Source: a virus. From it: DNA of 64,000 bases. Shown one piece after another: positions 1 through 64,000 of the stretch; positions within the stretch are counted from its first letter, which is position 1, and each line of letters begins with the position of its first letter. The notes below the pieces were generated by a model that saw only the letters and a program-made list of their open reading frames with translations, had not been told where the DNA came from and searched no databases. The DNA lies in IMG/VR virus record IMGVR_UViG_3300022188_000006, positions 64,001-128,000 of that record; one strand, given 5' to 3'. The translations under genes and the position numbers were made by a program.

Positions 1-1176
1 CTTTATAGGATCGAAGTATTCGACGAGGTCATTCTTCAGAACAGCGCTCGGCCGACCTCCCCCAACAGGTACAACGTAGAGACTGACCATACAACAAGCA
101 GTATGATTGGTCTCAGCGCGTTGTCCCACGACTGCCTTCGCCTTCGCAACCCCAGGCTGAGCTTCTGCCAAGCTCTCATAGTCCTCGGCTGTGACGGCTC
201 GGTACAAGGCACGTAAAGACCGAGGACCTTCGAGACGGGCACTTTCGATCGACTGTTCATCTTCGCCGCCAGAAGCCGGTTCGGGATTTGTAGCCTTCAC
301 GGTGATAGGCGCGCCAGCATAGAGGATCGGCGACTCGATGATTGTTATCGTGTCGGCACCAACGTTTCCTTCTTGACCCCCGCCAACACGGTACTCGGCA
401 GTTATTGGCGCACCCGGATCAGGAATTTTTCCTTGGCCGTTGTCACCAAAAATGACATTGATGGTTCCGTCTGCCAGGCGCTTAGCCATACAGACCTTAT
501 CACAGGACAAAGATTCAATAAGAGTGTCGAGAATTTCCCATTCCTCTGGTCCGGCACCCTCGTCTACGAAGATTCTCGGCGTTCCCTCGATAATAGGAAC
601 TTCGGTGATCTTGAACTTCTGGTTCGGCAGGCCATCACTTGTACCTAAAAGCACGTTGCGTGATGTCTTGCCCTGTACGGCTCCGACTGTGCCCTCAAGT
701 GCGCCGGCAGGAATCGTTAGGTCCTGAACCGTCTCGAAGTAGATAGCATTCGACAGCTCATCTACTTGAGAACCAGCCCTGTCGCAGAGTGTCTTCAACA
801 GAGTGCCGCTGGGTATCACGAGATCGCCAGTCAACGGCTCAGCGAGACTGAACTTGATGTCTGCAGTAGCTGCGACTTTGCCGCGGAGCTGATAGTCAAT
901 CAACTTGAGAAGATTGACGACTGCTTCCCGCGTCACAGCTGTCGGCAGAAAAGCCTCACCAAAGACCCTATCAACGTAGAAATGCAGGACATCACCCAGC
1001 CCAGCAAACAACTCAATCAGAACGATACCGAAGTCAGATGGGTTGTAATCTGTCCATTCCGGCGTGAAGAACGGAATGGTCCGGATCATGTCGTCCCGAA
1101 TAGACTCAAAATCCCTGGATGTGTAATCCAGCGCGGGACGCTTCCAAAGATTGGGTCTCTGAGTGGTTGTTGCCAT
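1..1176 (-). CDS. Baseplate wedge protein (baseplate J / T4 gp6 / Afp11-like), 3' end outside window
   Basis: Not in the ORF track because it runs off the window. Hand translation from ATG at 1176 gives MATTTQRPNLWKRPALDYTSRDFESIRDDMIRTIPFFTPEWTDYNPSDFGIVLIELFAGLGDVLHFYVDRVFGEAFLPTA, the typical DYT-RDF...WTD-N-SD-G...E-F...E-FL-TA wedge N-terminus. Lies next to gp25. Confidence 0.88.
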   Translation of the reverse strand, partial: MATTTQRPNLWKRPALDYTSRDFESIRDDMIRTIPFFTPEWTDYNPSDFGIVLIELFAGLGDVLHFYVDRVFGEAFLPTAVTREAVVNLLKLIDYQLRGKVAATADIKFSLAEPLTGDLVIPSGTLLKTLCDRAGSQVDELSNAIYFETVQDLTIPAGALEGTVGAVQGKTSRNVLLGTSDGLPNQKFKITEVPIIEGTPRIFVDEGAGPEEWEILDTLIESLSCDKVCMAKRLADGTINVIFGDNGQGKIPDPGAPITAEYRVGGGQEGNVGADTITIIESPILYAGAPITVKATNPEPASGGEDEQSIESARLEGPRSLRALYRAVTAEDYESLAEAQPGVAKAKAVVGQRAETNHTACCMVSLYVVPVGGGRPSAVLKNDLVEYFDPIK

Positions 1177-1186
1177 TCAAACCGTC

Positions 1187-1651
1187 CTAGGCAGCCGGTG
1201 TCACCCAGGCTTTTCTTTGTTCCTCGCTCAGGAAGAACGGGAACACGATTGAACCCTTCTTGTGGCTCCTGACGATCGTAAACTCCACTGTTATCTCGAT
1301 TCTCCCGCGGCCCCACTCGGCCCGATCAATCGTTATCGGGCCGACAATTACGCGGGGCTCCCAGGTCTCGATAGCTGTCCGAATCATGTAGTCTATCTGA
1401 ACATCCAGCGACGGGTCATTTGGGTCGAAGACAATGCTCTTGAGCAATGAACCGAAGTCTCGCCGCATGAACCGCGTCCCGACCATGGTCCGCAGAATCT
1501 GCATCAGACTGTGCTCGATCAGCAGAATCTCATCACTGCGCGCGACGACGGTACCTTTGAACACGCCGCCTGTGCGACGGGTGAACTTGAACGGGAAATT
1601 CCAGCCCCGACCAAGGTACTCTCGCGGATTGTACTTACGCGCCAGATCCAT
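1187..1651 (-). CDS. Baseplate wedge subunit, GPW/gp25 family
   Basis: LGRGWNFPF...ILRTMVGTRFMRRDFGS...IETWEPRV motifs of gp25/Afp9-like proteins. Confidence 0.92.
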   Translation of the reverse strand: MDLARKYNPREYLGRGWNFPFKFTRRTGGVFKGTVVARSDEILLIEHSLMQILRTMVGTRFMRRDFGSLLKSIVFDPNDPSLDVQIDYMIRTAIETWEPRVIVGPITIDRAEWGRGRIEITVEFTIVRSHKKGSIVFPFFLSEEQRKAWVTPAA

Positions 1652-2096
1652 CGCTAGCTTCCTTTGGACCGTTAACCACCTCTGACAGGAGTTTGGCTGC
1701 CAACTGTTGGCGCTCCTTCAAAAGGGTAATCTTCCTCCCGACGTCATATTTCTTGGCCAGCTTCTCCTCGGGCTTCATCGCGTTTATTTCCTCCCGAATA
1801 TCCATAGCCAAGCGCTCAAGGTGATTGCGGAAGCATAGCAATTCCAGGTCATCGCCGTGTTCCGCAATAAAAGCATCGACGCGCTGCAACAGCGATGTCA
1901 CGTTGTTCAGCGCACCTCCGAGACTTTCGCGCCGCCAGTTGACGCGGTCGATCTCCTGCTTCAGCTTCTTTTGATACTCCTCTAACTTCTCTATTCTATG
2001 CGGGGACGCGCTTCCCTGCAAGTCAGAGGCGACTGCGACAAAGAGATCCCTACTTGGCTCGCTCAAGCTTTCGTACAGTTTCCGGACACCGGACAT
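1635..2096 (-). CDS. Hypothetical coiled-coil protein
   Basis: 153-aa helical ORF, GGAGG SD, tightly packed in the baseplate operon. Confidence 0.6.
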   Translation of the reverse strand: MSGVRKLYESLSEPSRDLFVAVASDLQGSASPHRIEKLEEYQKKLKQEIDRVNWRRESLGGALNNVTSLLQRVDAFIAEHGDDLELLCFRNHLERLAMDIREEINAMKPEEKLAKKYDVGRKITLLKERQQLAAKLLSEVVNGPKEASDGSGA

Positions 2097-2108
2097 TCCA
2101 CACCTCCT

Positions 2109-2384
2109 TTATCCGTTGGCAAACGTCGTGGCACTGCACGACACGTGAGGATTCGGGGGATGCGGACACGGATCCCCCGCGTGATTATCGCCACATCTCG
2201 CCACTCCGCGTCCATTGGCAAATACAGTGGCGCTGCACTCTACCTGGACTGTTGTGCCACAGTGTGCATCTGCATCCCCACACCGATGCACACCCCGACC
2301 ATCGGCGAAAACGCTGGAACTGCAACCGACGGCCACAGCCCCGCAAGCATGCACGTCTCCACATCGCGCCCAACCAGGCATCAT
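2109..2384 (-). CDS. PAAR-like spike-tip protein
   Basis: Three RCGD...C-S-x-x-[VT]FA[DN]G repeats, Cys/His-rich. Start reassigned to ATG 2384 (ATGA overlap with the upstream gene). Confidence 0.85.
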   Translation of the reverse strand: MMPGWARCGDVHACGAVAVGCSSSVFADGRGVHRCGDADAHCGTTVQVECSATVFANGRGVARCGDNHAGDPCPHPPNPHVSCSATTFANG

Positions 2385-2602
2385 TTGTCCCCCGACTTTC
2401 CACAGTTCCCGCACCACGGAAAGCTATGATACTGGTCCTTACGCTTAACAGTCCGTGCCACAATTGGCGCTGAACAATCAGGACACGGCTCCCCTAATCG
2501 GAAGCTGCCCTCATCAGTCACAACCTGGATATGGGAAAAATCCAAGACAGTCTCGCCTTCCGCGTCTCGTTCTATGTAGATAGGCTCAAGTTTCGGCAAC
2601 AT
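2381..2602 (-). CDS. Small Zn-ribbon protein
   Basis: CPDC...CGNC, 73 aa. Confidence 0.6.
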   Translation of the reverse strand: MLPKLEPIYIERDAEGETVLDFSHIQVVTDEGSFRLGEPCPDCSAPIVARTVKRKDQYHSFPWCGNCGKSGDK

Positions 2603-2610
2603 AGGAAATC

Positions 2611-3504
2611 CTAGTTATGGTCAATTCTGGGAGCGTAATCGACAATATGCGAACCCGCTGTCCTCGATATCTCGTTCCCAACCTGCTGAGTGAAACTCGC
2701 CCCTACCGTCTCTATCTTATTCTTGTCGATCATGATGATCTCGTTCCCTTCGATGTGCCGGATGTAGTCACCCTGTACGTGCAAAGTGGCATCCCCATGC
2801 ACATGCACGTTCCATTGTCCCTTGATGTGCTCGTCGCGGTCGACTTCGATGTAGAGATACCTCCGCACCTGAACGTGCTCGGTAACCGTACCGTCAGGAT
2901 GCACCTCCAGCCAGGTGCGCTTTGGGTGCCAGATATGAATGCGCTCCTTTCCGGGGGTGTCATCATACTCAATGACAATGCCACTCTTTGTCTTCAGGAC
3001 ACGGTTCCTGGGGTACGTCGGATCAAAGGAGATTGGTGGCTCATGCAGCACACGCCCATCAGCCGTAACCATTTGGTCCGTTCCCTTCGGCGGTACCTGT
3101 GACTCATCCGGAATCTCACGCGCCAGCATGGGAACCTCACTGCCGCCAGCTGGCTCAGACCACCAGCGCCCACTCCAAACCGGCCGACATGGATCCCCGG
3201 CTTCAAACTCCACCCAGACACCATCGCCAATGTCAGGAACCAAGAAATCTCCCTTGTCCCCGTTTCTCTCGGGATTCAAGACCGGCTGATCTTCCGGTCT
3301 CTCGGGCACATCCTTGCGTTTGTTGATAGCCCCCAGCCAGCCATTTTTGGGAAACGCCCAGTCACTCACAAGATCCGTTCCGAACACCTCTGGAATCTGG
3401 AGGACAAGCCTACCCAGCTTCCGCGGATCATCATTGTCCACCACAAGGGCGCGATAGATGCCGTAGTACTTCTTTTCGGAGAATAATTCACTACGCTCGG
3501 CCAT
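2611..3504 (-). CDS. Baseplate central spike (gp5/gpV/VgrG C-terminal-like)
   Basis: OB-fold motifs YGIYRALVVDNDDPRKLGR...PDIGDGVWVEFEAGD, then YPRNRV-KTKSG..IEYDDTPG-ERI and VxG beta-helix repeats ending in IDHN. Confidence 0.92.
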   Translation of the reverse strand: MAERSELFSEKKYYGIYRALVVDNDDPRKLGRLVLQIPEVFGTDLVSDWAFPKNGWLGAINKRKDVPERPEDQPVLNPERNGDKGDFLVPDIGDGVWVEFEAGDPCRPVWSGRWWSEPAGGSEVPMLAREIPDESQVPPKGTDQMVTADGRVLHEPPISFDPTYPRNRVLKTKSGIVIEYDDTPGKERIHIWHPKRTWLEVHPDGTVTEHVQVRRYLYIEVDRDEHIKGQWNVHVHGDATLHVQGDYIRHIEGNEIIMIDKNKIETVGASFTQQVGNEISRTAGSHIVDYAPRIDHN

Positions 3505-3506
3505 GG

Positions 3507-3725
3507 CTACATTTCTATCTTACAAACAGGACACCACCAGGCGCGCGTCCAGCCAGACGGCGTCTTTTTGGCTTTCTCGTGCAAAACCGTATGACAACGC
3601 GGACACTCATCTCCTCTACGGTGCTGCGACAGATGCGTCTTGCGTATTTGTGGCTCACGTGGCTTAGAAAACCACGGCGGGACCTCCGAACCGCGTCTAA
3701 TCGCGCCGCTCCTGCAACAGCTCAT
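3507..3725 (-). CDS. Small Zn-ribbon protein
   Basis: CPRC...CPVC, ATGA overlap with the hub gene. Confidence 0.6.
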   Translation of the reverse strand: MSCCRSGAIRRGSEVPPWFSKPREPQIRKTHLSQHRRGDECPRCHTVLHEKAKKTPSGWTRAWWCPVCKIEM

Positions 3726-5041
3726 AAGCCTACCGTTCCGGCACTGCTCAGTTCAACAGTCTTGTTTCCAAAGCGATTCCCTAATGGACCTCCGCGCCAG
3801 GTGCGTGTCACCTGAAAACTGGCTAGGAACCCTCTCTTTCCGACCTCTGTCCGAAGCCTTCGAATATAGTACTCTCCACTGTCCCTGCCGATACCGATTA
3901 GCTCCACACAATCGCGAACACGAAGGTCTTCAAGGGCAAATGTCCTGGCGTCACCCGCGACCAGCCAGCGCGTACTCTGCGAAACACCTTCGACCTGGTC
4001 CTGCAAGCTGAACCTGGTTTGTTTGTGCCCCTCCTCGAATAAGAAAGCATCGCCCTGACCAATGGTTTCGCTGATTACACTCAGTTTGTCAGAAGAAACA
4101 ACCTGCATGTTTCTGGCTGCCGCCTCTGTTTTCTCTGTCACCTCGTCCTTCTTTTCTTGGCTCTGCACCGTAAAGACCTCCCTGGAAAGCGGATCCACCT
4201 GAGAAGCGACCACGCGGGAGCCGTGGCCCAAGGGTGTCTGCCCGACAGTAGCGTTTCTCAAGGTACTTTCCTGCCCGTGACCGTAAATCAAGCGCCACAT
4301 GGGCTTTCTGTATCTGGGAGCGTGGAAGTGCAGAATCGGCCCGCCGGTCATGTGCGGACCGTGGTCCACGAACACCTGAAATCCGTAATAACGAGCACGC
4401 TTGTCAAGGAACTTCCAATCACTCTCATTCATTTGCGCAACGTGTTCATGAATTGGTTCTGTCTGGTCGACGTCGGCTTGCCAGCCGTACTCAGCAGCAA
4501 TTTGCTCGGCAATCTCAGAATCGCGCAGGTTTCTCCACACCCTACGCTTCTCTGTTAGTGTCAGTAGGACTTCCTCACCGTATCCCACAATGACAACATG
4601 TCTGGTCCCGGCCTCGCTCGCACCGTGTCGGATCCTGGCACCCTGACTGTAGAACAGATTGCCTCGCCGTTTCATGCCGGTACCGCGATATCCGAGCATT
4701 AGCTTGATCTCTTTCCCTTGTTCAAAGATGTTGCTACCGGCAAAATCCGGGACAGACTCAGAAAGCACTATCTCAATACGGGACACCATGTGCTCCGAGG
4801 TCTCGTCCACCTCGATGCGCTCTATTGGCGACCCATTCGCCTCGAACAACGTACCGCCGATATCAAGAACATAGTCTACTTCACGTCGGTCGCTTATTTG
4901 TGGTCTAGGACGTAAGTAGGACGCGGTATACGTTCCGGTCGCCGGAGAAGGCAACGTCAGCCGATCCGCTGCCCGGAGTGCTTTCACTAGGCCGCCACGA
5001 ATCACCGAAGCTGCATTGCAGGGAGTACCTCGACCCATCAT
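3722..5041 (-). CDS. Baseplate hub (late control D / gp27-like)
   Basis: RVWRNLRDSEIAEQIAAEYG...QMNESDWKFL..RA..YGF...L-GIG..SGEYY motifs; position before the spike gene. Confidence 0.88.
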   Translation of the reverse strand: MMGRGTPCNAASVIRGGLVKALRAADRLTLPSPATGTYTASYLRPRPQISDRREVDYVLDIGGTLFEANGSPIERIEVDETSEHMVSRIEIVLSESVPDFAGSNIFEQGKEIKLMLGYRGTGMKRRGNLFYSQGARIRHGASEAGTRHVVIVGYGEEVLLTLTEKRRVWRNLRDSEIAEQIAAEYGWQADVDQTEPIHEHVAQMNESDWKFLDKRARYYGFQVFVDHGPHMTGGPILHFHAPRYRKPMWRLIYGHGQESTLRNATVGQTPLGHGSRVVASQVDPLSREVFTVQSQEKKDEVTEKTEAAARNMQVVSSDKLSVISETIGQGDAFLFEEGHKQTRFSLQDQVEGVSQSTRWLVAGDARTFALEDLRVRDCVELIGIGRDSGEYYIRRLRTEVGKRGFLASFQVTRTWRGGPLGNRFGNKTVELSSAGTVGL

Positions 5042-5352
5042 CCTCCCTCACGCAACTCCCGAAGCGGAATCATAACTTCGCTGCCGGGAGGGATGTCAAG
5101 CGGCCACAAAACACCGTTTACCTCGGCTATTAGCCACCACAATTTGCACTTATCAGCGTTTTGCCCTGCGTACTCATAGGCTAACTGATCCAGTTCTTCT
5201 CCGCTGCGAACCTCGTGTATCGCCCAGTTCGGGTCGACGTCCTCGGCCGACAAGGGCTTTCTAGGGTGAACAAAATTTCTGGCCACCCCATCCCGACCTA
5301 TGATAGTCGTAAACTCGCTATTCTCGTACCTGCTACCAGAATAAACCGCCAT
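5038..5352 (-). CDS. LysM-like / tail X baseplate protein
   Basis: SRYE...HEVRSGEELDQLAYEY...LWWLIAEVNG...IPPG.V.IP. Confidence 0.85.
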   Translation of the reverse strand: MAVYSGSRYENSEFTTIIGRDGVARNFVHPRKPLSAEDVDPNWAIHEVRSGEELDQLAYEYAGQNADKCKLWWLIAEVNGVLWPLDIPPGSEVMIPLRELREGG

Positions 5353-5362
5353 GGCTTATCCC

Positions 5363-6010
5363 TCATTTCTTTTCATAAGGCGTCAACACGTACTCAGTGA
5401 AAGTCGCATCAACGAGTGCCCTAGTTGTTTTTCTTGTAAGAGGATGAATAGCAAGCCTCTTTATGCTCATGTTGGTGAGGGCGCATTTGAAGAAACTACT
5501 GGTAAGGAAAACGAGTAATACCGCTGCCTGATCATAGCCCCAATCGCGTGTCGCCAATCTGGCATTGTTCGGTCGCATCACGTCCATGAGCCAATTGATG
5601 GAATCTTCCGTGCTTTTTGCCCCTCCACCTTTGACCTGATAATCACCTATATCATTGAACAGCAGCTGCATCTGCCATCTGCGAGGCTTCGTCACCTTGT
5701 ACTGTATGGGGACTATCGATCCATTTCTGAAAGCGACCTCCTGCCAATCAGCAACCTCTGTCTCCGTGAAGCTAGACGGAGCATAGTGACAAACTAGGCG
5801 CTCTGAAGGCTTTTTCTCAAGCGCAATAGTCATTCTCGCCGTTCGCGGATGGTAGGACCGTCCCTGACTGGCCACCAACCGAACTACTTTGTTGTCGGTA
5901 ACCGGGGCAGCTTCACGACTCTGGTCCACCTGGACGTCGTTAGTACTCGGCGTGCCACGCTCATCCTTGCGCATTCTCCTAATCGACTGATTTAGGAAGT
6001 AGCTTCCCAT
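5363..6010 (-). CDS. Tail tube initiator (gp48/Afp7-like)
   Basis: Y-P-S-F...W...IQY...LLFND...C-LTNMSI...RA-VDATF-EY pattern; lies between tape measure and LysM genes. Confidence 0.65.
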   Translation of the reverse strand: MGSYFLNQSIRRMRKDERGTPSTNDVQVDQSREAAPVTDNKVVRLVASQGRSYHPRTARMTIALEKKPSERLVCHYAPSSFTETEVADWQEVAFRNGSIVPIQYKVTKPRRWQMQLLFNDIGDYQVKGGGAKSTEDSINWLMDVMRPNNARLATRDWGYDQAAVLLVFLTSSFFKCALTNMSIKRLAIHPLTRKTTRALVDATFTEYVLTPYEKK

Positions 6011-6021
6011 AACTTCTCCGA

Positions 6022-9000
6022 CTACAGCGGTATACCGCGCATAGCACTCGCAGGAGCATTACCGTGTCGCAACAGTTCTTCCCTACTTACCCTAGCTATG
6101 GCTGTCCCCACCTCCTCGCCGTCCATAGTGACGGTCACCGGTATAATTATATCCCCACGGGTCTCCACCCCTGCAGGTGCAGGAGAAGGTGCAGCGGCTG
6201 GAAGGTGGCGAGTAACAATGCTAGGGATCAACGACTCAGCACGAGCAACTGCAACCTGTGGTGCTGGCAACTGACCTCCTAGAGTCCCAGTAGGCAGAAT
6301 TGGGGCAACCGGAGCTGCAACAGCAGCAGCCGTTGCCAGCGCAGCATGTTTCAGGCGCTCAAACGAGCCTGTAAGAGAAAGCATGCTCCTAGTCGCTTCT
6401 GCCGCACCTTCCGGAATATGTAGAAAGCCAGATCCGTGCATGGCTTTCTTGCTGCCTTTTGCCTCCCCGGCAATCCAGGAGAACATCTTGCCAAGAACCC
6501 CAAGATGCTTGACCGCGTCCTTAATCATGTCGCGGATACCAGCCTTGAATCTCTGACCAATGGTCAGAATCCAATCGCCGATTTTTGAAACCATGTTCCA
6601 CAAAGTGTCGACTAGGCTCCTTGCCCAGCTGTTTATGCCGTTCCAGATTGAGGTCGCCACAAGAACCATCATCTTCACCAACGCCCGCGGTATCACTGTG
6701 ACAATCCACCACACAAGCTTGAGCACACCCAAAGTAACCTGCTTGAACCACCACTTGGCCACAGACCAAATGACCCCTGCTATTTTCTTGGCCGCATTTT
6801 CGATGAAAGCACCCATGTTAAACCACTTCATAAATGATTCCCGTAATTTCTCGGCATGCTCGGTAGTCGGACTCAAAATATATGCGATAAAATCCCCAAG
6901 CATCTTTAGCGATCTGACGACAAGGGTAATTCCCCAGGCTAGGATCCTCACGGGCAAAAGAAGACCAGTGAAGAGGTACTTTGCTGCTATCCCGACAACC
7001 CGCATAATTTTGGCTAGGCCTTCGACATTGTCTCCCGCCTTTTCTGTTCCGGAAAGCAGTCTGCCAAGTACCCTGAATAGCGGCCCAAAGGCCTCACCAA
7101 GAGCCGAGCCCAGCTCGCTAAAAGCTGACCACACTCCTTCCAACGCATCAAGGAATCCAGCGACAAAAGCCATGGAAGCAAAATATAGAGTCTTAATTAC
7201 CGGGACTAAGACTCCAAGTATAGGACGAACAACTTTTCCGATCGCCTCTCCAATGGCGATCATTTTTCCACGGAATACTTCTGCTTCATTGGTTCCGAAC
7301 AGTCGGTCAAGAAACTCATCAATCATGCCGAGAATACTTGGCAGCTTTTCAAGCGGACCAAAAACACCTTCTAGTGCTTTACTGATTCCTTCTCCGACAA
7401 AGGACACGGCCTGCCACAGCCTAGAGAAGAATCCTACCAGTAATTTTACCAAAGCCACGACGGCAAGGAGTGGCGGATTAAACACCAAGAATGCCTCTGC
7501 CAGCGACCTAATTCCCCTCTCCCCGGAAGCAAGCATTTTCCACAGCTTGTACAACCCAACAACAATAGCTGCTACCCCAACGACAACCCACGTCCAAGGA
7601 TTTGCAAGTACTGCCGCAGTAAAAGCCCACATAGCACTCGTAGCGGCCCATATACCGCCGCTTAGAACCCACTGCGATGCCGCCTGAGCATAGTTGGCGA
7701 TAGTCTGCCGCGCTGATAACGCTATTTGCTTTAGGCGGATAACAATCCCTGCTTCTCCAGCAATGTTTTCGGCTATTTGGGCACCTACAAGCTTTTCCAG
7801 TGCCCCAATGGCGATCAAGACATTCTGCCTGAACCCTTGGAACATCGTAATCATGCGACCAAGAATTACAAGCCCGCCCAGTATTGTCACTCCGAGCACC
7901 GCCACCGCGCCTATGAGTCCGGTGACAGGTGCAGGAATCAACCTCAAAACAGCTACGACCCCTCGAAGCAACATAACGAAGGGCATCAGGATCGGCCCCA
8001 AAAACATCCCGATTCGCACCCCAAGCTGTTTCACCTCTTCACCAAGCAATTTTAGCTGGGTTATCAGGTTAAGCGATCCGCGCGCTGCTTCCCTTTGAAG
8101 CGCTGAGGAATCAGCAAATGTTTTTCCGAGATCCTGCACCAAACCAGGCATCTGCCCCAGATGTTTGCCGAGATTCTGGAATGCAGTCAGCTCGCGTTCC
8201 GATGCCAAGCCCAAAACCTTGACCTTTGTTGCCTCTGACTGGTCTCCGAGTGATTTCAGGCCGCGCATGATCAGATTAACACCGCTGGCCAGATCACCTG
8301 CACGGAAAGCGGCAAGCACCTGTTCCCGGGCCATGCCACGAAGCCCCAGCTCAGCAGCCTTAGTCGGATCTCGCAGACGCTCCAGTACAGTTCCGGTTAT
8401 ACGCACAGCCTCGGCGGAATCGAGTCCGGCTTTTCGCAGGCCAATAACTATGCCGGTGAACCCGGTAAGCTGCATACCGGTTTGCTTCATCGCAGCACCG
8501 TACTCACGCACACCTTGGATAAGTGCCGAAACATCGAGCTTGTAACTACGGGCGGCCGCAGCCAGCCCACCCATCTGCTTTCTGGCTTGTTCTGCCGAAG
8601 ATCCGAAACCGACCACTAGAGCTTTAGCCAGCTTGCCTGATTCTTCTCTCGACACCTTGGTCGCCAGTGAGAACTGGAAAATCTCCATGCTGAAGGCTTT
8701 TAGGTTTCTTTCGCCTTTAACCCCGACAACCGCCAACTCTGCAACCGAGTCGATGAAAGTGGCCGCGCTCCTGCCGGCAGCAGTCATTGCTGCAGCGTAA
8801 GACTCGGCACTGGCACTAGCACGCGCAAAAACGTCAGAGGTTTTTGCGATAGCTGTTTGCAGGTCGTAGGCCGACTCAACCACACCGCCCACCACCTTGC
8901 GTAGCCAGAGATACGCGCCAGTCATGAGGGTAAGGTCTGAGCCGATGCTGCTCTGGGCCTGCCTCGTGGCTCCGGCCATGCCACCCATCGCGCCAATTAC

Positions 9001-9162
9001 ACCCCTACCAGCGGTCTGCACATCCTTCCGCAGCGTGCGTAGTGAGTTGTCCATCTTGCCAATGTTCTGTTGGACGTTGTCCAACGCCTTGATCATCGGA
9101 TCGTCCTTCACGATGAACTCAATCGCGAAGATCCGTTTGTTGCCAGGAGGGACATCGGCCAT
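6022..9162 (-). CDS. Tail tape measure protein
   Basis: 1046 aa, Ala/Gly-rich helical, hydrophobic central segments including LANPWTWVV; follows the chaperone genes. Confidence 0.92.
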   Translation of the reverse strand: MADVPPGNKRIFAIEFIVKDDPMIKALDNVQQNIGKMDNSLRTLRKDVQTAGRGVIGAMGGMAGATRQAQSSIGSDLTLMTGAYLWLRKVVGGVVESAYDLQTAIAKTSDVFARASASAESYAAAMTAAGRSAATFIDSVAELAVVGVKGERNLKAFSMEIFQFSLATKVSREESGKLAKALVVGFGSSAEQARKQMGGLAAAARSYKLDVSALIQGVREYGAAMKQTGMQLTGFTGIVIGLRKAGLDSAEAVRITGTVLERLRDPTKAAELGLRGMAREQVLAAFRAGDLASGVNLIMRGLKSLGDQSEATKVKVLGLASERELTAFQNLGKHLGQMPGLVQDLGKTFADSSALQREAARGSLNLITQLKLLGEEVKQLGVRIGMFLGPILMPFVMLLRGVVAVLRLIPAPVTGLIGAVAVLGVTILGGLVILGRMITMFQGFRQNVLIAIGALEKLVGAQIAENIAGEAGIVIRLKQIALSARQTIANYAQAASQWVLSGGIWAATSAMWAFTAAVLANPWTWVVVGVAAIVVGLYKLWKMLASGERGIRSLAEAFLVFNPPLLAVVALVKLLVGFFSRLWQAVSFVGEGISKALEGVFGPLEKLPSILGMIDEFLDRLFGTNEAEVFRGKMIAIGEAIGKVVRPILGVLVPVIKTLYFASMAFVAGFLDALEGVWSAFSELGSALGEAFGPLFRVLGRLLSGTEKAGDNVEGLAKIMRVVGIAAKYLFTGLLLPVRILAWGITLVVRSLKMLGDFIAYILSPTTEHAEKLRESFMKWFNMGAFIENAAKKIAGVIWSVAKWWFKQVTLGVLKLVWWIVTVIPRALVKMMVLVATSIWNGINSWARSLVDTLWNMVSKIGDWILTIGQRFKAGIRDMIKDAVKHLGVLGKMFSWIAGEAKGSKKAMHGSGFLHIPEGAAEATRSMLSLTGSFERLKHAALATAAAVAAPVAPILPTGTLGGQLPAPQVAVARAESLIPSIVTRHLPAAAPSPAPAGVETRGDIIIPVTVTMDGEEVGTAIARVSREELLRHGNAPASAMRGIPL

Positions 9163-9168
9163 TAGAAG

Positions 9169-9393
9169 TCACCTACGCTTTGCTGCTTCTATCTCTTCCT
9201 GAATGCGTTCTTGATGCTCTTCACATTTCTCGGCCCACTTGCGTCGCTCCTGTTCCGGAAGGTTAATCACTTCCGTGTAGGTCCAACCCTGGAGCGTCAT
9301 GCAGATGAGCCAGATCTCGGAATCTATTTCTTCGCAAACCGCTTTGTAGAAGGACTCTAGGTCCTCTCCCTCTGCGGCCTTCGGAACAAAAAA
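9169..9393 (-). CDS. Tail assembly chaperone, -1 frameshift extension (gpGT / E+E' type)
   Basis: The -1 frame opens across the slippery T TTT TTG (9387-9393) and reads FFVPKAAEGEDLESFYK...W-YTEV-NLP..ERR, typical of a gpT-like tail. Confidence 0.78.
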   Translation of the reverse strand, partial: FFVPKAAEGEDLESFYKAVCEEIDSEIWLICMTLQGWTYTEVINLPEQERRKWAEKCEEHQERIQEEIEAAKRR

Positions 9394-10148
9394 TCCGAGC
9401 TTGCGAGGGTCATTGTCATCTCTTCGCCGCACTGCACGCAGTCGACGGGTACCCGCATGTCAGGCCCGGGAAGTGCCTTGGTGAACTCTTCATCCACGAA
9501 GTCAATCACCGGAAGCGGGAGATTGTCAAAAAACTGTGGAGGCATCTCGCTTGCCGGAGTTCCGTTCCACTCGATCAGGCAACGCTCGTAGAGCGTATAG
9601 CTCGCGGCAACCGGATTCTTGTCCAGAAGTGGAGCAATGTCCACTTGGTCCTCGCCTTTTGGGAGCCTGAATGTGGCTTCAAGCTGGAGGTCTTGATCCG
9701 CGATGCTGAAGAGAATGTCACCGCCTTCTGCCTTAGCCTCATAGTCAGACACCAAGTCCTCGTATGTGCGAACCTTGATATCGTTCGTGAGGTCCATGGA
9801 AACGTCTAATTGCGCCCCGCAGACCCCGCACTTAACCTGCGAGTGCACGACACTGCCCAGTGAGATTTCGCGAATCTTCAGAAGAAGGAAATCCCGGTCT
9901 GCCACAAACAGCTTTTGGGTCAGTGCTGACCGAATCCTTGTCTCGCCCCCCACTTCGGTAAGACACTGACCCAGAAGCGCGTCTATTACCTTGGCCGGAT
10001 TTCGTCTCATCTCCGGCCTTGACACCATCTTCCGCGCTTTTCCTGTCATCGGAACAATAAGCGCGTCTCTCTTCAGTTCCCCATCCACCATAAGCCCACA
10101 GGGCAGACGCACCTCCGTAGCAGGTGCAACAGCACTCTCCATAGCCAT
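9357..10148 (-). CDS. Tail assembly chaperone
   Basis: LPCGL...L...DRDFLLL-IR...CGVC...FRLP-G-DQ...CVQC...DFL; position between tube and tape measure genes. Confidence 0.8.
   Translation of the reverse strand: MAMESAVAPATEVRLPCGLMVDGELKRDALIVPMTGKARKMVSRPEMRRNPAKVIDALLGQCLTEVGGETRIRSALTQKLFVADRDFLLLKIREISLGSVVHSQVKCGVCGAQLDVSMDLTNDIKVRTYEDLVSDYEAKAEGGDILFSIADQDLQLEATFRLPKGEDQVDIAPLLDKNPVAASYTLYERCLIEWNGTPASEMPPQFFDNLPLPVIDFVDEEFTKALPGPDMRVPVDCVQCGEEMTMTLASSDFLFRRPQRERT
9387..9393 (-). other. Programmed -1 ribosomal frameshift site TTTTTTG
   Basis: Zero frame TCG GAT TTT TTG. The heptamer is the one used in phage P2 gene E, at the canonical position. Confidence 0.8.
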
Positions 10149-10204
10149 CGTTCATCTCCTGTCACAGACAACTTACGCACTGTATTACTCATGCAGCACG
10201 CACG

Positions 10205-10720
10205 TCACAGAGTGCGCGCGGGAACAATGATATCCAGACCCTCGTGCTGTAGCACAAGAGTCTCAATCAGCACCTCGGATCCTTCGGCATTGAGATCGCT
10301 CACGCTGAGTTCCGAGGGCCAAGCAAGATGAAGCCGCCACTGACGCACCGGTTTCGTGTTCGGCTCGCCCTTGTCATAGAGGCTGATGTCAACAGTTCGA
10401 CGAAAGCCAGTACGTTCGGCGCCCGCCGGAACACCGTCGCCGATACCACCGTCAGAGCCGTACCTGGCCACCCCTTCTCTCCAGGCAAAGAGGAAGTTGT
10501 TGTTGGTGGCACCCTTCGTCAGCGTAACCGGGTCATAGTTGGTCAGCCCGGGCAGCTTCATCTTCCAGACCGGCTGATTCCCCTCACGGTATTCAACCAC
10601 GTCGGAAGACTCCTTGAGGCCCGAGACCTTTTGGAAGCCAATTTGCGCATTTCCGGCCCCGTTCACCACGACAGAGAACTTAAAACTGCGGAACGGATCG
10701 GCCATGGTAACGTCAGCCAT
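10205..10720 (-). CDS. Tail tube protein (T4 gp19-like)
   Basis: DPFRSFKF...GFQKVSGL...EYREG...KLPG...VTLTKG...W..AWPS...LNA....IETL.L.HEG. Confidence 0.93.
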   Translation of the reverse strand: MADVTMADPFRSFKFSVVVNGAGNAQIGFQKVSGLKESSDVVEYREGNQPVWKMKLPGLTNYDPVTLTKGATNNNFLFAWREGVARYGSDGGIGDGVPAGAERTGFRRTVDISLYDKGEPNTKPVRQWRLHLAWPSELSVSDLNAEGSEVLIETLVLQHEGLDIIVPARTL

Positions 10721-10733
10721 TTTCCTTCTCCTT

Positions 10734-11267
10734 TCAAGCCATTGCGGCTGTTCCCCTAGAAGGAGCCATGATCGTCTCCGGCGGCCCCGTATAAGAGAAC
10801 CTCACGCCTTCGTTTGCAACCGTCATGCTCAGTACCTGAACAGAAGACGTTTCGGCATCGAAGTCGCCAAACTTTATGTCTTTTGGCCAGGCAGCAATGA
10901 CGTTCCACTTAGCCACTGGTCCACTATTCTCCCCCTTAGCCCATGCGGTAATCTCTATAGGGGCACGCATCGGCCTGCTTGATGTCATAGCCAGCACTTC
11001 CTCAACACGCTCAAGCCAATTCCACAGTGACTGAACCTCATAGGTAACGCCGCGGCTAAAGGTGACGTCCGGGAAGTGCATACGGTCAGGCAATTTCCAA
11101 GGTGTCACAAAGTCAGTCAGCTCGCTCCATTCAAAAACGCCGACGCTCGCGCCGAGTCCAGAGACCTTCTGGAATCCTAACGCGAAATCGCCAATTCCGA
11201 GTGAGCGGCCCTGAATGCTCACATGGAATCTAAAAGAGCGAATGGGATCGGCGATATCTACAGGCAC
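10734..11267 (-). CDS. Second tail tube-family protein (gp19-like)
   Basis: Paralogue of 10205-10720 (DPIRSFRF, GFQKVSGL, AWPK, NEG). Confidence 0.88.
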   Translation of the reverse strand: MPVDIADPIRSFRFHVSIQGRSLGIGDFALGFQKVSGLGASVGVFEWSELTDFVTPWKLPDRMHFPDVTFSRGVTYEVQSLWNWLERVEEVLAMTSSRPMRAPIEITAWAKGENSGPVAKWNVIAAWPKDIKFGDFDAETSSVQVLSMTVANEGVRFSYTGPPETIMAPSRGTAAMA

Positions 11268-11285
11268 CTTCTCATCCTCGCGCCT

Positions 11286-11312
11286 GGGGTGCCGCCCTCA
11301 CAGCGGCACCCC
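11286..11312 (-). promoter_or_regulatory. GC-rich hairpin after sheath gene (stabiliser or weak terminator)
   Basis: Perfect 10-bp inverted repeat GGGGTGCCGC/GCGGCACCCC; no U-tract on the minus strand. Confidence 0.5.
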
Positions 11313-11326
11313 GTCTCTTTCCGCTG

Positions 11327-14300
11327 TTAGCCCCTACGCGCGATTTCCTCTTCGATGGTCGTACCACCGCTCCAGATACCGATGCGGAAGATAACGAACT
11401 CCGCTGGGAACGGAGGATTGATCCCGATCTCGCAGATCACGCGGCCATCCCGGATGTCGGCAATCGTGTTCGTCTCGTCATCACACTTCACGAAATACGC
11501 CTTCGTGTAGTCTGTGCTCGGGAACAACATCCCGCGGGTCCATAGGCTGTGCAGGAACTCAGCATTGACCGCCTCGACCTCAGCCCACAGCCTCGGGTCG
11601 ATGGGCTGGAATACCACCCAGCGGTTGCCGGCCTTGATCGACGCCTTCACAAAGTTGAGCAAACGCCGCACAGGGACGTAGTGACGCCCGTCGCGCAGAC
11701 TCGTAAGAGTACGAGCACCCCAGACCCGAATGCCTTCGCCCGGGAACTCCCGGATGCAGTTAATGCCAACCGGGTTCAGGATGTCCTGCTCGCCGTCACT
11801 CACGTTGTACGTCAGACCAAGGACGTTCCGCATCACGATGTTGGCCGGAGCAACATGCACGCCCCGTGTCGAGGCTACCTGAGCGTAAATACCCGCCATA
11901 TGTCCCGACGGAGGACGCTCGATAGTCGCCCCACTGTTGATTGGATCTCTCTCCAGCACCCACGGGTAGTACATCGCCACGTAGCTGCTATCTGCGTTGA
12001 GGTCATACATCCGATAGTTGTACACCTCGGTAGGCAAATCCGCATAGCGAGGCGGGTCGATGATGCACATGACGACACTGCGGTTCTCGCTGTAGCTGAT
12101 CATCTCGGTATGGACGATCTCGGTCGTCACGCCAGGAATGCAGAAGTAGTTCAGCTCCCGCACATCGTCCAGGAGGTACATACCCGACCGCGGATTCACG
12201 TCGCTGCCGATGAAGTCGTTATCAGTCGGGGTGGCCCCGTCCTGACCATGCTCAAGCGGCAGGGACACGACTGCGAGCGGGATGTTTCTCCAGAGGTCCG
12301 CAGGAGACGCATAGAGATCGATGAGTTCCACGATAAGCGACTCGTTGGTGTCACCGCTCAGGCGCACACCGAAGTAGTCGGAACTCTCTTCCTCCATGGA
12401 CAAGAACTGATGCGTCTCCTTCACAACGCCCTTCTCCAGCACCTGAACCATCCACTCCTCGCTGACAGCAAGCGCACCGGAAATGATGGTGTTGCTCAGG
12501 CTCACCGGAGCGAACCGAATCACGTTGCCGTCAATCGCCGTCACCTTCACATCCACCAGGTTGACCCCATCGCTGATGACCACTCGGGCACCGATCCGCA
12601 GCTGCCCCACAGACGCCACCGTGATGCGGTCAGCGCCATCCACAAGGTCTTCCATGGTGATCGTCGACATACGGTGCTGAGAGCAGGACTGGACAGGAGC
12701 ACCGGCAGGAATGATTCCAACCAGGTCGTCAATAAGTGGCAGAACGCTGACTTCGCGCGCGTTCACGTCGATTTCGGTCACAAGGCCGACATACCTCTTG
12801 CTGGCGAAGCTTGGATCATAGGTGTACAGGATATCGCCCTTGGACACGCCGCGGATAGACGAGAGTTGCAGCTTCGTGTCCCCGTTGAACACCTCACCAC
12901 GCAGCTCATGCTGCCAAGCGATTGTCCTGATCGACACGCTATTGCCCCAGGCCCCCGGATTCTCCGCTCGAACCAGGATGGACTCCATGAAGTCAGCGTC
13001 GGAACCACGATGCAGAGTGTTGTCGAAGCCCAACCCTTCGGCCGTGGTCGATGTCGCCACCTGAATCGTAGCAGAATCGCCGGTCGCCAGGGTCTCAATC
13101 ATTACTCCGCCGTTGGTCGTAGTTGTCGCGGAACCGCCCGAGATTGTAGCGTTCACTACATCGACGACCTCCTGAGCAGTGACCTTGTCGACATTCGCCA
13201 CGTTACCTGTACCCATGGTCACACCAACAGCGTGCATGAGAGCCGCAACCGCTGTCCCGCCGAGGATGTTGACCTTTGAGCCCGAACCGTATTGGTCGGC
13301 CTTGAAACTGAAAACATTCGCCGCAGCCGACATGGACCCGCCGCGAAGTCGCGGGTTCACGTAGTCCAGAACCTCCTGAACAGGAGCCGGGTTGGTCAGA
13401 CCCGTGAAAGTGATTGTTGTGGGGTCATAGCCGGAGAACTGGATCTGCAGTGTCTGCCCGTTCAAGTTGACAGGCACATAGGCACCGGACCCGTTGCGGA
13501 CCGCTTGCGTTCCTGTGAAGGTGAACACCTGTGTTGGCTGACCAGAGATGTCGACGTCGAGGTGCTCGCCTGCCTCCAGGTTGAACGGCTCCGTCAGCGA
13601 GGTGATGACCTTCGCAGAACTTCCAGCCGAGCCCCAGCCGTAGTGGATCTGATTATCAAAGTTGAAGGCAGACGCTGTCGTGCTTGCGGCGATCTGCACG
13701 GATACACTGGCGCCCTTCTCTACGGTAATAATCTGTAGTTCACCGTTCGGACTGGCTACTGCATAGGCGCCCTGCAAAGTGCCCAGCGCTGCTGCTGCGT
13801 CACTCGCGGTCACGCTGTCGATGTTCGGCACATTGCCCGTACCATATGCCTCGGTGATATCGTGACCGATGTCAGCTAAAGCTGTGCCACCGGTGATCTT
13901 CACGAAAGACCCGCTACCGATCTGGTCGGCCTGGAAGTCGATCTCGCCGCTGTTGACGATCGCCGAGCCACCTTGCAACAACGGGTTGAGGAAGTTCGCG
14001 ACATCGGTAGCGTTGGGATTCGCCGGCAAGCCGCTGAACGTGATCGTCGCCATGTCCCAGCCGGAGAACTGAATGAACAAGGTCTTACCGTTGATGTCGT
14101 TCCCGGTGAAGCCATTTCCGGAGACCAGCGCCTGAGTGCCGGTGAAGGTGAACACCTGGGTAGCATAACCGAGCACGTCGATGTCCAGATGCTCGCCGAC
14201 ATCCAGGTTGTAAGGACCAGCCGCACCTGCTACAACCTTTGCCGGACCTCCGCTATCGCCGGAATTCCGCATATTGGCCCAGCTCACGGCCGCGCCTTCA

Positions 14301-14566
14301 CCAACCACGCGCGCAATATACGCCCGTGTTCCGCCCTCATCGAAAAACGCCTCGACTGCGGGCTGTAGGTGGCTACCGCGGAAGATTTCCCCGCATCGCT
14401 CTTTGAACTGGTCCTTGTTTGTGACCAAAATGGCCCTGTCAATGGCGCCCTTCTCGGCGACACCGACAAAACCAGCTGTGTTCACACTGACACCAATCAC
14501 GCGCGGCCGACCAGCAGTCTCGACCACGTAAACTCCGGGGTGCAGTGTCTCGATAGCAACAGACAT
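11327..14566 (-). CDS. Contractile tail sheath protein with large insertions
   Basis: HPGVYVVE...AGFVG.AEKG...FFDEGG; C-terminal YYPW...PPSGHMAG..A...RGVH.APAN...LNPVGINCIR...RVWGARTL...VRRL...CD..TN...P..PAEFV.FRI. Confidence 0.95.
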   Translation of the reverse strand: MSVAIETLHPGVYVVETAGRPRVIGVSVNTAGFVGVAEKGAIDRAILVTNKDQFKERCGEIFRGSHLQPAVEAFFDEGGTRAYIARVVGEGAAVSWANMRNSGDSGGPAKVVAGAAGPYNLDVGEHLDIDVLGYATQVFTFTGTQALVSGNGFTGNDINGKTLFIQFSGWDMATITFSGLPANPNATDVANFLNPLLQGGSAIVNSGEIDFQADQIGSGSFVKITGGTALADIGHDITEAYGTGNVPNIDSVTASDAAAALGTLQGAYAVASPNGELQIITVEKGASVSVQIAASTTASAFNFDNQIHYGWGSAGSSAKVITSLTEPFNLEAGEHLDVDISGQPTQVFTFTGTQAVRNGSGAYVPVNLNGQTLQIQFSGYDPTTITFTGLTNPAPVQEVLDYVNPRLRGGSMSAAANVFSFKADQYGSGSKVNILGGTAVAALMHAVGVTMGTGNVANVDKVTAQEVVDVVNATISGGSATTTTNGGVMIETLATGDSATIQVATSTTAEGLGFDNTLHRGSDADFMESILVRAENPGAWGNSVSIRTIAWQHELRGEVFNGDTKLQLSSIRGVSKGDILYTYDPSFASKRYVGLVTEIDVNAREVSVLPLIDDLVGIIPAGAPVQSCSQHRMSTITMEDLVDGADRITVASVGQLRIGARVVISDGVNLVDVKVTAIDGNVIRFAPVSLSNTIISGALAVSEEWMVQVLEKGVVKETHQFLSMEEESSDYFGVRLSGDTNESLIVELIDLYASPADLWRNIPLAVVSLPLEHGQDGATPTDNDFIGSDVNPRSGMYLLDDVRELNYFCIPGVTTEIVHTEMISYSENRSVVMCIIDPPRYADLPTEVYNYRMYDLNADSSYVAMYYPWVLERDPINSGATIERPPSGHMAGIYAQVASTRGVHVAPANIVMRNVLGLTYNVSDGEQDILNPVGINCIREFPGEGIRVWGARTLTSLRDGRHYVPVRRLLNFVKASIKAGNRWVVFQPIDPRLWAEVEAVNAEFLHSLWTRGMLFPSTDYTKAYFVKCDDETNTIADIRDGRVICEIGINPPFPAEFVIFRIGIWSGGTTIEEEIARRG

Positions 14567-14610
14567 TTTGTTCCTCCAAGTCTATGAGGTCGGCTTACAA
14601 TCCGGCCCGC

Positions 14611-14823
14611 CTATTTCCTCATCTTCGCAGACACATCCAGAAGCGCCCTGTGCTCAAGAGCCTTTTGAATCTCGGGACTCTCGAACTGGGCTTTTGTGAG
14701 CGGCCGACTGACCTCATTCTTGGACAGGATTAACGACTCCCGCTGCCCCTTCTCGTTCTTCGTAGCAAGATTCAGGCACAGCATCATCCTGCTGATGTTT
14801 TTCACGTAGTACTTATTGTCCAT
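14611..14823 (-). CDS. Small hypothetical virion protein
   Basis: 70 aa, in the operon immediately before the sheath gene. Confidence 0.55.
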   Translation of the reverse strand: MDNKYYVKNISRMMLCLNLATKNEKGQRESLILSKNEVSRPLTKAQFESPEIQKALEHRALLDVSAKMRK

Positions 14824-14826
14824 TGG

Positions 14827-16146
14827 TCATGCCTCCACCGTTTCGACGTATTCCAGCCCGCCAACGGGATGGAAAAGGAATCTGATTTCTCTCGCCAAAG
14901 TCCTATCAACTGTCGCATCTCTCCGAAGCCACGTCTTACCAAATAGTGTACACGTATACTCCCTGACAAACAAGCCTTGAGCCACTCTGTGCGCAGGATT
15001 AAGAGGCGTGTCGACCGGTACAGGCATTGTTTCTCCGGTAGCCAATGACCGCACAAACCGGTGGTAACTGAGTGCCTCGTTCACTGCATCAGACAACCTT
15101 GTCGCTTCTGCTTTCAGGTCTGACTGGCAGGAAATCCTGAACTGAGCATCGAACCAAACGCGAGACAAGTGAGTCTTGGCATCCATATTCGCTTTGGAGA
15201 TGTCGTCAATTAGATTTCCGATGCGCAAGTCCCTTCTTTCTTTGACGGATCCGAGCTGTACAACCACAGAGGGAATCGAAGCTAGCTGGACAAACTCTTC
15301 TGCTGCGATGTAGATCGGAGGCCGAGCCATGAAGTTCGCCTCAATGTACCCCTCTTGAGGACTCGTCATCTGAATACCGCCTGCGACAAAACCTGCAAAG
15401 AGATTCGTGCTCCTGTTTGGATCCGTCGTCAGGTTGTAGACGGAGGCGGGCTCACTCAGTTCCTCCCACTTTTTGTCTTCAAGCATGATGACATCCGACG
15501 GTCCCGATGGCGGACAAGACCCTGCGGCACCAGAAACCGGCTGTGGAATCTGGACAAAGTATTGAGCCCTTATCCAACAGTATCGCTCCAACCAGTGCTT
15601 CATGCTCCGAAGCAGGTCATCTTGGAAGTCGAATGCGAGGTCTGCATAGATCGTAACCCGTTTCAGGCTCGGAGTGGCATCGCCATCGGCACTCGGACTT
15701 AGCCGCACTTTTATCCGCACTTGCTTTTCATTGGTAAGAGGGAAATTACGGATATACATGTCGACTTCGTGCTCTGTATTCCAGTCGTTGCTGCCAGCAA
15801 AGACCCATGTGGTACCGTTGTGCCAGAGCCATGTCGCACCATCGTCGTTTGATAATTGGTAACCCACGCTTCCGCCGAACTTGTCTGAACGATCAGAGCC
15901 GCTGGTCTGGACTTCCGTACCAAAGCCGAACAAGCTCACGATACCCTCCGCCTTCCAGTTCGGCAGTACCGCCCACGATTCCTTGTATTTGCCGACTGGC
16001 CAGTAACCACTCTCATCGTCCTTGAGTCTGCGCAATTGGAGTCCAAAGGTGTTGGTAATGCAAATGCGCGAAGCCCCGCCCGCATGGATAGGCGGCTGCA
16101 GCTCAATGTCATCCACGTTCTTAAACAGGATGTTATGTGCAGGCAC
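14827..16146 (-). CDS. Putative tail terminator / neck protein with N-terminal beta domain
   Basis: C-terminal IPSVVVQ...FDAQFRISC...LSDAV pattern and position between neck and sheath. Confidence 0.55.
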   Translation of the reverse strand: MPAHNILFKNVDDIELQPPIHAGGASRICITNTFGLQLRRLKDDESGYWPVGKYKESWAVLPNWKAEGIVSLFGFGTEVQTSGSDRSDKFGGSVGYQLSNDDGATWLWHNGTTWVFAGSNDWNTEHEVDMYIRNFPLTNEKQVRIKVRLSPSADGDATPSLKRVTIYADLAFDFQDDLLRSMKHWLERYCWIRAQYFVQIPQPVSGAAGSCPPSGPSDVIMLEDKKWEELSEPASVYNLTTDPNRSTNLFAGFVAGGIQMTSPQEGYIEANFMARPPIYIAAEEFVQLASIPSVVVQLGSVKERRDLRIGNLIDDISKANMDAKTHLSRVWFDAQFRISCQSDLKAEATRLSDAVNEALSYHRFVRSLATGETMPVPVDTPLNPAHRVAQGLFVREYTCTLFGKTWLRRDATVDRTLAREIRFLFHPVGGLEYVETVEA

Positions 16147-16147
16147 G

Positions 16148-16684
16148 TTACACCTTCGCTAACATTTGGTCCAGATACTTACCAACTACCTTGTCGACCT
16201 CTGCATCAATCTCTGCTTCAGCCGCCGCAAACACGGGTCGAGGCGGAATATGGAGAAACATTGTGCTCTTTCTGAGCGGTTTTCCTTGCGCTGCGAACCA
16301 CCTCCGCATTTTGCTCGTGACTCTGATGGTCGCGCCCCCCTCCATAATCTTAGCGATCATCTCCATGTCATCGCCTTTGGAGTTGCGCGGAACCAACATG
16401 CCGACCAGCGCGTACTTGTCACGAATCTCCTGCTGAATGCCTCGCAGGAAATCCCCTGTGTCTATTCGTGTCCTTGTACTCTTGCCTTGCTTCTGCCGGA
16501 ACCACTGCGTAACCGCACTCAACGGCGGAAACGCATTCTTCTGCTGTTCTAGCGTTTCCACAATCGTCACGTAAGCCAGGTCAGCCAAGTCCTCGATCAC
16601 AAGCTGCGCGACCAGACCCAGCTCTTCATGCAGCTTCTGGGTGGCGTGTGGAACCTCGAACTTGACTTCCCAATCCGGCATCAA
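16148..16684 (-). CDS. Neck / tail completion protein (virion morphogenesis family)
   Basis: PPLS..T...K....IDTG.F...IA.IMEGG...IPPRPVF. Confidence 0.75.
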   Translation of the reverse strand: MMPDWEVKFEVPHATQKLHEELGLVAQLVIEDLADLAYVTIVETLEQQKNAFPPLSAVTQWFRQKQGKSTRTRIDTGDFLRGIQQEIRDKYALVGMLVPRNSKGDDMEMIAKIMEGGATIRVTSKMRRWFAAQGKPLRKSTMFLHIPPRPVFAAAEAEIDAEVDKVVGKYLDQMLAKV

Positions 16685-17094
16685 ATGCTTTCCAGCTGCT
16701 TCCTCTGCTGCTCGAACTCCACCGAAATGAGCAGATGCCTACCCCTGTAGGGTCCGAGCGGAGAAACCTTGATTATGTTCAGGTCACAGACCACATCGTT
16801 TATCTTGATAATCCGGTCACCTTTTTGCAGACCCTCTTCGCCGATCTTTCGAAGCTCCTCGGGGCGGAACACAGCCGCCCCGGTGCTTTGTTCCGAGTCC
16901 CCCGTCTGCGAACGCTGCAGACGGAAGAAAGTTCTGTACCCCACGAGCTGGCCGACCAAGCACACATCTTTCTTGTATATCCTGTTGGCGACCGGCTCGC
17001 GGTAATCGTCGTTCATCGGCGTCATCGAGCCCCTGTCATAGATGCGAATCACGAAGTAGCACCTATTCATCCTCAAGGGCATTCTGGGCAGCAC
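16681..17094 (-). CDS. Head closure (stopper) protein
   Basis: Beta-rich 137 aa with LQKGDRI; position after the adaptor gene. Confidence 0.6.
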   Translation of the reverse strand: MLPRMPLRMNRCYFVIRIYDRGSMTPMNDDYREPVANRIYKKDVCLVGQLVGYRTFFRLQRSQTGDSEQSTGAAVFRPEELRKIGEEGLQKGDRIIKINDVVCDLNIIKVSPLGPYRGRHLLISVEFEQQRKQLESI

Positions 17095-17123
17095 AAGGAG
17101 CCCTCCTGACTACCGATACCTGA

Positions 17124-17330
17124 CTACAGCAGCGGAGAAATCTTGTCGTTCCAGATCTTGGTGCCCACAATGCTGCGAGCCTGGGCTTGAAGCAGCTCGT
17201 AGGTGCTCACCAGACCGGCAAGCTTCTCGTTCGCCGCCGCACTACCACCAGAGGTGTTCACCACCACCATACCGCTGATGTCCACGTTCCGAGGCGCATC
17301 CTGGAACCCAACGTTCGAGAGAACAGCCAT
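17124..17330 (-). CDS. Small hypothetical protein
   Basis: Start reassigned to ATG 17330 (AGGAG SD); 68 aa. Confidence 0.6.
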   Translation of the reverse strand: MAVLSNVGFQDAPRNVDISGMVVVNTSGGSAAANEKLAGLVSTYELLQAQARSIVGTKIWNDKISPLL

Positions 17331-17350
17331 CTCTTGCTCCTTTCTAAACG

Positions 17351-18265
17351 TTACGCCGTGCTTCCCACGTAAAGCATCGGACAACCAAACATCGTCAGAA
17401 TATCGTCCACTTCCGGATTACCGGTTGTGAACGCACCGCCGCCAGGACCGTAAGCCACAGGTAGAGCTGCGAGACTGTAAGAATAGCCCTCGACGCTCTC
17501 GCTCTGTAGTCTGTCAGCAAACCAGCGAGGTGAGTCCTCATCATCTTCGCGCCCGCGGCGCCCGATAGGCATGCGTTTGTCTCGAACCAACAGTATCGTT
17601 GCCATCTGGATCGGCGCTGGAACACGTCCATAGCGCACGACAGGAGATCCGGCCGAACAGGCGCAGCCAATTTTATCAACTGCGACATCGTTTCCCCTGA
17701 CGGCGTCGACAATCACTGCATCTGACTTCGGATATTCCTCTGATCCGACAAGAAGAACATCGGCATGCCTAATCCCTTCGGTGCTCGCGAGGTGCAGAAT
17801 CTGGTCCCCAGGATGCACATCCGCCGTCAATGTCGTCCGCACCGGGGAGAAGTCATCCTCTAACCAACCAAAAACTCCGTCCAAGGTCACAAACCGAGGT
17901 GTCCTCGGCAGCCTAGACCTGAAGCTGAGCATCTGAACTGTGCGCTCTTCGACCTGGTAAGCGATACTAGGTATTTCCACGTCTATCAAGCCCTCTTTGG
18001 CAATGCGCAGCGAAAACAGTTCCAAAATCGGCACAAAATTTGGCAGATGCACGATTGGACTGTTTCTTCCATCGACCTTCGCGCGTACTCGTACCGGCAA
18101 GAACCACTGCTGAGTGAGCCAGTTGATCAGATTGCTTGCATACCTTATGAGCCAATCTGCTCTGTCCGCGGGCAGATAATCCGCATCCAGTCCTTCCGCC
18201 CGCAGCATGTCTACCGTGACATACCGAAAAGCGTGGGACATGGGGCCTACATACGTTCTTGGCAC
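17351..18265 (-). CDS. Head-tail adaptor with inserted beta domain
   Basis: YVTVDMLR...I..AS..I...T.Q.F...G.FGW...VPAPIQMAT...SESVEGYSY. Confidence 0.75.
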   Translation of the reverse strand: MPRTYVGPMSHAFRYVTVDMLRAEGLDADYLPADRADWLIRYASNLINWLTQQWFLPVRVRAKVDGRNSPIVHLPNFVPILELFSLRIAKEGLIDVEIPSIAYQVEERTVQMLSFRSRLPRTPRFVTLDGVFGWLEDDFSPVRTTLTADVHPGDQILHLASTEGIRHADVLLVGSEEYPKSDAVIVDAVRGNDVAVDKIGCACSAGSPVVRYGRVPAPIQMATILLVRDKRMPIGRRGREDDEDSPRWFADRLQSESVEGYSYSLAALPVAYGPGGGAFTTGNPEVDDILTMFGCPMLYVGSTA

Positions 18266-18268
18266 GGA

Positions 18269-18652
18269 TTATCCTCTTGGCATAGAGCGCATCGGTCCAC
18301 GAATGCGCTTGCGCACGAAATGATAGTACAAGGTCGGATCAGCCATGATCTCGGTCGCCAAACGCCACTCCTGAGCCGACGGCACACCTTTGTCGCTCGG
18401 GAATTGCTTCGTGTTTACCATTGACCTGCGAAGCTCAGGATTGACCGGCGGAAACGGACCGATAGGGTTACCAGCAGCATCGGTCTCTCGATAATAGTAA
18501 ATCCCGCTCTCAGGAGACCCCATGCGCAAAAACCACTCGGCGTCCTCCTCGTTGTCTACCTCCGTCACATAGTTTTGCGAAAACCAGTAGACTTTTCCAC
18601 TTCGGCCTATCTGCTGTCTCGTTCCGCTATACCTATACTTGAAGTAGCGCAT
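18269..18652 (-). CDS. Hypothetical head-associated protein
   Basis: SGKVY.F...VTEVD.EDA.WFL; probable start at ATG 18652. Confidence 0.55.
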   Translation of the reverse strand: MRYFKYRYSGTRQQIGRSGKVYWFSQNYVTEVDNEEDAEWFLRMGSPESGIYYYRETDAAGNPIGPFPPVNPELRRSMVNTKQFPSDKGVPSAQEWRLATEIMADPTLYYHFVRKRIRGPMRSMPRG

Positions 18653-18711
18653 CTGCAAGCCTTTGCAACACACAAAGACAGACACGAGAGAAACACCTCT
18701 CGCTTTCTTTT

Positions 18712-18740
18712 AGTTTACAGATATCACCGCTCGCTTGCAA
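18712..18740 (-). promoter_or_regulatory. Sigma70-like promoter for neck/tail genes
   Basis: TTGCAA-N17-TAAACT on the minus strand. Confidence 0.55.
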
Positions 18741-19539
18741 GCAAAGCCTCGCTCGCGAAGTTCGACAACCTAAAGAACAACTGCCTCTTACTCGGGTTAT
18801 ACACGCACATTGAGCCGCTGTAAATCCACGACAAAACCTTGAATGCCTTCTCTCCCGTTAAATAAAGCACCGTTGGGCTCTGCCCACTCGGGCGCGCTCC
18901 CATCACGCCTATTTCCCTCTTTAGCACCTGTCGCAGATCCTGCAACCATCTATAACTTCCTACGTCCAGTACCAAAGAGCATCTTTCCGGCGTTGTGCCG
19001 GCGATTGTAGCCGCTATATCTACAAAAGCCCGTACATAGTATCTTCTGCACTCTGGACTGATCCCGAGGATTCTAGCCGGGCGATGCTTCGCCGCAGGTA
19101 TTCGCGCTTTTCTGCTCCTCACCCAGTTGAGAAGAGAAGGCTCATTCAGAGTCAGAAACACATGCTCTCTATCCCTGTCGCCTCTTAGCTCCCCACCGAG
19201 CACCCACAACAGCTTTCGTCCCAGGTCAACCGAGCCAGGCCCGCTTATTTCTATGTGAATCTCAGACCCCATCCTTCGTCCGGAGACCGACAACAACGCC
19301 TCAAGGTAGCCCTCGGTCTCCGCGCTCCAATGTTGCTGCCACACAGTCTTAGACCTCCGCCCTAATAACTTTCTCATCGGCACAAGACCGTGTTCCTTCA
19401 TTCGTTCAAATTGCCTTCGCACGCCATGCCTGCTTCTGCCGGTCAGCTTCTCGATCTTACTCCGCTCAAGCCCAAGAAGTCCCAACGAGACCGCTAGGAC
19501 TTGCTCGTCTCTGCTCCAGCGTCTTCCGGCTTTCGACAT
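18724..19539 (-). CDS. HTH + degenerate LAGLIDADG-family protein
   Basis: N-terminal Myb/HTH-like RWSRDE...LTGRS..GVR; two degenerate LAGLIDADG helices (GYLEALLSVSG, YVRAFVDIAA); C-terminal WIY...SKR typical of phage LAGLIDADG proteins. Confidence 0.62.
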   Translation of the reverse strand: MSKAGRRWSRDEQVLAVSLGLLGLERSKIEKLTGRSRHGVRRQFERMKEHGLVPMRKLLGRRSKTVWQQHWSAETEGYLEALLSVSGRRMGSEIHIEISGPGSVDLGRKLLWVLGGELRGDRDREHVFLTLNEPSLLNWVRSRKARIPAAKHRPARILGISPECRRYYVRAFVDIAATIAGTTPERCSLVLDVGSYRWLQDLRQVLKREIGVMGARPSGQSPTVLYLTGEKAFKVLSWIYSGSMCVYNPSKRQLFFRLSNFASEALLASER

Positions 19540-19549
19540 GTTCTGTCCT

Positions 19550-19588
19550 AAAACGAAGGGGCACCAAGCGCTGCGCTGGTGCCCCTTC
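19550..19588 (-). terminator. Rho-independent terminator after major capsid gene
   Basis: 12-bp stem GAAGGGGCACCA/TGGTGCCCCTTC followed by GTTTT. Confidence 0.8.
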
Positions 19589-19612
19589 TCCGGCTCAGGA
19601 CGTCGAATGTCC

Positions 19613-20974
19613 TCAGATGACCAGCGTCCTCCGGCGCAGGTTCTTCACCTTCACAATCGCATCGACGTTCTCGATCTCGGCATCCACCTGGTTGTAAATG
19701 ATGGACTCGATCTGGTCGGTGTTCTTGTTGAACTCGGTGAAGATACGAGTGCCGTCCAGAATGCCCCACACGAAGTTCTTGGGGTTGGCCAGCCACATGA
19801 AGCTGCCCTCGTTGACCGTGTGCGCAGAACCAGCGTTCGAACCGTTGATCGTGACGTCGGCGCTGGGCCAGGGGTCGTTCGCTCCGGGATCACCCAAGAG
19901 GCCGAGCACGGTCCACGCCTGCTGAGCCGCAGGCACAGGACGCAGCACGATGCTGCTGGCCGCACCAGTGGTCGGCGACTCAAGGCGCAGCTGATCCATA
20001 CGGTTGTCGCTGGCGAAGTTGGCATAGGCCAGGCCGTAGGCCCCGGAAGCCACGAAGGCGTCGTTGATGGCCTTGGCGATCTGCACGGTGTTCAGGGTGC
20101 CATGGGGCAGAGTCACGGTAATGTCGCCGTTACCGTCCACATTGAACTTCAAGGTGTCATTGGTGCTGTCAATCACGAACGGACCAAACTCCTTGCCCAC
20201 GATCTGGGCGGGAGACGCACTGGTGACAGTGATCGGCGCGTCGTCCGGAATCAACGGCACGCGCAGCATCGGGGTTCCCAGAGGCGCCATCTCAGCACCC
20301 TGCAGAGCGGCATCACCAAGGATAGTGCCACGGTCCGACACCACGTCGGCCCAGTCGACCGCAATCGCATCACCCACGATCCACCGGAGGCCGGGATCAT
20401 GCTTGTACTGCTTGGGGATGGTCCGCTTGGCCTGCGAGAACACGCCCTTCTGAATGGACGCACCCTTCACGTCCAAAATGTGGGCACTCTCGGTCTGGAG
20501 AGCCCAGCCGTCCAGACGCCGCAGCAGGCGAGCCTCGGCAGTGTTGCCGGTGGTTGTAGTATCGCCGTTGATGGCCAGATGTTCCAAGTCGGTCGCGATA
20601 CGCTCCACCATGGTGTTGATCACGGTCTGCTCGAAGTCGTTCTGTTCGATGTTGCCCTGGATAACCTCGGTGGTGATGTTCCAGGCACTCCGGACCTTCT
20701 TGGCCTGGAGGGTAATGCGCTGGAACTTGGCACGGGCGAGATTACCGGTGTCAGTAGCCTCATCCACGCTCTCAGTCACCGGCTCACCCACCCAGAGCTT
20801 GTCGATGTCCATCAACGGCCGGGGCATACGCACGAAGCGCGTCTGGGGAAGCAACACGGAAAACTTCTTCACGAGGGTAATGAACTGGGTCTGCTGAAGC
20901 GGGTTTAACAGGCCACCACTCAGAAGATCGCTCGTCTGAATGGATTTTTCCACCAAAAGTTCGTTCTGATCCAT
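19613..20974 (-). CDS. Major capsid protein (HK97 fold) with ~135-aa insertion
   Basis: GGLLNP.Q..F...IT.EVIQ.NIE....E......DLE.LAINGD...DGW...P.QY...L.NPKNFVWG; strong codon bias; follows the scaffold gene. Confidence 0.93.
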   Translation of the reverse strand: MDQNELLVEKSIQTSDLLSGGLLNPLQQTQFITLVKKFSVLLPQTRFVRMPRPLMDIDKLWVGEPVTESVDEATDTGNLARAKFQRITLQAKKVRSAWNITTEVIQGNIEQNDFEQTVINTMVERIATDLEHLAINGDTTTTGNTAEARLLRRLDGWALQTESAHILDVKGASIQKGVFSQAKRTIPKQYKHDPGLRWIVGDAIAVDWADVVSDRGTILGDAALQGAEMAPLGTPMLRVPLIPDDAPITVTSASPAQIVGKEFGPFVIDSTNDTLKFNVDGNGDITVTLPHGTLNTVQIAKAINDAFVASGAYGLAYANFASDNRMDQLRLESPTTGAASSIVLRPVPAAQQAWTVLGLLGDPGANDPWPSADVTINGSNAGSAHTVNEGSFMWLANPKNFVWGILDGTRIFTEFNKNTDQIESIIYNQVDAEIENVDAIVKVKNLRRRTLVI

Positions 20975-21026
20975 TTTCTTTCCTTCCTATTCGAAGACCT
21001 TCCGATCCCGTTAACCAACGAATAAA

Positions 21027-22904
21027 TTACATCTTGGACATGGCCTGCTTAGGGGCCAAACCAAGGATCCCACGCCAGACAGGCTGAGGACCATGGTCCT
21101 TCTGAATCTCGCCGTCCTGAATACCGCGCGGACCGCCCTGACGGGGAGCACCGGCGTTCTCTAGGGCTTCGAGACGCTTGCTGATCTCCTCAAACTTTTC
21201 ATTGGTCGAGGCCACCAGCTTCTCAGCGGTCTTCAGCACCATCTGACTTGTGGCTTCCAGACTCTTCTGGAGAACAGCGTCAATGCTCTTCTCCAGTGCC
21301 TTGCCGTAGTCGGCTGTCTCAGAAGCCTGCGGCAACTTGCTGCTCGCCTCCAGTGCCTGCTTCATTCCGGCAAGCTCGTCCTCGCTACCCGGCGACCCCG
21401 CAGCCTGACCCTCGCCATAGGCGGGAATCTTCCGCACGTCAGTCACCGAGGCGCGGGCCATGTCTCCCTCGCCTTCCTGCTTGTCGTCGTTAGCAGTGCC
21501 CTTCTTGGCAGCACTTTCAGTCGTCGGCGCGTAAGGCCCACCGTCGACGATCAGAGAAGCAACAGCCTCCGCGGCGTCTCCCTCGCCGTCGCCAGCCGCC
21601 TTCTCCATGACCTGCTCCGCGAGCAAGTACCGCACGTTCCAGAGCGCACCGCGCAGGGCTTCCTTCTCCACCGGACTCGCCCCACCAGTGTGCTTCACTT
21701 TTGCCAGAAGCAAAGCAATCTCCCGGACGATCTCCTCTTCGTCGGGCTCTTGCTTCTTCCGCTTCTGGATCTGGTTCCGACGACGCCGCGCCGCCATGAG
21801 AATCTTGGCAGCTTCTTCCTCCTCGGGCGTCATGTCGGTTTCTTCCTCTGTCTCGTCCTCCTCGGCCGCCTCTTCGTCCTCGGCCTTTTCCTCGGTCTCT
21901 TCCTCTTCCTCTTCTTCCTCACCGAGTTCGTCAGCAGCCTTCTCTTCTTCCTCTTCCCCTTCTTCTTCCTCTTCCCCTTCTTCCTCCTGGCCCTTCTGCT
22001 CTTCGTCTTCGTCGTCCATGGGCCAGCCCTTCTCTTCCTCTTCTTCCTCTGTCTGCTCTTCTTCCTCGCCCTCTCCAGCGGACCCGCCGGACAGAAGCTC
22101 GTCTACCTTCTTGGCTGTCTCCTCGACGGAGGACTGTTCGGAGGTTTCCTCTTCTTCACCCTCTTTCTTCTTGTCCTCCTCCTCGGACACAAGCCTGTCC
22201 TCATCGCTCTTCAACATATCTCCACCTCCGTTATTCTTTCCAAAAATTCGTCCGATACGAGCCAGGATACCAATACCCGTCTCGACATCCTCCAAAACCC
22301 CATCAGTCGCAGCCTTGTTCTCTGTCTGCTCCTGCGGTTCAACGTCTTTCCAGGCGTCCGCCTCATCGAGGGACTTCATGATGGCAGCCACAAAACCGGT
22401 CCTCGGGTTCGCCGCGTGTTTGGGCCGGGTGCAAGCGATGTGGTCGAGGTCCAAATCGTTGATCATCCTGACCAGACCCTTTTCGGTCATCTGAATTGAA
22501 ATCGCATTCGGGTTCTTGAGGTTGAGCTTGCCCCCAACGGACAGCTGCTTCTCGCACTTGCCGTCCTTTACCTCCTTAAAGAGTGCGCGTGCCTGTGGCC
22601 AGTCACCGTCCAGTTCGAGGTCAACAACAAAACGCCGACACTGTTTGCCGTCTTCCTCTTTGGTGATCACTGCCCCGTTTACTGTACGCCCGAACTCGAA
22701 GGTCGCCTTGTGGTTGTCCAGGAGCGGCACGCCACGCTTGGCGTCCTGGGCCATCTTTTCCAGCGCCTTCTCGCTCATCACGTCGCTTTGGAGATCCGCC
22801 AGGTCGTCACTCGCCACGGCCACCACGTGCATCTTGCCCTTCTCGTCCTGGTAGGCTTTCTCCACCATGACCGCGGCTTCCCAAGGGACTTCTTTGGCTG
22901 CCAT
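21027..22904 (-). CDS. Prohead protease - scaffold fusion
   Basis: AS....DLQ.D.MS..AL...LLDNH (His)...QLSVGG (Ser)...LDHIA.T...ANPRT, followed by a long Glu-rich and coiled-coil scaffold region. Confidence 0.9.
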   Translation of the reverse strand: MAAKEVPWEAAVMVEKAYQDEKGKMHVVAVASDDLADLQSDVMSEKALEKMAQDAKRGVPLLDNHKATFEFGRTVNGAVITKEEDGKQCRRFVVDLELDGDWPQARALFKEVKDGKCEKQLSVGGKLNLKNPNAISIQMTEKGLVRMINDLDLDHIACTRPKHAANPRTGFVAAIMKSLDEADAWKDVEPQEQTENKAATDGVLEDVETGIGILARIGRIFGKNNGGGDMLKSDEDRLVSEEEDKKKEGEEEETSEQSSVEETAKKVDELLSGGSAGEGEEEEQTEEEEEEKGWPMDDEDEEQKGQEEEGEEEEEGEEEEEKAADELGEEEEEEEETEEKAEDEEAAEEDETEEETDMTPEEEEAAKILMAARRRRNQIQKRKKQEPDEEEIVREIALLLAKVKHTGGASPVEKEALRGALWNVRYLLAEQVMEKAAGDGEGDAAEAVASLIVDGGPYAPTTESAAKKGTANDDKQEGEGDMARASVTDVRKIPAYGEGQAAGSPGSEDELAGMKQALEASSKLPQASETADYGKALEKSIDAVLQKSLEATSQMVLKTAEKLVASTNEKFEEISKRLEALENAGAPRQGGPRGIQDGEIQKDHGPQPVWRGILGLAPKQAMSKM

Positions 22905-22930
22905 AGTGTTACCTTTCAGTGCTGCGCCAG

Positions 22931-24802
22931 TTACTCGCGTTCATCTGCTTCCACTGTAAGCACCGCGCGTGTCTGGCTAAGAGCCTTCGCGTCCTCCATC
23001 AGGCTGCGTGCTAGGACAAGCGCCTGATTCAGGTCAACCTTACTTTTATTATGCACAGAACCACCCTCCAAGCCAAGGGCCTGCAAGGCAATTGCTTCAG
23101 TTCCTTCAGGTTCTTCCTCTCTCTGTTCTTCTCGGGCATCGACCGGTTTTTCCCAATCTTCGATGTTATCAGAAGCAGGCAAGGCTTCTTCCTCAGCACC
23201 ACCTGGAGCAGCCTCTCCAGCTTCGCCACCTCCCAACATTCCGCCCATACCAGAAGCAGCAGCCTCCTGTTGCGCCTGCGTCTGCTCCTTCTGGTGCTCA
23301 ATCTGGGACTTCCACTCACCAATAATAGCTTCTGCCAGTTGCATACTGAGTTCAGCCATAGCAACCTGCATAGGCTTGTCAGCGAACTTGTAATCAGACG
23401 GATATGGAGGCTTGCCAATGCTCTGCCGAAGTTCATTCGGAGTCAACGCACCAAGACTGGCATAGGTCTGATCCATCCGCGCAGTATCAAGCGGGTCCGT
23501 TAGCTTCATGCGCTCAAAGCGGAATCGAACAAGCGGAACCTCACCCAGAATCCCCGGAATAAGCTTCTGGTTGATGATGTATTCTTTTTCGAGTCGATCG
23601 GGTTCGAAGATTTGCTCGTTGGTGATTTCGCGCTGTACCTGCGCCGAAGCCTTGTTCACTGACTCTGCAGCAAAGAACGCCTGACTGATGCCGAATACCT
23701 CGCGAATCTCCTCGTCGTTGGCACTGCGGTATTGGTTGAAGCTGGCATCTTCAGTAACGCCGACCGTCAGAGGCTTCAGGTCTAGGCGAACGCGCTCCCG
23801 GTTTTGCTGAAAACCCGTACTAGTGGGTTCTGTTTGAACTACGACCAGAGCCCCCGCCTTCTCAACACCCTGGACTTTCGCTTTGAAGAACTCTTCAAGC
23901 TTTTGCACGGATTCAGGTGTGAGCCGCCCACCAGCAACGAGCAGTGCCATCCGCGGCACTGCATCGTTCTCAAAGAAGCTCACGTTCCGGATCGCCGCCA
24001 GACGGTTTCCACTGATGGCCGGCGCCGTCGAGACGTACCTAGGAGCCCCATACCACGTACTCGTGGGACTGTAGAGCTTGAAATGCAGAATTTCGCTCGC
24101 TCGGCGCTCTAGCGGAATGTTGTCTCCATATTGCCCCGTCTTGGCATCCATCTGCAGCGGGTCACCAAACTCCTTGAAGTACCGCTTCTCGCTTCCCCGA
24201 ATCTGGATGTAACCGCCTATGACAGGCGTTTTATCATTGCCTTTTTTGACTCTGATTCTCATGCTCACAGATGGAACATGGTAGATACTGACAATCTCGT
24301 TCTTCATGTTCCTGACCACTTCGAGGTAGCCATTCCCGGTCGCCTCCTCGTCGACTTTGAGTGCGAAAAACAACTGACTCGTCGGCATCTCCGGATTCGG
24401 CCTCTCAAAGAGGATACGCAATCGCTCCATCTGCGATTGGATCTTGCGCTTAATTTCCGGCTCGGTATCGGGGCCGATAGCCACAATCGGCTCGATGAAC
24501 CACCCGAGCCCGACTGTGTTCCTTGCGTAAGTTCTGATGCAGCGGCTAAGCCGAGTGCTCTGCTCCATAGCCGTCGCCCATACCTGCGGGTTGAACCTTG
24601 GCGGAACAAACTCCCCGCCAGCAAGAGCACTAAACGGGTCACCCTTGATCTGCTTGCTGGCATCCCCGCTTACTGCCTGTTGGTCAGCAGGCGCGTCAGC
24701 TTCGGCCGCTTTGCCAAATATAGACACGTTGAGTGCCCGCTCGGCACTTGTCACCGACGGCCCGGTCCTGCCTAGTACTGCCTCGTAATCAGCTTCCATC
24801 AC
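22931..24802 (-). CDS. Portal protein
   Basis: PN.......D.EATGNGYLEVVRN...EILHFK.YSP.S..YG.P...N..FFEN.A.P...D.SF...EEI..VFG...LTPNELR. Confidence 0.93.
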   Translation of the reverse strand: MMEADYEAVLGRTGPSVTSAERALNVSIFGKAAEADAPADQQAVSGDASKQIKGDPFSALAGGEFVPPRFNPQVWATAMEQSTRLSRCIRTYARNTVGLGWFIEPIVAIGPDTEPEIKRKIQSQMERLRILFERPNPEMPTSQLFFALKVDEEATGNGYLEVVRNMKNEIVSIYHVPSVSMRIRVKKGNDKTPVIGGYIQIRGSEKRYFKEFGDPLQMDAKTGQYGDNIPLERRASEILHFKLYSPTSTWYGAPRYVSTAPAISGNRLAAIRNVSFFENDAVPRMALLVAGGRLTPESVQKLEEFFKAKVQGVEKAGALVVVQTEPTSTGFQQNRERVRLDLKPLTVGVTEDASFNQYRSANDEEIREVFGISQAFFAAESVNKASAQVQREITNEQIFEPDRLEKEYIINQKLIPGILGEVPLVRFRFERMKLTDPLDTARMDQTYASLGALTPNELRQSIGKPPYPSDYKFADKPMQVAMAELSMQLAEAIIGEWKSQIEHQKEQTQAQQEAAASGMGGMLGGGEAGEAAPGGAEEEALPASDNIEDWEKPVDAREEQREEEPEGTEAIALQALGLEGGSVHNKSKVDLNQALVLARSLMEDAKALSQTRAVLTVEADERE

Positions 24803-24822
24803 TTTCCCTCGCGGCCACAGGC

Positions 24823-25245
24823 CTACTGCTCAAAAAGAATTGCGTCACGCTTCACAATCAGCGTTTTTGCGAAATCCCACTCGTATCGCTTGTCCGGCCA
24901 GCTAGCCTGAAAGGCTAGATCATACTCCCCCAGCAGGGCATCAGTCTCATTCGCAGTGAGTTTTACAGAAACAATCCCGACGTTCGGATCGTTGATTGTG
25001 ACTCTGCTGTCACCGGTCGTGTAGTAGACTCCGACGGCGTTGTCGATGTGCCCGAGCATCTGAAAAGCCCAGGTAGTCGCCGAAGCCAAGTCCCCAAGCA
25101 CAGAGCCCAGTACGAACAGATGCAGATGCAGAGTCACTGAGTTGCCTTGCCACATACTGACAGAAGACACAAGCTCGGGTTCACAGAACCCAGCACTTCC
25201 GCCAGCAACATCGGCGTAAAAATCGTAGATGTCGGGGCAACCCAT
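24823..25245 (-). CDS. BppU-like beta-sandwich structural protein
   Basis: QGNSVTL...GIVSVKLT..ET..L.G.Y pattern. Confidence 0.5.
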   Translation of the reverse strand: MGCPDIYDFYADVAGGSAGFCEPELVSSVSMWQGNSVTLHLHLFVLGSVLGDLASATTWAFQMLGHIDNAVGVYYTTGDSRVTINDPNVGIVSVKLTANETDALLGEYDLAFQASWPDKRYEWDFAKTLIVKRDAILFEQ

Positions 25246-25256
25246 GCCATTGTCCT

Positions 25257-25294
25257 AAAACAGCGGGACCGGATGCCTTCGCGTCCGGTCCCGC
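25257..25294 (-). terminator. Rho-independent terminator
   Basis: GCGGGACCGGA...TCCGGTCCCGC stem followed by TGTTTT. Confidence 0.75.
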
Positions 25295-25304
25295 ACTTGG
25301 CAGA

Positions 25305-25553
25305 TCACTCACTACCGTCGGCCATGTCCGCCAGCTTGATGCTGCTACGTCCGGAAGCCAGCGCCGATTGGAAAGTAGCAAAGTCGGCCAACTGACTCGC
25401 GGCGTAGATACGGTCCAGCTCCTCCATCAGGGCAACGATGGCGTCCCGCAAATCCCACACATCGGCGCTACCGCGTGTGGCATCGGGACGGAGCTTCACG
25501 ACCTTGCCATCACCCAAACGTTTGGGGTCTCCACCACCAACAGGCATCGTCAT
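25305..25553 (-). CDS. Small hypothetical protein (possible head decoration)
   Basis: 82 aa, AGGAG SD, capsid-like codon bias, followed by a terminator. Confidence 0.6.
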   Translation of the reverse strand: MTMPVGGGDPKRLGDGKVVKLRPDATRGSADVWDLRDAIVALMEELDRIYAASQLADFATFQSALASGRSSIKLADMADGSE

Positions 25554-25561
25554 CTCCTTTC

Positions 25562-25903
25562 CTACGTGAATTCAGCCCACTGCACGGCCACAGCGTGATC
25601 CTCATCTGCTGCAGAAACGTTCTCCGTGCGAAATCTGACCTTGAACCCATTGGACAAAGCAATCGGATTTGGCACCCTAGCATTCGGAAACACATAGTGC
25701 GTGTTGCCAGTTCCCAGAACCCGATCAATGGTAAACACCTTTCCGCCGCCAACAGCCTCGACGATGATGTTTATCGCCTCCGTCTTTTTACGCTGATACA
25801 AGATGCTGTGCACAACATACGGGGAAGCGACAACGGGACCCGCAAGAAGATCCATCTGGTTTGCACCCGTCTTCGCCTGAAAATCAGTCTGTATTTGTCC
25901 CAT
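25562..25903 (-). CDS. Hypothetical beta-sandwich protein
   Basis: 113 aa, first gene after the promoter at 25961-25988. Confidence 0.6.
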   Translation of the reverse strand: MGQIQTDFQAKTGANQMDLLAGPVVASPYVVHSILYQRKKTEAINIIVEAVGGGKVFTIDRVLGTGNTHYVFPNARVPNPIALSNGFKVRFRTENVSAADEDHAVAVQWAEFT

Positions 25904-25960
25904 ATCGCAAACCTTTTGCTGTTACGGCCACCTAAACAAGCGGCACGACTCGGTATCTTT

Positions 25961-25988
25961 AGTATATCCCTCCGAGCAGAGCATTCAA
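25961..25988 (-). promoter_or_regulatory. Sigma70-like promoter
   Basis: TTGAAT-N16-TATACT. Confidence 0.55.
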
Positions 25989-26398
25989 GCCTTATCCGGC
26001 TTCGGCAGCTTATCGCTACGCTGCTGTCGCCAGTAAATCGCGCCAAAAGGGATACCGGCCAGAAGCGGTATCACCGGCCAACAACGAATCTGCTTGAGAA
26101 CATCTACGACCGAGCCGTGCATCGTCCAACAGACGATATCGAGCAGAATCGAAGCCCCCGCCACAGAAAAAAGTACCTTCGGCCGAGGTCCAGGGCCATC
26201 GCTCGTAATAAAAAAGTGCCCCATCAGGACACCAAATGCCAACGGGAGCGTAAATGACCGCATACCATAGAAAGCAATCACCTCGCTAATTGTGTCCCCG
26301 CGCTCGGGAACAAGAAACGGAATGACATCATAACCAATCAAGCCCGCAGCGACAAAAGCCAATAAGTATTTTGTTACCTTTCGCCATCCCCCAGCCAT
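25985..26398 (-). CDS. Multi-pass membrane protein
   Basis: About four hydrophobic segments, DTISE motif, GGAGG SD. Confidence 0.7.
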   Translation of the reverse strand: MAGGWRKVTKYLLAFVAAGLIGYDVIPFLVPERGDTISEVIAFYGMRSFTLPLAFGVLMGHFFITSDGPGPRPKVLFSVAGASILLDIVCWTMHGSVVDVLKQIRCWPVIPLLAGIPFGAIYWRQQRSDKLPKPDKA

Positions 26399-26408
26399 AG
26401 CAACCTCC

Positions 26409-26516
26409 TCACATGCGCAGCCCTTTCTCGGCCAGGCGTCTAACGACTTCCTCTTTGGGAATTGGCTGCTTCACTTTCACCTTCAAGACCCTACGTTCCT
26501 GTTTTTTCTCTGCCAT
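26409..26516 (-). CDS. 35-aa basic peptide (not in ORF track)
   Basis: MAEKKQERRVLKVKVKQPIPKEEVVRRLAEKGLRM with GGAGG SD; fills the intergenic gap. Confidence 0.55.
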   Translation of the reverse strand: MAEKKQERRVLKVKVKQPIPKEEVVRRLAEKGLRM

Positions 26517-26527
26517 ACAGCACCCTC

Positions 26528-27496
26528 CTAAGTATTCGGAACGGTTCTTAGAATATGGTCGAATTTTACCTTCACCGGCTGCTCACCATAAGTGGAGGTA
26601 TAGGCAAGCCGGATATAAAAGTACGGTGGGATATCTTTTGCGTCTGGGTAAACCGCCTCTAGTTGCCAATTCTTGGATACGTGGACCTTCTCTGCGAACG
26701 TAACAAGCACGGCACCAGCAGGCGCTATAACCCCGTCACAGTCGACGATCGCCACATCGAAGTAGTCACCCGGGTCAATGACGAGCCTGAATTTATCGCC
26801 AACTTGCATTTCGCTAAAAGAGCCCAAGCTGATCACCAACCCATCTTCGATGGTTACCGCGCTAGCCGTCTCACTCGTAACATCGACCGAGCCGGGTTCC
26901 CCTGTATCAGAAGTCCAGTCCAGTATCAAACTGCCATCCTGAATATCCGATACAGTGAATTCATACTTCCGGTGATGCTTCGTGAAATTGCTACCCTCGG
27001 CAATCTCGATAGTTCCATTGCCACTATTTTGCTCGTCCGCCGTCGCCAAACAATTCAGACAACCCTCATTCACGTTCTCATCCAGCATAACACGAAGACC
27101 CTGCAGCTTCATGGTCCTGTCATACTTGATATCGAAATTTGTAGTCTGCTTAGGCCGGGCAACAAAACCGTAACCTCGCCTATAGGCGTTGTAGCCGGAC
27201 AAGTCAACGAAGCCAACCTGCTTCGACTCAATGATTGTATTCGACTTCTTGATCTCGACTGGAATGTCCGCCTTTGGCATGGTCTCGCCACTGTGCGCCG
27301 CAACCAGATCATCCAGAGTCACCTTATCCTCATCCGGGAGATCGGCTTTGAAATCCACACTACAAACGTCGTTGTCCACGTCAACCCCGACCAGGGCAAT
27401 CGTAATCGACGAGTCCAGAATCTCCTGTTTAAGCCTGTCAGCACAAACCGCGCCGTTGGGAAAATCAGTACTGACCGAATAATTATAGCTCGCCAT
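26528..27496 (-). CDS. Hypothetical structural protein
   Basis: 322 aa, acidic and beta-rich, in the fibre cluster. Confidence 0.6.
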   Translation of the reverse strand: MASYNYSVSTDFPNGAVCADRLKQEILDSSITIALVGVDVDNDVCSVDFKADLPDEDKVTLDDLVAAHSGETMPKADIPVEIKKSNTIIESKQVGFVDLSGYNAYRRGYGFVARPKQTTNFDIKYDRTMKLQGLRVMLDENVNEGCLNCLATADEQNSGNGTIEIAEGSNFTKHHRKYEFTVSDIQDGSLILDWTSDTGEPGSVDVTSETASAVTIEDGLVISLGSFSEMQVGDKFRLVIDPGDYFDVAIVDCDGVIAPAGAVLVTFAEKVHVSKNWQLEAVYPDAKDIPPYFYIRLAYTSTYGEQPVKVKFDHILRTVPNT

Positions 27497-27508
27497 GGTT
27501 TCTTCCTA

Positions 27509-28183
27509 TCAGCAGAATACGACCAATCTTGCGCGTCTGATCTTTACGGAATCCCCATTATCGCTCTTGTACTTTAGCGTGACCGTGTGGCTACCGGCAC
27601 CGACCTGAGCAAGCGCTACACCCGAACGCGGACCCCAACCTGTATCCGTTGTATATCCCTCTGCGACACAATCGCCATCAAGTTCCACACGCAGCCACAT
27701 ACCAGAACTCCAGTGCCAGCCGCCGTCTACCTCAGCACTCCAAAGAATGACGATGTCTGCCGCGTCAGGCACCGAAAATGTACCACTCAGCTTGGTCTTG
27801 TACGTCTCCTTAGTGGTGCTAGAACTTCCGTCAGATGCCCACGAGTACCGTGTGCCACCCGGCTGACCAGCCGGACCTTGCGGTCCCTGAGACCCTTCTG
27901 CTCCAGAAACTCCCTGTGGCCCTTGCGGTCCTTCTTCAACCATTCCGTGAGTTGGTTCACGGAGATCGTTGTCAACTGAGTCAACCTCTGTCCCATCTTC
28001 AAGCTTTAGCGTGATCTTCCCGTCTTGCAGAGCCTGAGATAGGTCAGTTGAGAATCTCAACTCCCACAAAGGATATGTATCCATTAAGTCAAGATCCGTT
28101 GTGGGATGAGTGATCTTTAGGCCGCCAAGGTCGTAAAATACGACCTCCTGGGCCACTCCAGTTGTGCTGAGCAGAATCTTCAC
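27509..28183 (-). CDS. Short collagen-repeat protein with C-terminal beta-sandwich
   Basis: [25 protein letters not shown] segment followed by a beta-rich domain. Confidence 0.7.
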   Translation of the reverse strand: MKILLSTTGVAQEVVFYDLGGLKITHPTTDLDLMDTYPLWELRFSTDLSQALQDGKITLKLEDGTEVDSVDNDLREPTHGMVEEGPQGPQGVSGAEGSQGPQGPAGQPGGTRYSWASDGSSSTTKETYKTKLSGTFSVPDAADIVILWSAEVDGGWHWSSGMWLRVELDGDCVAEGYTTDTGWGPRSGVALAQVGAGSHTVTLKYKSDNGDSVKIRRARLVVFC

Positions 28184-30466
28184 CTACACCTGCCTTTCAA
28201 GCCATATAGTCACTCGTGGGTCTCGGACGCTGCTGCCGTGCATATAGATCTGCAGGCTATCGTCTGCAGAGAATGTCACGGAATAGCCTGTCGCCGATTT
28301 CTGCGTCTGATTAGTCAGAGATAGGGTCGCACCGCTGACCAACGTGCCATTCCGATGAACTTCGGCAACCCAGCTCGCAATGTTGCGCGCACTCGCCGAC
28401 ATGGCAACCAGCTTGCAATTGTAAGGGATTACGAACCCATTCGAGCCGGTCGAAACACCATCAGCATAAAGGTATATGTTCGAACTGTAATTTCTCCGGG
28501 CGGCCGTCAAACAGAACAAGCCACCCGCCGACTGCGGTCCCTGGTAACCCTGGCTGCCCTGAAATCCATTGGCACCTGTCTCGCCCTGAGGACCCTGACT
28601 GCCTTGCGGCCCCGGATTCGTACCCTGTGGTCCCTGAACACCCTGAGGACCGTAATCACCAGATATTCCCTGCCAGCCCTGAGGCCCCTGGAACCCTGTC
28701 GGCCCCTGCACACCTTGACTGCCAGCAGCACCCTGTGCACCTTGTGGACCAGCGGCACCGGGGGGTCCAGCAACTCCTTGCGGTCCAGCGGAGCCAACAG
28801 GCCCTTGAAAGCCGGTATCGCCCTGAACCCCTTGTGGTCCCTGTGGACCCTGCGGGCCGGGATTGGTGCCCTGCGGGCCTTGTACGCCCTCGCCCTGCGG
28901 CCCCTGCACACCCTGCGCACCTTGCGAACCGAGATCGCCTTGATTACCCTGTTCGCCCTGCGGCCCCAAACCACCTTGTGGACCCTGAACGCCTTGCGGC
29001 CCCGAATCCCCTTGAGGCCCTTGAACACCGCTTCCCTGCCAACCCTGCGGCCCTTGGTTTCCTTGTGAACCGGAAACACCTTGACTACCCTGAACACCGG
29101 CATCACCCTTCACCCCTTGCGGACCCTGCGCGCCGTCAGCACCAACATCGCCTTGTGGGCCAATAGACCCTTGGACGCCTTGAGCCCCTTGCACCCCTTG
29201 AACACCCTGTGGACCCTGGACTCCTTGTGTGCCAATTCCTTCGGCACCCTGCACGCCCTGAAATCCCTGTGCGCCTTGGTAACCAATAGCTCCCTGGTAG
29301 CCCTGCGGACCTCCAACGCCCTGTGGACCTTCCTGACCCTGGTACCCGATTGGACCCTGGTTGCCGTCTATGCCCTGCGGACCTTGATCACCTTGAAACC
29401 CGGTTGGACCTCTTATGCCTTGGGGTCCCTGACGACCTTGGTAACCTTGCGGGCCTTGAACACCCTGAGGGCCGGTATCTCCGGTTTGCCCCAGACCCTG
29501 CGGACCTTGCACGCCTTGGGAACCGGTTGGTCCAGCATCTCCTTGTGCACCCTTTTGCCCAATTGGCCCCTGTACGCCTTGAGGACCTTGGTTTCCCTGA
29601 ATCCCCGGTGTTCCTGGATCTCCTTTGAAACCTTGCGGGCCTTGCGGCCCAATCTGCCCGTCAAGTCCTTGTGGCCCTTGCATACCCTGCGGGCCTAGAC
29701 CTTGAGGCCCCTGGGAGCCTGTTTCGCCGATATCGCCTTGCGGCCCAAGAGCGCCTTGCGGTCCTTGTGCCCCCTGCGCACCAGAAACACCCTGTGAGCC
29801 TTCCTCGCCCTGAGGTCCAGTCGCCCCTTGCGCACCTTGGTACCCGTAACCTTGTGGCCCCTGGGCACCTTGTGGCCCGAAGTCTCCCTGCGCTCCCGTA
29901 TCTCCCACAGATCCCTGAGGACCAATCGAGCCGGTATTTCCCTGGGGACCTGCAGTGCCCTGCGGGCCTTGTGGACCGGCTTCTCCTTGGTAACCCTGCG
30001 GGCCACGAAGACCAAGTGGCCCCTGCGCGCCAGTGTCCCCCTGGGCACCCTTGCTACCTTGGACACCCTGGTTTCCTATCGGCCCCTGATTCCCCGCAAC
30101 ACCTTGCCAGCCGCGAACTCCCTGTGGCCCCTGAACACCCTGGACACCTTGCGGTCCCTGAATACCCTGAGCACCATCAAGGCCATCAACACCGTCAGCT
30201 CCGGAAGGCCCTTGGACACCCTGCGGACCGGAAATCCCTTGAGGTCCTTGCGCGCCTTTCAAACCTTCAAAACCCTGTGGACCTTGAACACCCTGCGGGC
30301 CTATTTGCCCCGTATCACCTTGCGGCCCCTGAGCACCTTGAAATCCATACCCCTGCGGACCCTGTGGACCTGGGTTGGTGCCTTGAGGCCCTTGAGGTCC
30401 GAGCCCCGTGACCTTCCTCCTAACACCGAATCCGCGTTCTCCGCGGGGAACATGCGAGACCGGCAT
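28184..30466 (-). CDS. Collagen-like fibre protein
   Basis: About 620 aa of Gly-X-Y triplets dominated by GPQ/GxQ, plus a ~110-aa C-terminal globular domain. Confidence 0.92.
28530..30405. repeat. Degenerate 9/18-bp tandem repeat encoding G-X-Y collagen triplets
   Basis: Recurring cc(c/t)tg(c/t/a)gg units on the + strand. Confidence 0.85.
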
Positions 30467-30472
30467 CCGCGA

Positions 30473-30874
30473 CTACCTCACGCTGCAATACAGAGAAGCT
30501 GTCCCTGTAAATGGCGGTGTTCCGGCTCCCCTGCAAGAGACCCTTATTCTGTCCTCGGACTCTCCGAGCTGGACGGGTATTCTGAACGTGCCGCTCTGAG
30601 TGAATCTGAAGATAAACGTCTCCGTAGTACCATCATTGTCGCTAATGGTGTCAGCGAAAAACAGATTGCTGGGCGAAGTGTCATCAAAAACAGGGCTGTA
30701 CTCTACGAGAACCTGGAGTTCGTCCTCGTTTCCTTTTGTATAGTCGATGTAGACGAACGCTTGGATAACAGCAGGTGTCAAAGCTACCCTGGAATTATCC
30801 GAAAAGGTTGTCGTCAGGTTCGTGATGTCGAAGGTCTGGTCGTAATTCTCCCCCCAGTTGCTTTTTCCAGCCAT
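30473..30874 (-). CDS. Hypothetical beta-sandwich protein
   Basis: 133 aa, beta-rich, in the fibre cluster. Confidence 0.6.
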   Translation of the reverse strand: MAGKSNWGENYDQTFDITNLTTTFSDNSRVALTPAVIQAFVYIDYTKGNEDELQVLVEYSPVFDDTSPSNLFFADTISDNDGTTETFIFRFTQSGTFRIPVQLGESEDRIRVSCRGAGTPPFTGTASLYCSVR

Positions 30875-30883
30875 GTTTGCTTC

Positions 30884-32068
30884 CTACAGTCTGCCGAGAC
30901 GATAAAGCGCCTCCGTGACATCCGCATACATCCAGGGTATCGAAAAGTATCCACAAGTATAGTTACCCGAACTATCACGACCGCTGACTAGCAGCTTGAC
31001 ATCAGCCTCGTCACCGGCACCAGAGAACCTATTTTCGAAGTCGACAACGGCCGACGGAGTATAGCACCTTTGCTCGCGCCACGTGCCGCTTACGCGACCA
31101 AACAGCGGCCCTTGAATCGTCAGCTTTGCCCAATCGAGTCCGTCATCCGAAACAGCCACTCCAATGCCCTCGTGTAGTGCGCCGGCTCCTCCGGAATAGA
31201 ACATCATCCACTTTCCGAGAGTAGTCCGGAACACACTACAAGCACCTACGTAGCTGGAATCCCACGGAACAGGATTGCCCCAGACGGTACTGCCATGGTC
31301 CAGTACCTTGTTATACAAAGAAAAGGTAACACCATCAGGGCTATAACCGAGTCCAATGGACTCAAAAGCACCGGTGGTGCCATCAAAGAACAGGACGTAG
31401 CTGTAGTCGTAGGGATTGCTACCGGAATTGCTAGCACCACTGTTGTAGATCACCGCGCAGGGACCATAGGAGCCGCGGTTCCAATCCGGATGTGTTCCTG
31501 TGACAATCGGAACAGCACCGTTTTGCAGCGGCTGATCATTACTCCAGTTAAGCAGGTCAGACGACTCAGCGGTCCTGATAGCCTGCACAGAGTATAACTG
31601 CGACGTGTCCCAGTAATAGATTCGGAAAGAAGAAGCTCCCGTTTGGACGACCTGGGAATGGTGTGCACCGGACGGCAAGCCGACAACAGGGTTACCGCCA
31701 TTCAGGCGTGTCCACGTCGTGAAGTCGTTACTACCGGAAATAATGATGCCTCCACCGGCGTCCACGTCCGAAGAATGTAGACACACGTATTTGTAAGCAG
31801 TCCCGGCGATGTCGAAGCCATCAGCGAAGTACAGAAGAGTCGGATAATATGCCCTGTCAACCGGAGGGTCGAGCACAGGATTCTGATCGTATTCTTCTGG
31901 CAAGGCTAGGACCTTCCCGCCACCAGTAACATCCCAAACGCGCTGAAACCCGCCTTGTATGCTGTCACGGAGACGCTCCATCTCGGCTACCCAGGGCGTC
32001 AAACGGCGCTGACCTCGGTTAAGCTGGATCTCCTGTGATCCTCTGTGGTAGAATTGCTGCTGCGTCAT
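30884..32068 (-). CDS. Five-bladed beta-propeller glycoside hydrolase-like protein (GH43/32/130-type fold)
   Basis: QNPVL, repeated S-x-D-x-x-x-W boxes (SNDFTTW, SSDLLNW, SPDGVTF, SDDGLDW), WDS...WMMFYSG, IG.A.S. Confidence 0.8.
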   Translation of the reverse strand: MTQQQFYHRGSQEIQLNRGQRRLTPWVAEMERLRDSIQGGFQRVWDVTGGGKVLALPEEYDQNPVLDPPVDRAYYPTLLYFADGFDIAGTAYKYVCLHSSDVDAGGGIIISGSNDFTTWTRLNGGNPVVGLPSGAHHSQVVQTGASSFRIYYWDTSQLYSVQAIRTAESSDLLNWSNDQPLQNGAVPIVTGTHPDWNRGSYGPCAVIYNSGASNSGSNPYDYSYVLFFDGTTGAFESIGLGYSPDGVTFSLYNKVLDHGSTVWGNPVPWDSSYVGACSVFRTTLGKWMMFYSGGAGALHEGIGVAVSDDGLDWAKLTIQGPLFGRVSGTWREQRCYTPSAVVDFENRFSGAGDEADVKLLVSGRDSSGNYTCGYFSIPWMYADVTEALYRLGRL

Positions 32069-32391
32069 CCGACCACCCCCTCAAAAATGGCAGCGTAAGC
32101 GGCATCCTCTGCGTCCAGCTTCGTCCGCAACCGATCACGCGGAGAGAAAAGGAACTGCTGCCCCCGGGCCACCTCTGCAAATAGGTATGTGTTATTTACG
32201 GACCTGTGCACCTTTTCCAGCACTTCTCCCGCTGGCGCCTTCAGGTCGATTCCATCCATCCAATCCTCGTCAGCGCGTCCTCGCAGCAATACCGCCTTTC
32301 CGTCCTTGACAGCCCATTCCTGGACGATCACACAATCCCGTGTGCGCGGGTTTTGCTCGTAGACGGTCATGACAACATTACCAGCGGCCAC
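32065..32391 (-). CDS. Kinase-associated small protein
   Basis: Overlaps the end of the kinase gene; similar to the C-terminal domain of the second kinase (43822-44097). Confidence 0.65.
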   Translation of the reverse strand: MAAGNVVMTVYEQNPRTRDCVIVQEWAVKDGKAVLLRGRADEDWMDGIDLKAPAGEVLEKVHRSVNNTYLFAEVARGQQFLFSPRDRLRTKLDAEDAAYAAIFEGVVG

Positions 32392-33208
32392 CTAGTTTCC
32401 TCCATGTCCGCATTTTCTTGAGTTCCGAGTGACGCTTGAGAACCCCGTCTAGCTCACGGTCGCCCATTCGTGCCTCAGTCATTGCTTCCGCAACAGCCTC
32501 TAAGTCGGCCTTCTCCAGTATCTGCCGGACATCCTCGGTTATTTCTTTGCCGACGAGTCTCCGCCCAATCACAGAAAGCATATGCGTCCTGTCATCGCCG
32601 GAGGTAAAGGCGTAACCGTTGTCTATAGCGTAAATCCGCTTCTGCGGATCCACGAGCAGATTGCTTGCATGTCGGTCAATCTGTCCGCAGATAAAGTCGA
32701 ATGCAGCACAACGATGAAACCAGGGATTTTCTGGATGCTGCCGATAATCGTATCGCCCCGACCGGCGTAACTCACTCAACAATGGCAACCTGACCCACGC
32801 CATCATAGAACCGGAACCTTCATTGTCTAGCGTTCTGCCGACAACAGGGGGGACCAGGTCGAACCCATATATCCGGTCCAGCTTATACACCAGAAGCTCT
32901 CGCTCCGAAGGGCTCACCTTCGGATCCATTGCCGACAAGTACCGCCCGGTCTCATATCTAAACTCGTGCTTCTTAAATACAGCCTGTGTACAGTCGATAA
33001 AACCCTTGCGGAACGAAGTTTTCAATCTAACTCTCAAGGGACGATGGATCCCCTTGCCGATGGGCTCAGAGTACAGCTCTTCCGCCTGGGTTAGCACCAG
33101 ACAACATTTGGCGTGGTCCAGATCGTCCAGACCCTTATCAAGATCAGCCGGCGCGAAGCCGGCCGACCTCCGCATACCGGAGAGTAGCCCACCAGTCAGC
33201 GCGTTCAT
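32378..33208 (-). CDS. PI3/4-kinase / HipA-like atypical kinase
   Basis: AVFK, RE..VY.LD...GF.LVPP, catalytic DFICGQIDRHASN, IDNG. Confidence 0.85.
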   Translation of the reverse strand: MNALTGGLLSGMRRSAGFAPADLDKGLDDLDHAKCCLVLTQAEELYSEPIGKGIHRPLRVRLKTSFRKGFIDCTQAVFKKHEFRYETGRYLSAMDPKVSPSERELLVYKLDRIYGFDLVPPVVGRTLDNEGSGSMMAWVRLPLLSELRRSGRYDYRQHPENPWFHRCAAFDFICGQIDRHASNLLVDPQKRIYAIDNGYAFTSGDDRTHMLSVIGRRLVGKEITEDVRQILEKADLEAVAEAMTEARMGDRELDGVLKRHSELKKMRTWRKLGGRW

Positions 33209-33244
33209 GCGGTTTCCAGAGATGCCGCTACACAGCAGCCGGCG

Positions 33245-33700
33245 TCATTCGACTTTGAACGTGTGCGTGTGGCCGTCTGCCTCCTCAACGAGGCCGACCA
33301 CCTTCACGTCATGCGTGTGGCCGTCGACACTGTCGGTCTTACCGTAAATGACACGCATATCTTTATCCACGAGGGCTACCACCCTGTGGCAGTGTCGGAC
33401 CCCGTCTACACCGGCGTCCTGCGTAGTAATCGCCTCGATTTTTCGTTGCCCCGCTTGCTCACGAGCAAACGGCATACTGCCCGTGGTGCATGTGTTGTCC
33501 GGCGTGCCCGGACAGTCCACTTCGTTTTCGGCTGCAGCACCTATCCGCAGTCCTTCCCCGTAGGCATTATACCTCTTGAAGAAGAGAAGCCCAGAGTCGA
33601 CAGCCACCAGCTCCCAACTAGCCCGACCTAGCTTCTCCAGCGTCGCAGTCAGGTCTCCACATTCAGACAAACTGACCGTGTAGTAGTCCCATCCAGGCAT
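33245..33700 (-). CDS. DUF4177-like domain + His-rich DGHxH repeats
   Basis: WDY...L..LG..SWELVAV...FFKR N-terminus; HCH, DGHTH, DGHTH. Confidence 0.65.
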   Translation of the reverse strand: MPGWDYYTVSLSECGDLTATLEKLGRASWELVAVDSGLLFFKRYNAYGEGLRIGAAAENEVDCPGTPDNTCTTGSMPFAREQAGQRKIEAITTQDAGVDGVRHCHRVVALVDKDMRVIYGKTDSVDGHTHDVKVVGLVEEADGHTHTFKVE

Positions 33701-33726
33701 CGCTGCAACCCCCGTTAGATGCTTGA

Positions 33727-33763
33727 GGTCAGGCTGACCGGCCGAAACCGGTCAGCACTGACC
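33727..33763 (-). promoter_or_regulatory. Stable hairpin (terminator or stabiliser)
   Basis: GCTGACCGG/CCGGTCAGC stem extended by GGTCAG/CTGACC, TTTCGG loop. Confidence 0.55.
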
Positions 33764-33769
33764 GAATCC

Positions 33770-34114
33770 TCAGACGCGAGTCGGGCGCGCCCAAGCTCCG
33801 AATTGTCCCGGCGCAACACCGACCTGACCACCGCTCCTGGCCACGGAACTGACCACCTTCGGACCGTAGGCGGTCTCGCCACGTTCCACAGCGATCACCT
33901 TGCGAGCGTCCGCGTTGTTGCCCTGGCGAGCCAGATCGGCCATCTTGTCGGCCTCCGCAGGCGGCACACCGGCAGGGCCAGCATTCGGGATATTCGAATC
34001 CACAGGCGGCTGATCGGCGGGCTTTGTCACCATCTTGCTGATTTCCCCGCGCGCTTTACGCGCCTTCGAAACGGCGCCAGTTCCACCACGAGCAATTGTC
34101 GCCTTACCCATCAT
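33770..34114 (-). CDS. Hypothetical low-complexity protein
   Basis: 114 aa, Ala/Gly/Pro-rich, multiple K|A sites. Confidence 0.6.
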   Translation of the reverse strand: MMGKATIARGGTGAVSKARKARGEISKMVTKPADQPPVDSNIPNAGPAGVPPAEADKMADLARQGNNADARKVIAVERGETAYGPKVVSSVARSGGQVGVAPGQFGAWARPTRV

Positions 34115-34455
34115 TCATCCTCCTTGCTTGACTTGACCCCTTCAAACCTGAAACCAGGACAATTTGGGGTCGGAGAGTCTGGAAATCCTCTACAAATCTG
34201 CGGCCTGTCCTCGTAGATGGTACAAACCGCTTCTCCGTTTTCCCACTTCAGAGCGGAACACCTCGCTTCGAAAATAACTTCTGCTTCCCGCTCGTTGATC
34301 TGTTTGACCGAGACACCTTCGTGCAGGGCCGCCCAGCGTAGAAAATCTTGGGCTGCTGCCATCTCTAAGTCAGTCGTGGCACCCTCCATTCCAAACTTCA
34401 GGACCACCTTCTTGCAACAGTTGCCACACCGCAAGCACTCACCGGTTCTTTCCAT
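34111..34455 (-). CDS. YkgJ-family cysteine cluster protein (CxxCxxCC)
   Basis: CLRCGNCC...C..L......CTIYEDRPQICRGFP. Confidence 0.88.
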   Translation of the reverse strand: MERTGECLRCGNCCKKVVLKFGMEGATTDLEMAAAQDFLRWAALHEGVSVKQINEREAEVIFEARCSALKWENGEAVCTIYEDRPQICRGFPDSPTPNCPGFRFEGVKSSKEDE

Positions 34456-35216
34456 TACACCACCATCGGAGACACATGCTCGGTCTCCCCGCCGGGCGTG
34501 GCCATCTCGGGAAACCGAATGATAATCGAGCTGTCCTTAACAATGTATGGATAAGGGGTCTCCTTGTCCTTCACCGGGTACGGACCCTTCCCATCGAGTT
34601 CAAGCGCGAGGACCCGCTCCTCTTCTGAGAACGGCTCGCTTTTCCGCACCATTACACCGTGCGGATAGCCGTTCTTTGTCACAAGGCACTTGCATGTGTA
34701 GCACTTAGTAACCTTGCCCTGCGGGAAAATGTCGACGACGGCACCATGGACTCCGAGCGGAACCCAGTTTAGCACTTGGACTCTATCGCCCACACGTAGG
34801 GTCCGCGGTCGCACAAAAGCAGGGGGCTCTTCCGGAACCTCACGCTCAACCCAGAGCTTGTTGGTCTTCCTAGAAATGATCTCCCCATCTTTGGCGAGAG
34901 CACGAGCCAAAGCTTTTCTGAATTTCTCAGATTCGAGTAGTTCAACCGGATAGCCAGCCTTTTCAAGGGCCGCCGCCATGATCTGACGCGCCTTCTCTTT
35001 CAGCGCGCCTTCGGTCACGGGCTGGTCTTGCGCCGACCCCTTTTGCTCCGACGCCTGATCGTCCTGCTGGTCTTCGTCCTGTTCCTGCACGTCCTTCAGG
35101 ATCGGGAACAACGGTTTGTTGAGCTTCGCAGAAAACGTCAGACCCTTACGAATCTCGGCGCCGTGCTCAATCTGACTGCTGGAAGTCCATGTTTCTCGGT
35201 CGTGGATCTCATTCAT
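34455..35216 (-). CDS. Hypothetical protein
   Basis: 253 aa, KOW/SH3-like LRVGDRVQV, many K|A/G/S sites. Confidence 0.6.
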   Translation of the reverse strand: MNEIHDRETWTSSSQIEHGAEIRKGLTFSAKLNKPLFPILKDVQEQDEDQQDDQASEQKGSAQDQPVTEGALKEKARQIMAAALEKAGYPVELLESEKFRKALARALAKDGEIISRKTNKLWVEREVPEEPPAFVRPRTLRVGDRVQVLNWVPLGVHGAVVDIFPQGKVTKCYTCKCLVTKNGYPHGVMVRKSEPFSEEERVLALELDGKGPYPVKDKETPYPYIVKDSSIIIRFPEMATPGGETEHVSPMVV

Positions 35217-35225
35217 TTTATACTC

Positions 35226-35933
35226 CTACGCGAGAAGATCGTCGAGGGCTTTCTCGAAATCTTCTAGGCACTTGCCCACGAGGCACTCACCTCTGCCACC
35301 TTGCCCAAGTCCCGAACCATCCATCCGACCGCCACCCGGACCCATACCACGACGACCTTGCAGCAACCTGGGAGGCAGGTTTCCGGATGCCGCTTCGGTT
35401 TCGCTCTCGCTCGTAGTGGTAGTCTCTTCCTCTTCTTGGTTCGTCAGCCCCTGGAAAGGATGCAAGGCGCCACCAGCAGCCATATCTGCAGTGTCCATTT
35501 TCGTCACGCCGACCACCGACAGAACACCTGGCGCAGCCCAAACAATTCGCTCGCTCCCTGGCAACAGCCGCTGGACGTCTACCCGGACAGCCATGTTATC
35601 GGAGGCGTCGATACTGTCGACCTGCAACCCGCGTTCGATGCACCACTCCTTGACCTTGGATGAGTTGGCGAACCGCTTTCTGCTGAACCACAAACTGCCA
35701 AGTTCGAAATCCGGCACCGACTTCTGGTAGCGCGTCTCATTGAGCATACCAGTCCATCGGTCATCGCTCAGCTCGGCCGCCCTTATCGCCTTAAAAGGAT
35801 TGTCGCAGTACAGGCACTTGTGCTTTGCTCCCACAATCCTCGGGCGCCAAGCTAAAATAGAATCGACGCAGCAACCGCGCACATCCTGTACGGCTTCAAT
35901 GCCGATGCGGCCATCCAGATCCAAGCCAGCCAT
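35226..35933 (-). CDS. Hypothetical protein carrying a capsid N-arm-like peptide
   Basis: Start at ATG 35933 (GGGAGG SD); CC...CLYC; contains KMDTADMAAGGALHP. Confidence 0.6.
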   Translation of the reverse strand: MAGLDLDGRIGIEAVQDVRGCCVDSILAWRPRIVGAKHKCLYCDNPFKAIRAAELSDDRWTGMLNETRYQKSVPDFELGSLWFSRKRFANSSKVKEWCIERGLQVDSIDASDNMAVRVDVQRLLPGSERIVWAAPGVLSVVGVTKMDTADMAAGGALHPFQGLTNQEEEETTTTSESETEAASGNLPPRLLQGRRGMGPGGGRMDGSGLGQGGRGECLVGKCLEDFEKALDDLLA

Positions 35934-36064
35934 GGTCTTGCCTCCCATGAAGTTGCTTGCAGGACGCGGCCATTCGCTCTATGCCGGCACCCGAAGCAGA
36001 CTTGTGTATCCCGCGCACATCGCGGTAGCAAAAGAGTCACAGCAGTATATGCTGCTACAATCCT

Positions 36065-36093
36065 AGTTTATCCCCTTTTTGATAGTGAGTCAA
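36065..36093 (-). promoter_or_regulatory. Sigma70-like promoter
   Basis: TTGACT-N17-TAAACT. Confidence 0.68.
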
Positions 36094-36103
36094 GCCTTTC
36101 GCA

Positions 36104-37987
36104 CTACACAACGATGACGTTCTGAACGTACTTCGCCGAATCAAAAGGGTTCACAACGAAATCAGGAACGTCTACAGCAACCTCGTTCAGACCATCTTCA
36201 TCGAACTTCCTAGCCATCGCGCGCCGTTGTTTCTCTGCCTTTTTTGCTTCGAGCAACCGCGTTTGCACCTCAGCAGCGGACGCCTTCTCGATGTCTGGAC
36301 CAAATTCGTCCTCGAAACGGAAATTCATCATGAGACACATGAGCGCGTCTGGTCCGTGATCCTTCTTCTTTAGGATGGCACCGGTAGTCTCGGACCTACG
36401 GTAAGCCTTCAGTTGCTCGATTAGTATTTCCAGTGCCTTGTTTATGCGTATGCGCCTGAACACGAAGTACTTCGAAACATTTTCAATGCCTATCTTCTTC
36501 CATGTCCCGAAATTTATCGGCCGCACATCAAAACCAGCGCTAGAGAGTTCCGCGTTGTTGAATGGGTGAGACGAGTCTGCCAATACGGGGAACTCGCCAA
36601 ACAGTGTCTTCCAATCGCGCAACTTTGTAGCTACATCGGAGACCAGCACGTGGTCTGTAAACTCAGCCTCATGGATATAAACACATTCCCTCGTGCGTAT
36701 CCCCAGGATCATCACCATGCTTCCCTGAGACTGAATACCCCAGTCGATACCAACCGCCGCCCTATCCACCGCACTGTCGATAAGGATAGGATCAGTAAGA
36801 GAAGCCTCAATCAGCTCAGGTGCATAGACGCAAGACGAATACGACGGGCGTTCGCAGGCAAACTCGGTCTCAAAGACGGTCGTCCCGGCATTCATCTCCT
36901 TAGCTTCTGACACCATTTTGAAGGTGGCCCAGCCGTCACTGTGGCGCGCCTTTCCGTAACACCCCTTAAATACCTCTGTCTTCTTACCATCGGGACCATC
37001 CACCAAAACCCTGTCCGTCAAATAGCACCTCTTGCAGTACTCAAGAGCTTCCGGATCATCCTCCGTCGCCTCTTCGAGACCCCTCGTGCATCGTTCCATA
37101 GTATCAAACACGTTCCAGTTGTACCGCTGAAATCCCTTCTCCCTGTAACCATCCCAATACTCTTGGAACAGGCCGTGCGGTATATGGAACGTAGAAAACA
37201 AGCACACAATTGAATCCGGCTCTGACAGCGCGCCCTGCAAAGCAGCCCGCATCGCCTTTTCGACTCTGCGGTCCTCCTGGCAAACCTCGTCCACAAAAAT
37301 TGTCCCAAAGTGCTTGCCGCGTCCTTGTTTCTCCGTCGCCGGCACACACTTCAAGAGAACACCTGTCACCAACCGGGTGACATCAGAAAGCGGATCGCCG
37401 AGCAGGAGACCGTCACGCAACCCGGGCACAGCATCCCAGAACATCTTCACGTAGTCATAAACAACTTTCGACTGTTCCCCCGAACCTGCCACATCCAGTA
37501 TTTCCCGCTTCCAGTAGATGAGGAGCAACCAGATCAGCACAGCAGCCGAAAGAGATCCACCGCCACCACGCGGCTTCCAAGTGATCGTCTTTCGAACTCG
37601 ACCAAAAAACACGTCGCCGACCCATTTGATGATCGGCGGAATGAGCTTCACATAGGTCTTTTTGCCGTCCTTAATTACGTATAAGGTTTCCCCGACAAAT
37701 GATGCAAGCCTTTCGTGTTGCCGCTTTATGTATGCTTCTTCACTTTCTTCGTATCCCAAGGGCTCGCGAACCCAGCCGTCTGTCACGTGCCAGCCTTTTT
37801 CGGCAGCCGTAACGGCGCTCATCTCTGGATCATAGACACCCTGCTTGAAGCCACGGGGAAACAGCAGATCAGGCAAACCGTAAGCACCCGGATATCCCCT
37901 TGCGAGACGATCCCTGATCTCTCGCTCAAGCAGCAGAAGCTGTCGTAGCTTCTCCTCTTTGCTTTGGCTCGCCTTACGTTTTTTCAC
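36104..37987 (-). CDS. terL: Terminase large subunit
   Basis: PRGGGGS (Walker A position), RGKH...IFVDEV (Walker B), ST coupling motif, F.TEF, nuclease GIDWG, ADSS, DHGPDAL. Confidence 0.9.
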   Translation of the reverse strand: MKKRKASQSKEEKLRQLLLLEREIRDRLARGYPGAYGLPDLLFPRGFKQGVYDPEMSAVTAAEKGWHVTDGWVREPLGYEESEEAYIKRQHERLASFVGETLYVIKDGKKTYVKLIPPIIKWVGDVFFGRVRKTITWKPRGGGGSLSAAVLIWLLLIYWKREILDVAGSGEQSKVVYDYVKMFWDAVPGLRDGLLLGDPLSDVTRLVTGVLLKCVPATEKQGRGKHFGTIFVDEVCQEDRRVEKAMRAALQGALSEPDSIVCLFSTFHIPHGLFQEYWDGYREKGFQRYNWNVFDTMERCTRGLEEATEDDPEALEYCKRCYLTDRVLVDGPDGKKTEVFKGCYGKARHSDGWATFKMVSEAKEMNAGTTVFETEFACERPSYSSCVYAPELIEASLTDPILIDSAVDRAAVGIDWGIQSQGSMVMILGIRTRECVYIHEAEFTDHVLVSDVATKLRDWKTLFGEFPVLADSSHPFNNAELSSAGFDVRPINFGTWKKIGIENVSKYFVFRRIRINKALEILIEQLKAYRRSETTGAILKKKDHGPDALMCLMMNFRFEDEFGPDIEKASAAEVQTRLLEAKKAEKQRRAMARKFDEDGLNEVAVDVPDFVVNPFDSAKYVQNVIVV

Positions 37988-38035
37988 TGTAACACCGTGG
38001 GGCCGCCGTTGCCGACGGCCCCGATCGTCTTCTTT

Positions 38036-38986
38036 CTAGCCCTTCTTGCGGCCTCGCGCAGCCATCTGCTGGAAGCGCTTCTTCCCGTACTTGGCACGAC
38101 CGAGACTGGCAGCCAAGGCAGCAGGGTTCTTCACGTCGCCACGCCGCCGCAGCTTGTCCTCCAAAGCCTCGAACCGGGCGCCTTCACCGGGAGGAGCTTT
38201 TGCCGAAGGCTCGCTCTTTCCGCCCTTCAGCGAACCGGGCTTGACCTTCCGTCCCTTACGGGTCTTCTCGATCTCGAAACCTGGGACCGACTCGTTCTCC
38301 TCGCAGAGGCTGTGCAGGATCTCATCCAGGGACTTCCCCGCGGCCGCCATCTCTTGGAACCGCTTCTTGCCCCACTTTTTCCGGCCGATCCAAGCAGCCA
38401 CGGCCTTCGGGTTCTTCACCCCGGGCTTCCCGCGAAGCTCCTCAACAAGCTCATCGAACCGCTTGCCACTGCCAAGCTTCGGCTTTTTCTTTTCCACCTT
38501 ACCGTTCAGCGACTTGATCAGATCGTCCTCAGAAAACTCGACAGAAAAGCCGGCTTTGTTGACCCGAATATCCCGCAAACCCTGGGCAAACAGACCGATT
38601 GCCATGATCGCCTTGTGCGCAGCCTTCTCGCACTCAAGAATGAGCGAACGGACGCGATCAGCATCGCTGTCCAGCTCGTTCACGCTGTCACGGAGACGCT
38701 TGCCAACAAGCTCGGCCTGCCGACGAGTCCGGTCCATCTTCACGCCGGGAAGGGTTTCTGCCAGGTCGACGGCCTGGTCGACGAGGCCTGCACAGGCCAG
38801 CACCTTTGCTGCAGCACCGCGCCAGTCTCCCTTTCCGCGAAGCCCCTTGGCCATGTCCACGGCACTTAGAGCCTCCTCAACCATTGTCAGGAGCATCTCC
38901 TTCCTGGTCTTGTTCTTGCTCACCTTGGCGAGGCTCCCAAGAAAGCCCTTCTCAAGGTTCTCGCTCATTTCGTTTCTCATCGTCAT
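38036..38986 (-). CDS. Basic protein with two ~47-aa repeats
   Basis: G-RF-L...VKNP-A-AA-[IL]GR-K[WY]GKKRFQ-MAA-G occurs twice. Confidence 0.75.
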   Translation of the reverse strand: MTMRNEMSENLEKGFLGSLAKVSKNKTRKEMLLTMVEEALSAVDMAKGLRGKGDWRGAAAKVLACAGLVDQAVDLAETLPGVKMDRTRRQAELVGKRLRDSVNELDSDADRVRSLILECEKAAHKAIMAIGLFAQGLRDIRVNKAGFSVEFSEDDLIKSLNGKVEKKKPKLGSGKRFDELVEELRGKPGVKNPKAVAAWIGRKKWGKKRFQEMAAAGKSLDEILHSLCEENESVPGFEIEKTRKGRKVKPGSLKGGKSEPSAKAPPGEGARFEALEDKLRRRGDVKNPAALAASLGRAKYGKKRFQQMAARGRKKG

Positions 38987-39013
38987 TCTCCTAGCTCTAA
39001 TGAAACATGGACC

Positions 39014-39376
39014 TTACTCGTCCGTGCCTTCCTTGTCTGCGTCCTCTCCCTGTTCACCTTCCTGCTCGGAATCACCGGCAGTCCCTTCTGGACCTTCGTT
39101 GTCCACAGCGTCATCTGCCTTGTCAGCCCCCGCAGCAGGCTCCGTAGCAGCAGCTTTCTCGGTCTTCACCAGTTCCATGCTGATCTTGCAACCAGCACAG
39201 ACCAGCTTGCCGTCTTTCGCCTCCATAGCTTCACCACACCTCGGACATGTCGCATTCTCCATTCGATTCTCCTTTTTCTTTCCGACAGCAGCACTTATAG
39301 CCCTTGTCACGGCATTAAGACCGCCGTCGAACTGACCAATACCAACAGCACCGCTAGTATCTATTGCCTTTTTCAC
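39014..39376 (-). CDS. Zn-ribbon protein with acidic tail
   Basis: CPRC...CAGC; start may be a downstream Met. Confidence 0.6.
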   Translation of the reverse strand: MKKAIDTSGAVGIGQFDGGLNAVTRAISAAVGKKKENRMENATCPRCGEAMEAKDGKLVCAGCKISMELVKTEKAAATEPAAGADKADDAVDNEGPEGTAGDSEQEGEQGEDADKEGTDE

Positions 39377-39650
39377 GCAACACCTTTCTGTTGAACCTTG
39401 CCAACTCCTTTACTACCCTGACGTTTACCGCTCTCGGCTTTGGCTCCCGAACTTTTTTCGGACTAGGATCTTTTCTCGGTTCCTTTGGCTTTGGCACAGG
39501 AACCGTCAGCTTTGGCTTACGAACCGGGACGTTTTGGTCTTGTGTTGCGGGAACAGGACCCTTCGCCCAATCGTTGCCTCCGGGGCCTGAGCTTGCATTC
39601 CTAGCCGCGTCCCTCGCTGGCCGTTTACCTCTTTCCGGATGCCTTGCCAT
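39354..39650 (-). CDS. Basic Pro/Lys-rich protein
   Basis: Probable start at ATG 39650 (MARHPERGK). Confidence 0.5.
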   Translation of the reverse strand: MARHPERGKRPARDAARNASSGPGGNDWAKGPVPATQDQNVPVRKPKLTVPVPKPKEPRKDPSPKKVREPKPRAVNVRVVKELARFNRKVLREKGNRY

Positions 39651-39795
39651 CCCTGATTTCTTTCGCTTCCTTCTTAGAAACAACACCGGTGCTCTCGGCA
39701 CCGCTGATTACAGCGCCACGAATCTTTGCGGCATTCCCAGAACGTAGGTGCAGCGACGCCAGATCTCGAAGAACCTCAGACACAATCTTGTTCAT
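39625..39795 (-). CDS. 56-aa protein (not in ORF track)
   Basis: MNKIVSEVLRDLASLHLRSGNAAKIRG...; ATGA overlap with the upstream gene; fills the gap. Confidence 0.5.
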   Translation of the reverse strand: MNKIVSEVLRDLASLHLRSGNAAKIRGAVISGAESTGVVSKKEAKEIRDGKASGKR

Positions 39796-40412
39796 GCCTT
39801 CGCCTTCAGCATTAAGTCGCGTCTCTTAGCCAAGGATACCGAAATGTCGCCAAAAATCAACGAAACGCCGAGCCAGAATGTCTTCTCAGCGTCAGTAATC
39901 GTGACCGACGGACTGGCTCTCAGACCCCTACGGCCATACTTCACCGCAAACTTTTCCGCCTTGCAAACACGCTTGTTCAGATTTTTTGTCTCGGCACGCA
40001 TCTCTCTCCAGACACTAGGCTTGAATCGTTTGCAGTTGGGATCCCGCTCGATCCTATCAAGCAGAGCTTTTACCTCTGCGATCAGCACATCGCGTTCCTT
40101 GGCAAAATGTGCACTCTTGAAACCTCCGGCACCGCCCCGGCTCAACTCCGTCAACTTCTGCAGTCGCCGTTGCATCACGGCAAGTCTTCGCTTGGCAGCA
40201 GCTTTTACATGGTCGCCCCTCGGGGATTCCTCCTCTCCGCCTTTCTTGGAAGCTGTGTCTTTCTTGGGTCCTCGATAGGGAACAATGTGTCCATTCGGAA
40301 GCTTAATGACCCGCTGTCCACCTTGCCGTGTCCAGATTTCTCCCACGCGCCGGCGGACCCATTTCTCCACCGCAATCTCTGCCAAATCTACAGCCCAGCT
40401 ATACTGTCTCAC
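39792..40412 (-). CDS. Basic hypothetical protein with VGExW module
   Basis: 206 aa; RRVGEIW...KLPNG. Confidence 0.6.
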   Translation of the reverse strand: MRQYSWAVDLAEIAVEKWVRRRVGEIWTRQGGQRVIKLPNGHIVPYRGPKKDTASKKGGEEESPRGDHVKAAAKRRLAVMQRRLQKLTELSRGGAGGFKSAHFAKERDVLIAEVKALLDRIERDPNCKRFKPSVWREMRAETKNLNKRVCKAEKFAVKYGRRGLRASPSVTITDAEKTFWLGVSLIFGDISVSLAKRRDLMLKAKA

Positions 40413-40954
40413 GACAGGATCCTCACCGTAACCATGAATGCCATCGGGCGCTTCCCGCGGCGCCTGAATGCTCGCCCCTGAATCACATACTTGTTACCTT
40501 GGCTAAATACTCCTTCGGCTTCCTCCTTGAAACCGTCTGACAAAAGCGCATCTCGCAGATCTGCGATTCTGCGACCAACATCCTCCTCTGCATCGCACAC
40601 GACCGTGATATGGTAGGTATCCCCTCTATGTGCAGAGGGGGAGAGCCGACAGCCGCCCCTCCAGCCGCCCATCTTCCGCGCGATTCTTGAGGCGAACCGT
40701 CTGATCCCGGCATCGCTTTCCTTCACCACACGCTCAATAGCAGCATTAAAGGCGAATAGTTCTTCGGTGGCCAAATCCTTCCCATAGTCATCGCAGTCTT
40801 CGCACTTTTTCACGACGCCCCAAGCCATTTTGTGGCACAAAGCGTCGTCTTTATGTCGCTCGTAGCAGCTGTTGAATACCTCCACCCACTGCCGCTGCTT
40901 CTTCTCGCTAAGGCCTCTTAGCTTGCTAGGTGGATTGTTCACGTCGTAAGGCAT
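40409..40954 (-). CDS. ChaB-family protein
   Basis: MPY....P..L..L....QRQW..VFNS.Y....D....HK.AW.VVKK; start reassigned to ATG 40954. Confidence 0.8.
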   Translation of the reverse strand: MPYDVNNPPSKLRGLSEKKQRQWVEVFNSCYERHKDDALCHKMAWGVVKKCEDCDDYGKDLATEELFAFNAAIERVVKESDAGIRRFASRIARKMGGWRGGCRLSPSAHRGDTYHITVVCDAEEDVGRRIADLRDALLSDGFKEEAEGVFSQGNKYVIQGRAFRRRGKRPMAFMVTVRILS

Positions 40955-41679
40955 GTTCCAGCCTCCCATTTCTTGAGGGTATCCTGACAAAACGCTGACA
41001 ACCCCTCTAGTGCTGATGCAATACCGTTCTCCCGCGAAATAGCGGCAACACCGTGTCCGCGAGCACGCAATTCTCCCTCCGCAGGCTTCCGCCCGATGAC
41101 ATTGCCCTTCGCATCCATAAGGTAGGTGACACCGTGTCTCGTGACCTGTGCAGCCACACGCGGCAACTTCGTCCGCGTAGGCTTTTTCTTGGGATGCTCG
41201 GGCTTTCTCTCCGGTTTCTTTTCTGGTTTCTTCTCTGACTTTGCACTCGGAGCAGGCAGATTAGCTCGCCGTTCGCGCCGCTCGAACTCCTCTTTTAGTC
41301 TCTCTGGAACTTTGATCCCGTACTTTCCGAAATCTCTCGGATATATTGGCTGCCAAGACCCACCGATCTTCATATGTGGCAATAGCCTCGCCCTCGGACC
41401 CGACCCGGTCCGATACCACTCGATTCGGCCCTCACTCGCGGGCTTCGGACGCTGGGTAGGACGGGCGCGGCCTTTCGGTTCCTCGTACACATATATCGGC
41501 TTCTTGCCGGGACGCTCGATCTTCCTCTTATATTTGTGTGGTCTCAGCCTCTGGGCAAATCCCATCACCCGGCTCACGAAACCGGCCTTCAGTAGTTCCT
41601 CGCCGACGCCGCGCGACTTCGATACGTCGAAGACGAAGTCACACAGGGCCAGCAACACATCGAATCGCGCGTCGTTCAT
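40939..41679 (-). CDS. Highly basic hypothetical protein
   Basis: HKYKRK...G...YVY module; L-x-x-F helices at both termini. Confidence 0.65.
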   Translation of the reverse strand: MNDARFDVLLALCDFVFDVSKSRGVGEELLKAGFVSRVMGFAQRLRPHKYKRKIERPGKKPIYVYEEPKGRARPTQRPKPASEGRIEWYRTGSGPRARLLPHMKIGGSWQPIYPRDFGKYGIKVPERLKEEFERRERRANLPAPSAKSEKKPEKKPERKPEHPKKKPTRTKLPRVAAQVTRHGVTYLMDAKGNVIGRKPAEGELRARGHGVAAISRENGIASALEGLSAFCQDTLKKWEAGTCLTT

Positions 41680-42518
41680 TTTCTTCTGCCGATAATCTGC
41701 GCGACACGCCGGACATCGCCCGGCGTATCAATCGAACCTGTCTCTTCAACCAGCTTCGCCAACTTCTTGAGGAAGTCTAGGTAATGATACCTTTCGAAGA
41801 GTTTGTAGCGCACGTTCTCCGGAAGAAGGTTCGGCGAGGGGTACTTTTTCAGTCCTCTCCGCGCTAGCTCTAGCTCACGCTTGAACGCTTCAAGCCTGTC
41901 GCGGTGGATGTCAGACATCTCTGCCGCCATTTCCTGCACAGCGGCATCGAGGTCCTTGATCCGCCTACGCAACTTCGCCGCAACCTCAGCACTATTCGAT
42001 ACCGAGAGAACATCCGCCAGTCGCTCAATATCGATCAGGCTGCGCCACGCCTCAGCCTTATCAGCATCAATTTGCCGAACATCACGTTTCCACTGATCAT
42101 AAACATCCAGCAGACTCACGCCGATATCGGGACTTGTCTTCAGCCACTTCTTTCGCATCAAGTCGTAAACAGCGTCGTACTTGTCGAGGTCGGCACTTTC
42201 TAGGACGAAAAAGTTGATTGGATGCTGCGTCCCGGGAGCAAGCTTACCGCTAAGCCGTGTTGCATTCTCGACAAGTGCCAGCAAGGTCTCTGGATCGACG
42301 TCCACCACAATGGACACATCAATGTCCGACTCAGGATTATATCTGAGTCCGGTAATACTCCCGACCAGGTAAGCAGCGCGAGGCTTCACACCAAGCAGGA
42401 GTTTGCGTGCCTGCTGTCGAATCGCCCCCGCGATCTCCGGTCTGAGTACGTACCTGTCCCCGCGCTTGTACCAAACAAGCGGGTCCAGTCCCGGCATCTT
42501 TTCATCTAATATGCTCAC
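41676..42518 (-). CDS. Pol-beta superfamily nucleotidyltransferase
   Basis: LVGSITG..Y...SDIDV (GS...DxD), then HPINFF, AVYDL...W. Confidence 0.82.
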   Translation of the reverse strand: MSILDEKMPGLDPLVWYKRGDRYVLRPEIAGAIRQQARKLLLGVKPRAAYLVGSITGLRYNPESDIDVSIVVDVDPETLLALVENATRLSGKLAPGTQHPINFFVLESADLDKYDAVYDLMRKKWLKTSPDIGVSLLDVYDQWKRDVRQIDADKAEAWRSLIDIERLADVLSVSNSAEVAAKLRRRIKDLDAAVQEMAAEMSDIHRDRLEAFKRELELARRGLKKYPSPNLLPENVRYKLFERYHYLDFLKKLAKLVEETGSIDTPGDVRRVAQIIGRRK

Positions 42519-42799
42519 GTCTGGGCCTTCGCTTTCTTTTCTTCTTCGAGGACTGACTCCATGACAAGGAGCGCAGAATAGTAATCCGGATACTCAGCCA
42601 AGTGATCCAACGCAATCTGAGTGGCCACGTCTCGCCTGTCCGTGTGCTCCATCTCGATCTCGATACCGATGGCCAGCTGAACCGGGTCGACATCTTGCTC
42701 GGTAACGCCCTTCTTTGCCGCCATCCCGTTTAGCAGTGGCCTAGTGTCTCCTCTGCTCGACGCCCTCTGTTCTACCGCCTTTTGGATTTTGTCAAACAT
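42515..42799 (-). CDS. DUF5661-like protein
   Basis: QL.IGIEIEMEHT....A.QIALDHL.E.PDYY..L. Confidence 0.78.
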   Translation of the reverse strand: MFDKIQKAVEQRASSRGDTRPLLNGMAAKKGVTEQDVDPVQLAIGIEIEMEHTDRRDVATQIALDHLAEYPDYYSALLVMESVLEEEKKAKAQT

Positions 42800-42811
42800 T
42801 TTGCTTTCCTG

Positions 42812-43339
42812 TCAGTTGCGCCCAAGCGGATGCTGTGCCATGTCCAGCAGATCCGGACTGTCCTCTCCTACCAAGTCGTCCAACAATCGTTTCTTCAGTG
42901 CTGTTAGTTCTTCCAAGGACGCACGCTCAAGATCTACTCCCTCTATGATGTGCCTGGTCGTCGTCTGTGTTACAGCCTTGGGAACAACGCCAGCCTCCAT
43001 AAGAAGACTGGTTCGACGATGCAGGGCCGAAAGGGCCTTGTCCAAAAACGCAGCTCGCTGATTGGCACTCGAAGCCAGCGAATACTCCGACATGGCGCAC
43101 CGGTAAATCTCATCGTATTTTTGACAGGCTTCGGCGACCTCGGCAGGTGGCTCAGCGTTCGATGTCTTCTCTGCTTCCTCTGCCTTCCACTGCTTGATCC
43201 AGTTTTCCACGGTCTGCTCTGTGCAACCTACAGCCTCGGCTATGTCGCTCTTGCGTGCACCCCTGATGTAGAGACGGATCACGCGATCCTTTAGCCGCTC
43301 CCTTTCCTGCTTTGACATAGGGCCACGTCGTCTAGCCAT
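42812..43339 (-). CDS. Putative terminase small subunit (N-terminal HTH)
   Basis: RVIRLYIRG.....IAEAVG....TV..WI followed by a helical region; upstream of terL. Confidence 0.65.
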   Translation of the reverse strand: MARRRGPMSKQERERLKDRVIRLYIRGARKSDIAEAVGCTEQTVENWIKQWKAEEAEKTSNAEPPAEVAEACQKYDEIYRCAMSEYSLASSANQRAAFLDKALSALHRRTSLLMEAGVVPKAVTQTTTRHIIEGVDLERASLEELTALKKRLLDDLVGEDSPDLLDMAQHPLGRN

Positions 43340-43343
43340 ACCG

Positions 43344-43847
43344 CTATCCTGCCATTTGCAAGGTGTCGCCTACCTGCCGAATCCGGCCGGACTTAACAAG
43401 TACCTCCACCACCTCAGGAGCAACAGGATTTCTTTTACCATCAACACGCACAAGTACCGGTTGCGTCCCCATGGCCCTGTGCACCATTGTTATCCTGGCG
43501 TCATTTTGCAGAAAGAACATGAGATGGTTCGGATTCCTTATGATTCTTCCATCTGGATAGATCGGGGATCTGGCTGTCGATAGAGTCTTTGTCCTCGGCT
43601 CAAACAGCGTTTCCTTTGACTCAGGTTCTTTTCCTGCTACAGGTTCGCTTTTGCTTCCAAGAACACCGAGAACCTTGTCCAGCGCCTGCTCCACTGCACG
43701 CTCAGCCACTGCTATGTTTAGAGCAGGCGCAATTCTAGTCTTTTGCTCCGCAGGTCCTTTGTCCGCAATGACCGCGGTCCCGGCAGCACGAAGATTTTCT
43801 CCGTCCCAGACAAAATTCGTCTCATTCTGAACCCGGCGCATTGGCAT
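43344..43847 (-). CDS. Hypothetical protein
   Basis: In operon; start uncertain. Confidence 0.5.
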   Translation of the reverse strand: MPMRRVQNETNFVWDGENLRAAGTAVIADKGPAEQKTRIAPALNIAVAERAVEQALDKVLGVLGSKSEPVAGKEPESKETLFEPRTKTLSTARSPIYPDGRIIRNPNHLMFFLQNDARITMVHRAMGTQPVLVRVDGKRNPVAPEVVEVLVKSGRIRQVGDTLQMAG

Positions 43848-45705
43848 TCGTCCGAGGAACAATTCTGACCATCGAACCACAAAAACTCAAGGGCAGATCC
43901 TGCACAAACTTCTCTGGGGTGTTCGTCGTAATTCGCTCGCCCAGGGGTCCCAGGTAACCGCCCATTACGTACTCCACAAGCGGATTTTCCTCGCCGCTGA
44001 GCACCACAACCTTGTCACCCTTTAGGGCGATCTCCCCGACAAGCTTTTGGTCTTTTCCAGCACCGGTGTAGACCTGCATAATCTCAGCGTTCTCAGACTT
44101 CAATATGAAGTCCTCTAGTTGGCGCAGAGCCATCGCAACAGTAGCCATCTCTGCCGCGTGTGGTTTCGGTTTAGGTGGCTTAGGTGTCTGGAGAGACCTT
44201 GCTCCCATGGCAAGCTCTACCATGTTCAACGTGCGAGGTAACCTGCCTTTCTCCTTTATTCGCCTAAGACGCGCAATGACACCGTTGGCTTCCTTACCTA
44301 GGCCCCATTTTTCCAAGGTTTTCTTTAGTTGTCCCTCGTCTACTTTTTGCAGCTGCGAGACGATCCGCTTGTCTATCTTCCCGCCGTTGTACTCATGGGA
44401 AAGCCAGTGAGGCACAGACGTAAAACCGTGAAAATCGCCTCGTTCATCACTGATCGGGAAGTTGAACCCATTGTCGATCGCGAATGCTTGCTTTCGGTCA
44501 GCACTGACCAAGTAATTCCCGAAGTGCCTGTCTGTGGCCCCTGTAAGGTAGTCAAAGACGGCCATTTTTTCCACGGAAAACCTGAAATCAGGATCGTTTT
44601 CGAAGTGCATCTGCGTCTTCGCCCGTGAAAAGTCACTCCCGCTCATAGCCCCTTCGACAAAATGCTGCCTAGAAGCAGAAGCCTCCGGATTCAGTGCAGC
44701 CTCTTGCAGTTCCTTCAAGGCTTCTTTTGAGAGCTTATTTTCCTTGTAAGCAGCCTGGAGTTCTGGGTGCATCAGAACCTGCTTGACAACCCTTGCTCTA
44801 TCCTCGGCCGCTACCTGCGTCTTTGTCTTTACTGTTGGCGGGACAATGCCGAAACCCAGCAACCTGTCCACCTCAAAAGCCGCCGCTTCGCGCGCCCCCA
44901 CCGACACTTTTTCGTTGAGAATACCACGCCGCATGAAACTAATCGGTGGACCAAGTCCATCCGGCTTTGTTACGCTCTTGCTGCCATCAGGTGCCTGATC
45001 GAAGTAAACCAGTGTTCGGCTGTCAATGCCTGCTTGCTCCCGTTTCACCGGGTCAGAGCGCAGAGCTTTTTCTACTTGCTCTAGGTGTCCTTCCCAAGGA
45101 GCTGACGAGAGTGCACCCTTCTTGTAAACAAAATCTCCCCATCCCGTCTCTTCGTCGTGCTTGGCCGGACCGGCCTCCCTCTCATCCAGCTTGTCGAGTT
45201 TTTCTGCTATCTCCCGCAATATGCCGTAAGCTTTCTGGATCTGCTCGGCATCCCCTTTCTTGAATCCATCACGCAAAAGCTGAGCAAACTCCTTCGCCCG
45301 TGTGCTAATCTGTTCCAGGACCTTCTTCTGATGCTCAGTAGTAGCCTTGGTTTTCATTTCGCGGAACCGCTCACCGAACTTCTTCATTAGTTCGGCAGAC
45401 TTCCGCTTCAGGTCCGGTGTTGCCTGCCTCGACGATCTCAACTGTCGGACAACGCTCTCGACCTCCTGGGCCAGCTTCGATGTCTTCGGGGACGGCCCTG
45501 CCACGGTCTCAGTCTTTGCGCCCTTGGGCGGCGTGTCCGAATACTCATAGGTACCATCGGGCAATTTACGCCGCCAGAGATGGCGCTTCCTGCCCGTGCG
45601 TCCCTCTGGGTCTGGGGGCTCCCAATCACCGACCTTCGCTTTCAATAGCAGGCTAAACTGCGTCAGCGATTCAACGATGGCTTCCCTGGAAAGATCCGCG
45701 ATCAC
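43822..45705 (-). CDS. Multidomain PI3/4-kinase / HipA-like kinase with fused C-terminal partner domain
   Basis: TKP, REAAAFEVD..LGF..VPPT, DYLTGATDRHFGN, IDNG; N-terminal leader and helical region; 91-aa domain after LK|S. Confidence 0.85.
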   Translation of the reverse strand: MIADLSREAIVESLTQFSLLLKAKVGDWEPPDPEGRTGRKRHLWRRKLPDGTYEYSDTPPKGAKTETVAGPSPKTSKLAQEVESVVRQLRSSRQATPDLKRKSAELMKKFGERFREMKTKATTEHQKKVLEQISTRAKEFAQLLRDGFKKGDAEQIQKAYGILREIAEKLDKLDEREAGPAKHDEETGWGDFVYKKGALSSAPWEGHLEQVEKALRSDPVKREQAGIDSRTLVYFDQAPDGSKSVTKPDGLGPPISFMRRGILNEKVSVGAREAAAFEVDRLLGFGIVPPTVKTKTQVAAEDRARVVKQVLMHPELQAAYKENKLSKEALKELQEAALNPEASASRQHFVEGAMSGSDFSRAKTQMHFENDPDFRFSVEKMAVFDYLTGATDRHFGNYLVSADRKQAFAIDNGFNFPISDERGDFHGFTSVPHWLSHEYNGGKIDKRIVSQLQKVDEGQLKKTLEKWGLGKEANGVIARLRRIKEKGRLPRTLNMVELAMGARSLQTPKPPKPKPHAAEMATVAMALRQLEDFILKSENAEIMQVYTGAGKDQKLVGEIALKGDKVVVLSGEENPLVEYVMGGYLGPLGERITTNTPEKFVQDLPLSFCGSMVRIVPRTNANAPGSE

Positions 45706-45920
45706 TAGGCGCTAACCTCCCTAACAGCCCCGTCTTCAACAGGAACGACAGGGAAACCAAGAAACTCCTCCGGCATAATAAGAGGTTCGCGCTCAAGAAT
45801 CGGAACGAGTACCGTCCGGCCGTCCGCGCCTTTCCCTACACCAACAGACCGGGCTACCTTTACCTCTCTGTTTATGCGCTGGAGCAGTTTCTGTGCGGCA
45901 ACACGTTCTTCGTTGGTCAT
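45705..45920 (-). CDS. Small hypothetical protein
   Basis: 71 aa, SVGVG...P..F.G.PV. Confidence 0.6.
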   Translation of the reverse strand: MTNEERVAAQKLLQRINREVKVARSVGVGKGADGRTVLVPILEREPLIMPEEFLGFPVVPVEDGAVREVSA

Positions 45921-45921
45921 T

Positions 45922-47115
45922 TTACGGAATCACTTTCATCAATTGCTTCTCGAAATCAACCAGAGTCTTTTGAACTGCTTTCTCGATCAACCCCCTCGGA
46001 TCCTCGAAAGATTTCCCAGCAGACAAACGGGCGTGCAAACCAGCTGTCATCCGCTCGATGTTAAACTCTTCGCGAAGGTCGTCTTCGTCATCCTTGAACA
46101 TAATGATTTTCAGTAGATTTTCGAATTGTTCAGGCGAAAGCTTTTCCATCTGCCGCTTTACCCTATTGAACTCCCGCATGTTCCTGTAATTTTGGGGATC
46201 CATACCATCCAGGAAATCGCGCTTCAACTGCTCTTTTGTCCTCCCCCTTCCACGCCTGCCCAGACTAAGTTTGAAGTACCCCATTTCGCTCATTAGGCTG
46301 TTCAGCAGCTCTTGTTCCTTTTCTGTCAATTTCACCCCAGCAGCCTTCAGAGCTTCTAAGTATCTCCGCTTTGATTCTTTTGTCATGTGATCCGCCAAAC
46401 CAGTGGCCTGTCGCAGCTGCATCACAAGCTTCGTGCCTCGTTTCCGCCCAGTCGGCTCCCAATCCTGCTTTTCCTTCGCGCCCTTCTTACCTACCTTCTT
46501 CATGTACTCGTCGTAAGCCTTCGAGCCACGTCGCACACGAACGATGGTGCCGTCCTTCCTCTTCGTCCATAGAGCCATGCCGCGTCCCTCAAAGCCAGAC
46601 TTGGCCCACCAGAATTCCCCGACCTCGCGACGCTTCCGCGGCCCCGTCCGCCCGGCCTGGCCTGTTCCCTTCCCGCTTGTACCGAGCTTCAAGGCTCTTT
46701 TGCGCTGTTGCTTCGTAGTATAGCGTGGCTTCTTCGACTTGACTTTTTTGGGCTTTGCCTTTGCTTTTGCCTGCGCCCGCTTTTGCTGCATCAGCTTTGC
46801 CTTCGTCTTCCCGGACAGCTTGCGTTCTCTCTTTCCGGGTATCTTCCGCGGACGACCCTTGATGCCAACATCGCCGCCTCGCATGCTAGGCCCAACCGGC
46901 GCCTTCCCAAGCTTGATGAGTTCCTCTTCCTCATTCGCAATGAACTCATCTCCTACCCCGGCCATCTGGGCGACCGACGGGAGCGAGAAAGCGGAAGCCA
47001 AATCCCCAGCTTCTTTGCCAAGGACAATGTCCACAGCTCGCTTCTCAGGCAAGTCCTTTTCCTTTCGCCGACGCACTGCCTGCTCCAGAATCTCCAACGT
47101 TTCGAAAAGCGCCAT
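45922..47115 (-). CDS. Highly basic (Lys/Arg-rich) protein with VGExW module
   Basis: Start reassigned to ATG 47115 (AAGGAG SD). Confidence 0.7.
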   Translation of the reverse strand: MALFETLEILEQAVRRRKEKDLPEKRAVDIVLGKEAGDLASAFSLPSVAQMAGVGDEFIANEEEELIKLGKAPVGPSMRGGDVGIKGRPRKIPGKRERKLSGKTKAKLMQQKRAQAKAKAKPKKVKSKKPRYTTKQQRKRALKLGTSGKGTGQAGRTGPRKRREVGEFWWAKSGFEGRGMALWTKRKDGTIVRVRRGSKAYDEYMKKVGKKGAKEKQDWEPTGRKRGTKLVMQLRQATGLADHMTKESKRRYLEALKAAGVKLTEKEQELLNSLMSEMGYFKLSLGRRGRGRTKEQLKRDFLDGMDPQNYRNMREFNRVKRQMEKLSPEQFENLLKIIMFKDDEDDLREEFNIERMTAGLHARLSAGKSFEDPRGLIEKAVQKTLVDFEKQLMKVIP

Positions 47116-47126
47116 CTGCCGCTCCT

Positions 47127-47339
47127 TTACGAACAAAGAGAATGAATGATCTCCTCCGTTCTTATCCTGCGTATCACAATCTGCTTTCCAGCCCAGAGAC
47201 TGGGTAAAGCTTCTCCGACAGGCTCCAACGCACCCGTGACCCACACGTACCACTTATTTGGGCGTTCTTCAACGAATACTACGCCCGTCGTGGCACTGAG
47301 GGCCAGTTTATACAGATCCGTAGCGACCTTACTGTTCAT
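47127..47339 (-). CDS. Small hypothetical protein
   Basis: About 70 aa, overlaps the end of the SOD gene. Confidence 0.5.
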   Translation of the reverse strand: MNSKVATDLYKLALSATTGVVFVEERPNKWYVWVTGALEPVGEALPSLWAGKQIVIRRIRTEEIIHSLCS

Positions 47340-48048
47340 GCCAGTTCCTGTCAGCAAAGCCCCAGTTGACGAGCTGTCTTACAGCCTTATTCAGGTACGA
47401 CCGCCTATCGCTCTGATAGTCGAGATAGTAGGCATGCTCCCACAGGTCTATCGCGAGCAGCGGAGTCATACTCTCATCCAGCAGTGGTCCCGCGGCATTT
47501 TCCCCGTAAACGACTTCTGGCTCTTCGTTTCTCTTGACCAGCCACAACCAACCGGAGCCAAAGAGTTTATCCCCCATGTCTACCATGACACGCCGGCATT
47601 CTTCGGTCGAACCATATTTCCTTCGCACCGCAGACAGCAGATCACCTGTTGGCGCTGTGTCCTGACCAGGAGGGGATATAGACATCCAATAGAATGCGTG
47701 ATTCCAGGCTTCCCCCGCACGTCTGGCAAGCACCTTGTTCCCATCTGCTCCAGAAGAAATGAGACTTCTCAGATCTTCTTGCTCGAATCGAGTCCCGCGA
47801 ACCATTTCCCTCACAAGATCCACGTACCTCTTGTGTATGCGAACGTGCGCCTCGATTGTATCCCTTGAGAGAGCGGGCGACAGCTCACCCATCTTGAAAG
47901 GTAATGCTGGCATCACTAGGCGGCCAGCAATGTCTGTAGCCGGCTGTTCGTTACCTTTTTGCTGCTTCACCTTTGTCACAAAGGCTGCATTGCTCCCCAC
48001 AGATTTCAGGAGAGCCCCAAAACCTCCTAGACCAATGCCTGTCTGCAT
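47329..48048 (-). CDS. Fe/Mn superoxide dismutase family protein with N-terminal extension
   Basis: P.LPF....L.P.LS..TI..H...H, WNH.FYW, FGSGW.WL, DLWEHAYYLDYQ; start at ATG 48048. Confidence 0.92.
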   Translation of the reverse strand: MQTGIGLGGFGALLKSVGSNAAFVTKVKQQKGNEQPATDIAGRLVMPALPFKMGELSPALSRDTIEAHVRIHKRYVDLVREMVRGTRFEQEDLRSLISSGADGNKVLARRAGEAWNHAFYWMSISPPGQDTAPTGDLLSAVRRKYGSTEECRRVMVDMGDKLFGSGWLWLVKRNEEPEVVYGENAAGPLLDESMTPLLAIDLWEHAYYLDYQSDRRSYLNKAVRQLVNWGFADRNWHEQ

Positions 48049-48119
48049 GCTCTCCTCCCATACACCGCCGGCAGACACCGCCTAGCAGTATCAACCGAAG
48101 CAAACGCACTGTTATTTTA

Positions 48120-48148
48120 ATCTTATCTATGCCCGGCAAGGGAGTCAA
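48120..48148 (-). promoter_or_regulatory. Sigma70-like promoter opening the packaging/cargo module
   Basis: TTGACT-N17-TAAGAT. Confidence 0.7.
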
Positions 48149-48160
48149 GCAGAAGCAAGA

Positions 48161-48186
48161 GGGGCGCATGGCTGATCATGCGCCCC
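48161..48186 (-). terminator. Second hairpin/terminator between replication and late modules
   Basis: 10-bp stem GGGGCGCATG/CATGCGCCCC followed by TCTTGCTTCT. Confidence 0.55.
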
Positions 48187-48271
48187 TTCTCGTGCCTCAA
48201 TCTGGCAGAACCGTCGTCACAGGAGAGGACTATTTACTCCGTTTGTCAAACTTCTACTGCGTTCTTTCTGG

Positions 48272-48306
48272 AAAAACGAGAGTCACGCCGGGCGAGCGTG
48301 ACTCTC
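48272..48306 (-). terminator. Rho-independent terminator after nrdJ
   Basis: 11-bp stem GAGAGTCACGC/GCGTGACTCTC followed by GTTTTT. Confidence 0.8.
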
Positions 48307-48360
48307 TGGGCAACACAGGACACAAGGAAGCGCCTGTTAGTCACCAATATGGATACAACA

Positions 48361-50403
48361 TCAATCGTCCTGGAGAACAATCCTGCAAGAGTTATTCTTG
48401 CATTCAAGTTCTCCTGCAGCACTGAACTTCATTTCTGCTGCGTCGTAATCTTCTTTTTCGATGCGTTCATACGGCATCTGCGGTCGGTTTGAAACAGTGG
48501 GCATGACTGTCGTACCCTTCAGGTGCGGCCCGAAAGCAATGAGAGCGCGTTCAACATCCTCCACAGTCACCTTTTCGGGATCCACGTTGACAGTGAAGGA
48601 AATCGAGTTGTCCACATAGCTGTCCTGAACTGTCTTCTGTACGTCAAGGTATTCCTCCAGGGTCAGGTCTGTCGACTCCTCGACAAGCCCCGGATCAATT
48701 TCGGGATCGTCCAGTATCTTAGCCCGACAGATGTAAGAAACTACCTTCGTATTGGGACTATAAAGCGAATCCTCTACATCGAGTCCGTTCTTTTCTGCCT
48801 CTTCGACGATTTTCCGTTGGTTTTCGTCGCTCATCAAATAGGCCACGCGACGCCGAAAATACCGGAACATCACCGGCTGCATACCCTCCGAACACCCCGC
48901 CAGCTTAGATGTCGAGCCCGTGGGAGCACACGTGCTCACCTTCACAGGTTCAGGTATCCTCAGTTCGAAAGCATACTCGCGCGCTGCATTCCTTACCATC
49001 TTTGCCGCCTTCTGCAGGGCGGTCTTCTGCCTTTCGGCCGACGGAAACTCACTGAACCGCACGCCTTCCCTTACCAACCAATCGGCAAATCCCGTAAATC
49101 CGACGCCAATTCTCCTATCGCGTAGCACAACCTCACGTGCAGGCCCCTCCGGATAGTCGGCATACGTAGCACGGATGAGGAATCGCGTCATCAGCCTAAA
49201 CGCTTCCAACATTCCAGCCAAATCATGTGCAAATTTGCCCAAATTCACACTCCCGAGGATGCAGCTCCCCCACTCCGGCAGCGTTATCTCCCCACAAGGA
49301 TTTGTGCAAACAATCTTGTTTGGCTCTCCCTCATTCGCTTTCGTTATGTTGAATATCCCAGGCTCACCATTTGACAGGGCTCCTTCGGCAATCATCCGCA
49401 TAATCTTTTGAGCGTGTGCATCCTTTCGTCGAAGTGCCAGCCAAAAGTAACTGTCAAGCACAATCGAGATATTCGTGGTCCAGTGCGCTGAGCCATCAGC
49501 TTTCAGGTCAAGAAACCTCTCGATGTCCTCGTCCTTCCAATGCTTCATTGACATCCTGGCACTACGCCGGGAGCTTCCAGCAACTACGCAGCGGGCAATC
49601 TCATGGTCTATATCCAGACAGAGAAATGAATCCGGTTTCGTGCCGACAGCGGCATTCATTCTGTCCGCGACCGACAAAAGCATCTCTACAAGTGCGGCAG
49701 GTCCACTGGCAACCCCACCAAACCTCTTCAGTCGACTGCCGCTCGGCCGCACATGCGAGACATCGAACACCACCTCCTTTGCCCGTTCACCCTTTTCATA
49801 ATATAGGTCTAACATGAGCCCGAGAGCGTCCACCCAGCCCTCGCGGCTATCTTCCACCTGGATCGCACCGGCCCAAGAGGCAGCATATTTCTTCGATAGG
49901 AATCCGCGTATCTGCTCATAGTCTTTGTGTGCTTCATCGCAAACAACATGGACATCCACCGGGTGATGGATTCTGCCGTACCGGCACACGAAGGGATTGC
50001 TGTAGTTTGCGCCGACACCACCTCCTTCCATCAGGCGCGCAAAGGTAAATCGGAAGTGCTCAGAAAATTTTTCACCCCACCCGGACACCCAGCAGTTTGC
50101 CACCGTTTGTACACCTATCGCGCCCGTCGACCAAAGGTGTCGTCCGCCGGGCAGAAGCTTAAAATGGTAGATAAGGTTGAACAGCTTCTCAGGCTCTCCG
50201 CGCTCTATGAACCTCTTCGGCACAAACCTGCAGTTTCCTTCTACGACCCGTTTGACTGTTTCTGCCCACTCTTCCTTGCTACCATCCGGCTTGGTTCGAC
50301 TGTATGTTCGCCGGAAAATATCCTCTCCAAGAGAACCCCACGAAGGCGCATCGAGCCGTTCAGGAAGCCGCAGCATCCCTCTCCTCCTTTCCACTCTGTT
50401 CAA
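48361..50403 (-). CDS. nrdJ: Class II (adenosylcobalamin-dependent) ribonucleotide reductase
   Basis: RTYSR, LPGGR.LW, NC, GGGVG, DSREGW, GG.ASGP, RRSA, TNPCGEI, PTGS.SKL, C-terminal C....C. Confidence 0.93.
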   Translation of the reverse strand: MNRVERRRGMLRLPERLDAPSWGSLGEDIFRRTYSRTKPDGSKEEWAETVKRVVEGNCRFVPKRFIERGEPEKLFNLIYHFKLLPGGRHLWSTGAIGVQTVANCWVSGWGEKFSEHFRFTFARLMEGGGVGANYSNPFVCRYGRIHHPVDVHVVCDEAHKDYEQIRGFLSKKYAASWAGAIQVEDSREGWVDALGLMLDLYYEKGERAKEVVFDVSHVRPSGSRLKRFGGVASGPAALVEMLLSVADRMNAAVGTKPDSFLCLDIDHEIARCVVAGSSRRSARMSMKHWKDEDIERFLDLKADGSAHWTTNISIVLDSYFWLALRRKDAHAQKIMRMIAEGALSNGEPGIFNITKANEGEPNKIVCTNPCGEITLPEWGSCILGSVNLGKFAHDLAGMLEAFRLMTRFLIRATYADYPEGPAREVVLRDRRIGVGFTGFADWLVREGVRFSEFPSAERQKTALQKAAKMVRNAAREYAFELRIPEPVKVSTCAPTGSTSKLAGCSEGMQPVMFRYFRRRVAYLMSDENQRKIVEEAEKNGLDVEDSLYSPNTKVVSYICRAKILDDPEIDPGLVEESTDLTLEEYLDVQKTVQDSYVDNSISFTVNVDPEKVTVEDVERALIAFGPHLKGTTVMPTVSNRPQMPYERIEKEDYDAAEMKFSAAGELECKNNSCRIVLQDD

Positions 50404-50420
50404 CCAAAACCGGATAGGCT

Positions 50421-50609
50421 CTAAAGACTGTCCCAGGTAGCGACTTCCGCCGGGTCGAGAAGCTCTATCGGTAACGCCAGGCGATACCGTCGATAGCTTC
50501 TTCCCTCTTCGTTAAGTCGCTCCTGGCATCTTTTACAGAACCTATTGAAGTTGCCTTCCGACCAGAACTTTTTTCCGCACCCCAGGCATGCTCTTTTTCG
50601 CCTACTCAT
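50421..50609 (-). CDS. Small Zn-finger protein
   Basis: R.CL.CGK.F.SEG..NR.C..C; probable start at ATG 50609. Confidence 0.65.
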   Translation of the reverse strand: MSRRKRACLGCGKKFWSEGNFNRFCKRCQERLNEEGRSYRRYRLALPIELLDPAEVATWDSL

Positions 50610-50701
50610 TGGCAAGCCCTGTTGCGGGTGCCAACATTTGTATCGGGTCCGCCCTGTTGGCACCACTAGCCCATGAACAAGCACGCCCGGACAGCGTCCG
50701 T

Positions 50702-51337
50702 TTAGTTCTTTCCTGCTTTCTTTGCCGCTTCTTCTTTGTCCTCCTCTTCAGCAGCCATACTAAATGCCATCAGCAAATCCACCAAGAAGTCGTCGTCAGG
50801 ATCCCCGTGAAAGGGCTCCGCCCAAATGACAAAGTTGCTCACCTTCGGAGACTTGACGATGAGTTCCTGTTCCTCGTCCTGGCCAAGCCGAACATCCACA
50901 CCCCACTTCGCCAGCTTGGCGAGGTTCAACAGCTCACCTTCACCAGCGGCAGAGAGCAGCACGACTGAATCCGTACCAAGCTTCCTGCCATCGTAGAAAC
51001 CCTCCTGCACCAACTCGGCGGCGACTTCCTTCAGCATCTCGCCTGGCAATACATGCTCGAAGTACATTTCCAGACCACTTTGCTTCAGGAAAGCGTCCAG
51101 AAAGTTCGTCTGATGTTTGGATGTGAGCGTAACCTGCTTGAAGAACCGCCGCGCTTCAGTCAGAAATGTCTCGACATGAGGCCGCAAAACGAGGGTACTT
51201 GTGTCCTGCATCCCGGCCACGTCATCGAAATACTTGAAAGCCACGGGCTTGAGTTTGCTGCTTAGCCGGGCCTCAGTCAGGTCTGTCGCAACCAGCACAT
51301 CTTCCAGGTCCACCAAGAGGGTTTCGATCTTCTTCAT
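50702..51337 (-). CDS. FCP1/NIF-like HAD-fold protein with degenerate catalytic motif
   Basis: LLVDLEDVLV, LRPHVETFL, LTS, PFHGDPDD..L..LL. Confidence 0.65.
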   Translation of the reverse strand: MKKIETLLVDLEDVLVATDLTEARLSSKLKPVAFKYFDDVAGMQDTSTLVLRPHVETFLTEARRFFKQVTLTSKHQTNFLDAFLKQSGLEMYFEHVLPGEMLKEVAAELVQEGFYDGRKLGTDSVVLLSAAGEGELLNLAKLAKWGVDVRLGQDEEQELIVKSPKVSNFVIWAEPFHGDPDDDFLVDLLMAFSMAAEEEDKEEAAKKAGKN

Positions 51338-51345
51338 TGTTGCGT

Positions 51346-51391
51346 CCTCCGGCTGTCTATCATACTATACGACATGACAGCCGGAAATCAA
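51346..51391 (-). promoter_or_regulatory. Promoter nested in an RBS-sequestering hairpin
   Basis: TTGATT-N16-TATAGT; the 10-bp IR TCCGGCTGTC/GACAGCCGGA has its 3' arm overlapping the GGAGG SD. Confidence 0.6.
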
Positions 51392-51398
51392 CCTACCA

Positions 51399-53222
51399 CT
51401 ACTTGGCTTCAGCCCAGTTATCGCCAATACCGACCTTTGCTATCAGTGGGACAAGCAAATTTGTAACCGCCTCCATAACCTCCTTCAGCCTCTGGGCTGC
51501 CTGCTCGGCGATTTCCTCCGGAGCCTCGACAACCAGCTCGTCATGGACCTGTAGGAGCATGTGCACACCCTCCCAGCGGGGATCCTGCATCATCATTCGT
51601 CTTCTCTCTCTGGAGAAGTTGCGCATCGCGATATTCATTATGTCTGCGGCACTACCCTGAATGCTGGCATTCGTTCCGACCCTGACCGCGCTCTCGAAGT
51701 CCTTTTTCACCAGCGCCGCAAGATTCCTTTTTCTCCCCGCTATGGTCGTCACATAGCCGCGTGTCCTCAACATTTCTCTGATCTGGAGGTGATACCGAGG
51801 TATCGCTGAATATCGCTCGAAGAACCTCGTGCTGTACTTCTTGCACTCAGCCACTGTCTTCACCAGGCGCGCATTTTTCCACAGCATCCGCTGTAGGCCC
51901 TGCGGACTCAGCCCGTAGATCAGCCCGAAATTGCACGCCTTTGCAATCACCCGGTTGTCCTCGGACCCGCCCAATCCTAACGCTTCCTGCGTTCGACTGT
52001 GTATATCGCCATCCTCGCGGTAAATCTCGATCATCGTCTTATCTTGAGACCGATGCGCCATCAATCTCAGTTCTATCTGGGAGTAATCTGCGACACACAG
52101 CTTGTTGCCGGGAGTAGCCACAAAAGCTTTCCTGAGTGCGTATTTTTCCCCTTTCTTTGGCCGCGGAATGTTCTGCAAATTGGGGTCAGAACTAGATAAC
52201 CGCATCGTCTTCGTGCCGGTTGAGTGGAACGAGCAGTGTATCCGGCTCTCAGGATCTGAAGAAACCAGCTTGAGGAACGGGTCTACGTATGTGCCACGTA
52301 TCTTCGTCAACTTACGGAAGTACAATAGGTCCCGCACGAAGTCATTCTCGACGTAGCGGGTCAGAATGTCCTCGCCAGTCCCGTAAAAACCCTTCTTCCC
52401 TCGCTTCATGAATGGCAACGGCTTGAGCCTGAGCCCCTCCGGGTCGTCGAATAGGTATTTGCTGATGCGCTCCGGACTGGTCAACATGACCTTTCCATTT
52501 GACATAGCAATAGCCCTATCTTCTACCTCTTTGATTTCCTGCATAAGGTACTTACGGTACTCCCTCAGGTAGTCTCCGTCTATGCGGATACCTCGATACT
52601 CCATCTCTGCAAGAATGCGCACCAGGGGCATCGCCATGTCCCAGAATACCTTCTTCACCTTTGGTCGGCGATTGACCTGCCTCGTCAGCTCCTTGTAGCA
52701 CGCCATCGTCCAGAGCGCATCATCCTTTCCGTATTGCTCCTCGTCTTTCCCGAACAGACCGCCACTCAGAGCGCTCTCCTTCCATGTCTCCAAAATGACG
52801 CCAAACAGCTCGTGCGTCAAGCTACCACGGCCCTTCAGAGCAAGTCTGCCGGTTCCAGACCTGTTTTCGTCCAGACAGTAGGCCAGTATCATTGTGTCTG
52901 CAACACGACAGTTCACGTCCCAGGAAGCTGCCCACATGAATTTCAAATCGAACTTACCACCATGAAACACTGCCGTCTTCTCGCTGTCTGAAAGCGCAGG
53001 CTTCAGTCTCTCTTTCAGAACGTGCAGAGGGATACTTCTAGATTGCCTCTGAACTCTGAAATACCATCCATCCTTCTCTGAAACAGCAAACGAAACGCCG
53101 ATAATCCGGTCCTCACGTGGATTCAGACCCGTGGTCTCCAAGTCCATCGAGAAGACCTTGGCCTTCTTCAAGGACTTCACACAAGAGTCGAGTTGAGCCA
53201 ACAGAAGATCCGTCTCGTTCAT
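51399..53222 (-). CDS. polA: Family A DNA polymerase (3'-5' exonuclease + polymerase)
   Basis: DLETTGL, FD, YGKDD exonuclease motifs; RLSSSDPNLQNIP, ADYSQIELR, AKACNFGLIYG, IQGSAAD, QVHDEL. Confidence 0.96.
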   Translation of the reverse strand: MNETDLLLAQLDSCVKSLKKAKVFSMDLETTGLNPREDRIIGVSFAVSEKDGWYFRVQRQSRSIPLHVLKERLKPALSDSEKTAVFHGGKFDLKFMWAASWDVNCRVADTMILAYCLDENRSGTGRLALKGRGSLTHELFGVILETWKESALSGGLFGKDEEQYGKDDALWTMACYKELTRQVNRRPKVKKVFWDMAMPLVRILAEMEYRGIRIDGDYLREYRKYLMQEIKEVEDRAIAMSNGKVMLTSPERISKYLFDDPEGLRLKPLPFMKRGKKGFYGTGEDILTRYVENDFVRDLLYFRKLTKIRGTYVDPFLKLVSSDPESRIHCSFHSTGTKTMRLSSSDPNLQNIPRPKKGEKYALRKAFVATPGNKLCVADYSQIELRLMAHRSQDKTMIEIYREDGDIHSRTQEALGLGGSEDNRVIAKACNFGLIYGLSPQGLQRMLWKNARLVKTVAECKKYSTRFFERYSAIPRYHLQIREMLRTRGYVTTIAGRKRNLAALVKKDFESAVRVGTNASIQGSAADIMNIAMRNFSRERRRMMMQDPRWEGVHMLLQVHDELVVEAPEEIAEQAAQRLKEVMEAVTNLLVPLIAKVGIGDNWAEAK

Positions 53223-53245
53223 ATCGACCTGTCAACCGCTCAATG

Positions 53246-53271
53246 AAAAAAGGGCGGGCCGAAGCCCGCCC
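53246..53271 (-). terminator. Rho-independent terminator
   Basis: GGGCGGGC-TTCG-GCCCGCCC-TTTTTT. Confidence 0.88.
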
Positions 53272-53278
53272 CGGGACG

Positions 53279-54082
53279 TCAGAACGGTATGTCATCAGCA
53301 GCAGAAATCGGATTCCCCGCCTCCGGCTTTGGCGCCGATGCTCCACTACTACTTCCCCCGGACTTCCGCCTCCCGTTGCCGTCCGTGATCTGGTACTGGC
53401 TGAAGAGCCGCTGCTGCTCATCAATCGGCATCGGAGCGAACAAGTCCCGATAGAATTTCTCGGCTTCCTCGGCCGTGAATCCATACGGATCCAGATTCAT
53501 ATTCTCCGCGCCGTACTGCTTCAGGTATGCCTTCAGGTCGTCGATCTTCTCCATTGGTTCATAATCGTCGCCGACCCTAGGACTGCGCTTCTCGTGCCGA
53601 GCGACGGTGTACAGCCAACCCTTCAGGTTTCCCTTGCGTTCCTTCTTGGTCTCGATAATCGACAACGCTGAAGGAACGGCCATAAGCAGCTTCTTTCGGG
53701 GTGTCACCCTCATCTCTCCGGTATCGCGGTCCTTCCAGGGCGTAACATCGAGAATAGTCATCGCACCGACGAACATCCTGCGGAACCCGAGATCTGCCGG
53801 CTTACACGGAATCCCGGCCGTCTTCGTACAGGTCACGTAGACACAATTTGCCCAGTCGCCGTCCAAGTCGAGCTTGTACTCGTACCGACAGAACGGAACC
53901 AGTGGCATTGTGTGACCACCACGCTCAACTGTCCAGTCGAAATCGTCCAAGAAAATAATCCGGGCTTCCGAACCGACCTTCAGCCAGAAGCGGCTCTGCC
54001 GGTTGTTCCCGAACTCGCCGCCAGACCCATCGTTCGTAACTCGCCCCTGCTCAAAACCTCCCATAAACCAGTCACCAGCCAT
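53279..54082 (-). CDS. Single-stranded DNA-binding protein (gp32-like)
   Basis: RFWLK.G....IIFLD, Cys ligands, flexible tail ending DDIPF; lies between primase and polymerase. Confidence 0.75.
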   Translation of the reverse strand: MAGDWFMGGFEQGRVTNDGSGGEFGNNRQSRFWLKVGSEARIIFLDDFDWTVERGGHTMPLVPFCRYEYKLDLDGDWANCVYVTCTKTAGIPCKPADLGFRRMFVGAMTILDVTPWKDRDTGEMRVTPRKKLLMAVPSALSIIETKKERKGNLKGWLYTVARHEKRSPRVGDDYEPMEKIDDLKAYLKQYGAENMNLDPYGFTAEEAEKFYRDLFAPMPIDEQQRLFSQYQITDGNGRRKSGGSSSGASAPKPEAGNPISAADDIPF

Positions 54083-54165
54083 TGCTCTACTCCTTTCCTC
54101 TCCTCTGTTGCCAATTTGGCACCATGACTTTACCGGCCACGCACCGGCCCATGAATTTGAGTGTG

Positions 54166-55233
54166 CTAAATAAAGCGAAGCGTCTCCGCTCTTTCAATGC
54201 ACTTTCTGACAGAATCTTCATCCATGCCACAAAAATCCTTTTGCTTATATGATCCACTGTCGGCATCTCGTGCTGCACCGCACTTTCTGCATAGTATCTC
54301 CCTTCCAGAGGAAGACAATTTCAACCTAAAATCACCACATGCACAGGTCTCTGCAGGCCAGGCAACCTTCAGAAGGCATCTGTTCTTCAGTCGGTGAACA
54401 GCTTTCGCCATTCCACGTAAACCGGCGACATCCCAGTCGAGCGCGAGAACAATTGGCTTCTTCATAGATAACAGCTTTTCGGCCTGAATCGCTGAGACCT
54501 CGGCACCCATTACGGCCACCGCGTCAAAACCGCACTGCCTCAGCCAGATCGCGTCGAAAAAACCCTCCACAACCAGCATCTGGTCGGCGACACTCGCTAG
54601 GTGTTCACCATAAAGATATCGGCTCTTCTTAAAAGGAATCATCGGCAGATACTTGGGCCGCTGGTTCTCAAAAATAGTCCTCGTCATTACACCCACAAGA
54701 GCCTTGTCGGCACTCCTCCTAACGGGAATCACGACCTTGCCCTCTTCCTTGTGATAACCCAGATCCCACAGCTTGCAGCTCTCCAGGGTTATCCCGCGGT
54801 CGAGGACGTAACGCGGAACCCTCCCAGAGAACGGCGCCAATTCTTCCTCTGAAAGTACCTCGTCAGGTTCTACAGCCACGGGAGCAAACTGATCCAACGT
54901 CCTATATTTTGTCTCCAAACTGGAGACACGTAGTGCCTCGCCCTCATGCTGCTCTACCAGCCTCAAAATCTCCGGAGGGATCAACATGCCAAGGCTCTGC
55001 AACCTACGGCAGAGCTTCTTCACCGAGCCGCCGGATTCTCCGCAAGCAAAGCAGTGATAGCGACTGCCCTGTCCTGGCTCAGAGATCTCTATACTGAATG
55101 ATGGGTGGCGGTCCCTAAAATCCTTGTGCGTGAACCTGGCAAACGGACAGTTTGCAGAGATGTTTTTTTCTCTCTCTGATATCTTGCCGCAGCCCAGGCC
55201 CGAGAGGACCTGCCTTAGATGTGCTCTATCCAT
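54166..55233 (-). CDS. dnaG: DNA primase (Zn-binding domain + TOPRIM)
   Basis: CPF..H.....PSF...CFACG; RGI, PKY, YLYG, VVEGFFDAI, ALDWDVAG. Confidence 0.9.
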   Translation of the reverse strand: MDRAHLRQVLSGLGCGKISEREKNISANCPFARFTHKDFRDRHPSFSIEISEPGQGSRYHCFACGESGGSVKKLCRRLQSLGMLIPPEILRLVEQHEGEALRVSSLETKYRTLDQFAPVAVEPDEVLSEEELAPFSGRVPRYVLDRGITLESCKLWDLGYHKEEGKVVIPVRRSADKALVGVMTRTIFENQRPKYLPMIPFKKSRYLYGEHLASVADQMLVVEGFFDAIWLRQCGFDAVAVMGAEVSAIQAEKLLSMKKPIVLALDWDVAGLRGMAKAVHRLKNRCLLKVAWPAETCACGDFRLKLSSSGREILCRKCGAARDADSGSYKQKDFCGMDEDSVRKCIERAETLRFI

Positions 55234-55288
55234 TCCCCTTGCTAACCAAACGTCGCCGCAGATGCGGCCCCCGTCTCTCCGTCACCGG

Positions 55289-55597
55289 TCAGAGCCGGCC
55301 CCATTTTTCCGTCACGTGTAGCACTTGCGTGCCCTCTGGTAGAAATACGAATACCTTCTTCTCTCTCCTCGCCGCTTCCGCCACTGACTCTTTCAAAGCC
55401 TTCATGGCCTCCTCGGAGACTTCCTTCGGAAGCGTAAGAAACACAAGATTCTCCAGCTCGGTCCGCCAACAGCGTATCTCGTCCAGCTCGATACCTTCTC
55501 CGTCCAACGCCTTCAATCTGAGTGTCAGACCCTCTGGAGCATGCTTTTTGTCGAACTCGTCCATACTAGACTTACCGCCCTCGTTTACAGCTTTCAA
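55289..55597 (-). CDS. Hypothetical protein
   Basis: About 100 aa, in operon. Confidence 0.5.
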   Translation of the reverse strand: MKAVNEGGKSSMDEFDKKHAPEGLTLRLKALDGEGIELDEIRCWRTELENLVFLTLPKEVSEEAMKALKESVAEAARREKKVFVFLPEGTQVLHVTEKWGRL

Positions 55598-56106
55598 GTA
55601 ACTTTCCTGGCACGCGCTTCGATTTCCTCAAACATCGCAATAGCAATCATGCTGGCAAGCTTGTCACGGATTTCCCGTGTGTGCGTCCGATAAAATTCTT
55701 CCTGTTGTTCTGGCGTAGTGTAATCAGGGTTAATGTATCCAGAATCTAGCATCTCCTCCCGGTCTGCCTCTGCGGCTACCCGCCGCGCCACTTCCCAAAG
55801 CCACTTCGGAATTACATCGGAAACAAAACAAAGCTTGAACACGTCTTTCGTAACAAGCTGCCCCAGTCCATTCTCCTCTGCATCGCCATTACCGGCATAG
55901 ATCGCATAGACCTCACCATCCGGGACATTAAGCCTGCGCCACTTCTTTGCCTCGCGAAACGAACGCCACACACGAGTTCCCCGAGACACGCTTGCCTCGG
56001 GGTCGTTCTTTATCCGCCGGTACTCCTGCCGGCTCAGCACCACATACATCGCGTCAGGCATCTTCATACGTGGGCGCCTCGGCCGCAACGACAACTTTCC
56101 TGTCAT
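55594..56106 (-). CDS. Hypothetical protein
   Basis: 170-aa ORF; true start probably a downstream Met. Confidence 0.55.
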   Translation of the reverse strand: MTGKLSLRPRRPRMKMPDAMYVVLSRQEYRRIKNDPEASVSRGTRVWRSFREAKKWRRLNVPDGEVYAIYAGNGDAEENGLGQLVTKDVFKLCFVSDVIPKWLWEVARRVAAEADREEMLDSGYINPDYTTPEQQEEFYRTHTREIRDKLASMIAIAMFEEIEARARKVT

Positions 56107-57079
56107 CGGTCACCGGGCCATCACCCTTGTACTCCTTGCTGTTGGGGAGCGTAAAGAGTCCTTTGACCTGCTTTAACGCCTGGTCGTAACTGTTGCCCAT
56201 CACAATGACCGAGATGAACAGCTCTTTCAGGTGAGCGAAGGAAAGCCCCTCGGTATCGTCGACCCACCGGTCGATATCAGCGACCGCGACATCATCGTAG
56301 TTCTCGGCACCCTGCGAAAACAGGAACTTGAAGAATGCTTTCCGGCAGATCGGAGAAGGCGGTCCGAAGTAGTATCTCCGGTCGAACCTGCTCGGTCTAT
56401 TGATGATCCGCTCCCCCAGCCTCTCAGGGTAGTTCGTCGTCGCGATGTACACTACCTTCGAAACCCCAGAAACACCGTCCAATAGGTTCAGCACCGTGCT
56501 CTCGCAAAACCGCTGTACTAGGGAGTCGATGTCTTCCAGGAGAACGATCAGAGGCACATCAGGCTGCACGTTCCTGACAGTCCGGAGCGCACTCACGAGC
56601 GTCTCCGGAGGGCAATCCCCAAGCAGCACGATGCCTCCACGGGAGACCAGCTGCGTGGTTAGTAGTTTTACAGCCGATGTCTTTCCTCCACCGGGAGGCC
56701 CGTGAAAGAGAATCCCACGCTTGTAGACCAGCCCGTAGTCGTGGAAAATCTGCTCCCTCTTCCAGAAATCCTCAATGTGCTCTAGGACATCCGCAGCAAA
56801 GCTGTCAGGAAGAGCTGCGAGCTTTCCGCCACTATCCGGCATCCGAACAAAAATCAGGCCACGCTCCATGGTCACCACAGGTTTGTACATGCCAGGCGGC
56901 AACTCGTTCTGCGTATGGCCGACCGCGGCAAACTCTACACCGTCATTAGACGCCCACTGCGTTGCTGTCAGTAGGCCGCCCCTCTTGGCAGTTCTGAGTA
57001 CACGTAGCGCATCTTCCGGCGCCAGATGTATCCCAAACTCCTGCCGAAAGAAATCACTTACTTTTTGTTCGGCAGCCAT
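56054..57079 (-). CDS. AAA+ ATPase
   Basis: KRGILFHGPPGGGKTS, LLEDID, LLDG, TTNYPERL, RPSRFDR. Confidence 0.92.
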   Translation of the reverse strand: MAAEQKVSDFFRQEFGIHLAPEDALRVLRTAKRGGLLTATQWASNDGVEFAAVGHTQNELPPGMYKPVVTMERGLIFVRMPDSGGKLAALPDSFAADVLEHIEDFWKREQIFHDYGLVYKRGILFHGPPGGGKTSAVKLLTTQLVSRGGIVLLGDCPPETLVSALRTVRNVQPDVPLIVLLEDIDSLVQRFCESTVLNLLDGVSGVSKVVYIATTNYPERLGERIINRPSRFDRRYYFGPPSPICRKAFFKFLFSQGAENYDDVAVADIDRWVDDTEGLSFAHLKELFISVIVMGNSYDQALKQVKGLFTLPNSKEYKGDGPVTDDRKVVVAAEAPTYEDA

Positions 57080-57087
57080 CTTGACCC

Positions 57088-57294
57088 CTAATCTGCGATC
57101 TTGACCTTTGTCGCGATCTTGCCCCTACGGCCATCTGTGAGTTCATATTCTACAGTCTGATTTTCCTGCAAGATACGAAATCCCTCGCCGTCGATGCCGG
57201 TATAATGCACGAACACGTCGCTCCCGCCGTCATCAGGGATGATAAACCCGTAGCCCTTCTTTTTGTCAAACCACTTTACTCTTCCGCTCGGCAT
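57088..57294 (-). CDS. Cold-shock protein
   Basis: G.VKWF...KGYGFI, DVFVHY (RNP1/RNP2). Confidence 0.95.
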   Translation of the reverse strand: MPSGRVKWFDKKKGYGFIIPDDGGSDVFVHYTGIDGEGFRILQENQTVEYELTDGRRGKIATKVKIAD

Positions 57295-57316
57295 TTGTGT
57301 TCCTTTCGAAGCTGCG

Positions 57317-57622
57317 CTATTCGATGTCGTTCAGGCCGCCCACAAGACCGTCGGGCTTCCTATCTAATAGTTTATTCAGTTGTATCTCCTTGTACAAGTC
57401 TCCGACCTGTCCATCCTCTCTGAAGTCGAACCAGACAACCGTCTGACACTTCGCACAGGCGAAGAACATTCGGCTAACAAGCAACGGCCTCCCGTTGTCA
57501 TCGAGCTCCGGGCCGGTCATATCGGCGTTGGGCCTGTGCTGATGCGCTTTGGTCCGAACGTACCGCATTTTTCGCTCGCACATTGGGCAGTAGACAACAC
57601 GCTCAAATCTTAATCCGGACAT
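57317..57622 (-). CDS. Zn-ribbon protein
   Basis: CPMC...CAKC. Confidence 0.6.
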   Translation of the reverse strand: MSGLRFERVVYCPMCERKMRYVRTKAHQHRPNADMTGPELDDNGRPLLVSRMFFACAKCQTVVWFDFREDGQVGDLYKEIQLNKLLDRKPDGLVGGLNDIE

Positions 57623-57644
57623 GGTTCTTTCCTATAATGAGCTG

Positions 57645-58427
57645 TCACGGCAGCCTGTTCTGCAAATACTCACCAACCAATATACACGTCGGCGTATAAC
57701 CAACGGTCTTCTTGACTCCGGCCTTGACGTACCGCTTGTAAGGCCAATTCTTGAAGGGCCAGGAACCCGGTTTTCTCTCTGCGAACGGCACCACCTGGTT
57801 GGTCTCCTCCTCGTGTCCCTCCGACCACCTATAGACATCTGGATACTCGACTCGACATTTCCGGCGAGCGATGTAAGAATAGAACGGGTTCTCCTCGCAA
57901 AGCCAGATGAGGCTTTTAGATGGCGTCTTACCGGTAACCAGGTAAGCCAGGAATACAGAGTTCACGTGCTGTCTCAGCCATGGAATCCAGCGTACCAGCC
58001 ACCCAAAAGCGGGTCCACATCGCACCAACCATCTGGCCTTGTGCTTCACAAGAAACGGGTCCTGCAGCTTGGCGCCGCAGTCAATGGCAAACCGCAATCC
58101 GGCGGGTCCAGCGAAAGACTGCGCTTTCTTCTTGTACCAGAATTCCGGCATCTTCTCTGACCGAATCCAGTCAGCACTGACCGGCATAGGAGCAAAATTC
58201 CGCGCGTCAGGACCAACCTCCAGCAAAACGCGCAGATACCTCTCCGCTTTCTCGGCTACCTCTTTGTCGCCCTCCAAGAGAGAAGCGCCGCAAAGCAACC
58301 CAACCCAAGCCATACCGTCTATCCAGTTGGTATACCCGAAAGGCACGACCTGGGAGAAATACCCATTCTCCTCCGAGAATGCTGACAACACAAGCTCCCT
58401 AGCCTCTTCCAGCTTGTTCTTGTCCAT
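57645..58427 (-). CDS. Hypothetical protein
   Basis: 260 aa, aromatic-rich; no motif recognised. Confidence 0.6.
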   Translation of the reverse strand: MDKNKLEEARELVLSAFSEENGYFSQVVPFGYTNWIDGMAWVGLLCGASLLEGDKEVAEKAERYLRVLLEVGPDARNFAPMPVSADWIRSEKMPEFWYKKKAQSFAGPAGLRFAIDCGAKLQDPFLVKHKARWLVRCGPAFGWLVRWIPWLRQHVNSVFLAYLVTGKTPSKSLIWLCEENPFYSYIARRKCRVEYPDVYRWSEGHEEETNQVVPFAERKPGSWPFKNWPYKRYVKAGVKKTVGYTPTCILVGEYLQNRLP

Positions 58428-58439
58428 GGGATGACCTTT

Positions 58440-58694
58440 TTATTCCGGCCGGTATCTCTCAATCACAGCCAGCGCGTCCCTGGCGGCCTGTCGAAATCGC
58501 TCGTCCCCTTCCTGCTCTGCAATGTCTTGCAGGATCTTGGCCGCCACGAAGAAACTTCCAGTCCCAAACTGCCAGCCACTTGGTGTCTGCTCGACTCGGC
58601 AGTTACCTGCTTTTTCGTCGATAACGGCTACTAGCCCAAAATCTCCCTCATACCTACGCTTCGTTCTTCCGTCCTCAATGCTCACAGAGACCAT
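58440..58694 (-). CDS. Hypothetical protein
   Basis: 84 aa with SD. Confidence 0.55.
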   Translation of the reverse strand: MVSVSIEDGRTKRRYEGDFGLVAVIDEKAGNCRVEQTPSGWQFGTGSFFVAAKILQDIAEQEGDERFRQAARDALAVIERYRPE

Positions 58695-58709
58695 CGTTCT
58701 TTTCCTTTC

Positions 58710-59699
58710 CTAAATAGAACCGGCTACAAGCGCACCGCGCGTGACCGTATACAGTGGGTCATCAGCGACCCTGATGTCTTTCACCGGAATTGGAAACTGC
58801 AGACGCTCGAACACATCGGTGAACACCTTCACAAAACCATTCGGAGCCGAGGTTCCTCCGGCACTCACAATCGTGACTGGCTCGCTAAAGTTCGGCATGT
58901 CCTTGCCTGCTTCGAACCTCCGCTTGATGTTCTCCAGTGAATACTGGATGGCAGCCTCATAGTAAGACCTAATAGCCGCCTGTTCTCTGCTCAGCTTTTC
59001 CCCGGTCAGGCTGAACGCCGGATCTTCCTTAATCGCCGTCATCCGCGGCTTCACCTCCCCACAGACCTGCGCCGCTTTTTCGTCGATGTAGTCTCCTGCC
59101 CGGGCGGAAGAAAAAGTTATCACAGGAACACTCTTAAACGCGACACAGACGTTGACCATGCCGCCACCCCAAGAAATTCCAATCCCGGTAAACTGCTCGT
59201 CTGCCAGTTCTGCGAGGACCACCGCATGGCCCTCGGTCACGGGCACAGACTCGATCTGTCTTTTTTGTAGAATCCCTTCGATCACGGACTTGTGGAAAGT
59301 GCCGTCGAAGTTTGCGTCCACAGGATCCGCAGGCATCGAATAGCAGCACTTGTCTCCAGCTTCTGCGCCAGCGTCTGAAAGGAGCCTACCTATCATCCTG
59401 TCCATCATTGGTATGGCATCAGCCTCCCCAGAACTGATAACTCCAGACTGCATGGGCCGACGCACTTCCTTCCCAAATGTCTTCGCCAGCTCGAAAGCTT
59501 CGTCACCGGCGATATACAGCTTCCCGTCCAACTCAAACTCAGGGACGTTCATGGTGCCCAACATCCTCTTGCTGAACGCATCGTTCGGAACCTCAAAGAA
59601 TACGTTCCGCAGACTTGACACCTTCACATCTCCGTCCGAATCTTCCCACGCACAGACCAGCGTCGCTGTTCCTGGATCCAAGGCCACAACCTTAGGCAT
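58710..59699 (-). CDS. Actin-fold ATPase, volactin-like
   Basis: Phosphate-1 LDPGT, RRPM..GVI, EG.AV, phosphate-2 GISWGGG, adenosine AGGTS, connect-2 DPLY.V.RGAL. Confidence 0.88.
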   Translation of the reverse strand: MPKVVALDPGTATLVCAWEDSDGDVKVSSLRNVFFEVPNDAFSKRMLGTMNVPEFELDGKLYIAGDEAFELAKTFGKEVRRPMQSGVISSGEADAIPMMDRMIGRLLSDAGAEAGDKCCYSMPADPVDANFDGTFHKSVIEGILQKRQIESVPVTEGHAVVLAELADEQFTGIGISWGGGMVNVCVAFKSVPVITFSSARAGDYIDEKAAQVCGEVKPRMTAIKEDPAFSLTGEKLSREQAAIRSYYEAAIQYSLENIKRRFEAGKDMPNFSEPVTIVSAGGTSAPNGFVKVFTDVFERLQFPIPVKDIRVADDPLYTVTRGALVAGSI

Positions 59700-60138
59700 C
59701 GTTCTTCCCTCCGCGCAATTTTCTCAACAATTCCTTATTTCGGGCCACACCGGCCGTCTTGTCACCGCGAAGTTCTACCTCGTCGATATTTGTAGTCATC
59801 TCGGAACTGAACACCTCGGAAGCTAGAGCCTCCTTGATATTGGGAACGCCAGCATCACCGGAAACTGGGCTAGCCGTAGCCGGCACCGCAAGTCCCGAAA
59901 GTTTTTCCTCAAGCACTTCGGCCAGCATCTCCCGCAAAGCATTTGGATCCTGCTGTACACTGATACTTACCTCCTGCGGCGTTTTTTGTGCTGCGGATCC
60001 AACGGCTGCCAAAAACACCATTCGCATGACCTCTTTTAGTTCCGCCTTGTCCTTTTCGTTGAGGCTACGGAGCCGCGCCTTCTGTCGATCAAGGCGTGCC
60101 CACAATCTCTCAAAGGCTTCGACAGCTTCGTTATTCAA
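59692..60138 (-). CDS. Putative actin partner/adaptor protein
   Basis: Overlaps the actin start; helical N-terminus, low-complexity linker, basic amphipathic C-terminal helix (NKELLRKLRGG); probable TTG start at 60138. Confidence 0.55.
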   Translation of the reverse strand: MNNEAVEAFERLWARLDRQKARLRSLNEKDKAELKEVMRMVFLAAVGSAAQKTPQEVSISVQQDPNALREMLAEVLEEKLSGLAVPATASPVSGDAGVPNIKEALASEVFSSEMTTNIDEVELRGDKTAGVARNKELLRKLRGGKNDA

Positions 60139-60530
60139 CGCAGTTTCAGTTCCAGTGTCACAGCATTGCAGTGCCGGCAAATAGCTACCTCGTCGATCTC
60201 AAGCCGCCGGCCACACCTCCCGCAGTGTCTGTTCGCCTTGGCTCTCTTTCTTTCTATCTCGTCCTTTGTCAGGGCTATGATCGCTGAGATGCTGTACTTT
60301 GTTTTGCGCTTCACCCAGTTGTCAAAGCCGCCAAGCTCCAACAGGGCATACTCTGAAGCTGGTAAAACCTCCTTAAGTACGTCCAACGAGCGCATCAGAA
60401 ATTTCTTCTGTGCGTCCGTAACGGCACTCTCTATCGCAAAACCTCCCTCCCACCAATCAGATGGAGGCTTCTGTTTTTCCATTTTACGTGACCTTTGGTT
60501 TTGTTCAACCGTTCGCACTGTCGCGGACAT
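60135..60530 (-). CDS. Hypothetical protein with C-terminal Zn finger
   Basis: CGRC...CRHC. Confidence 0.55.
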   Translation of the reverse strand: MSATVRTVEQNQRSRKMEKQKPPSDWWEGGFAIESAVTDAQKKFLMRSLDVLKEVLPASEYALLELGGFDNWVKRKTKYSISAIIALTKDEIERKRAKANRHCGRCGRRLEIDEVAICRHCNAVTLELKLR

Positions 60531-60984
60531 GCAATCTTACCAAAGCGCCTGTTTCCTGATCCGCTGCTTGCCATACTCCGTCCGTCAGTACATCCGTGCC
60601 ACGGAGACCTATGACTTCTACGTTTATCCGTGTAACCAGCCCCTCCTCGTTCCTCTCGTAGCCGTCGGCGGTTAGTCTTACACGCCTCGCGTGCTCCGAA
60701 AATCTGTCAACGACTCTCTGCACGACGCGGCGCGCGTCCGACAGGGGTATCGCTTTCCCGTTCTCCGTTTGTGTCAGCATCTCGATATGTTTGCAGGTCC
60801 GTCCGAATTTCCCGGCCCTGCACGTGCAGGTACCCGCCTCTCGGTCTATCTCGTACTTAGCCGCCAGGATCCATCGTTCGTCATCCTGCGCGTACTTGAA
60901 GACAGTGGCCGTTTTCTCATCACTCTTCACTATGTACCGATAGTTCATCGACCACATCCTTTCCGAACACAGGCCCTTCCTCAT
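60505..60984 (-). CDS. SWIM zinc-finger protein
   Basis: CTC...CKH. Confidence 0.75.
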   Translation of the reverse strand: MRKGLCSERMWSMNYRYIVKSDEKTATVFKYAQDDERWILAAKYEIDREAGTCTCRAGKFGRTCKHIEMLTQTENGKAIPLSDARRVVQRVVDRFSEHARRVRLTADGYERNEEGLVTRINVEVIGLRGTDVLTDGVWQAADQETGALVRLHVRDSANG

Positions 60985-61741
60985 CGAAGGCCACGAGCTT
61001 CACTCGGAATACCCGCTCGACCCTGCGGCACACCTCGTCAAGCCCCTCCTTTCTCGTATCAAATCCTTCCGAGTTGAAAGCCATCGCAATACAGTCAATC
61101 AACCACGGCAGTTTATCACTGCCAGTTATTTTTCGCGCTTTGTCTAGGGCTATATTCCAATTCTCCCATTGATCGTCGTAGAGAGGAATCCGGATGACAT
61201 GAATCGACTCTGGTACCTCCTCTCGGCTGGGAATCTCAAGACCTTCTTGTTTCGCTTTTTTCTTCTCGGCCTTCTCCCGTGCTTTCTTGGCGATCTCCGT
61301 CAGGTCCGCAAAGCTGCTCTTTTCTACTCGCTCCATCCACGGCTTAACGTTCCCTTCCGTGATAATTCCCTTCGCAGCCAAAGGGGCCAAGAGCGACATC
61401 TTGGACCATCCCACCTGTTCTGCCCATTTCTTCGGAAAGGGTCCTTCCTCTGTTTGGGCATAGATAAGTGCTAGGTGGTTCGCTTTTCTCTCTTTGAAAC
61501 CCAGTTCTTGCTCGCAGTAGGCTGCGAAGGTCTGAAAACCCCAGCTTCGATAGACCGGGATACCTTCCTGGGTAACTGCCTTAGCGATGAGCTTGAGAAA
61601 CTTCCCAAGCTCCAGATAACTCTTCTCGACTATCTCCTTCAGCTCAAGGGCTCGCTTGCGCGCCTCTTTTGCTTCCTTCTCACCTAAAACTATCTCCCCG
61701 ACCTTGTGGGCATCTACCTTGACCACTTTGTTCTGTGTCAT
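60920..61741 (-). CDS. Hypothetical DNA-binding protein
   Basis: LELG..L......Y..WGF.TF..YC..ELG...RKA..L pattern common in phage proteins. Confidence 0.6.
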   Translation of the reverse strand: MTQNKVVKVDAHKVGEIVLGEKEAKEARKRALELKEIVEKSYLELGKFLKLIAKAVTQEGIPVYRSWGFQTFAAYCEQELGFKERKANHLALIYAQTEEGPFPKKWAEQVGWSKMSLLAPLAAKGIITEGNVKPWMERVEKSSFADLTEIAKKAREKAEKKKAKQEGLEIPSREEVPESIHVIRIPLYDDQWENWNIALDKARKITGSDKLPWLIDCIAMAFNSEGFDTRKEGLDEVCRRVERVFRVKLVAFDEEGPVFGKDVVDELSVHSEE

Positions 61742-62538
61742 TTCCAGCCCCTTTCCTTCATTACACGCACAACGCGCTCGTCCTTTAACAAGTCAGCGCA
61801 CGATTTGCCAAACCGCCGGCATAGGCACATCTCAGGCAACGTGCCGCTCTTTCTTGCTATCTGCACGCACTTGGTCTTTGATTTTGCTTCTGAGACGACA
61901 GCCTCGTCATACTCCACCACCATGTCTTTGACGAAATCCTCCCCGCCGTCCTTGTTCAGATACACCACACGGCCTTTTCGTATTCCGGACAGCCACATGT
62001 AGACGATTATTTGGAACCGGTCAGCAGGCCAGATATCCTTTATTGCCTTGTATCTACTCGCGCTTCTGGTCTTGATGTCCATGACCTCGTATTCCCCGTC
62101 GAAGTCCAGGATACCGTCCATTCTCCCTACTATCTCGTGCTCTTTGTTCTCCACCCGAATCTCTGAGTAGAGCCATTCGGAGTCCTTGCAATGAATATAC
62201 ACGGGCATCTTGGCCATGTGGACCACGTGCCCGCAACGACTACAAACCCAATCACCAACCAATAGGCCCATTGGTCCGAGGTACTTTTCTTGCCACCATC
62301 TGTGTAGCGCATGCCCGATATCAAACGTTATCTCGTTGGCAGGAGTCCGTTCGATTCTTCTGATCCCGCCAACAGCCTCGGACAAGACTTCAAATCTCGG
62401 ACAAAGGTAATGCAACTCCGACACGTGGAAGCCCGCTTCTCGCTCTTCCTCCTCGCGGGTCACAACCCACTTTGACACTAGGGATTTTAGCGACTCGCGC
62501 TTGATCGTGTTCGCCGCTATATCCGCGAAGCTACTCAC
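61738..62538 (-). CDS. Cas4-like PD-(D/E)xK exonuclease
   Basis: S.L..CPR, G..LH, E.......G..DG, DIKT, Q...YM, C-terminal Cys. Confidence 0.85.
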   Translation of the reverse strand: MSSFADIAANTIKRESLKSLVSKWVVTREEEEREAGFHVSELHYLCPRFEVLSEAVGGIRRIERTPANEITFDIGHALHRWWQEKYLGPMGLLVGDWVCSRCGHVVHMAKMPVYIHCKDSEWLYSEIRVENKEHEIVGRMDGILDFDGEYEVMDIKTRSASRYKAIKDIWPADRFQIIVYMWLSGIRKGRVVYLNKDGGEDFVKDMVVEYDEAVVSEAKSKTKCVQIARKSGTLPEMCLCRRFGKSCADLLKDERVVRVMKERGWK

Positions 62539-62959
62539 TGGCTGCCACCTTCGCCAGATACTCCATAGGAACCATCGCCCATTCCTTAGTCCCGAGCTTC
62601 TTCATTCCTCCAATCTCTACACAGAGACAAGGCACCCGGCCAGCAAGATCTGCCTCAGCCTCTAACTTCAGGAGCCAGTCACCCTTTATCGAAATTGACT
62701 TCTTGTCAGTTCTCTTCGCCTCGATCAGTAGTTTTTTGCAACTTACGTCTGCAGAGAGGCCCACCTTACCACCGACCAATCCATCTTTTACTGTCACTTG
62801 ACCATCGCGAATTTGGACCGAACCAAAGGCTCCAGAACCGGCCACTACCCTCCCCTTGTACCTGCGTGCAAGCCGCTTCTCTTGCTTCATGGACTTCTTC
62901 TTATTCCCGTACCCCGGATCCAGGGCTCTACACCTGGGCGGTTCGTGCTCAGGCATCAT
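62531..62959 (-). CDS. PD-(D/E)xK nuclease (Holliday junction resolvase-like)
   Basis: QEKRLA...G.....SGA...ADV...IEAK.T.K.SISIK..WL.K; start reassigned to ATG 62959. Confidence 0.78.
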   Translation of the reverse strand: MMPEHEPPRCRALDPGYGNKKKSMKQEKRLARRYKGRVVAGSGAFGSVQIRDGQVTVKDGLVGGKVGLSADVSCKKLLIEAKRTDKKSISIKGDWLLKLEAEADLAGRVPCLCVEIGGMKKLGTKEWAMVPMEYLAKVAASE

Positions 62960-64000
62960 CTCCCTCCAAACCGATATTTTTGAGTGCGTCCTTCTCCTCG
63001 ATAGTGCCCAGGCGCTCTGCCAGAAGGGTCTGCCGAAGTCGTTCCAGCTCGTCAGGATTTTCGACGAGGTACTTATAGATGCTCTTCGCTGTCTTGAACT
63101 TCTTGTCGTCGTAGACCCAGCCACTGCTACTATCCCCAAACCAACCGCGGCTCTGGGCGACCCCGAGTATTGTCTTCAACTCATTCGTGTCCCCAGGGGT
63201 GTGCCCATCAATATCAGCGAGCCAGACGCGGAACGTGCACTCCATCTGGGGCGGCGCGCTTTTGTTCTTCTCACAGGTCGCCTTCACTAGCTGGCTCAAG
63301 GTGTTACCATACTCATCCTTTTCGTACTTGCCACCTCGCATCCGCAGGTCAATCGTCGTAGCAAACTCCTGCCCCATCCCTCCTGGTTTTGTCTCGGGAT
63401 TCCCGAACATCACGCCCAGCTTCATACGCACCTGATTCAGGAGCAGGACTGTTGGCCGCACCCCGCTGTTCAACTTCTGCGCATTCTGCGCCGAAACGGA
63501 ACGCCGCAGGAGCTTGTTGATAAGCCTTGCCTGCAATCCCATCTGCCAATCCGTGGCAGACGCCTCTATTTCTGCCGACGGAATTAGATGTGCGAGAGTA
63601 TCGATCACAAATAACTCGCAGGCACCCGCGCGCAGAAAAGCATCCGCCATGTCAACGCCCTGCTCAGCATACTCAGCCCGACTCAGCAGCAACTTGCTAC
63701 AATCGACTCCCAGAGCAGCAGCCCATCGGTTTTCGAAGCTACCCTCAGCGTCCCACCAGATAACCCGAAAAGGATTGTACTCCCCGCACTCCGGGCACTT
63801 CAGCTCGAAATCACCCTTGTCCACCAGATGGGATTCGTAACCAAGCTCCTTGCACTCCGGACACAGGCCCCCAAGTTCATCTCCGCGGTAACCACACTCT
63901 TCGCAGCGATACTTGCGCTTCTCGGTCCGCTTCATCTTACAAAGGTGCTTCCGGCAGTATCCCTGCGCCGCCGCCGCTGTCTTCAGCGCCACCAGCGTCT
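62949..64000 (-). CDS. recA: RecA recombinase with Zn-ribbon insertion (5' end outside window)
   Basis: Begins at the end of Walker A ([K]TLVALK); DAEG, LGVD, EQG, VIDTLAHL.P..E, GLQARL, LNQVRMKLGVMFGNPETKPGG, KNK.APP. Confidence 0.93.
   Translation of the reverse strand, partial: TLVALKTAAAAQGYCRKHLCKMKRTEKRKYRCEECGYRGDELGGLCPECKELGYESHLVDKGDFELKCPECGEYNPFRVIWWDAEGSFENRWAAALGVDCSKLLLSRAEYAEQGVDMADAFLRAGACELFVIDTLAHLIPSAEIEASATDWQMGLQARLINKLLRRSVSAQNAQKLNSGVRPTVLLLNQVRMKLGVMFGNPETKPGGMGQEFATTIDLRMRGGKYEKDEYGNTLSQLVKATCEKNKSAPPQMECTFRVWLADIDGHTPGDTNELKTILGVAQSRGWFGDSSSGWVYDDKKFKTAKSIYKYLVENPDELERLRQTLLAERLGTIEEKDALKNIGLEGDDA

What the first reader, a model, noticed from the sequence alone, without database searches (positions are those of the whole stretch)
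58710..60138. Phage-encoded volactin-like actin with a translationally coupled partner
Seen: a complete actin fold. Motifs such as RN.F.E, GD.A...A..F.KE.RRPM..G..S..E..AIPMM, S.PADP.D, EG.AV..ELAD..FTG.GIS.G.GM.NVC.A...VPV..FS.AR.GD.IDE.AAQ, GGTS.PNGF and PLY.V.RGALVA match my recollection of haloarchaeal volactin (a cell-shape actin) better than ParM/AlfA or MreB; this comparison is from memory. The overlapping upstream gene has helix-linker-amphipathic C-terminal helix architecture, reminiscent of ParR-type adaptors. It sits in the recombination/replication block of a phage with bacterial signals. Inference: a two-component cytomotive system for positioning or segregating phage DNA, or for remodelling host shape. 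I saw no centromere-like iteron array in the window.
Basis: partly seen in the sequence, partly recalled or inferred. Interest (0 to 1): 0.78.

Follow-up and report, generated by a model that had tools for sequence, protein, structure and literature searches.

The report
Phage volactin-type actin with docking partner
An uncultured tailed phage of about 160 kb from hydrothermal-vent metagenomes carries an actin-like gene of the "volactin" family and, overlapping its start, a small partner whose conserved tail is predicted to dock onto the actin; the same gene pair sits in Planctomycetota chromosomes, so the phage probably builds its own actin filaments, which no paper I could search describes.

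Summary
Window 58710-59699 (-) encodes a 329-aa protein that matches Pfam Volactin (PF25216) end to end at 264 bits (cut-off 35). It folds as a confident actin (pLDDT 92.8). It is not ParM, MreB or MamK by family models.

Its nearest relatives are not haloarchaeal (37-38% identity). They are a clade of phage-like contigs (50-76%) and chromosomal genes of Planctomycetota and Omnitrophota (43-50%).

The overlapping upstream gene (59692-60138, 148 aa) belongs to no named family. Its C-terminal motif (phi-[ET]-[ST]-N-phi-x-x-V ... G-[VI]-x-x-x-L-x-K-L-[KR]) recurs next to the actin gene in 73 of 84 loci examined.

A complex prediction puts this tail in the cleft between subdomains IA and IIA. Score 0.84, best of 3 controls 0.00; the mark was reached by 58 of 80 solved complexes and 2 of 110 mismatched pairs.

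The 156-kb record shows no centromere repeats, no ParB, no tyrosine integrase and no tubulin. The partner's N-terminus is helical, not a ParR-type ribbon-helix-helix.

Best reading: a filament-plus-adaptor module of cellular type that acts during lytic replication. Its cargo is unknown.

This scan has reported the same module before on other phage and planctomycete DNA.

The parts
58710..59699 (-). Actin-like ATPase of the volactin family (329 aa, P0001)
   Evidence: PF25216 at 264 bits, E 2.6e-78, profile positions 4-320 of 321. AF2 pLDDT 92.8. Foldseek best matches MreB and MamK. D8-x-G10-T11, E156, S176-x-G-G-G-M-x-N183 and G281-G282-T283 are all present and conserved in 18 of 18 phage-clade rows.
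59692..60138 (-). Partner/adaptor gene (148 aa from TTG 60138; alternative TTG start at 60180 gives 162 aa); overlaps the actin start by 8 nt
   Evidence: No Pfam, PHROG or NCBIfam family. Homologues lie next to the actin in L002, L003 and L005. Fold: N-terminal helical hairpin, low-confidence linker, C-terminal helix.
59704..59811 (-). Partner residues ~110-145: conserved C-terminal actin-docking motif (..TTNIDEVELRGDKTAGVARNKELLRKLRGG..; N117 invariant)
   Evidence: Alignment of 29 phage and Planctomycetota partners. The motif HMM hits 73 of 84 actin loci. Predicted interface residues 110-142.
59707..59712 (-). GGAGGG Shine-Dalgarno for the actin gene, inside the partner's last codons
   Evidence: Read directly from the sequence.
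60135..60530 (-). 131-aa protein with C-terminal CxxC...CxxC zinc ribbon; its stop overlaps the partner's start (TTGA). Conserved member of the phage cassette; role unknown
   Evidence: Weak zinc-ribbon hits (HypA/DZR). Homologues in the same position in L002 and L003, and a shorter one in L005.
58440..58694 (-). 84-aa protein 15 nt downstream of the actin; conserved cassette member; role unknown
   Evidence: Homologues (36-45% identity) directly downstream of the actin in L002, L003 and L005. No family hit.

Best explanation
SHOWN.
- The gene encodes an intact actin-fold ATPase of the volactin family. It keeps all nucleotide-binding motifs.
- It is translationally coupled to a small partner gene.
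- The same pair, an actin plus a partner ending in the same ~35-residue motif, is chromosomal in many Planctomycetota. It is also found in Omnitrophota and in a clade of related phage-like contigs.

PREDICTED.
- The partner's tail docks on the actin. A short strand lies against the beta2-beta3 hairpin (residues 23-30) and subdomain IB (51-58).
- The terminal helix (131-142) sits in the cleft formed by helix 156-166, helix 90-109 and the C-terminal helix 318-328. This is the IA/IIA cleft that ParR, WH2 motifs and similar ligands use on other actins.

INFERRED.
- The actin polymerises with ATP.
- The partner is an adaptor. It has kept the cellular docking tail but replaced the long cellular coiled coil with a short phage-specific helical head, which binds a phage (or host) cargo.
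- The module is expressed together with the recombination and replication genes around it. It positions or organises phage DNA or replication and assembly sites in a large host cell, probably a PVC bacterium, during lytic growth.
- Functionally this would be an AlpC/AlpA-like or PhuZ-like device built from a different filament family.
For: Family and fold.

Coupling and Shine-Dalgarno.

Conserved pairing:
- Phage loci L002, L003 and L005.
- Planctomycetota loci have a coupled upstream gene.
- The motif HMM hits 73 of 84 loci, directly upstream in Planctomycetota and downstream of a second paralogue in Omnitrophota.
- Alignment of 29 tails with N117 invariant.

Docking:
- ipSAE 0.84 (three runs, 0.84-0.85); best of 3 controls 0.00.
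- The mark was reached by 58 of 80 solved complexes and 2 of 110 mismatched pairs. My own alignments were used, so these counts hold only roughly.
- The runs share at least 87% of contacts, and the partner's pLDDT is at least 72.
- Cleft residues F170, G322 and L324 are invariant or nearly so, and L106, A166 and V325 stay hydrophobic or small, in phage and cellular clades.

Maintained function in phages: 18 phage-clade sequences at 50-76% identity keep every ATP-site residue.

Lytic, replication-linked setting:
- The module lies between RecA/resolvase/nuclease and AAA/primase/PolA.
- No strong terminator occurs on the coding strand until 53272-53251.
- No tyrosine integrase, ParB or tubulin is found in the 156-kb record.

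Link to DNA elsewhere in the family: some members are fused to a ParB-type HTH (P0131, P0137, P0139).

Precedent: the prophage actin AlpC with its upstream adaptor AlpA is needed for efficient phage DNA replication (PMC4446434).
Against: - No filament, ATPase activity, binding or expression has been measured. The complex is a model only.
- The partner's head shows no recognisable DNA-binding fold.
- No repeat array that could serve as a centromere exists in the record, so DNA as cargo is unsupported.
- Cellular partners are coiled-coil proteins, and haloarchaeal ones are membrane proteins. This points to scaffolding or anchoring rather than DNA handling.
- Predicted interface residues are not more conserved than the rest of the protein.
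- Notes of this scan place the same module among neck and tail genes in other phages, so a replication-specific role may not generalise.
- The record is about 89% complete.
- The host is inferred only from homology of this module.
Confidence: 0.45

Rival explanations
1. Host-cytoskeleton takeover. The phage copies act on the host's own volactin-type system rather than carrying phage cargo. The phage actin co-polymerises with or poisons host filaments, or the mini-partner caps or competes for the host actin's cleft. This would halt division or re-shape the cell for virion production.
For: Both genes have cellular counterparts at 43-50% identity. The docking helix and the cleft residues are shared between phage and Planctomycetota versions. 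PF25216 passes its cut-off in 80 of 201 sampled Planctomycetota species genomes, so likely hosts often own the system. The phage partner has lost the long cellular coiled coil, and the phage actin has lost the cellular N-terminal extension, as expected of a stripped-down competitor.
Against: The phage keeps both genes as a coupled pair across a clade spanning 50-76% identity, which fits a self-sufficient system. The strand part of the interface differs between phage and cellular clades on both proteins (positions 54-56 and 28-30 of the actin; TTNID versus ESNL in the partner), which suggests lineage-specific pairing. The phage clade is not nested in any host clade, so mimicry of a particular host protein is not evident.
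Confidence: 0.25
2. Late assembly or egress scaffold. The filaments organise capsid, tail or packaging sites rather than DNA replication.
For: Notes of this scan report the same actin-plus-partner module inside neck and tail operons of huge phages (unchecked). The partner's head has no DNA-binding features. Two conserved small proteins of unknown role flank the pair.
Against: In this phage and in L002, L003 and L005, the module sits with recombination and replication genes, far from the structural genes at 1-38 kb.
Confidence: 0.12
3. ParMRC-like partition of a plasmid prophage or carrier-state genome.
For: The actin-plus-adaptor architecture with a C-terminal docking peptide matches type II partition logic. 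The family includes ParB-HTH fusions. Haloarchaeal copies lie on megaplasmids.
Against: No iteron or centromere array exists anywhere in 156 kb. The partner has no ribbon-helix-helix. No ParB and no tyrosine integrase were found; the only recombinase is a small serine recombinase, outside the window. The gene order is adaptor before motor, unlike parMR. There are no ParM/StbA family hits.
Confidence: 0.08
4. A non-polymerising actin-fold ATPase (chaperone-like or regulatory), with the upstream protein as its substrate or co-factor.
For: The phosphate-2 aspartate of canonical actins is a serine here (S176). No polymerisation data exist for any bacterial or phage member of the family.
Against: The Asp-to-Ser change is family-wide (225 of 231 rows). 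Volactin, for which Pfam names the family, forms dynamic filaments in vivo (PMC10869688), though its own sequence was not examined here. The nearest solved folds are filament formers, MamK and MreB. No Hsp70, sugar-kinase or FtsA family passes threshold.
Confidence: 0.05

Closest known systems
Volactin (VolA, HVO_2015) of Haloferax volcanii; Pfam PF25216 (Schiller et al. 2024, PMC10869688)
   Same: Same Pfam family, full length, 264 bits. Same family-wide phosphate-2 signature, S-x-G-x-G-M-x-N. Haloarchaeal family members also have a same-strand upstream partner, whose tail holds a weak version of the docking helix (VDxAVxGLRxLxGG).
   Different: Haloarchaeal copies I could fetch (megaplasmids of Halogeometricum and Haloarcula) are only 37-38% identical and lie in the other half of the family tree. 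Their partner is a 4-TM membrane protein, whereas here it is a small soluble helical protein. Volactin is a cellular shape determinant, whereas this gene is in a bacterial virus. HVO_2015 itself could not be fetched, so it was not compared directly.
Chromosomal volactin-type actin plus coiled-coil partner of Planctomycetota (uncharacterised); possibly the 'saltatorellin' MamK-like actin of Saltatorellota (bioRxiv 10.1101/817700)
   Same: Nearest cellular relatives, 43-50% identity. Same gene order and coupling. Same partner C-terminal motif.
   Different: Cellular actins carry a 20-50-aa N-terminal extension that is absent here. Cellular partners are 200-450 aa with coiled coils, whereas the phage partner is 148 aa with an unrelated head. 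The phage clade is a separate lineage, not nested among them. Identity with saltatorellin was not tested because no sequence was on hand.
AlpC/AlpA of the Corynebacterium glutamicum prophage CGP3 (PMC4446434, PMC5539076)
   Same: A phage-borne actin-like protein is co-transcribed with an upstream adaptor that binds the filament. It is needed for efficient phage DNA replication. This is the closest functional precedent, and the gene order is the same (adaptor, then actin).
   Different: AlpA binds 24 alpS repeats upstream of the operon, and no such repeats exist here. This phage shows no lysogeny genes. The actin belongs to another family: only PF25216 is hit. AlpC itself was not compared.
ParM/ParR/parC type II plasmid partition
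   Same: An actin-like motor plus a small adaptor whose C-terminal helix is predicted to enter the IA/IIA cleft.
   Different: No ParM/StbA family match. The adaptor lacks a ribbon-helix-helix. There is no centromere. The gene order is reversed.
MamK, and Mad28 with its coiled-coil interactor Mad25, of magnetotactic bacteria (PMC10653835, PMC12748827, PMC12713370)
   Same: MamK is the nearest solved sequence and structure: profile E 9e-11, TM 0.73 to the filament form 5ljv. Mad28 is an actin-like protein that in two-hybrid tests interacts only with a coiled-coil protein, Mad25, a similar filament-plus-coiled-coil logic. The Omnitrophota loci with two family paralogues also hold HEAT-repeat, ParA-like and coiled-coil genes.
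   Different: NCBIfam MamK scores 31.6 bits against a cut-off of 400, so this is not MamK. There is no magnetosome context. Whether Mad28 belongs to PF25216 was not tested.
PhuZ tubulin of nucleus-forming jumbo phages (PMC8314001)
   Same: A phage-encoded cytoskeletal filament used to position phage replication structures. It is a functional analogue of the proposed role.
   Different: It has a tubulin fold, not an actin fold. No tubulin is found in this record.

Membership tests
Volactin family (Pfam PF25216) | Full-length match to the family profile above the curated cut-off | tested here: met
   264.2 bits against a cut-off of 35; residues 6-326 on profile positions 4-320 of 321. The six-frame search of the genome gives the same result.
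Volactin family (Pfam PF25216) | Actin fold with phosphate-1, catalytic Glu, phosphate-2 and adenosine motifs | tested here: met
   AF2 pLDDT 92.8. Foldseek matches MreB, MamK and actin. D8/G10/T11, E156, G178-G180 and G281/G282/T283 are conserved.
Volactin family (Pfam PF25216) | Family-typical phosphate-2 variant S-x-G-[GA]-G-M-x-N in place of D-x-G-x-G-T-x-D (a signature I derived here, not a published definition) | tested here: met
   S176, M181 and N183. Ser is present in 225 of 231 family rows. The alignment to MamK shows D to S, T to M and D to N.
Volactin family (Pfam PF25216) | Dynamic ATP-dependent filaments in vivo (shown for H. volcanii volactin) | not testable with these tools
   Needs protein work or imaging.
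Volactin-plus-partner module (as found here in PVC bacteria) | Adjacent same-strand partner ending in the phi-[ET]-[ST]-N-phi-x-x-V...G-[VI]-x-x-x-L-x-K-L-[KR] motif | tested here: met
   Motif HMM: window partner E 5.6e-16; 73 of 84 loci; alignment A4.
Volactin-plus-partner module (as found here in PVC bacteria) | The partner tail binds the actin | tested here: met
   In silico only. ipSAE 0.84; best of 3 controls 0.00; the mark was reached by 58 of 80 solved and 2 of 110 mismatched pairs; contacts agree at 87% or more; partner pLDDT at least 72. This is not a measurement.
ParM/ParR/parC (type II partition) | Motor of the ParM/StbA family | tested here: not met
   No Pfam actin family other than PF25216 at E <= 0.01.
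ParM/ParR/parC (type II partition) | Adaptor with an N-terminal ribbon-helix-helix DNA-binding domain | tested here: not met
   The predicted N-terminus is helical from residue 2 (H2-19, H21-25, H28-50; pLDDT 86-95) with no leading strand. This is a prediction only.
ParM/ParR/parC (type II partition) | Array of direct repeats (centromere) next to the operon | tested here: not met
   None in 55-64 kb of the window, in the window or in the 156-kb record. The repeat clusters found are coding.
AlpC/AlpA (CGP3) | Adaptor gene upstream of and co-transcribed with the actin gene | tested here: met
   8-nt overlap, same strand.
AlpC/AlpA (CGP3) | alpS-type repeats bound by the adaptor; sequence kinship with AlpC | tested here: not met
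   No repeats. Kinship with AlpC was not tested directly because no AlpC sequence was on hand.
MamK | Match above the NCBIfam NF040964 cut-off | tested here: not met
   31.6 bits against a cut-off of 400.
MreB | Match to PF06723 MreB_Mbl | tested here: not met
   Not listed at E <= 0.01. The profile A3 against PDB MreB gives only E 2e-3.

The most novel reading that the evidence does not exclude
The C-terminal docking peptide defines an ancient actin-plus-adaptor pair that spans domains of life. A membrane-anchored form occurs in haloarchaea, which would explain why volactin filaments touch the membrane only by their tips. A coiled-coil form occurs in Planctomycetota. A minimal form occurs in phages. 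Tailed phages of PVC bacteria have kept this pair for a long time, as a self-encoded actin cytoskeleton that organises infection in large host cells. That would be an actin counterpart of the PhuZ spindle.
Probability: 0.3. Interest if true: 0.8.

Novelty: new variant of a known kind. Interest (0 to 1): 0.68.

Why it matters
Phage-encoded cytoskeletons are known from a few cases: PhuZ and TubZ tubulins, AlpC, and some ParM-like Alps. Here a different actin family, studied only as an archaeal cell-shape protein, turns up as a conserved two-gene module in a lineage of large tailed phages and in their probable host phylum.

The partner's short docking motif offers three things. It is a concrete, mutable handle for testing how volactin-type filaments are coupled to cargo or membranes. 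[quoted passage not shown] It also gives a route into the cell biology of Planctomycetota, whose use of this gene pair is undescribed.

If the phage filaments organise replication or assembly, this would extend virus-built cytoskeletons beyond jumbo phages and beyond tubulin.

Tried and rejected
- PHROGs: no family for the actin or the partner.
- The search for related loci in viral contigs with the single protein: nothing confirmed.
- Phage GenBank collection: no DNA match. Only two huge-phage records at 34-36% protein identity. One of them (L088) has no motif-bearing partner within 4 kb.
- ESM Atlas for the partner: no usable hit. A word-based search found only one relative.
- Fusion search: none of 149 family representatives carries the partner motif fused to the actin.
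- The listing of cluster members gave no organism names. A search from the acidic representative P0252 gave no haloarchaeal labels. Haloarchaeal copies were finally obtained from the plasmid collection.
- Conservation of predicted interface residues against the rest: not enriched (permutation p 0.81-1.0), so this adds no support.
- Sigma-70-like promoters occur at chance level.
- No RNA holder is listed among public runs.
- BFVD: no viral structure above 15% identity.
- HVO_2015, saltatorellin, Mad28 and AlpC sequences could not be fetched, so they are not in the trees.
- The idea that the 11-mer cluster at G000:60125-60515 is a centromere was rejected: it lies inside a 713-aa ORF.
Full report
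WHAT IS THERE.
All genes in this part of the window run on the minus strand.

The ORF before it ends with TAA at 59694-59692, inside the actin's first codons (ATG at 59699-59697). The two therefore overlap by 8 nt. A GGAGGG sits 7 nt upstream of the ATG.

The partner most likely starts at TTG 60138, which overlaps the TGA of the preceding gene. Homologues begin 5-14 residues before the conserved F-E-x-L-W, which fits that start. A TTG at 60180 with a GAGGT before it is the public gene call, at 162 aa.

THE GENOME.
The window is bases 64001-128000 of a 156,275-bp linear IMG/VR virus record, estimated 89% complete. It is a contractile-tailed phage:
- sheath 11327-14566
- tape measure 6022-9162
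- portal 22931-24802
- large terminase 36104-37987
- class II ribonucleotide reductase, family A DNA polymerase and a DnaG-type primase.

Around the finding lie a RecA-like protein, a Holliday-junction resolvase, a Cas4-like nuclease and an AAA ATPase. These are bacterial-type functions.

The record holds no tRNA in the window, no tyrosine integrase, no ParB, no tubulin, and one small serine recombinase.

On the coding strand the only strong terminator-like site between 64 kb and 53 kb is at 53272-53251. The module probably shares transcripts with the recombination and primase genes; this is inference.

Apart from the likely source run, the stretch is held at 0.63 or more of its sampled words by five further runs of five studies. 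Four of these are labelled hydrothermal vent metagenome.

FAMILY AND FOLD.
P0001 matches Pfam Volactin (PF25216) over its whole length at 264 bits, against a cut-off of 35. No other Pfam actin family appears at E <= 0.01. NCBIfam MamK scores 31.6 bits against a cut-off of 400.

With a 30-sequence alignment, AlphaFold2 gives pLDDT 92.8 and pTM 0.90, with the usual actin strand and helix order. The best solved neighbours are MreB (TM 0.64-0.68) and the MamK filament 5ljv (TM 0.73, 20% identity), followed by eukaryotic actins. By sequence profile, MamK is the only clear solved relative, at E 9e-11.

The ATP-site residues D8, G10, T11, E156, G178-G180 and G281-G283 are present. The phosphate-2 aspartate of other actins is a serine (S176), in the motif S-W-G-G-G-M-V-N. 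This is a trait of the whole family: 225 of 231 rows have Ser. It is not a defect of this copy.

RELATIVES.
A database of 5.8 billion proteins gives two tiers of relatives.
- About 26 clusters at 50-76% identity carry no names.
- Below them are hundreds at 45-49% identity. Those with names come from Planctomycetota and Omnitrophota MAGs, including contigs of 0.4-7.9 Mb.

A scan of one genome per species found 288 genomes with a relative. The best 80 are almost all Planctomycetota, with several Omnitrophota. PF25216 passes its cut-off in 80 of 201 sampled Planctomycetota species genomes.

The exhaustive representative search found 1028 clusters at E <= 1e-3 and 301 at E <= 1e-30.

Three members of the 50-76% tier that I looked up lie on contigs with the same phage-like neighbourhood as the window, with a RecA, PD-(D/E)XK nuclease or AAA ATPase gene nearby.

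The trees agree with each other.
- In a FastTree of 231 rows, the 18 phage-clade rows form one clade (97).
- In an IQ-TREE of 62 rows, the phage clade plus one further phage-like sequence (P0135, L089) has support 98.
- That group is sister (94) to a pair of paralogues from a cellular contig of unknown phylum (L090).
- All of these lie in the half of the family that holds the Planctomycetota and Omnitrophota genes, in an unresolved polytomy.

So the phage genes are of the PVC-bacterial type, but they are an old, separate lineage. No donor can be named.

Haloarchaeal copies that I could fetch come from megaplasmids of Halogeometricum borinquense and Haloarcula marismortui. They are 37-38% identical and fall in the other half of the tree, as does a huge-phage copy, LR745208.

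THE PARTNER.
The partner hits no Pfam, PHROG or NCBIfam family. Homologues at 26-40% identity sit next to the actin in the phage loci. In L002 an extra gene has been inserted between the two.

In Planctomycetota the gene directly upstream of the actin, often overlapping it, is longer at 200-450 aa. It is coiled-coil by its weak Pfam hits. It ends in the same motif as the phage protein. Compare ..TTNIDEVELRGDKTAGVARNKELLRKLRGG.. here with ..ESNLxxVxVKxxxxxGVxxxLxKLKxLxxG.. there.

An HMM of this tail finds it in 73 of 84 loci. In Planctomycetota it ends a short distance upstream of the actin gene. In Omnitrophota it lies downstream, after a second actin paralogue.

On its own the partner is predicted as follows:
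- an N-terminal helical hairpin, residues 2-50, pLDDT 86-95
- a helix at 65-82
- a low-confidence stretch at 83-131
- a helix at 132-142.

PREDICTED COMPLEX.
I folded the actin with partner residues 98-148, each with its own alignment.
- Score 0.84 (three runs, 0.84-0.85); best of three controls 0.00.
- The mark was reached by 58 of 80 solved complexes and 2 of 110 mismatched pairs. My own alignments were used, so the counts hold only roughly.
- The runs share at least 87% of contacts, and the partner's pLDDT is 72-74.
- The model supports binding; it does not show it.

Partner residues 110-142 touch actin residues 17-30, 51-58, 64-66, 97-109, 162-170, 189-190 and 313-329. I mapped these onto the secondary structure.
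- The terminal helix (131-142) lies between helix 156-166, helix 90-109 and the C-terminal helix 318-328. This is the cleft between subdomains IA and IIA.
- The preceding segment runs along the beta2-beta3 hairpin and subdomain IB.

From general knowledge, ParR uses this cleft on ParM and WH2 motifs use it on actin. No sequence likeness to those ligands exists, so a pass "from memory" seems unlikely.

The interface as a whole is not more conserved than the rest of the protein. The cleft residues F170, G322 and L324 are invariant or nearly so, and L106, A166 and V325 stay hydrophobic or small. The strand-contact residues differ between phage and cellular clades, and so does the matching part of the partner.

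A WIDER CASSETTE.
Across the window, L002, L003 and L005 the gene order is kept:
- a 273-aa protein (phrog_17202)
- a 159-aa protein
- a 131-aa protein with a C-terminal CxxC...CxxC zinc ribbon
- the partner
- the actin
- an 84-aa protein
- and, further on, a 101-aa protein.

The zinc-ribbon and 84-aa proteins have no assigned family. They are the first candidates for further components or cargo.

HALOARCHAEAL PARTNER.
In both haloarchaeal loci the same-strand upstream gene encodes a 4-TM membrane protein with an acidic tail. The tail contains VDxAVxGLRxLxGG, a weak match to the docking helix (HMM E 3e-4 in a two-sequence search, so only suggestive).

If this match is real, it would fit the published observation that volactin filaments touch the membrane only by their tips (PMC10869688). 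This is inference.

TESTS OF THE PARTITION IDEA.
- No direct-repeat array lies near the operon, in the window, or anywhere in the record. The clusters found are coding repeats.
- The partner's N-terminus lacks a ribbon-helix-helix.
- No ParB or integrase is present.
- Some family members elsewhere are fused to a ParB-type HTH (P0131, P0137, P0139). A link to DNA exists somewhere in the family, but not visibly here.

READING.
The identity of the module is well supported: a volactin-family actin plus a cognate, tail-docking partner, shared with PVC bacteria. I put that part at about 0.85.

Its job in the phage is inferred. I favour an AlpC/AlpA-like or PhuZ-like organising role during lytic replication (0.45 for the whole statement). 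The reasons are the genomic setting, the retained ATP site across a diverse phage clade, the self-contained coupled pair, and the swap of the cellular coiled coil for a phage-specific head.

The rivals are interference with the host's own volactin-type system (0.25), a late assembly scaffold (0.12), plasmid-prophage partition (0.08) and a non-polymerising ATPase (0.05).

KNOWN OR NEW.
Seventeen papers in the library mention volactin, and none of those listed concerns phages or Planctomycetota. Searches for actin-like proteins in phages and in Planctomycetota returned the following:
- AlpC/AlpA
- the PhuZ literature
- the MamK-like "saltatorellin" of Saltatorellota
- Mad28, with its coiled-coil interactor Mad25.

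None describes this module. BFVD holds no viral structure above 15% identity.

Within this scan, other agents have already reported the same actin-plus-partner module in several huge phages, in a 171-kb and a 260-kb phage, and in planctomycete chromosomes. This window is therefore a further instance, here in a replication and recombination setting.

I class it as a new variant of a known kind. A phage-borne actin with an adaptor is known; this filament family and this adaptor motif are not described.

Noticed in passing
window 57075-57124: Three copies of a 12-nt unit (GCGATCTTGACC, spacing 20 and 18 nt) around the start of the AAA ATPase gene (56054-57079) and the short gap before the next ORF. 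Possibly an operator; too few copies for a centromere.
   Followed up: no
window 58692-58712 and 59697-59712: The actin gene and the 84-aa gene after it share the ribosome-site context ..GGA..AAGAACGATG. A 29-nt direct repeat (76% identity) links 59684-59712 with 58646-58674, inside the 84-aa gene.
   Followed up: no
proteins P0131, P0137, P0139, P0144, P0122 (metagenomic family members): Some volactin-family actins are fused to an N-terminal ParB-type HTH. One is fused to a Wzz/GNVR plus ParA-like tyrosine-kinase-type module, and some are tandem double actins.
   Followed up: partly
family-wide; window residue S176 (codon at 59174-59172): The phosphate-2 aspartate, conserved in actin, MreB, ParM and MamK, is serine in 225 of 231 volactin-family rows (motif S-x-G-x-G-M-x-N). 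This may change ATP hydrolysis and filament dynamics in the whole family.
   Followed up: partly
L006 (Omnitrophota MAG JADFXH010000007.1), 1-10990: Two tandem volactin-family paralogues lie next to HEAT-repeat proteins, a ParA/MinD-like ATPase, a coiled-coil protein, a motif-bearing partner and two-component genes. The mix recalls the Mad23 (HEAT) / Mad25-26 (coiled coil) / Mad28 (actin) set of deep-branching magnetotactic bacteria. Whether Mad28 belongs to PF25216 was not tested.
   Followed up: partly
L091 2788-3687 and L092 2926-3834 (haloarchaeal megaplasmids): The upstream neighbour of the haloarchaeal family member is a 4-TM membrane protein with an acidic tail. The tail holds a weak version of the docking helix (VDxAVxGLRxLxGG), so it is a candidate membrane anchor for filament tips.
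   Followed up: partly
window 43822-45705: A 627-aa protein with a PI3/PI4-kinase (HipA-like) domain lies among the packaging genes. Other first-reader notes on this genome describe several such kinases.
   Followed up: no
window 11327-14566 and 28184-30466: An unusually long tail sheath (1079 aa, with the sheath profile split by a large insertion) and a 760-aa collagen-like repeat tail fibre.
   Followed up: no
G000:C1:15173-15550 (outside the window): A small serine recombinase (open frame 221 aa) is the only recombinase family found. Its small size suggests an invertase rather than a lysogeny integrase.
   Followed up: no
A3 alignment; cellular homologues P0032-P0112: Planctomycetota actins of this family carry a 20-50-aa (up to 130-aa) low-complexity N-terminal extension ending in ..FExGRGLDVGT. 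Most phage-clade proteins start 2-5 residues before the first strand.
   Followed up: partly
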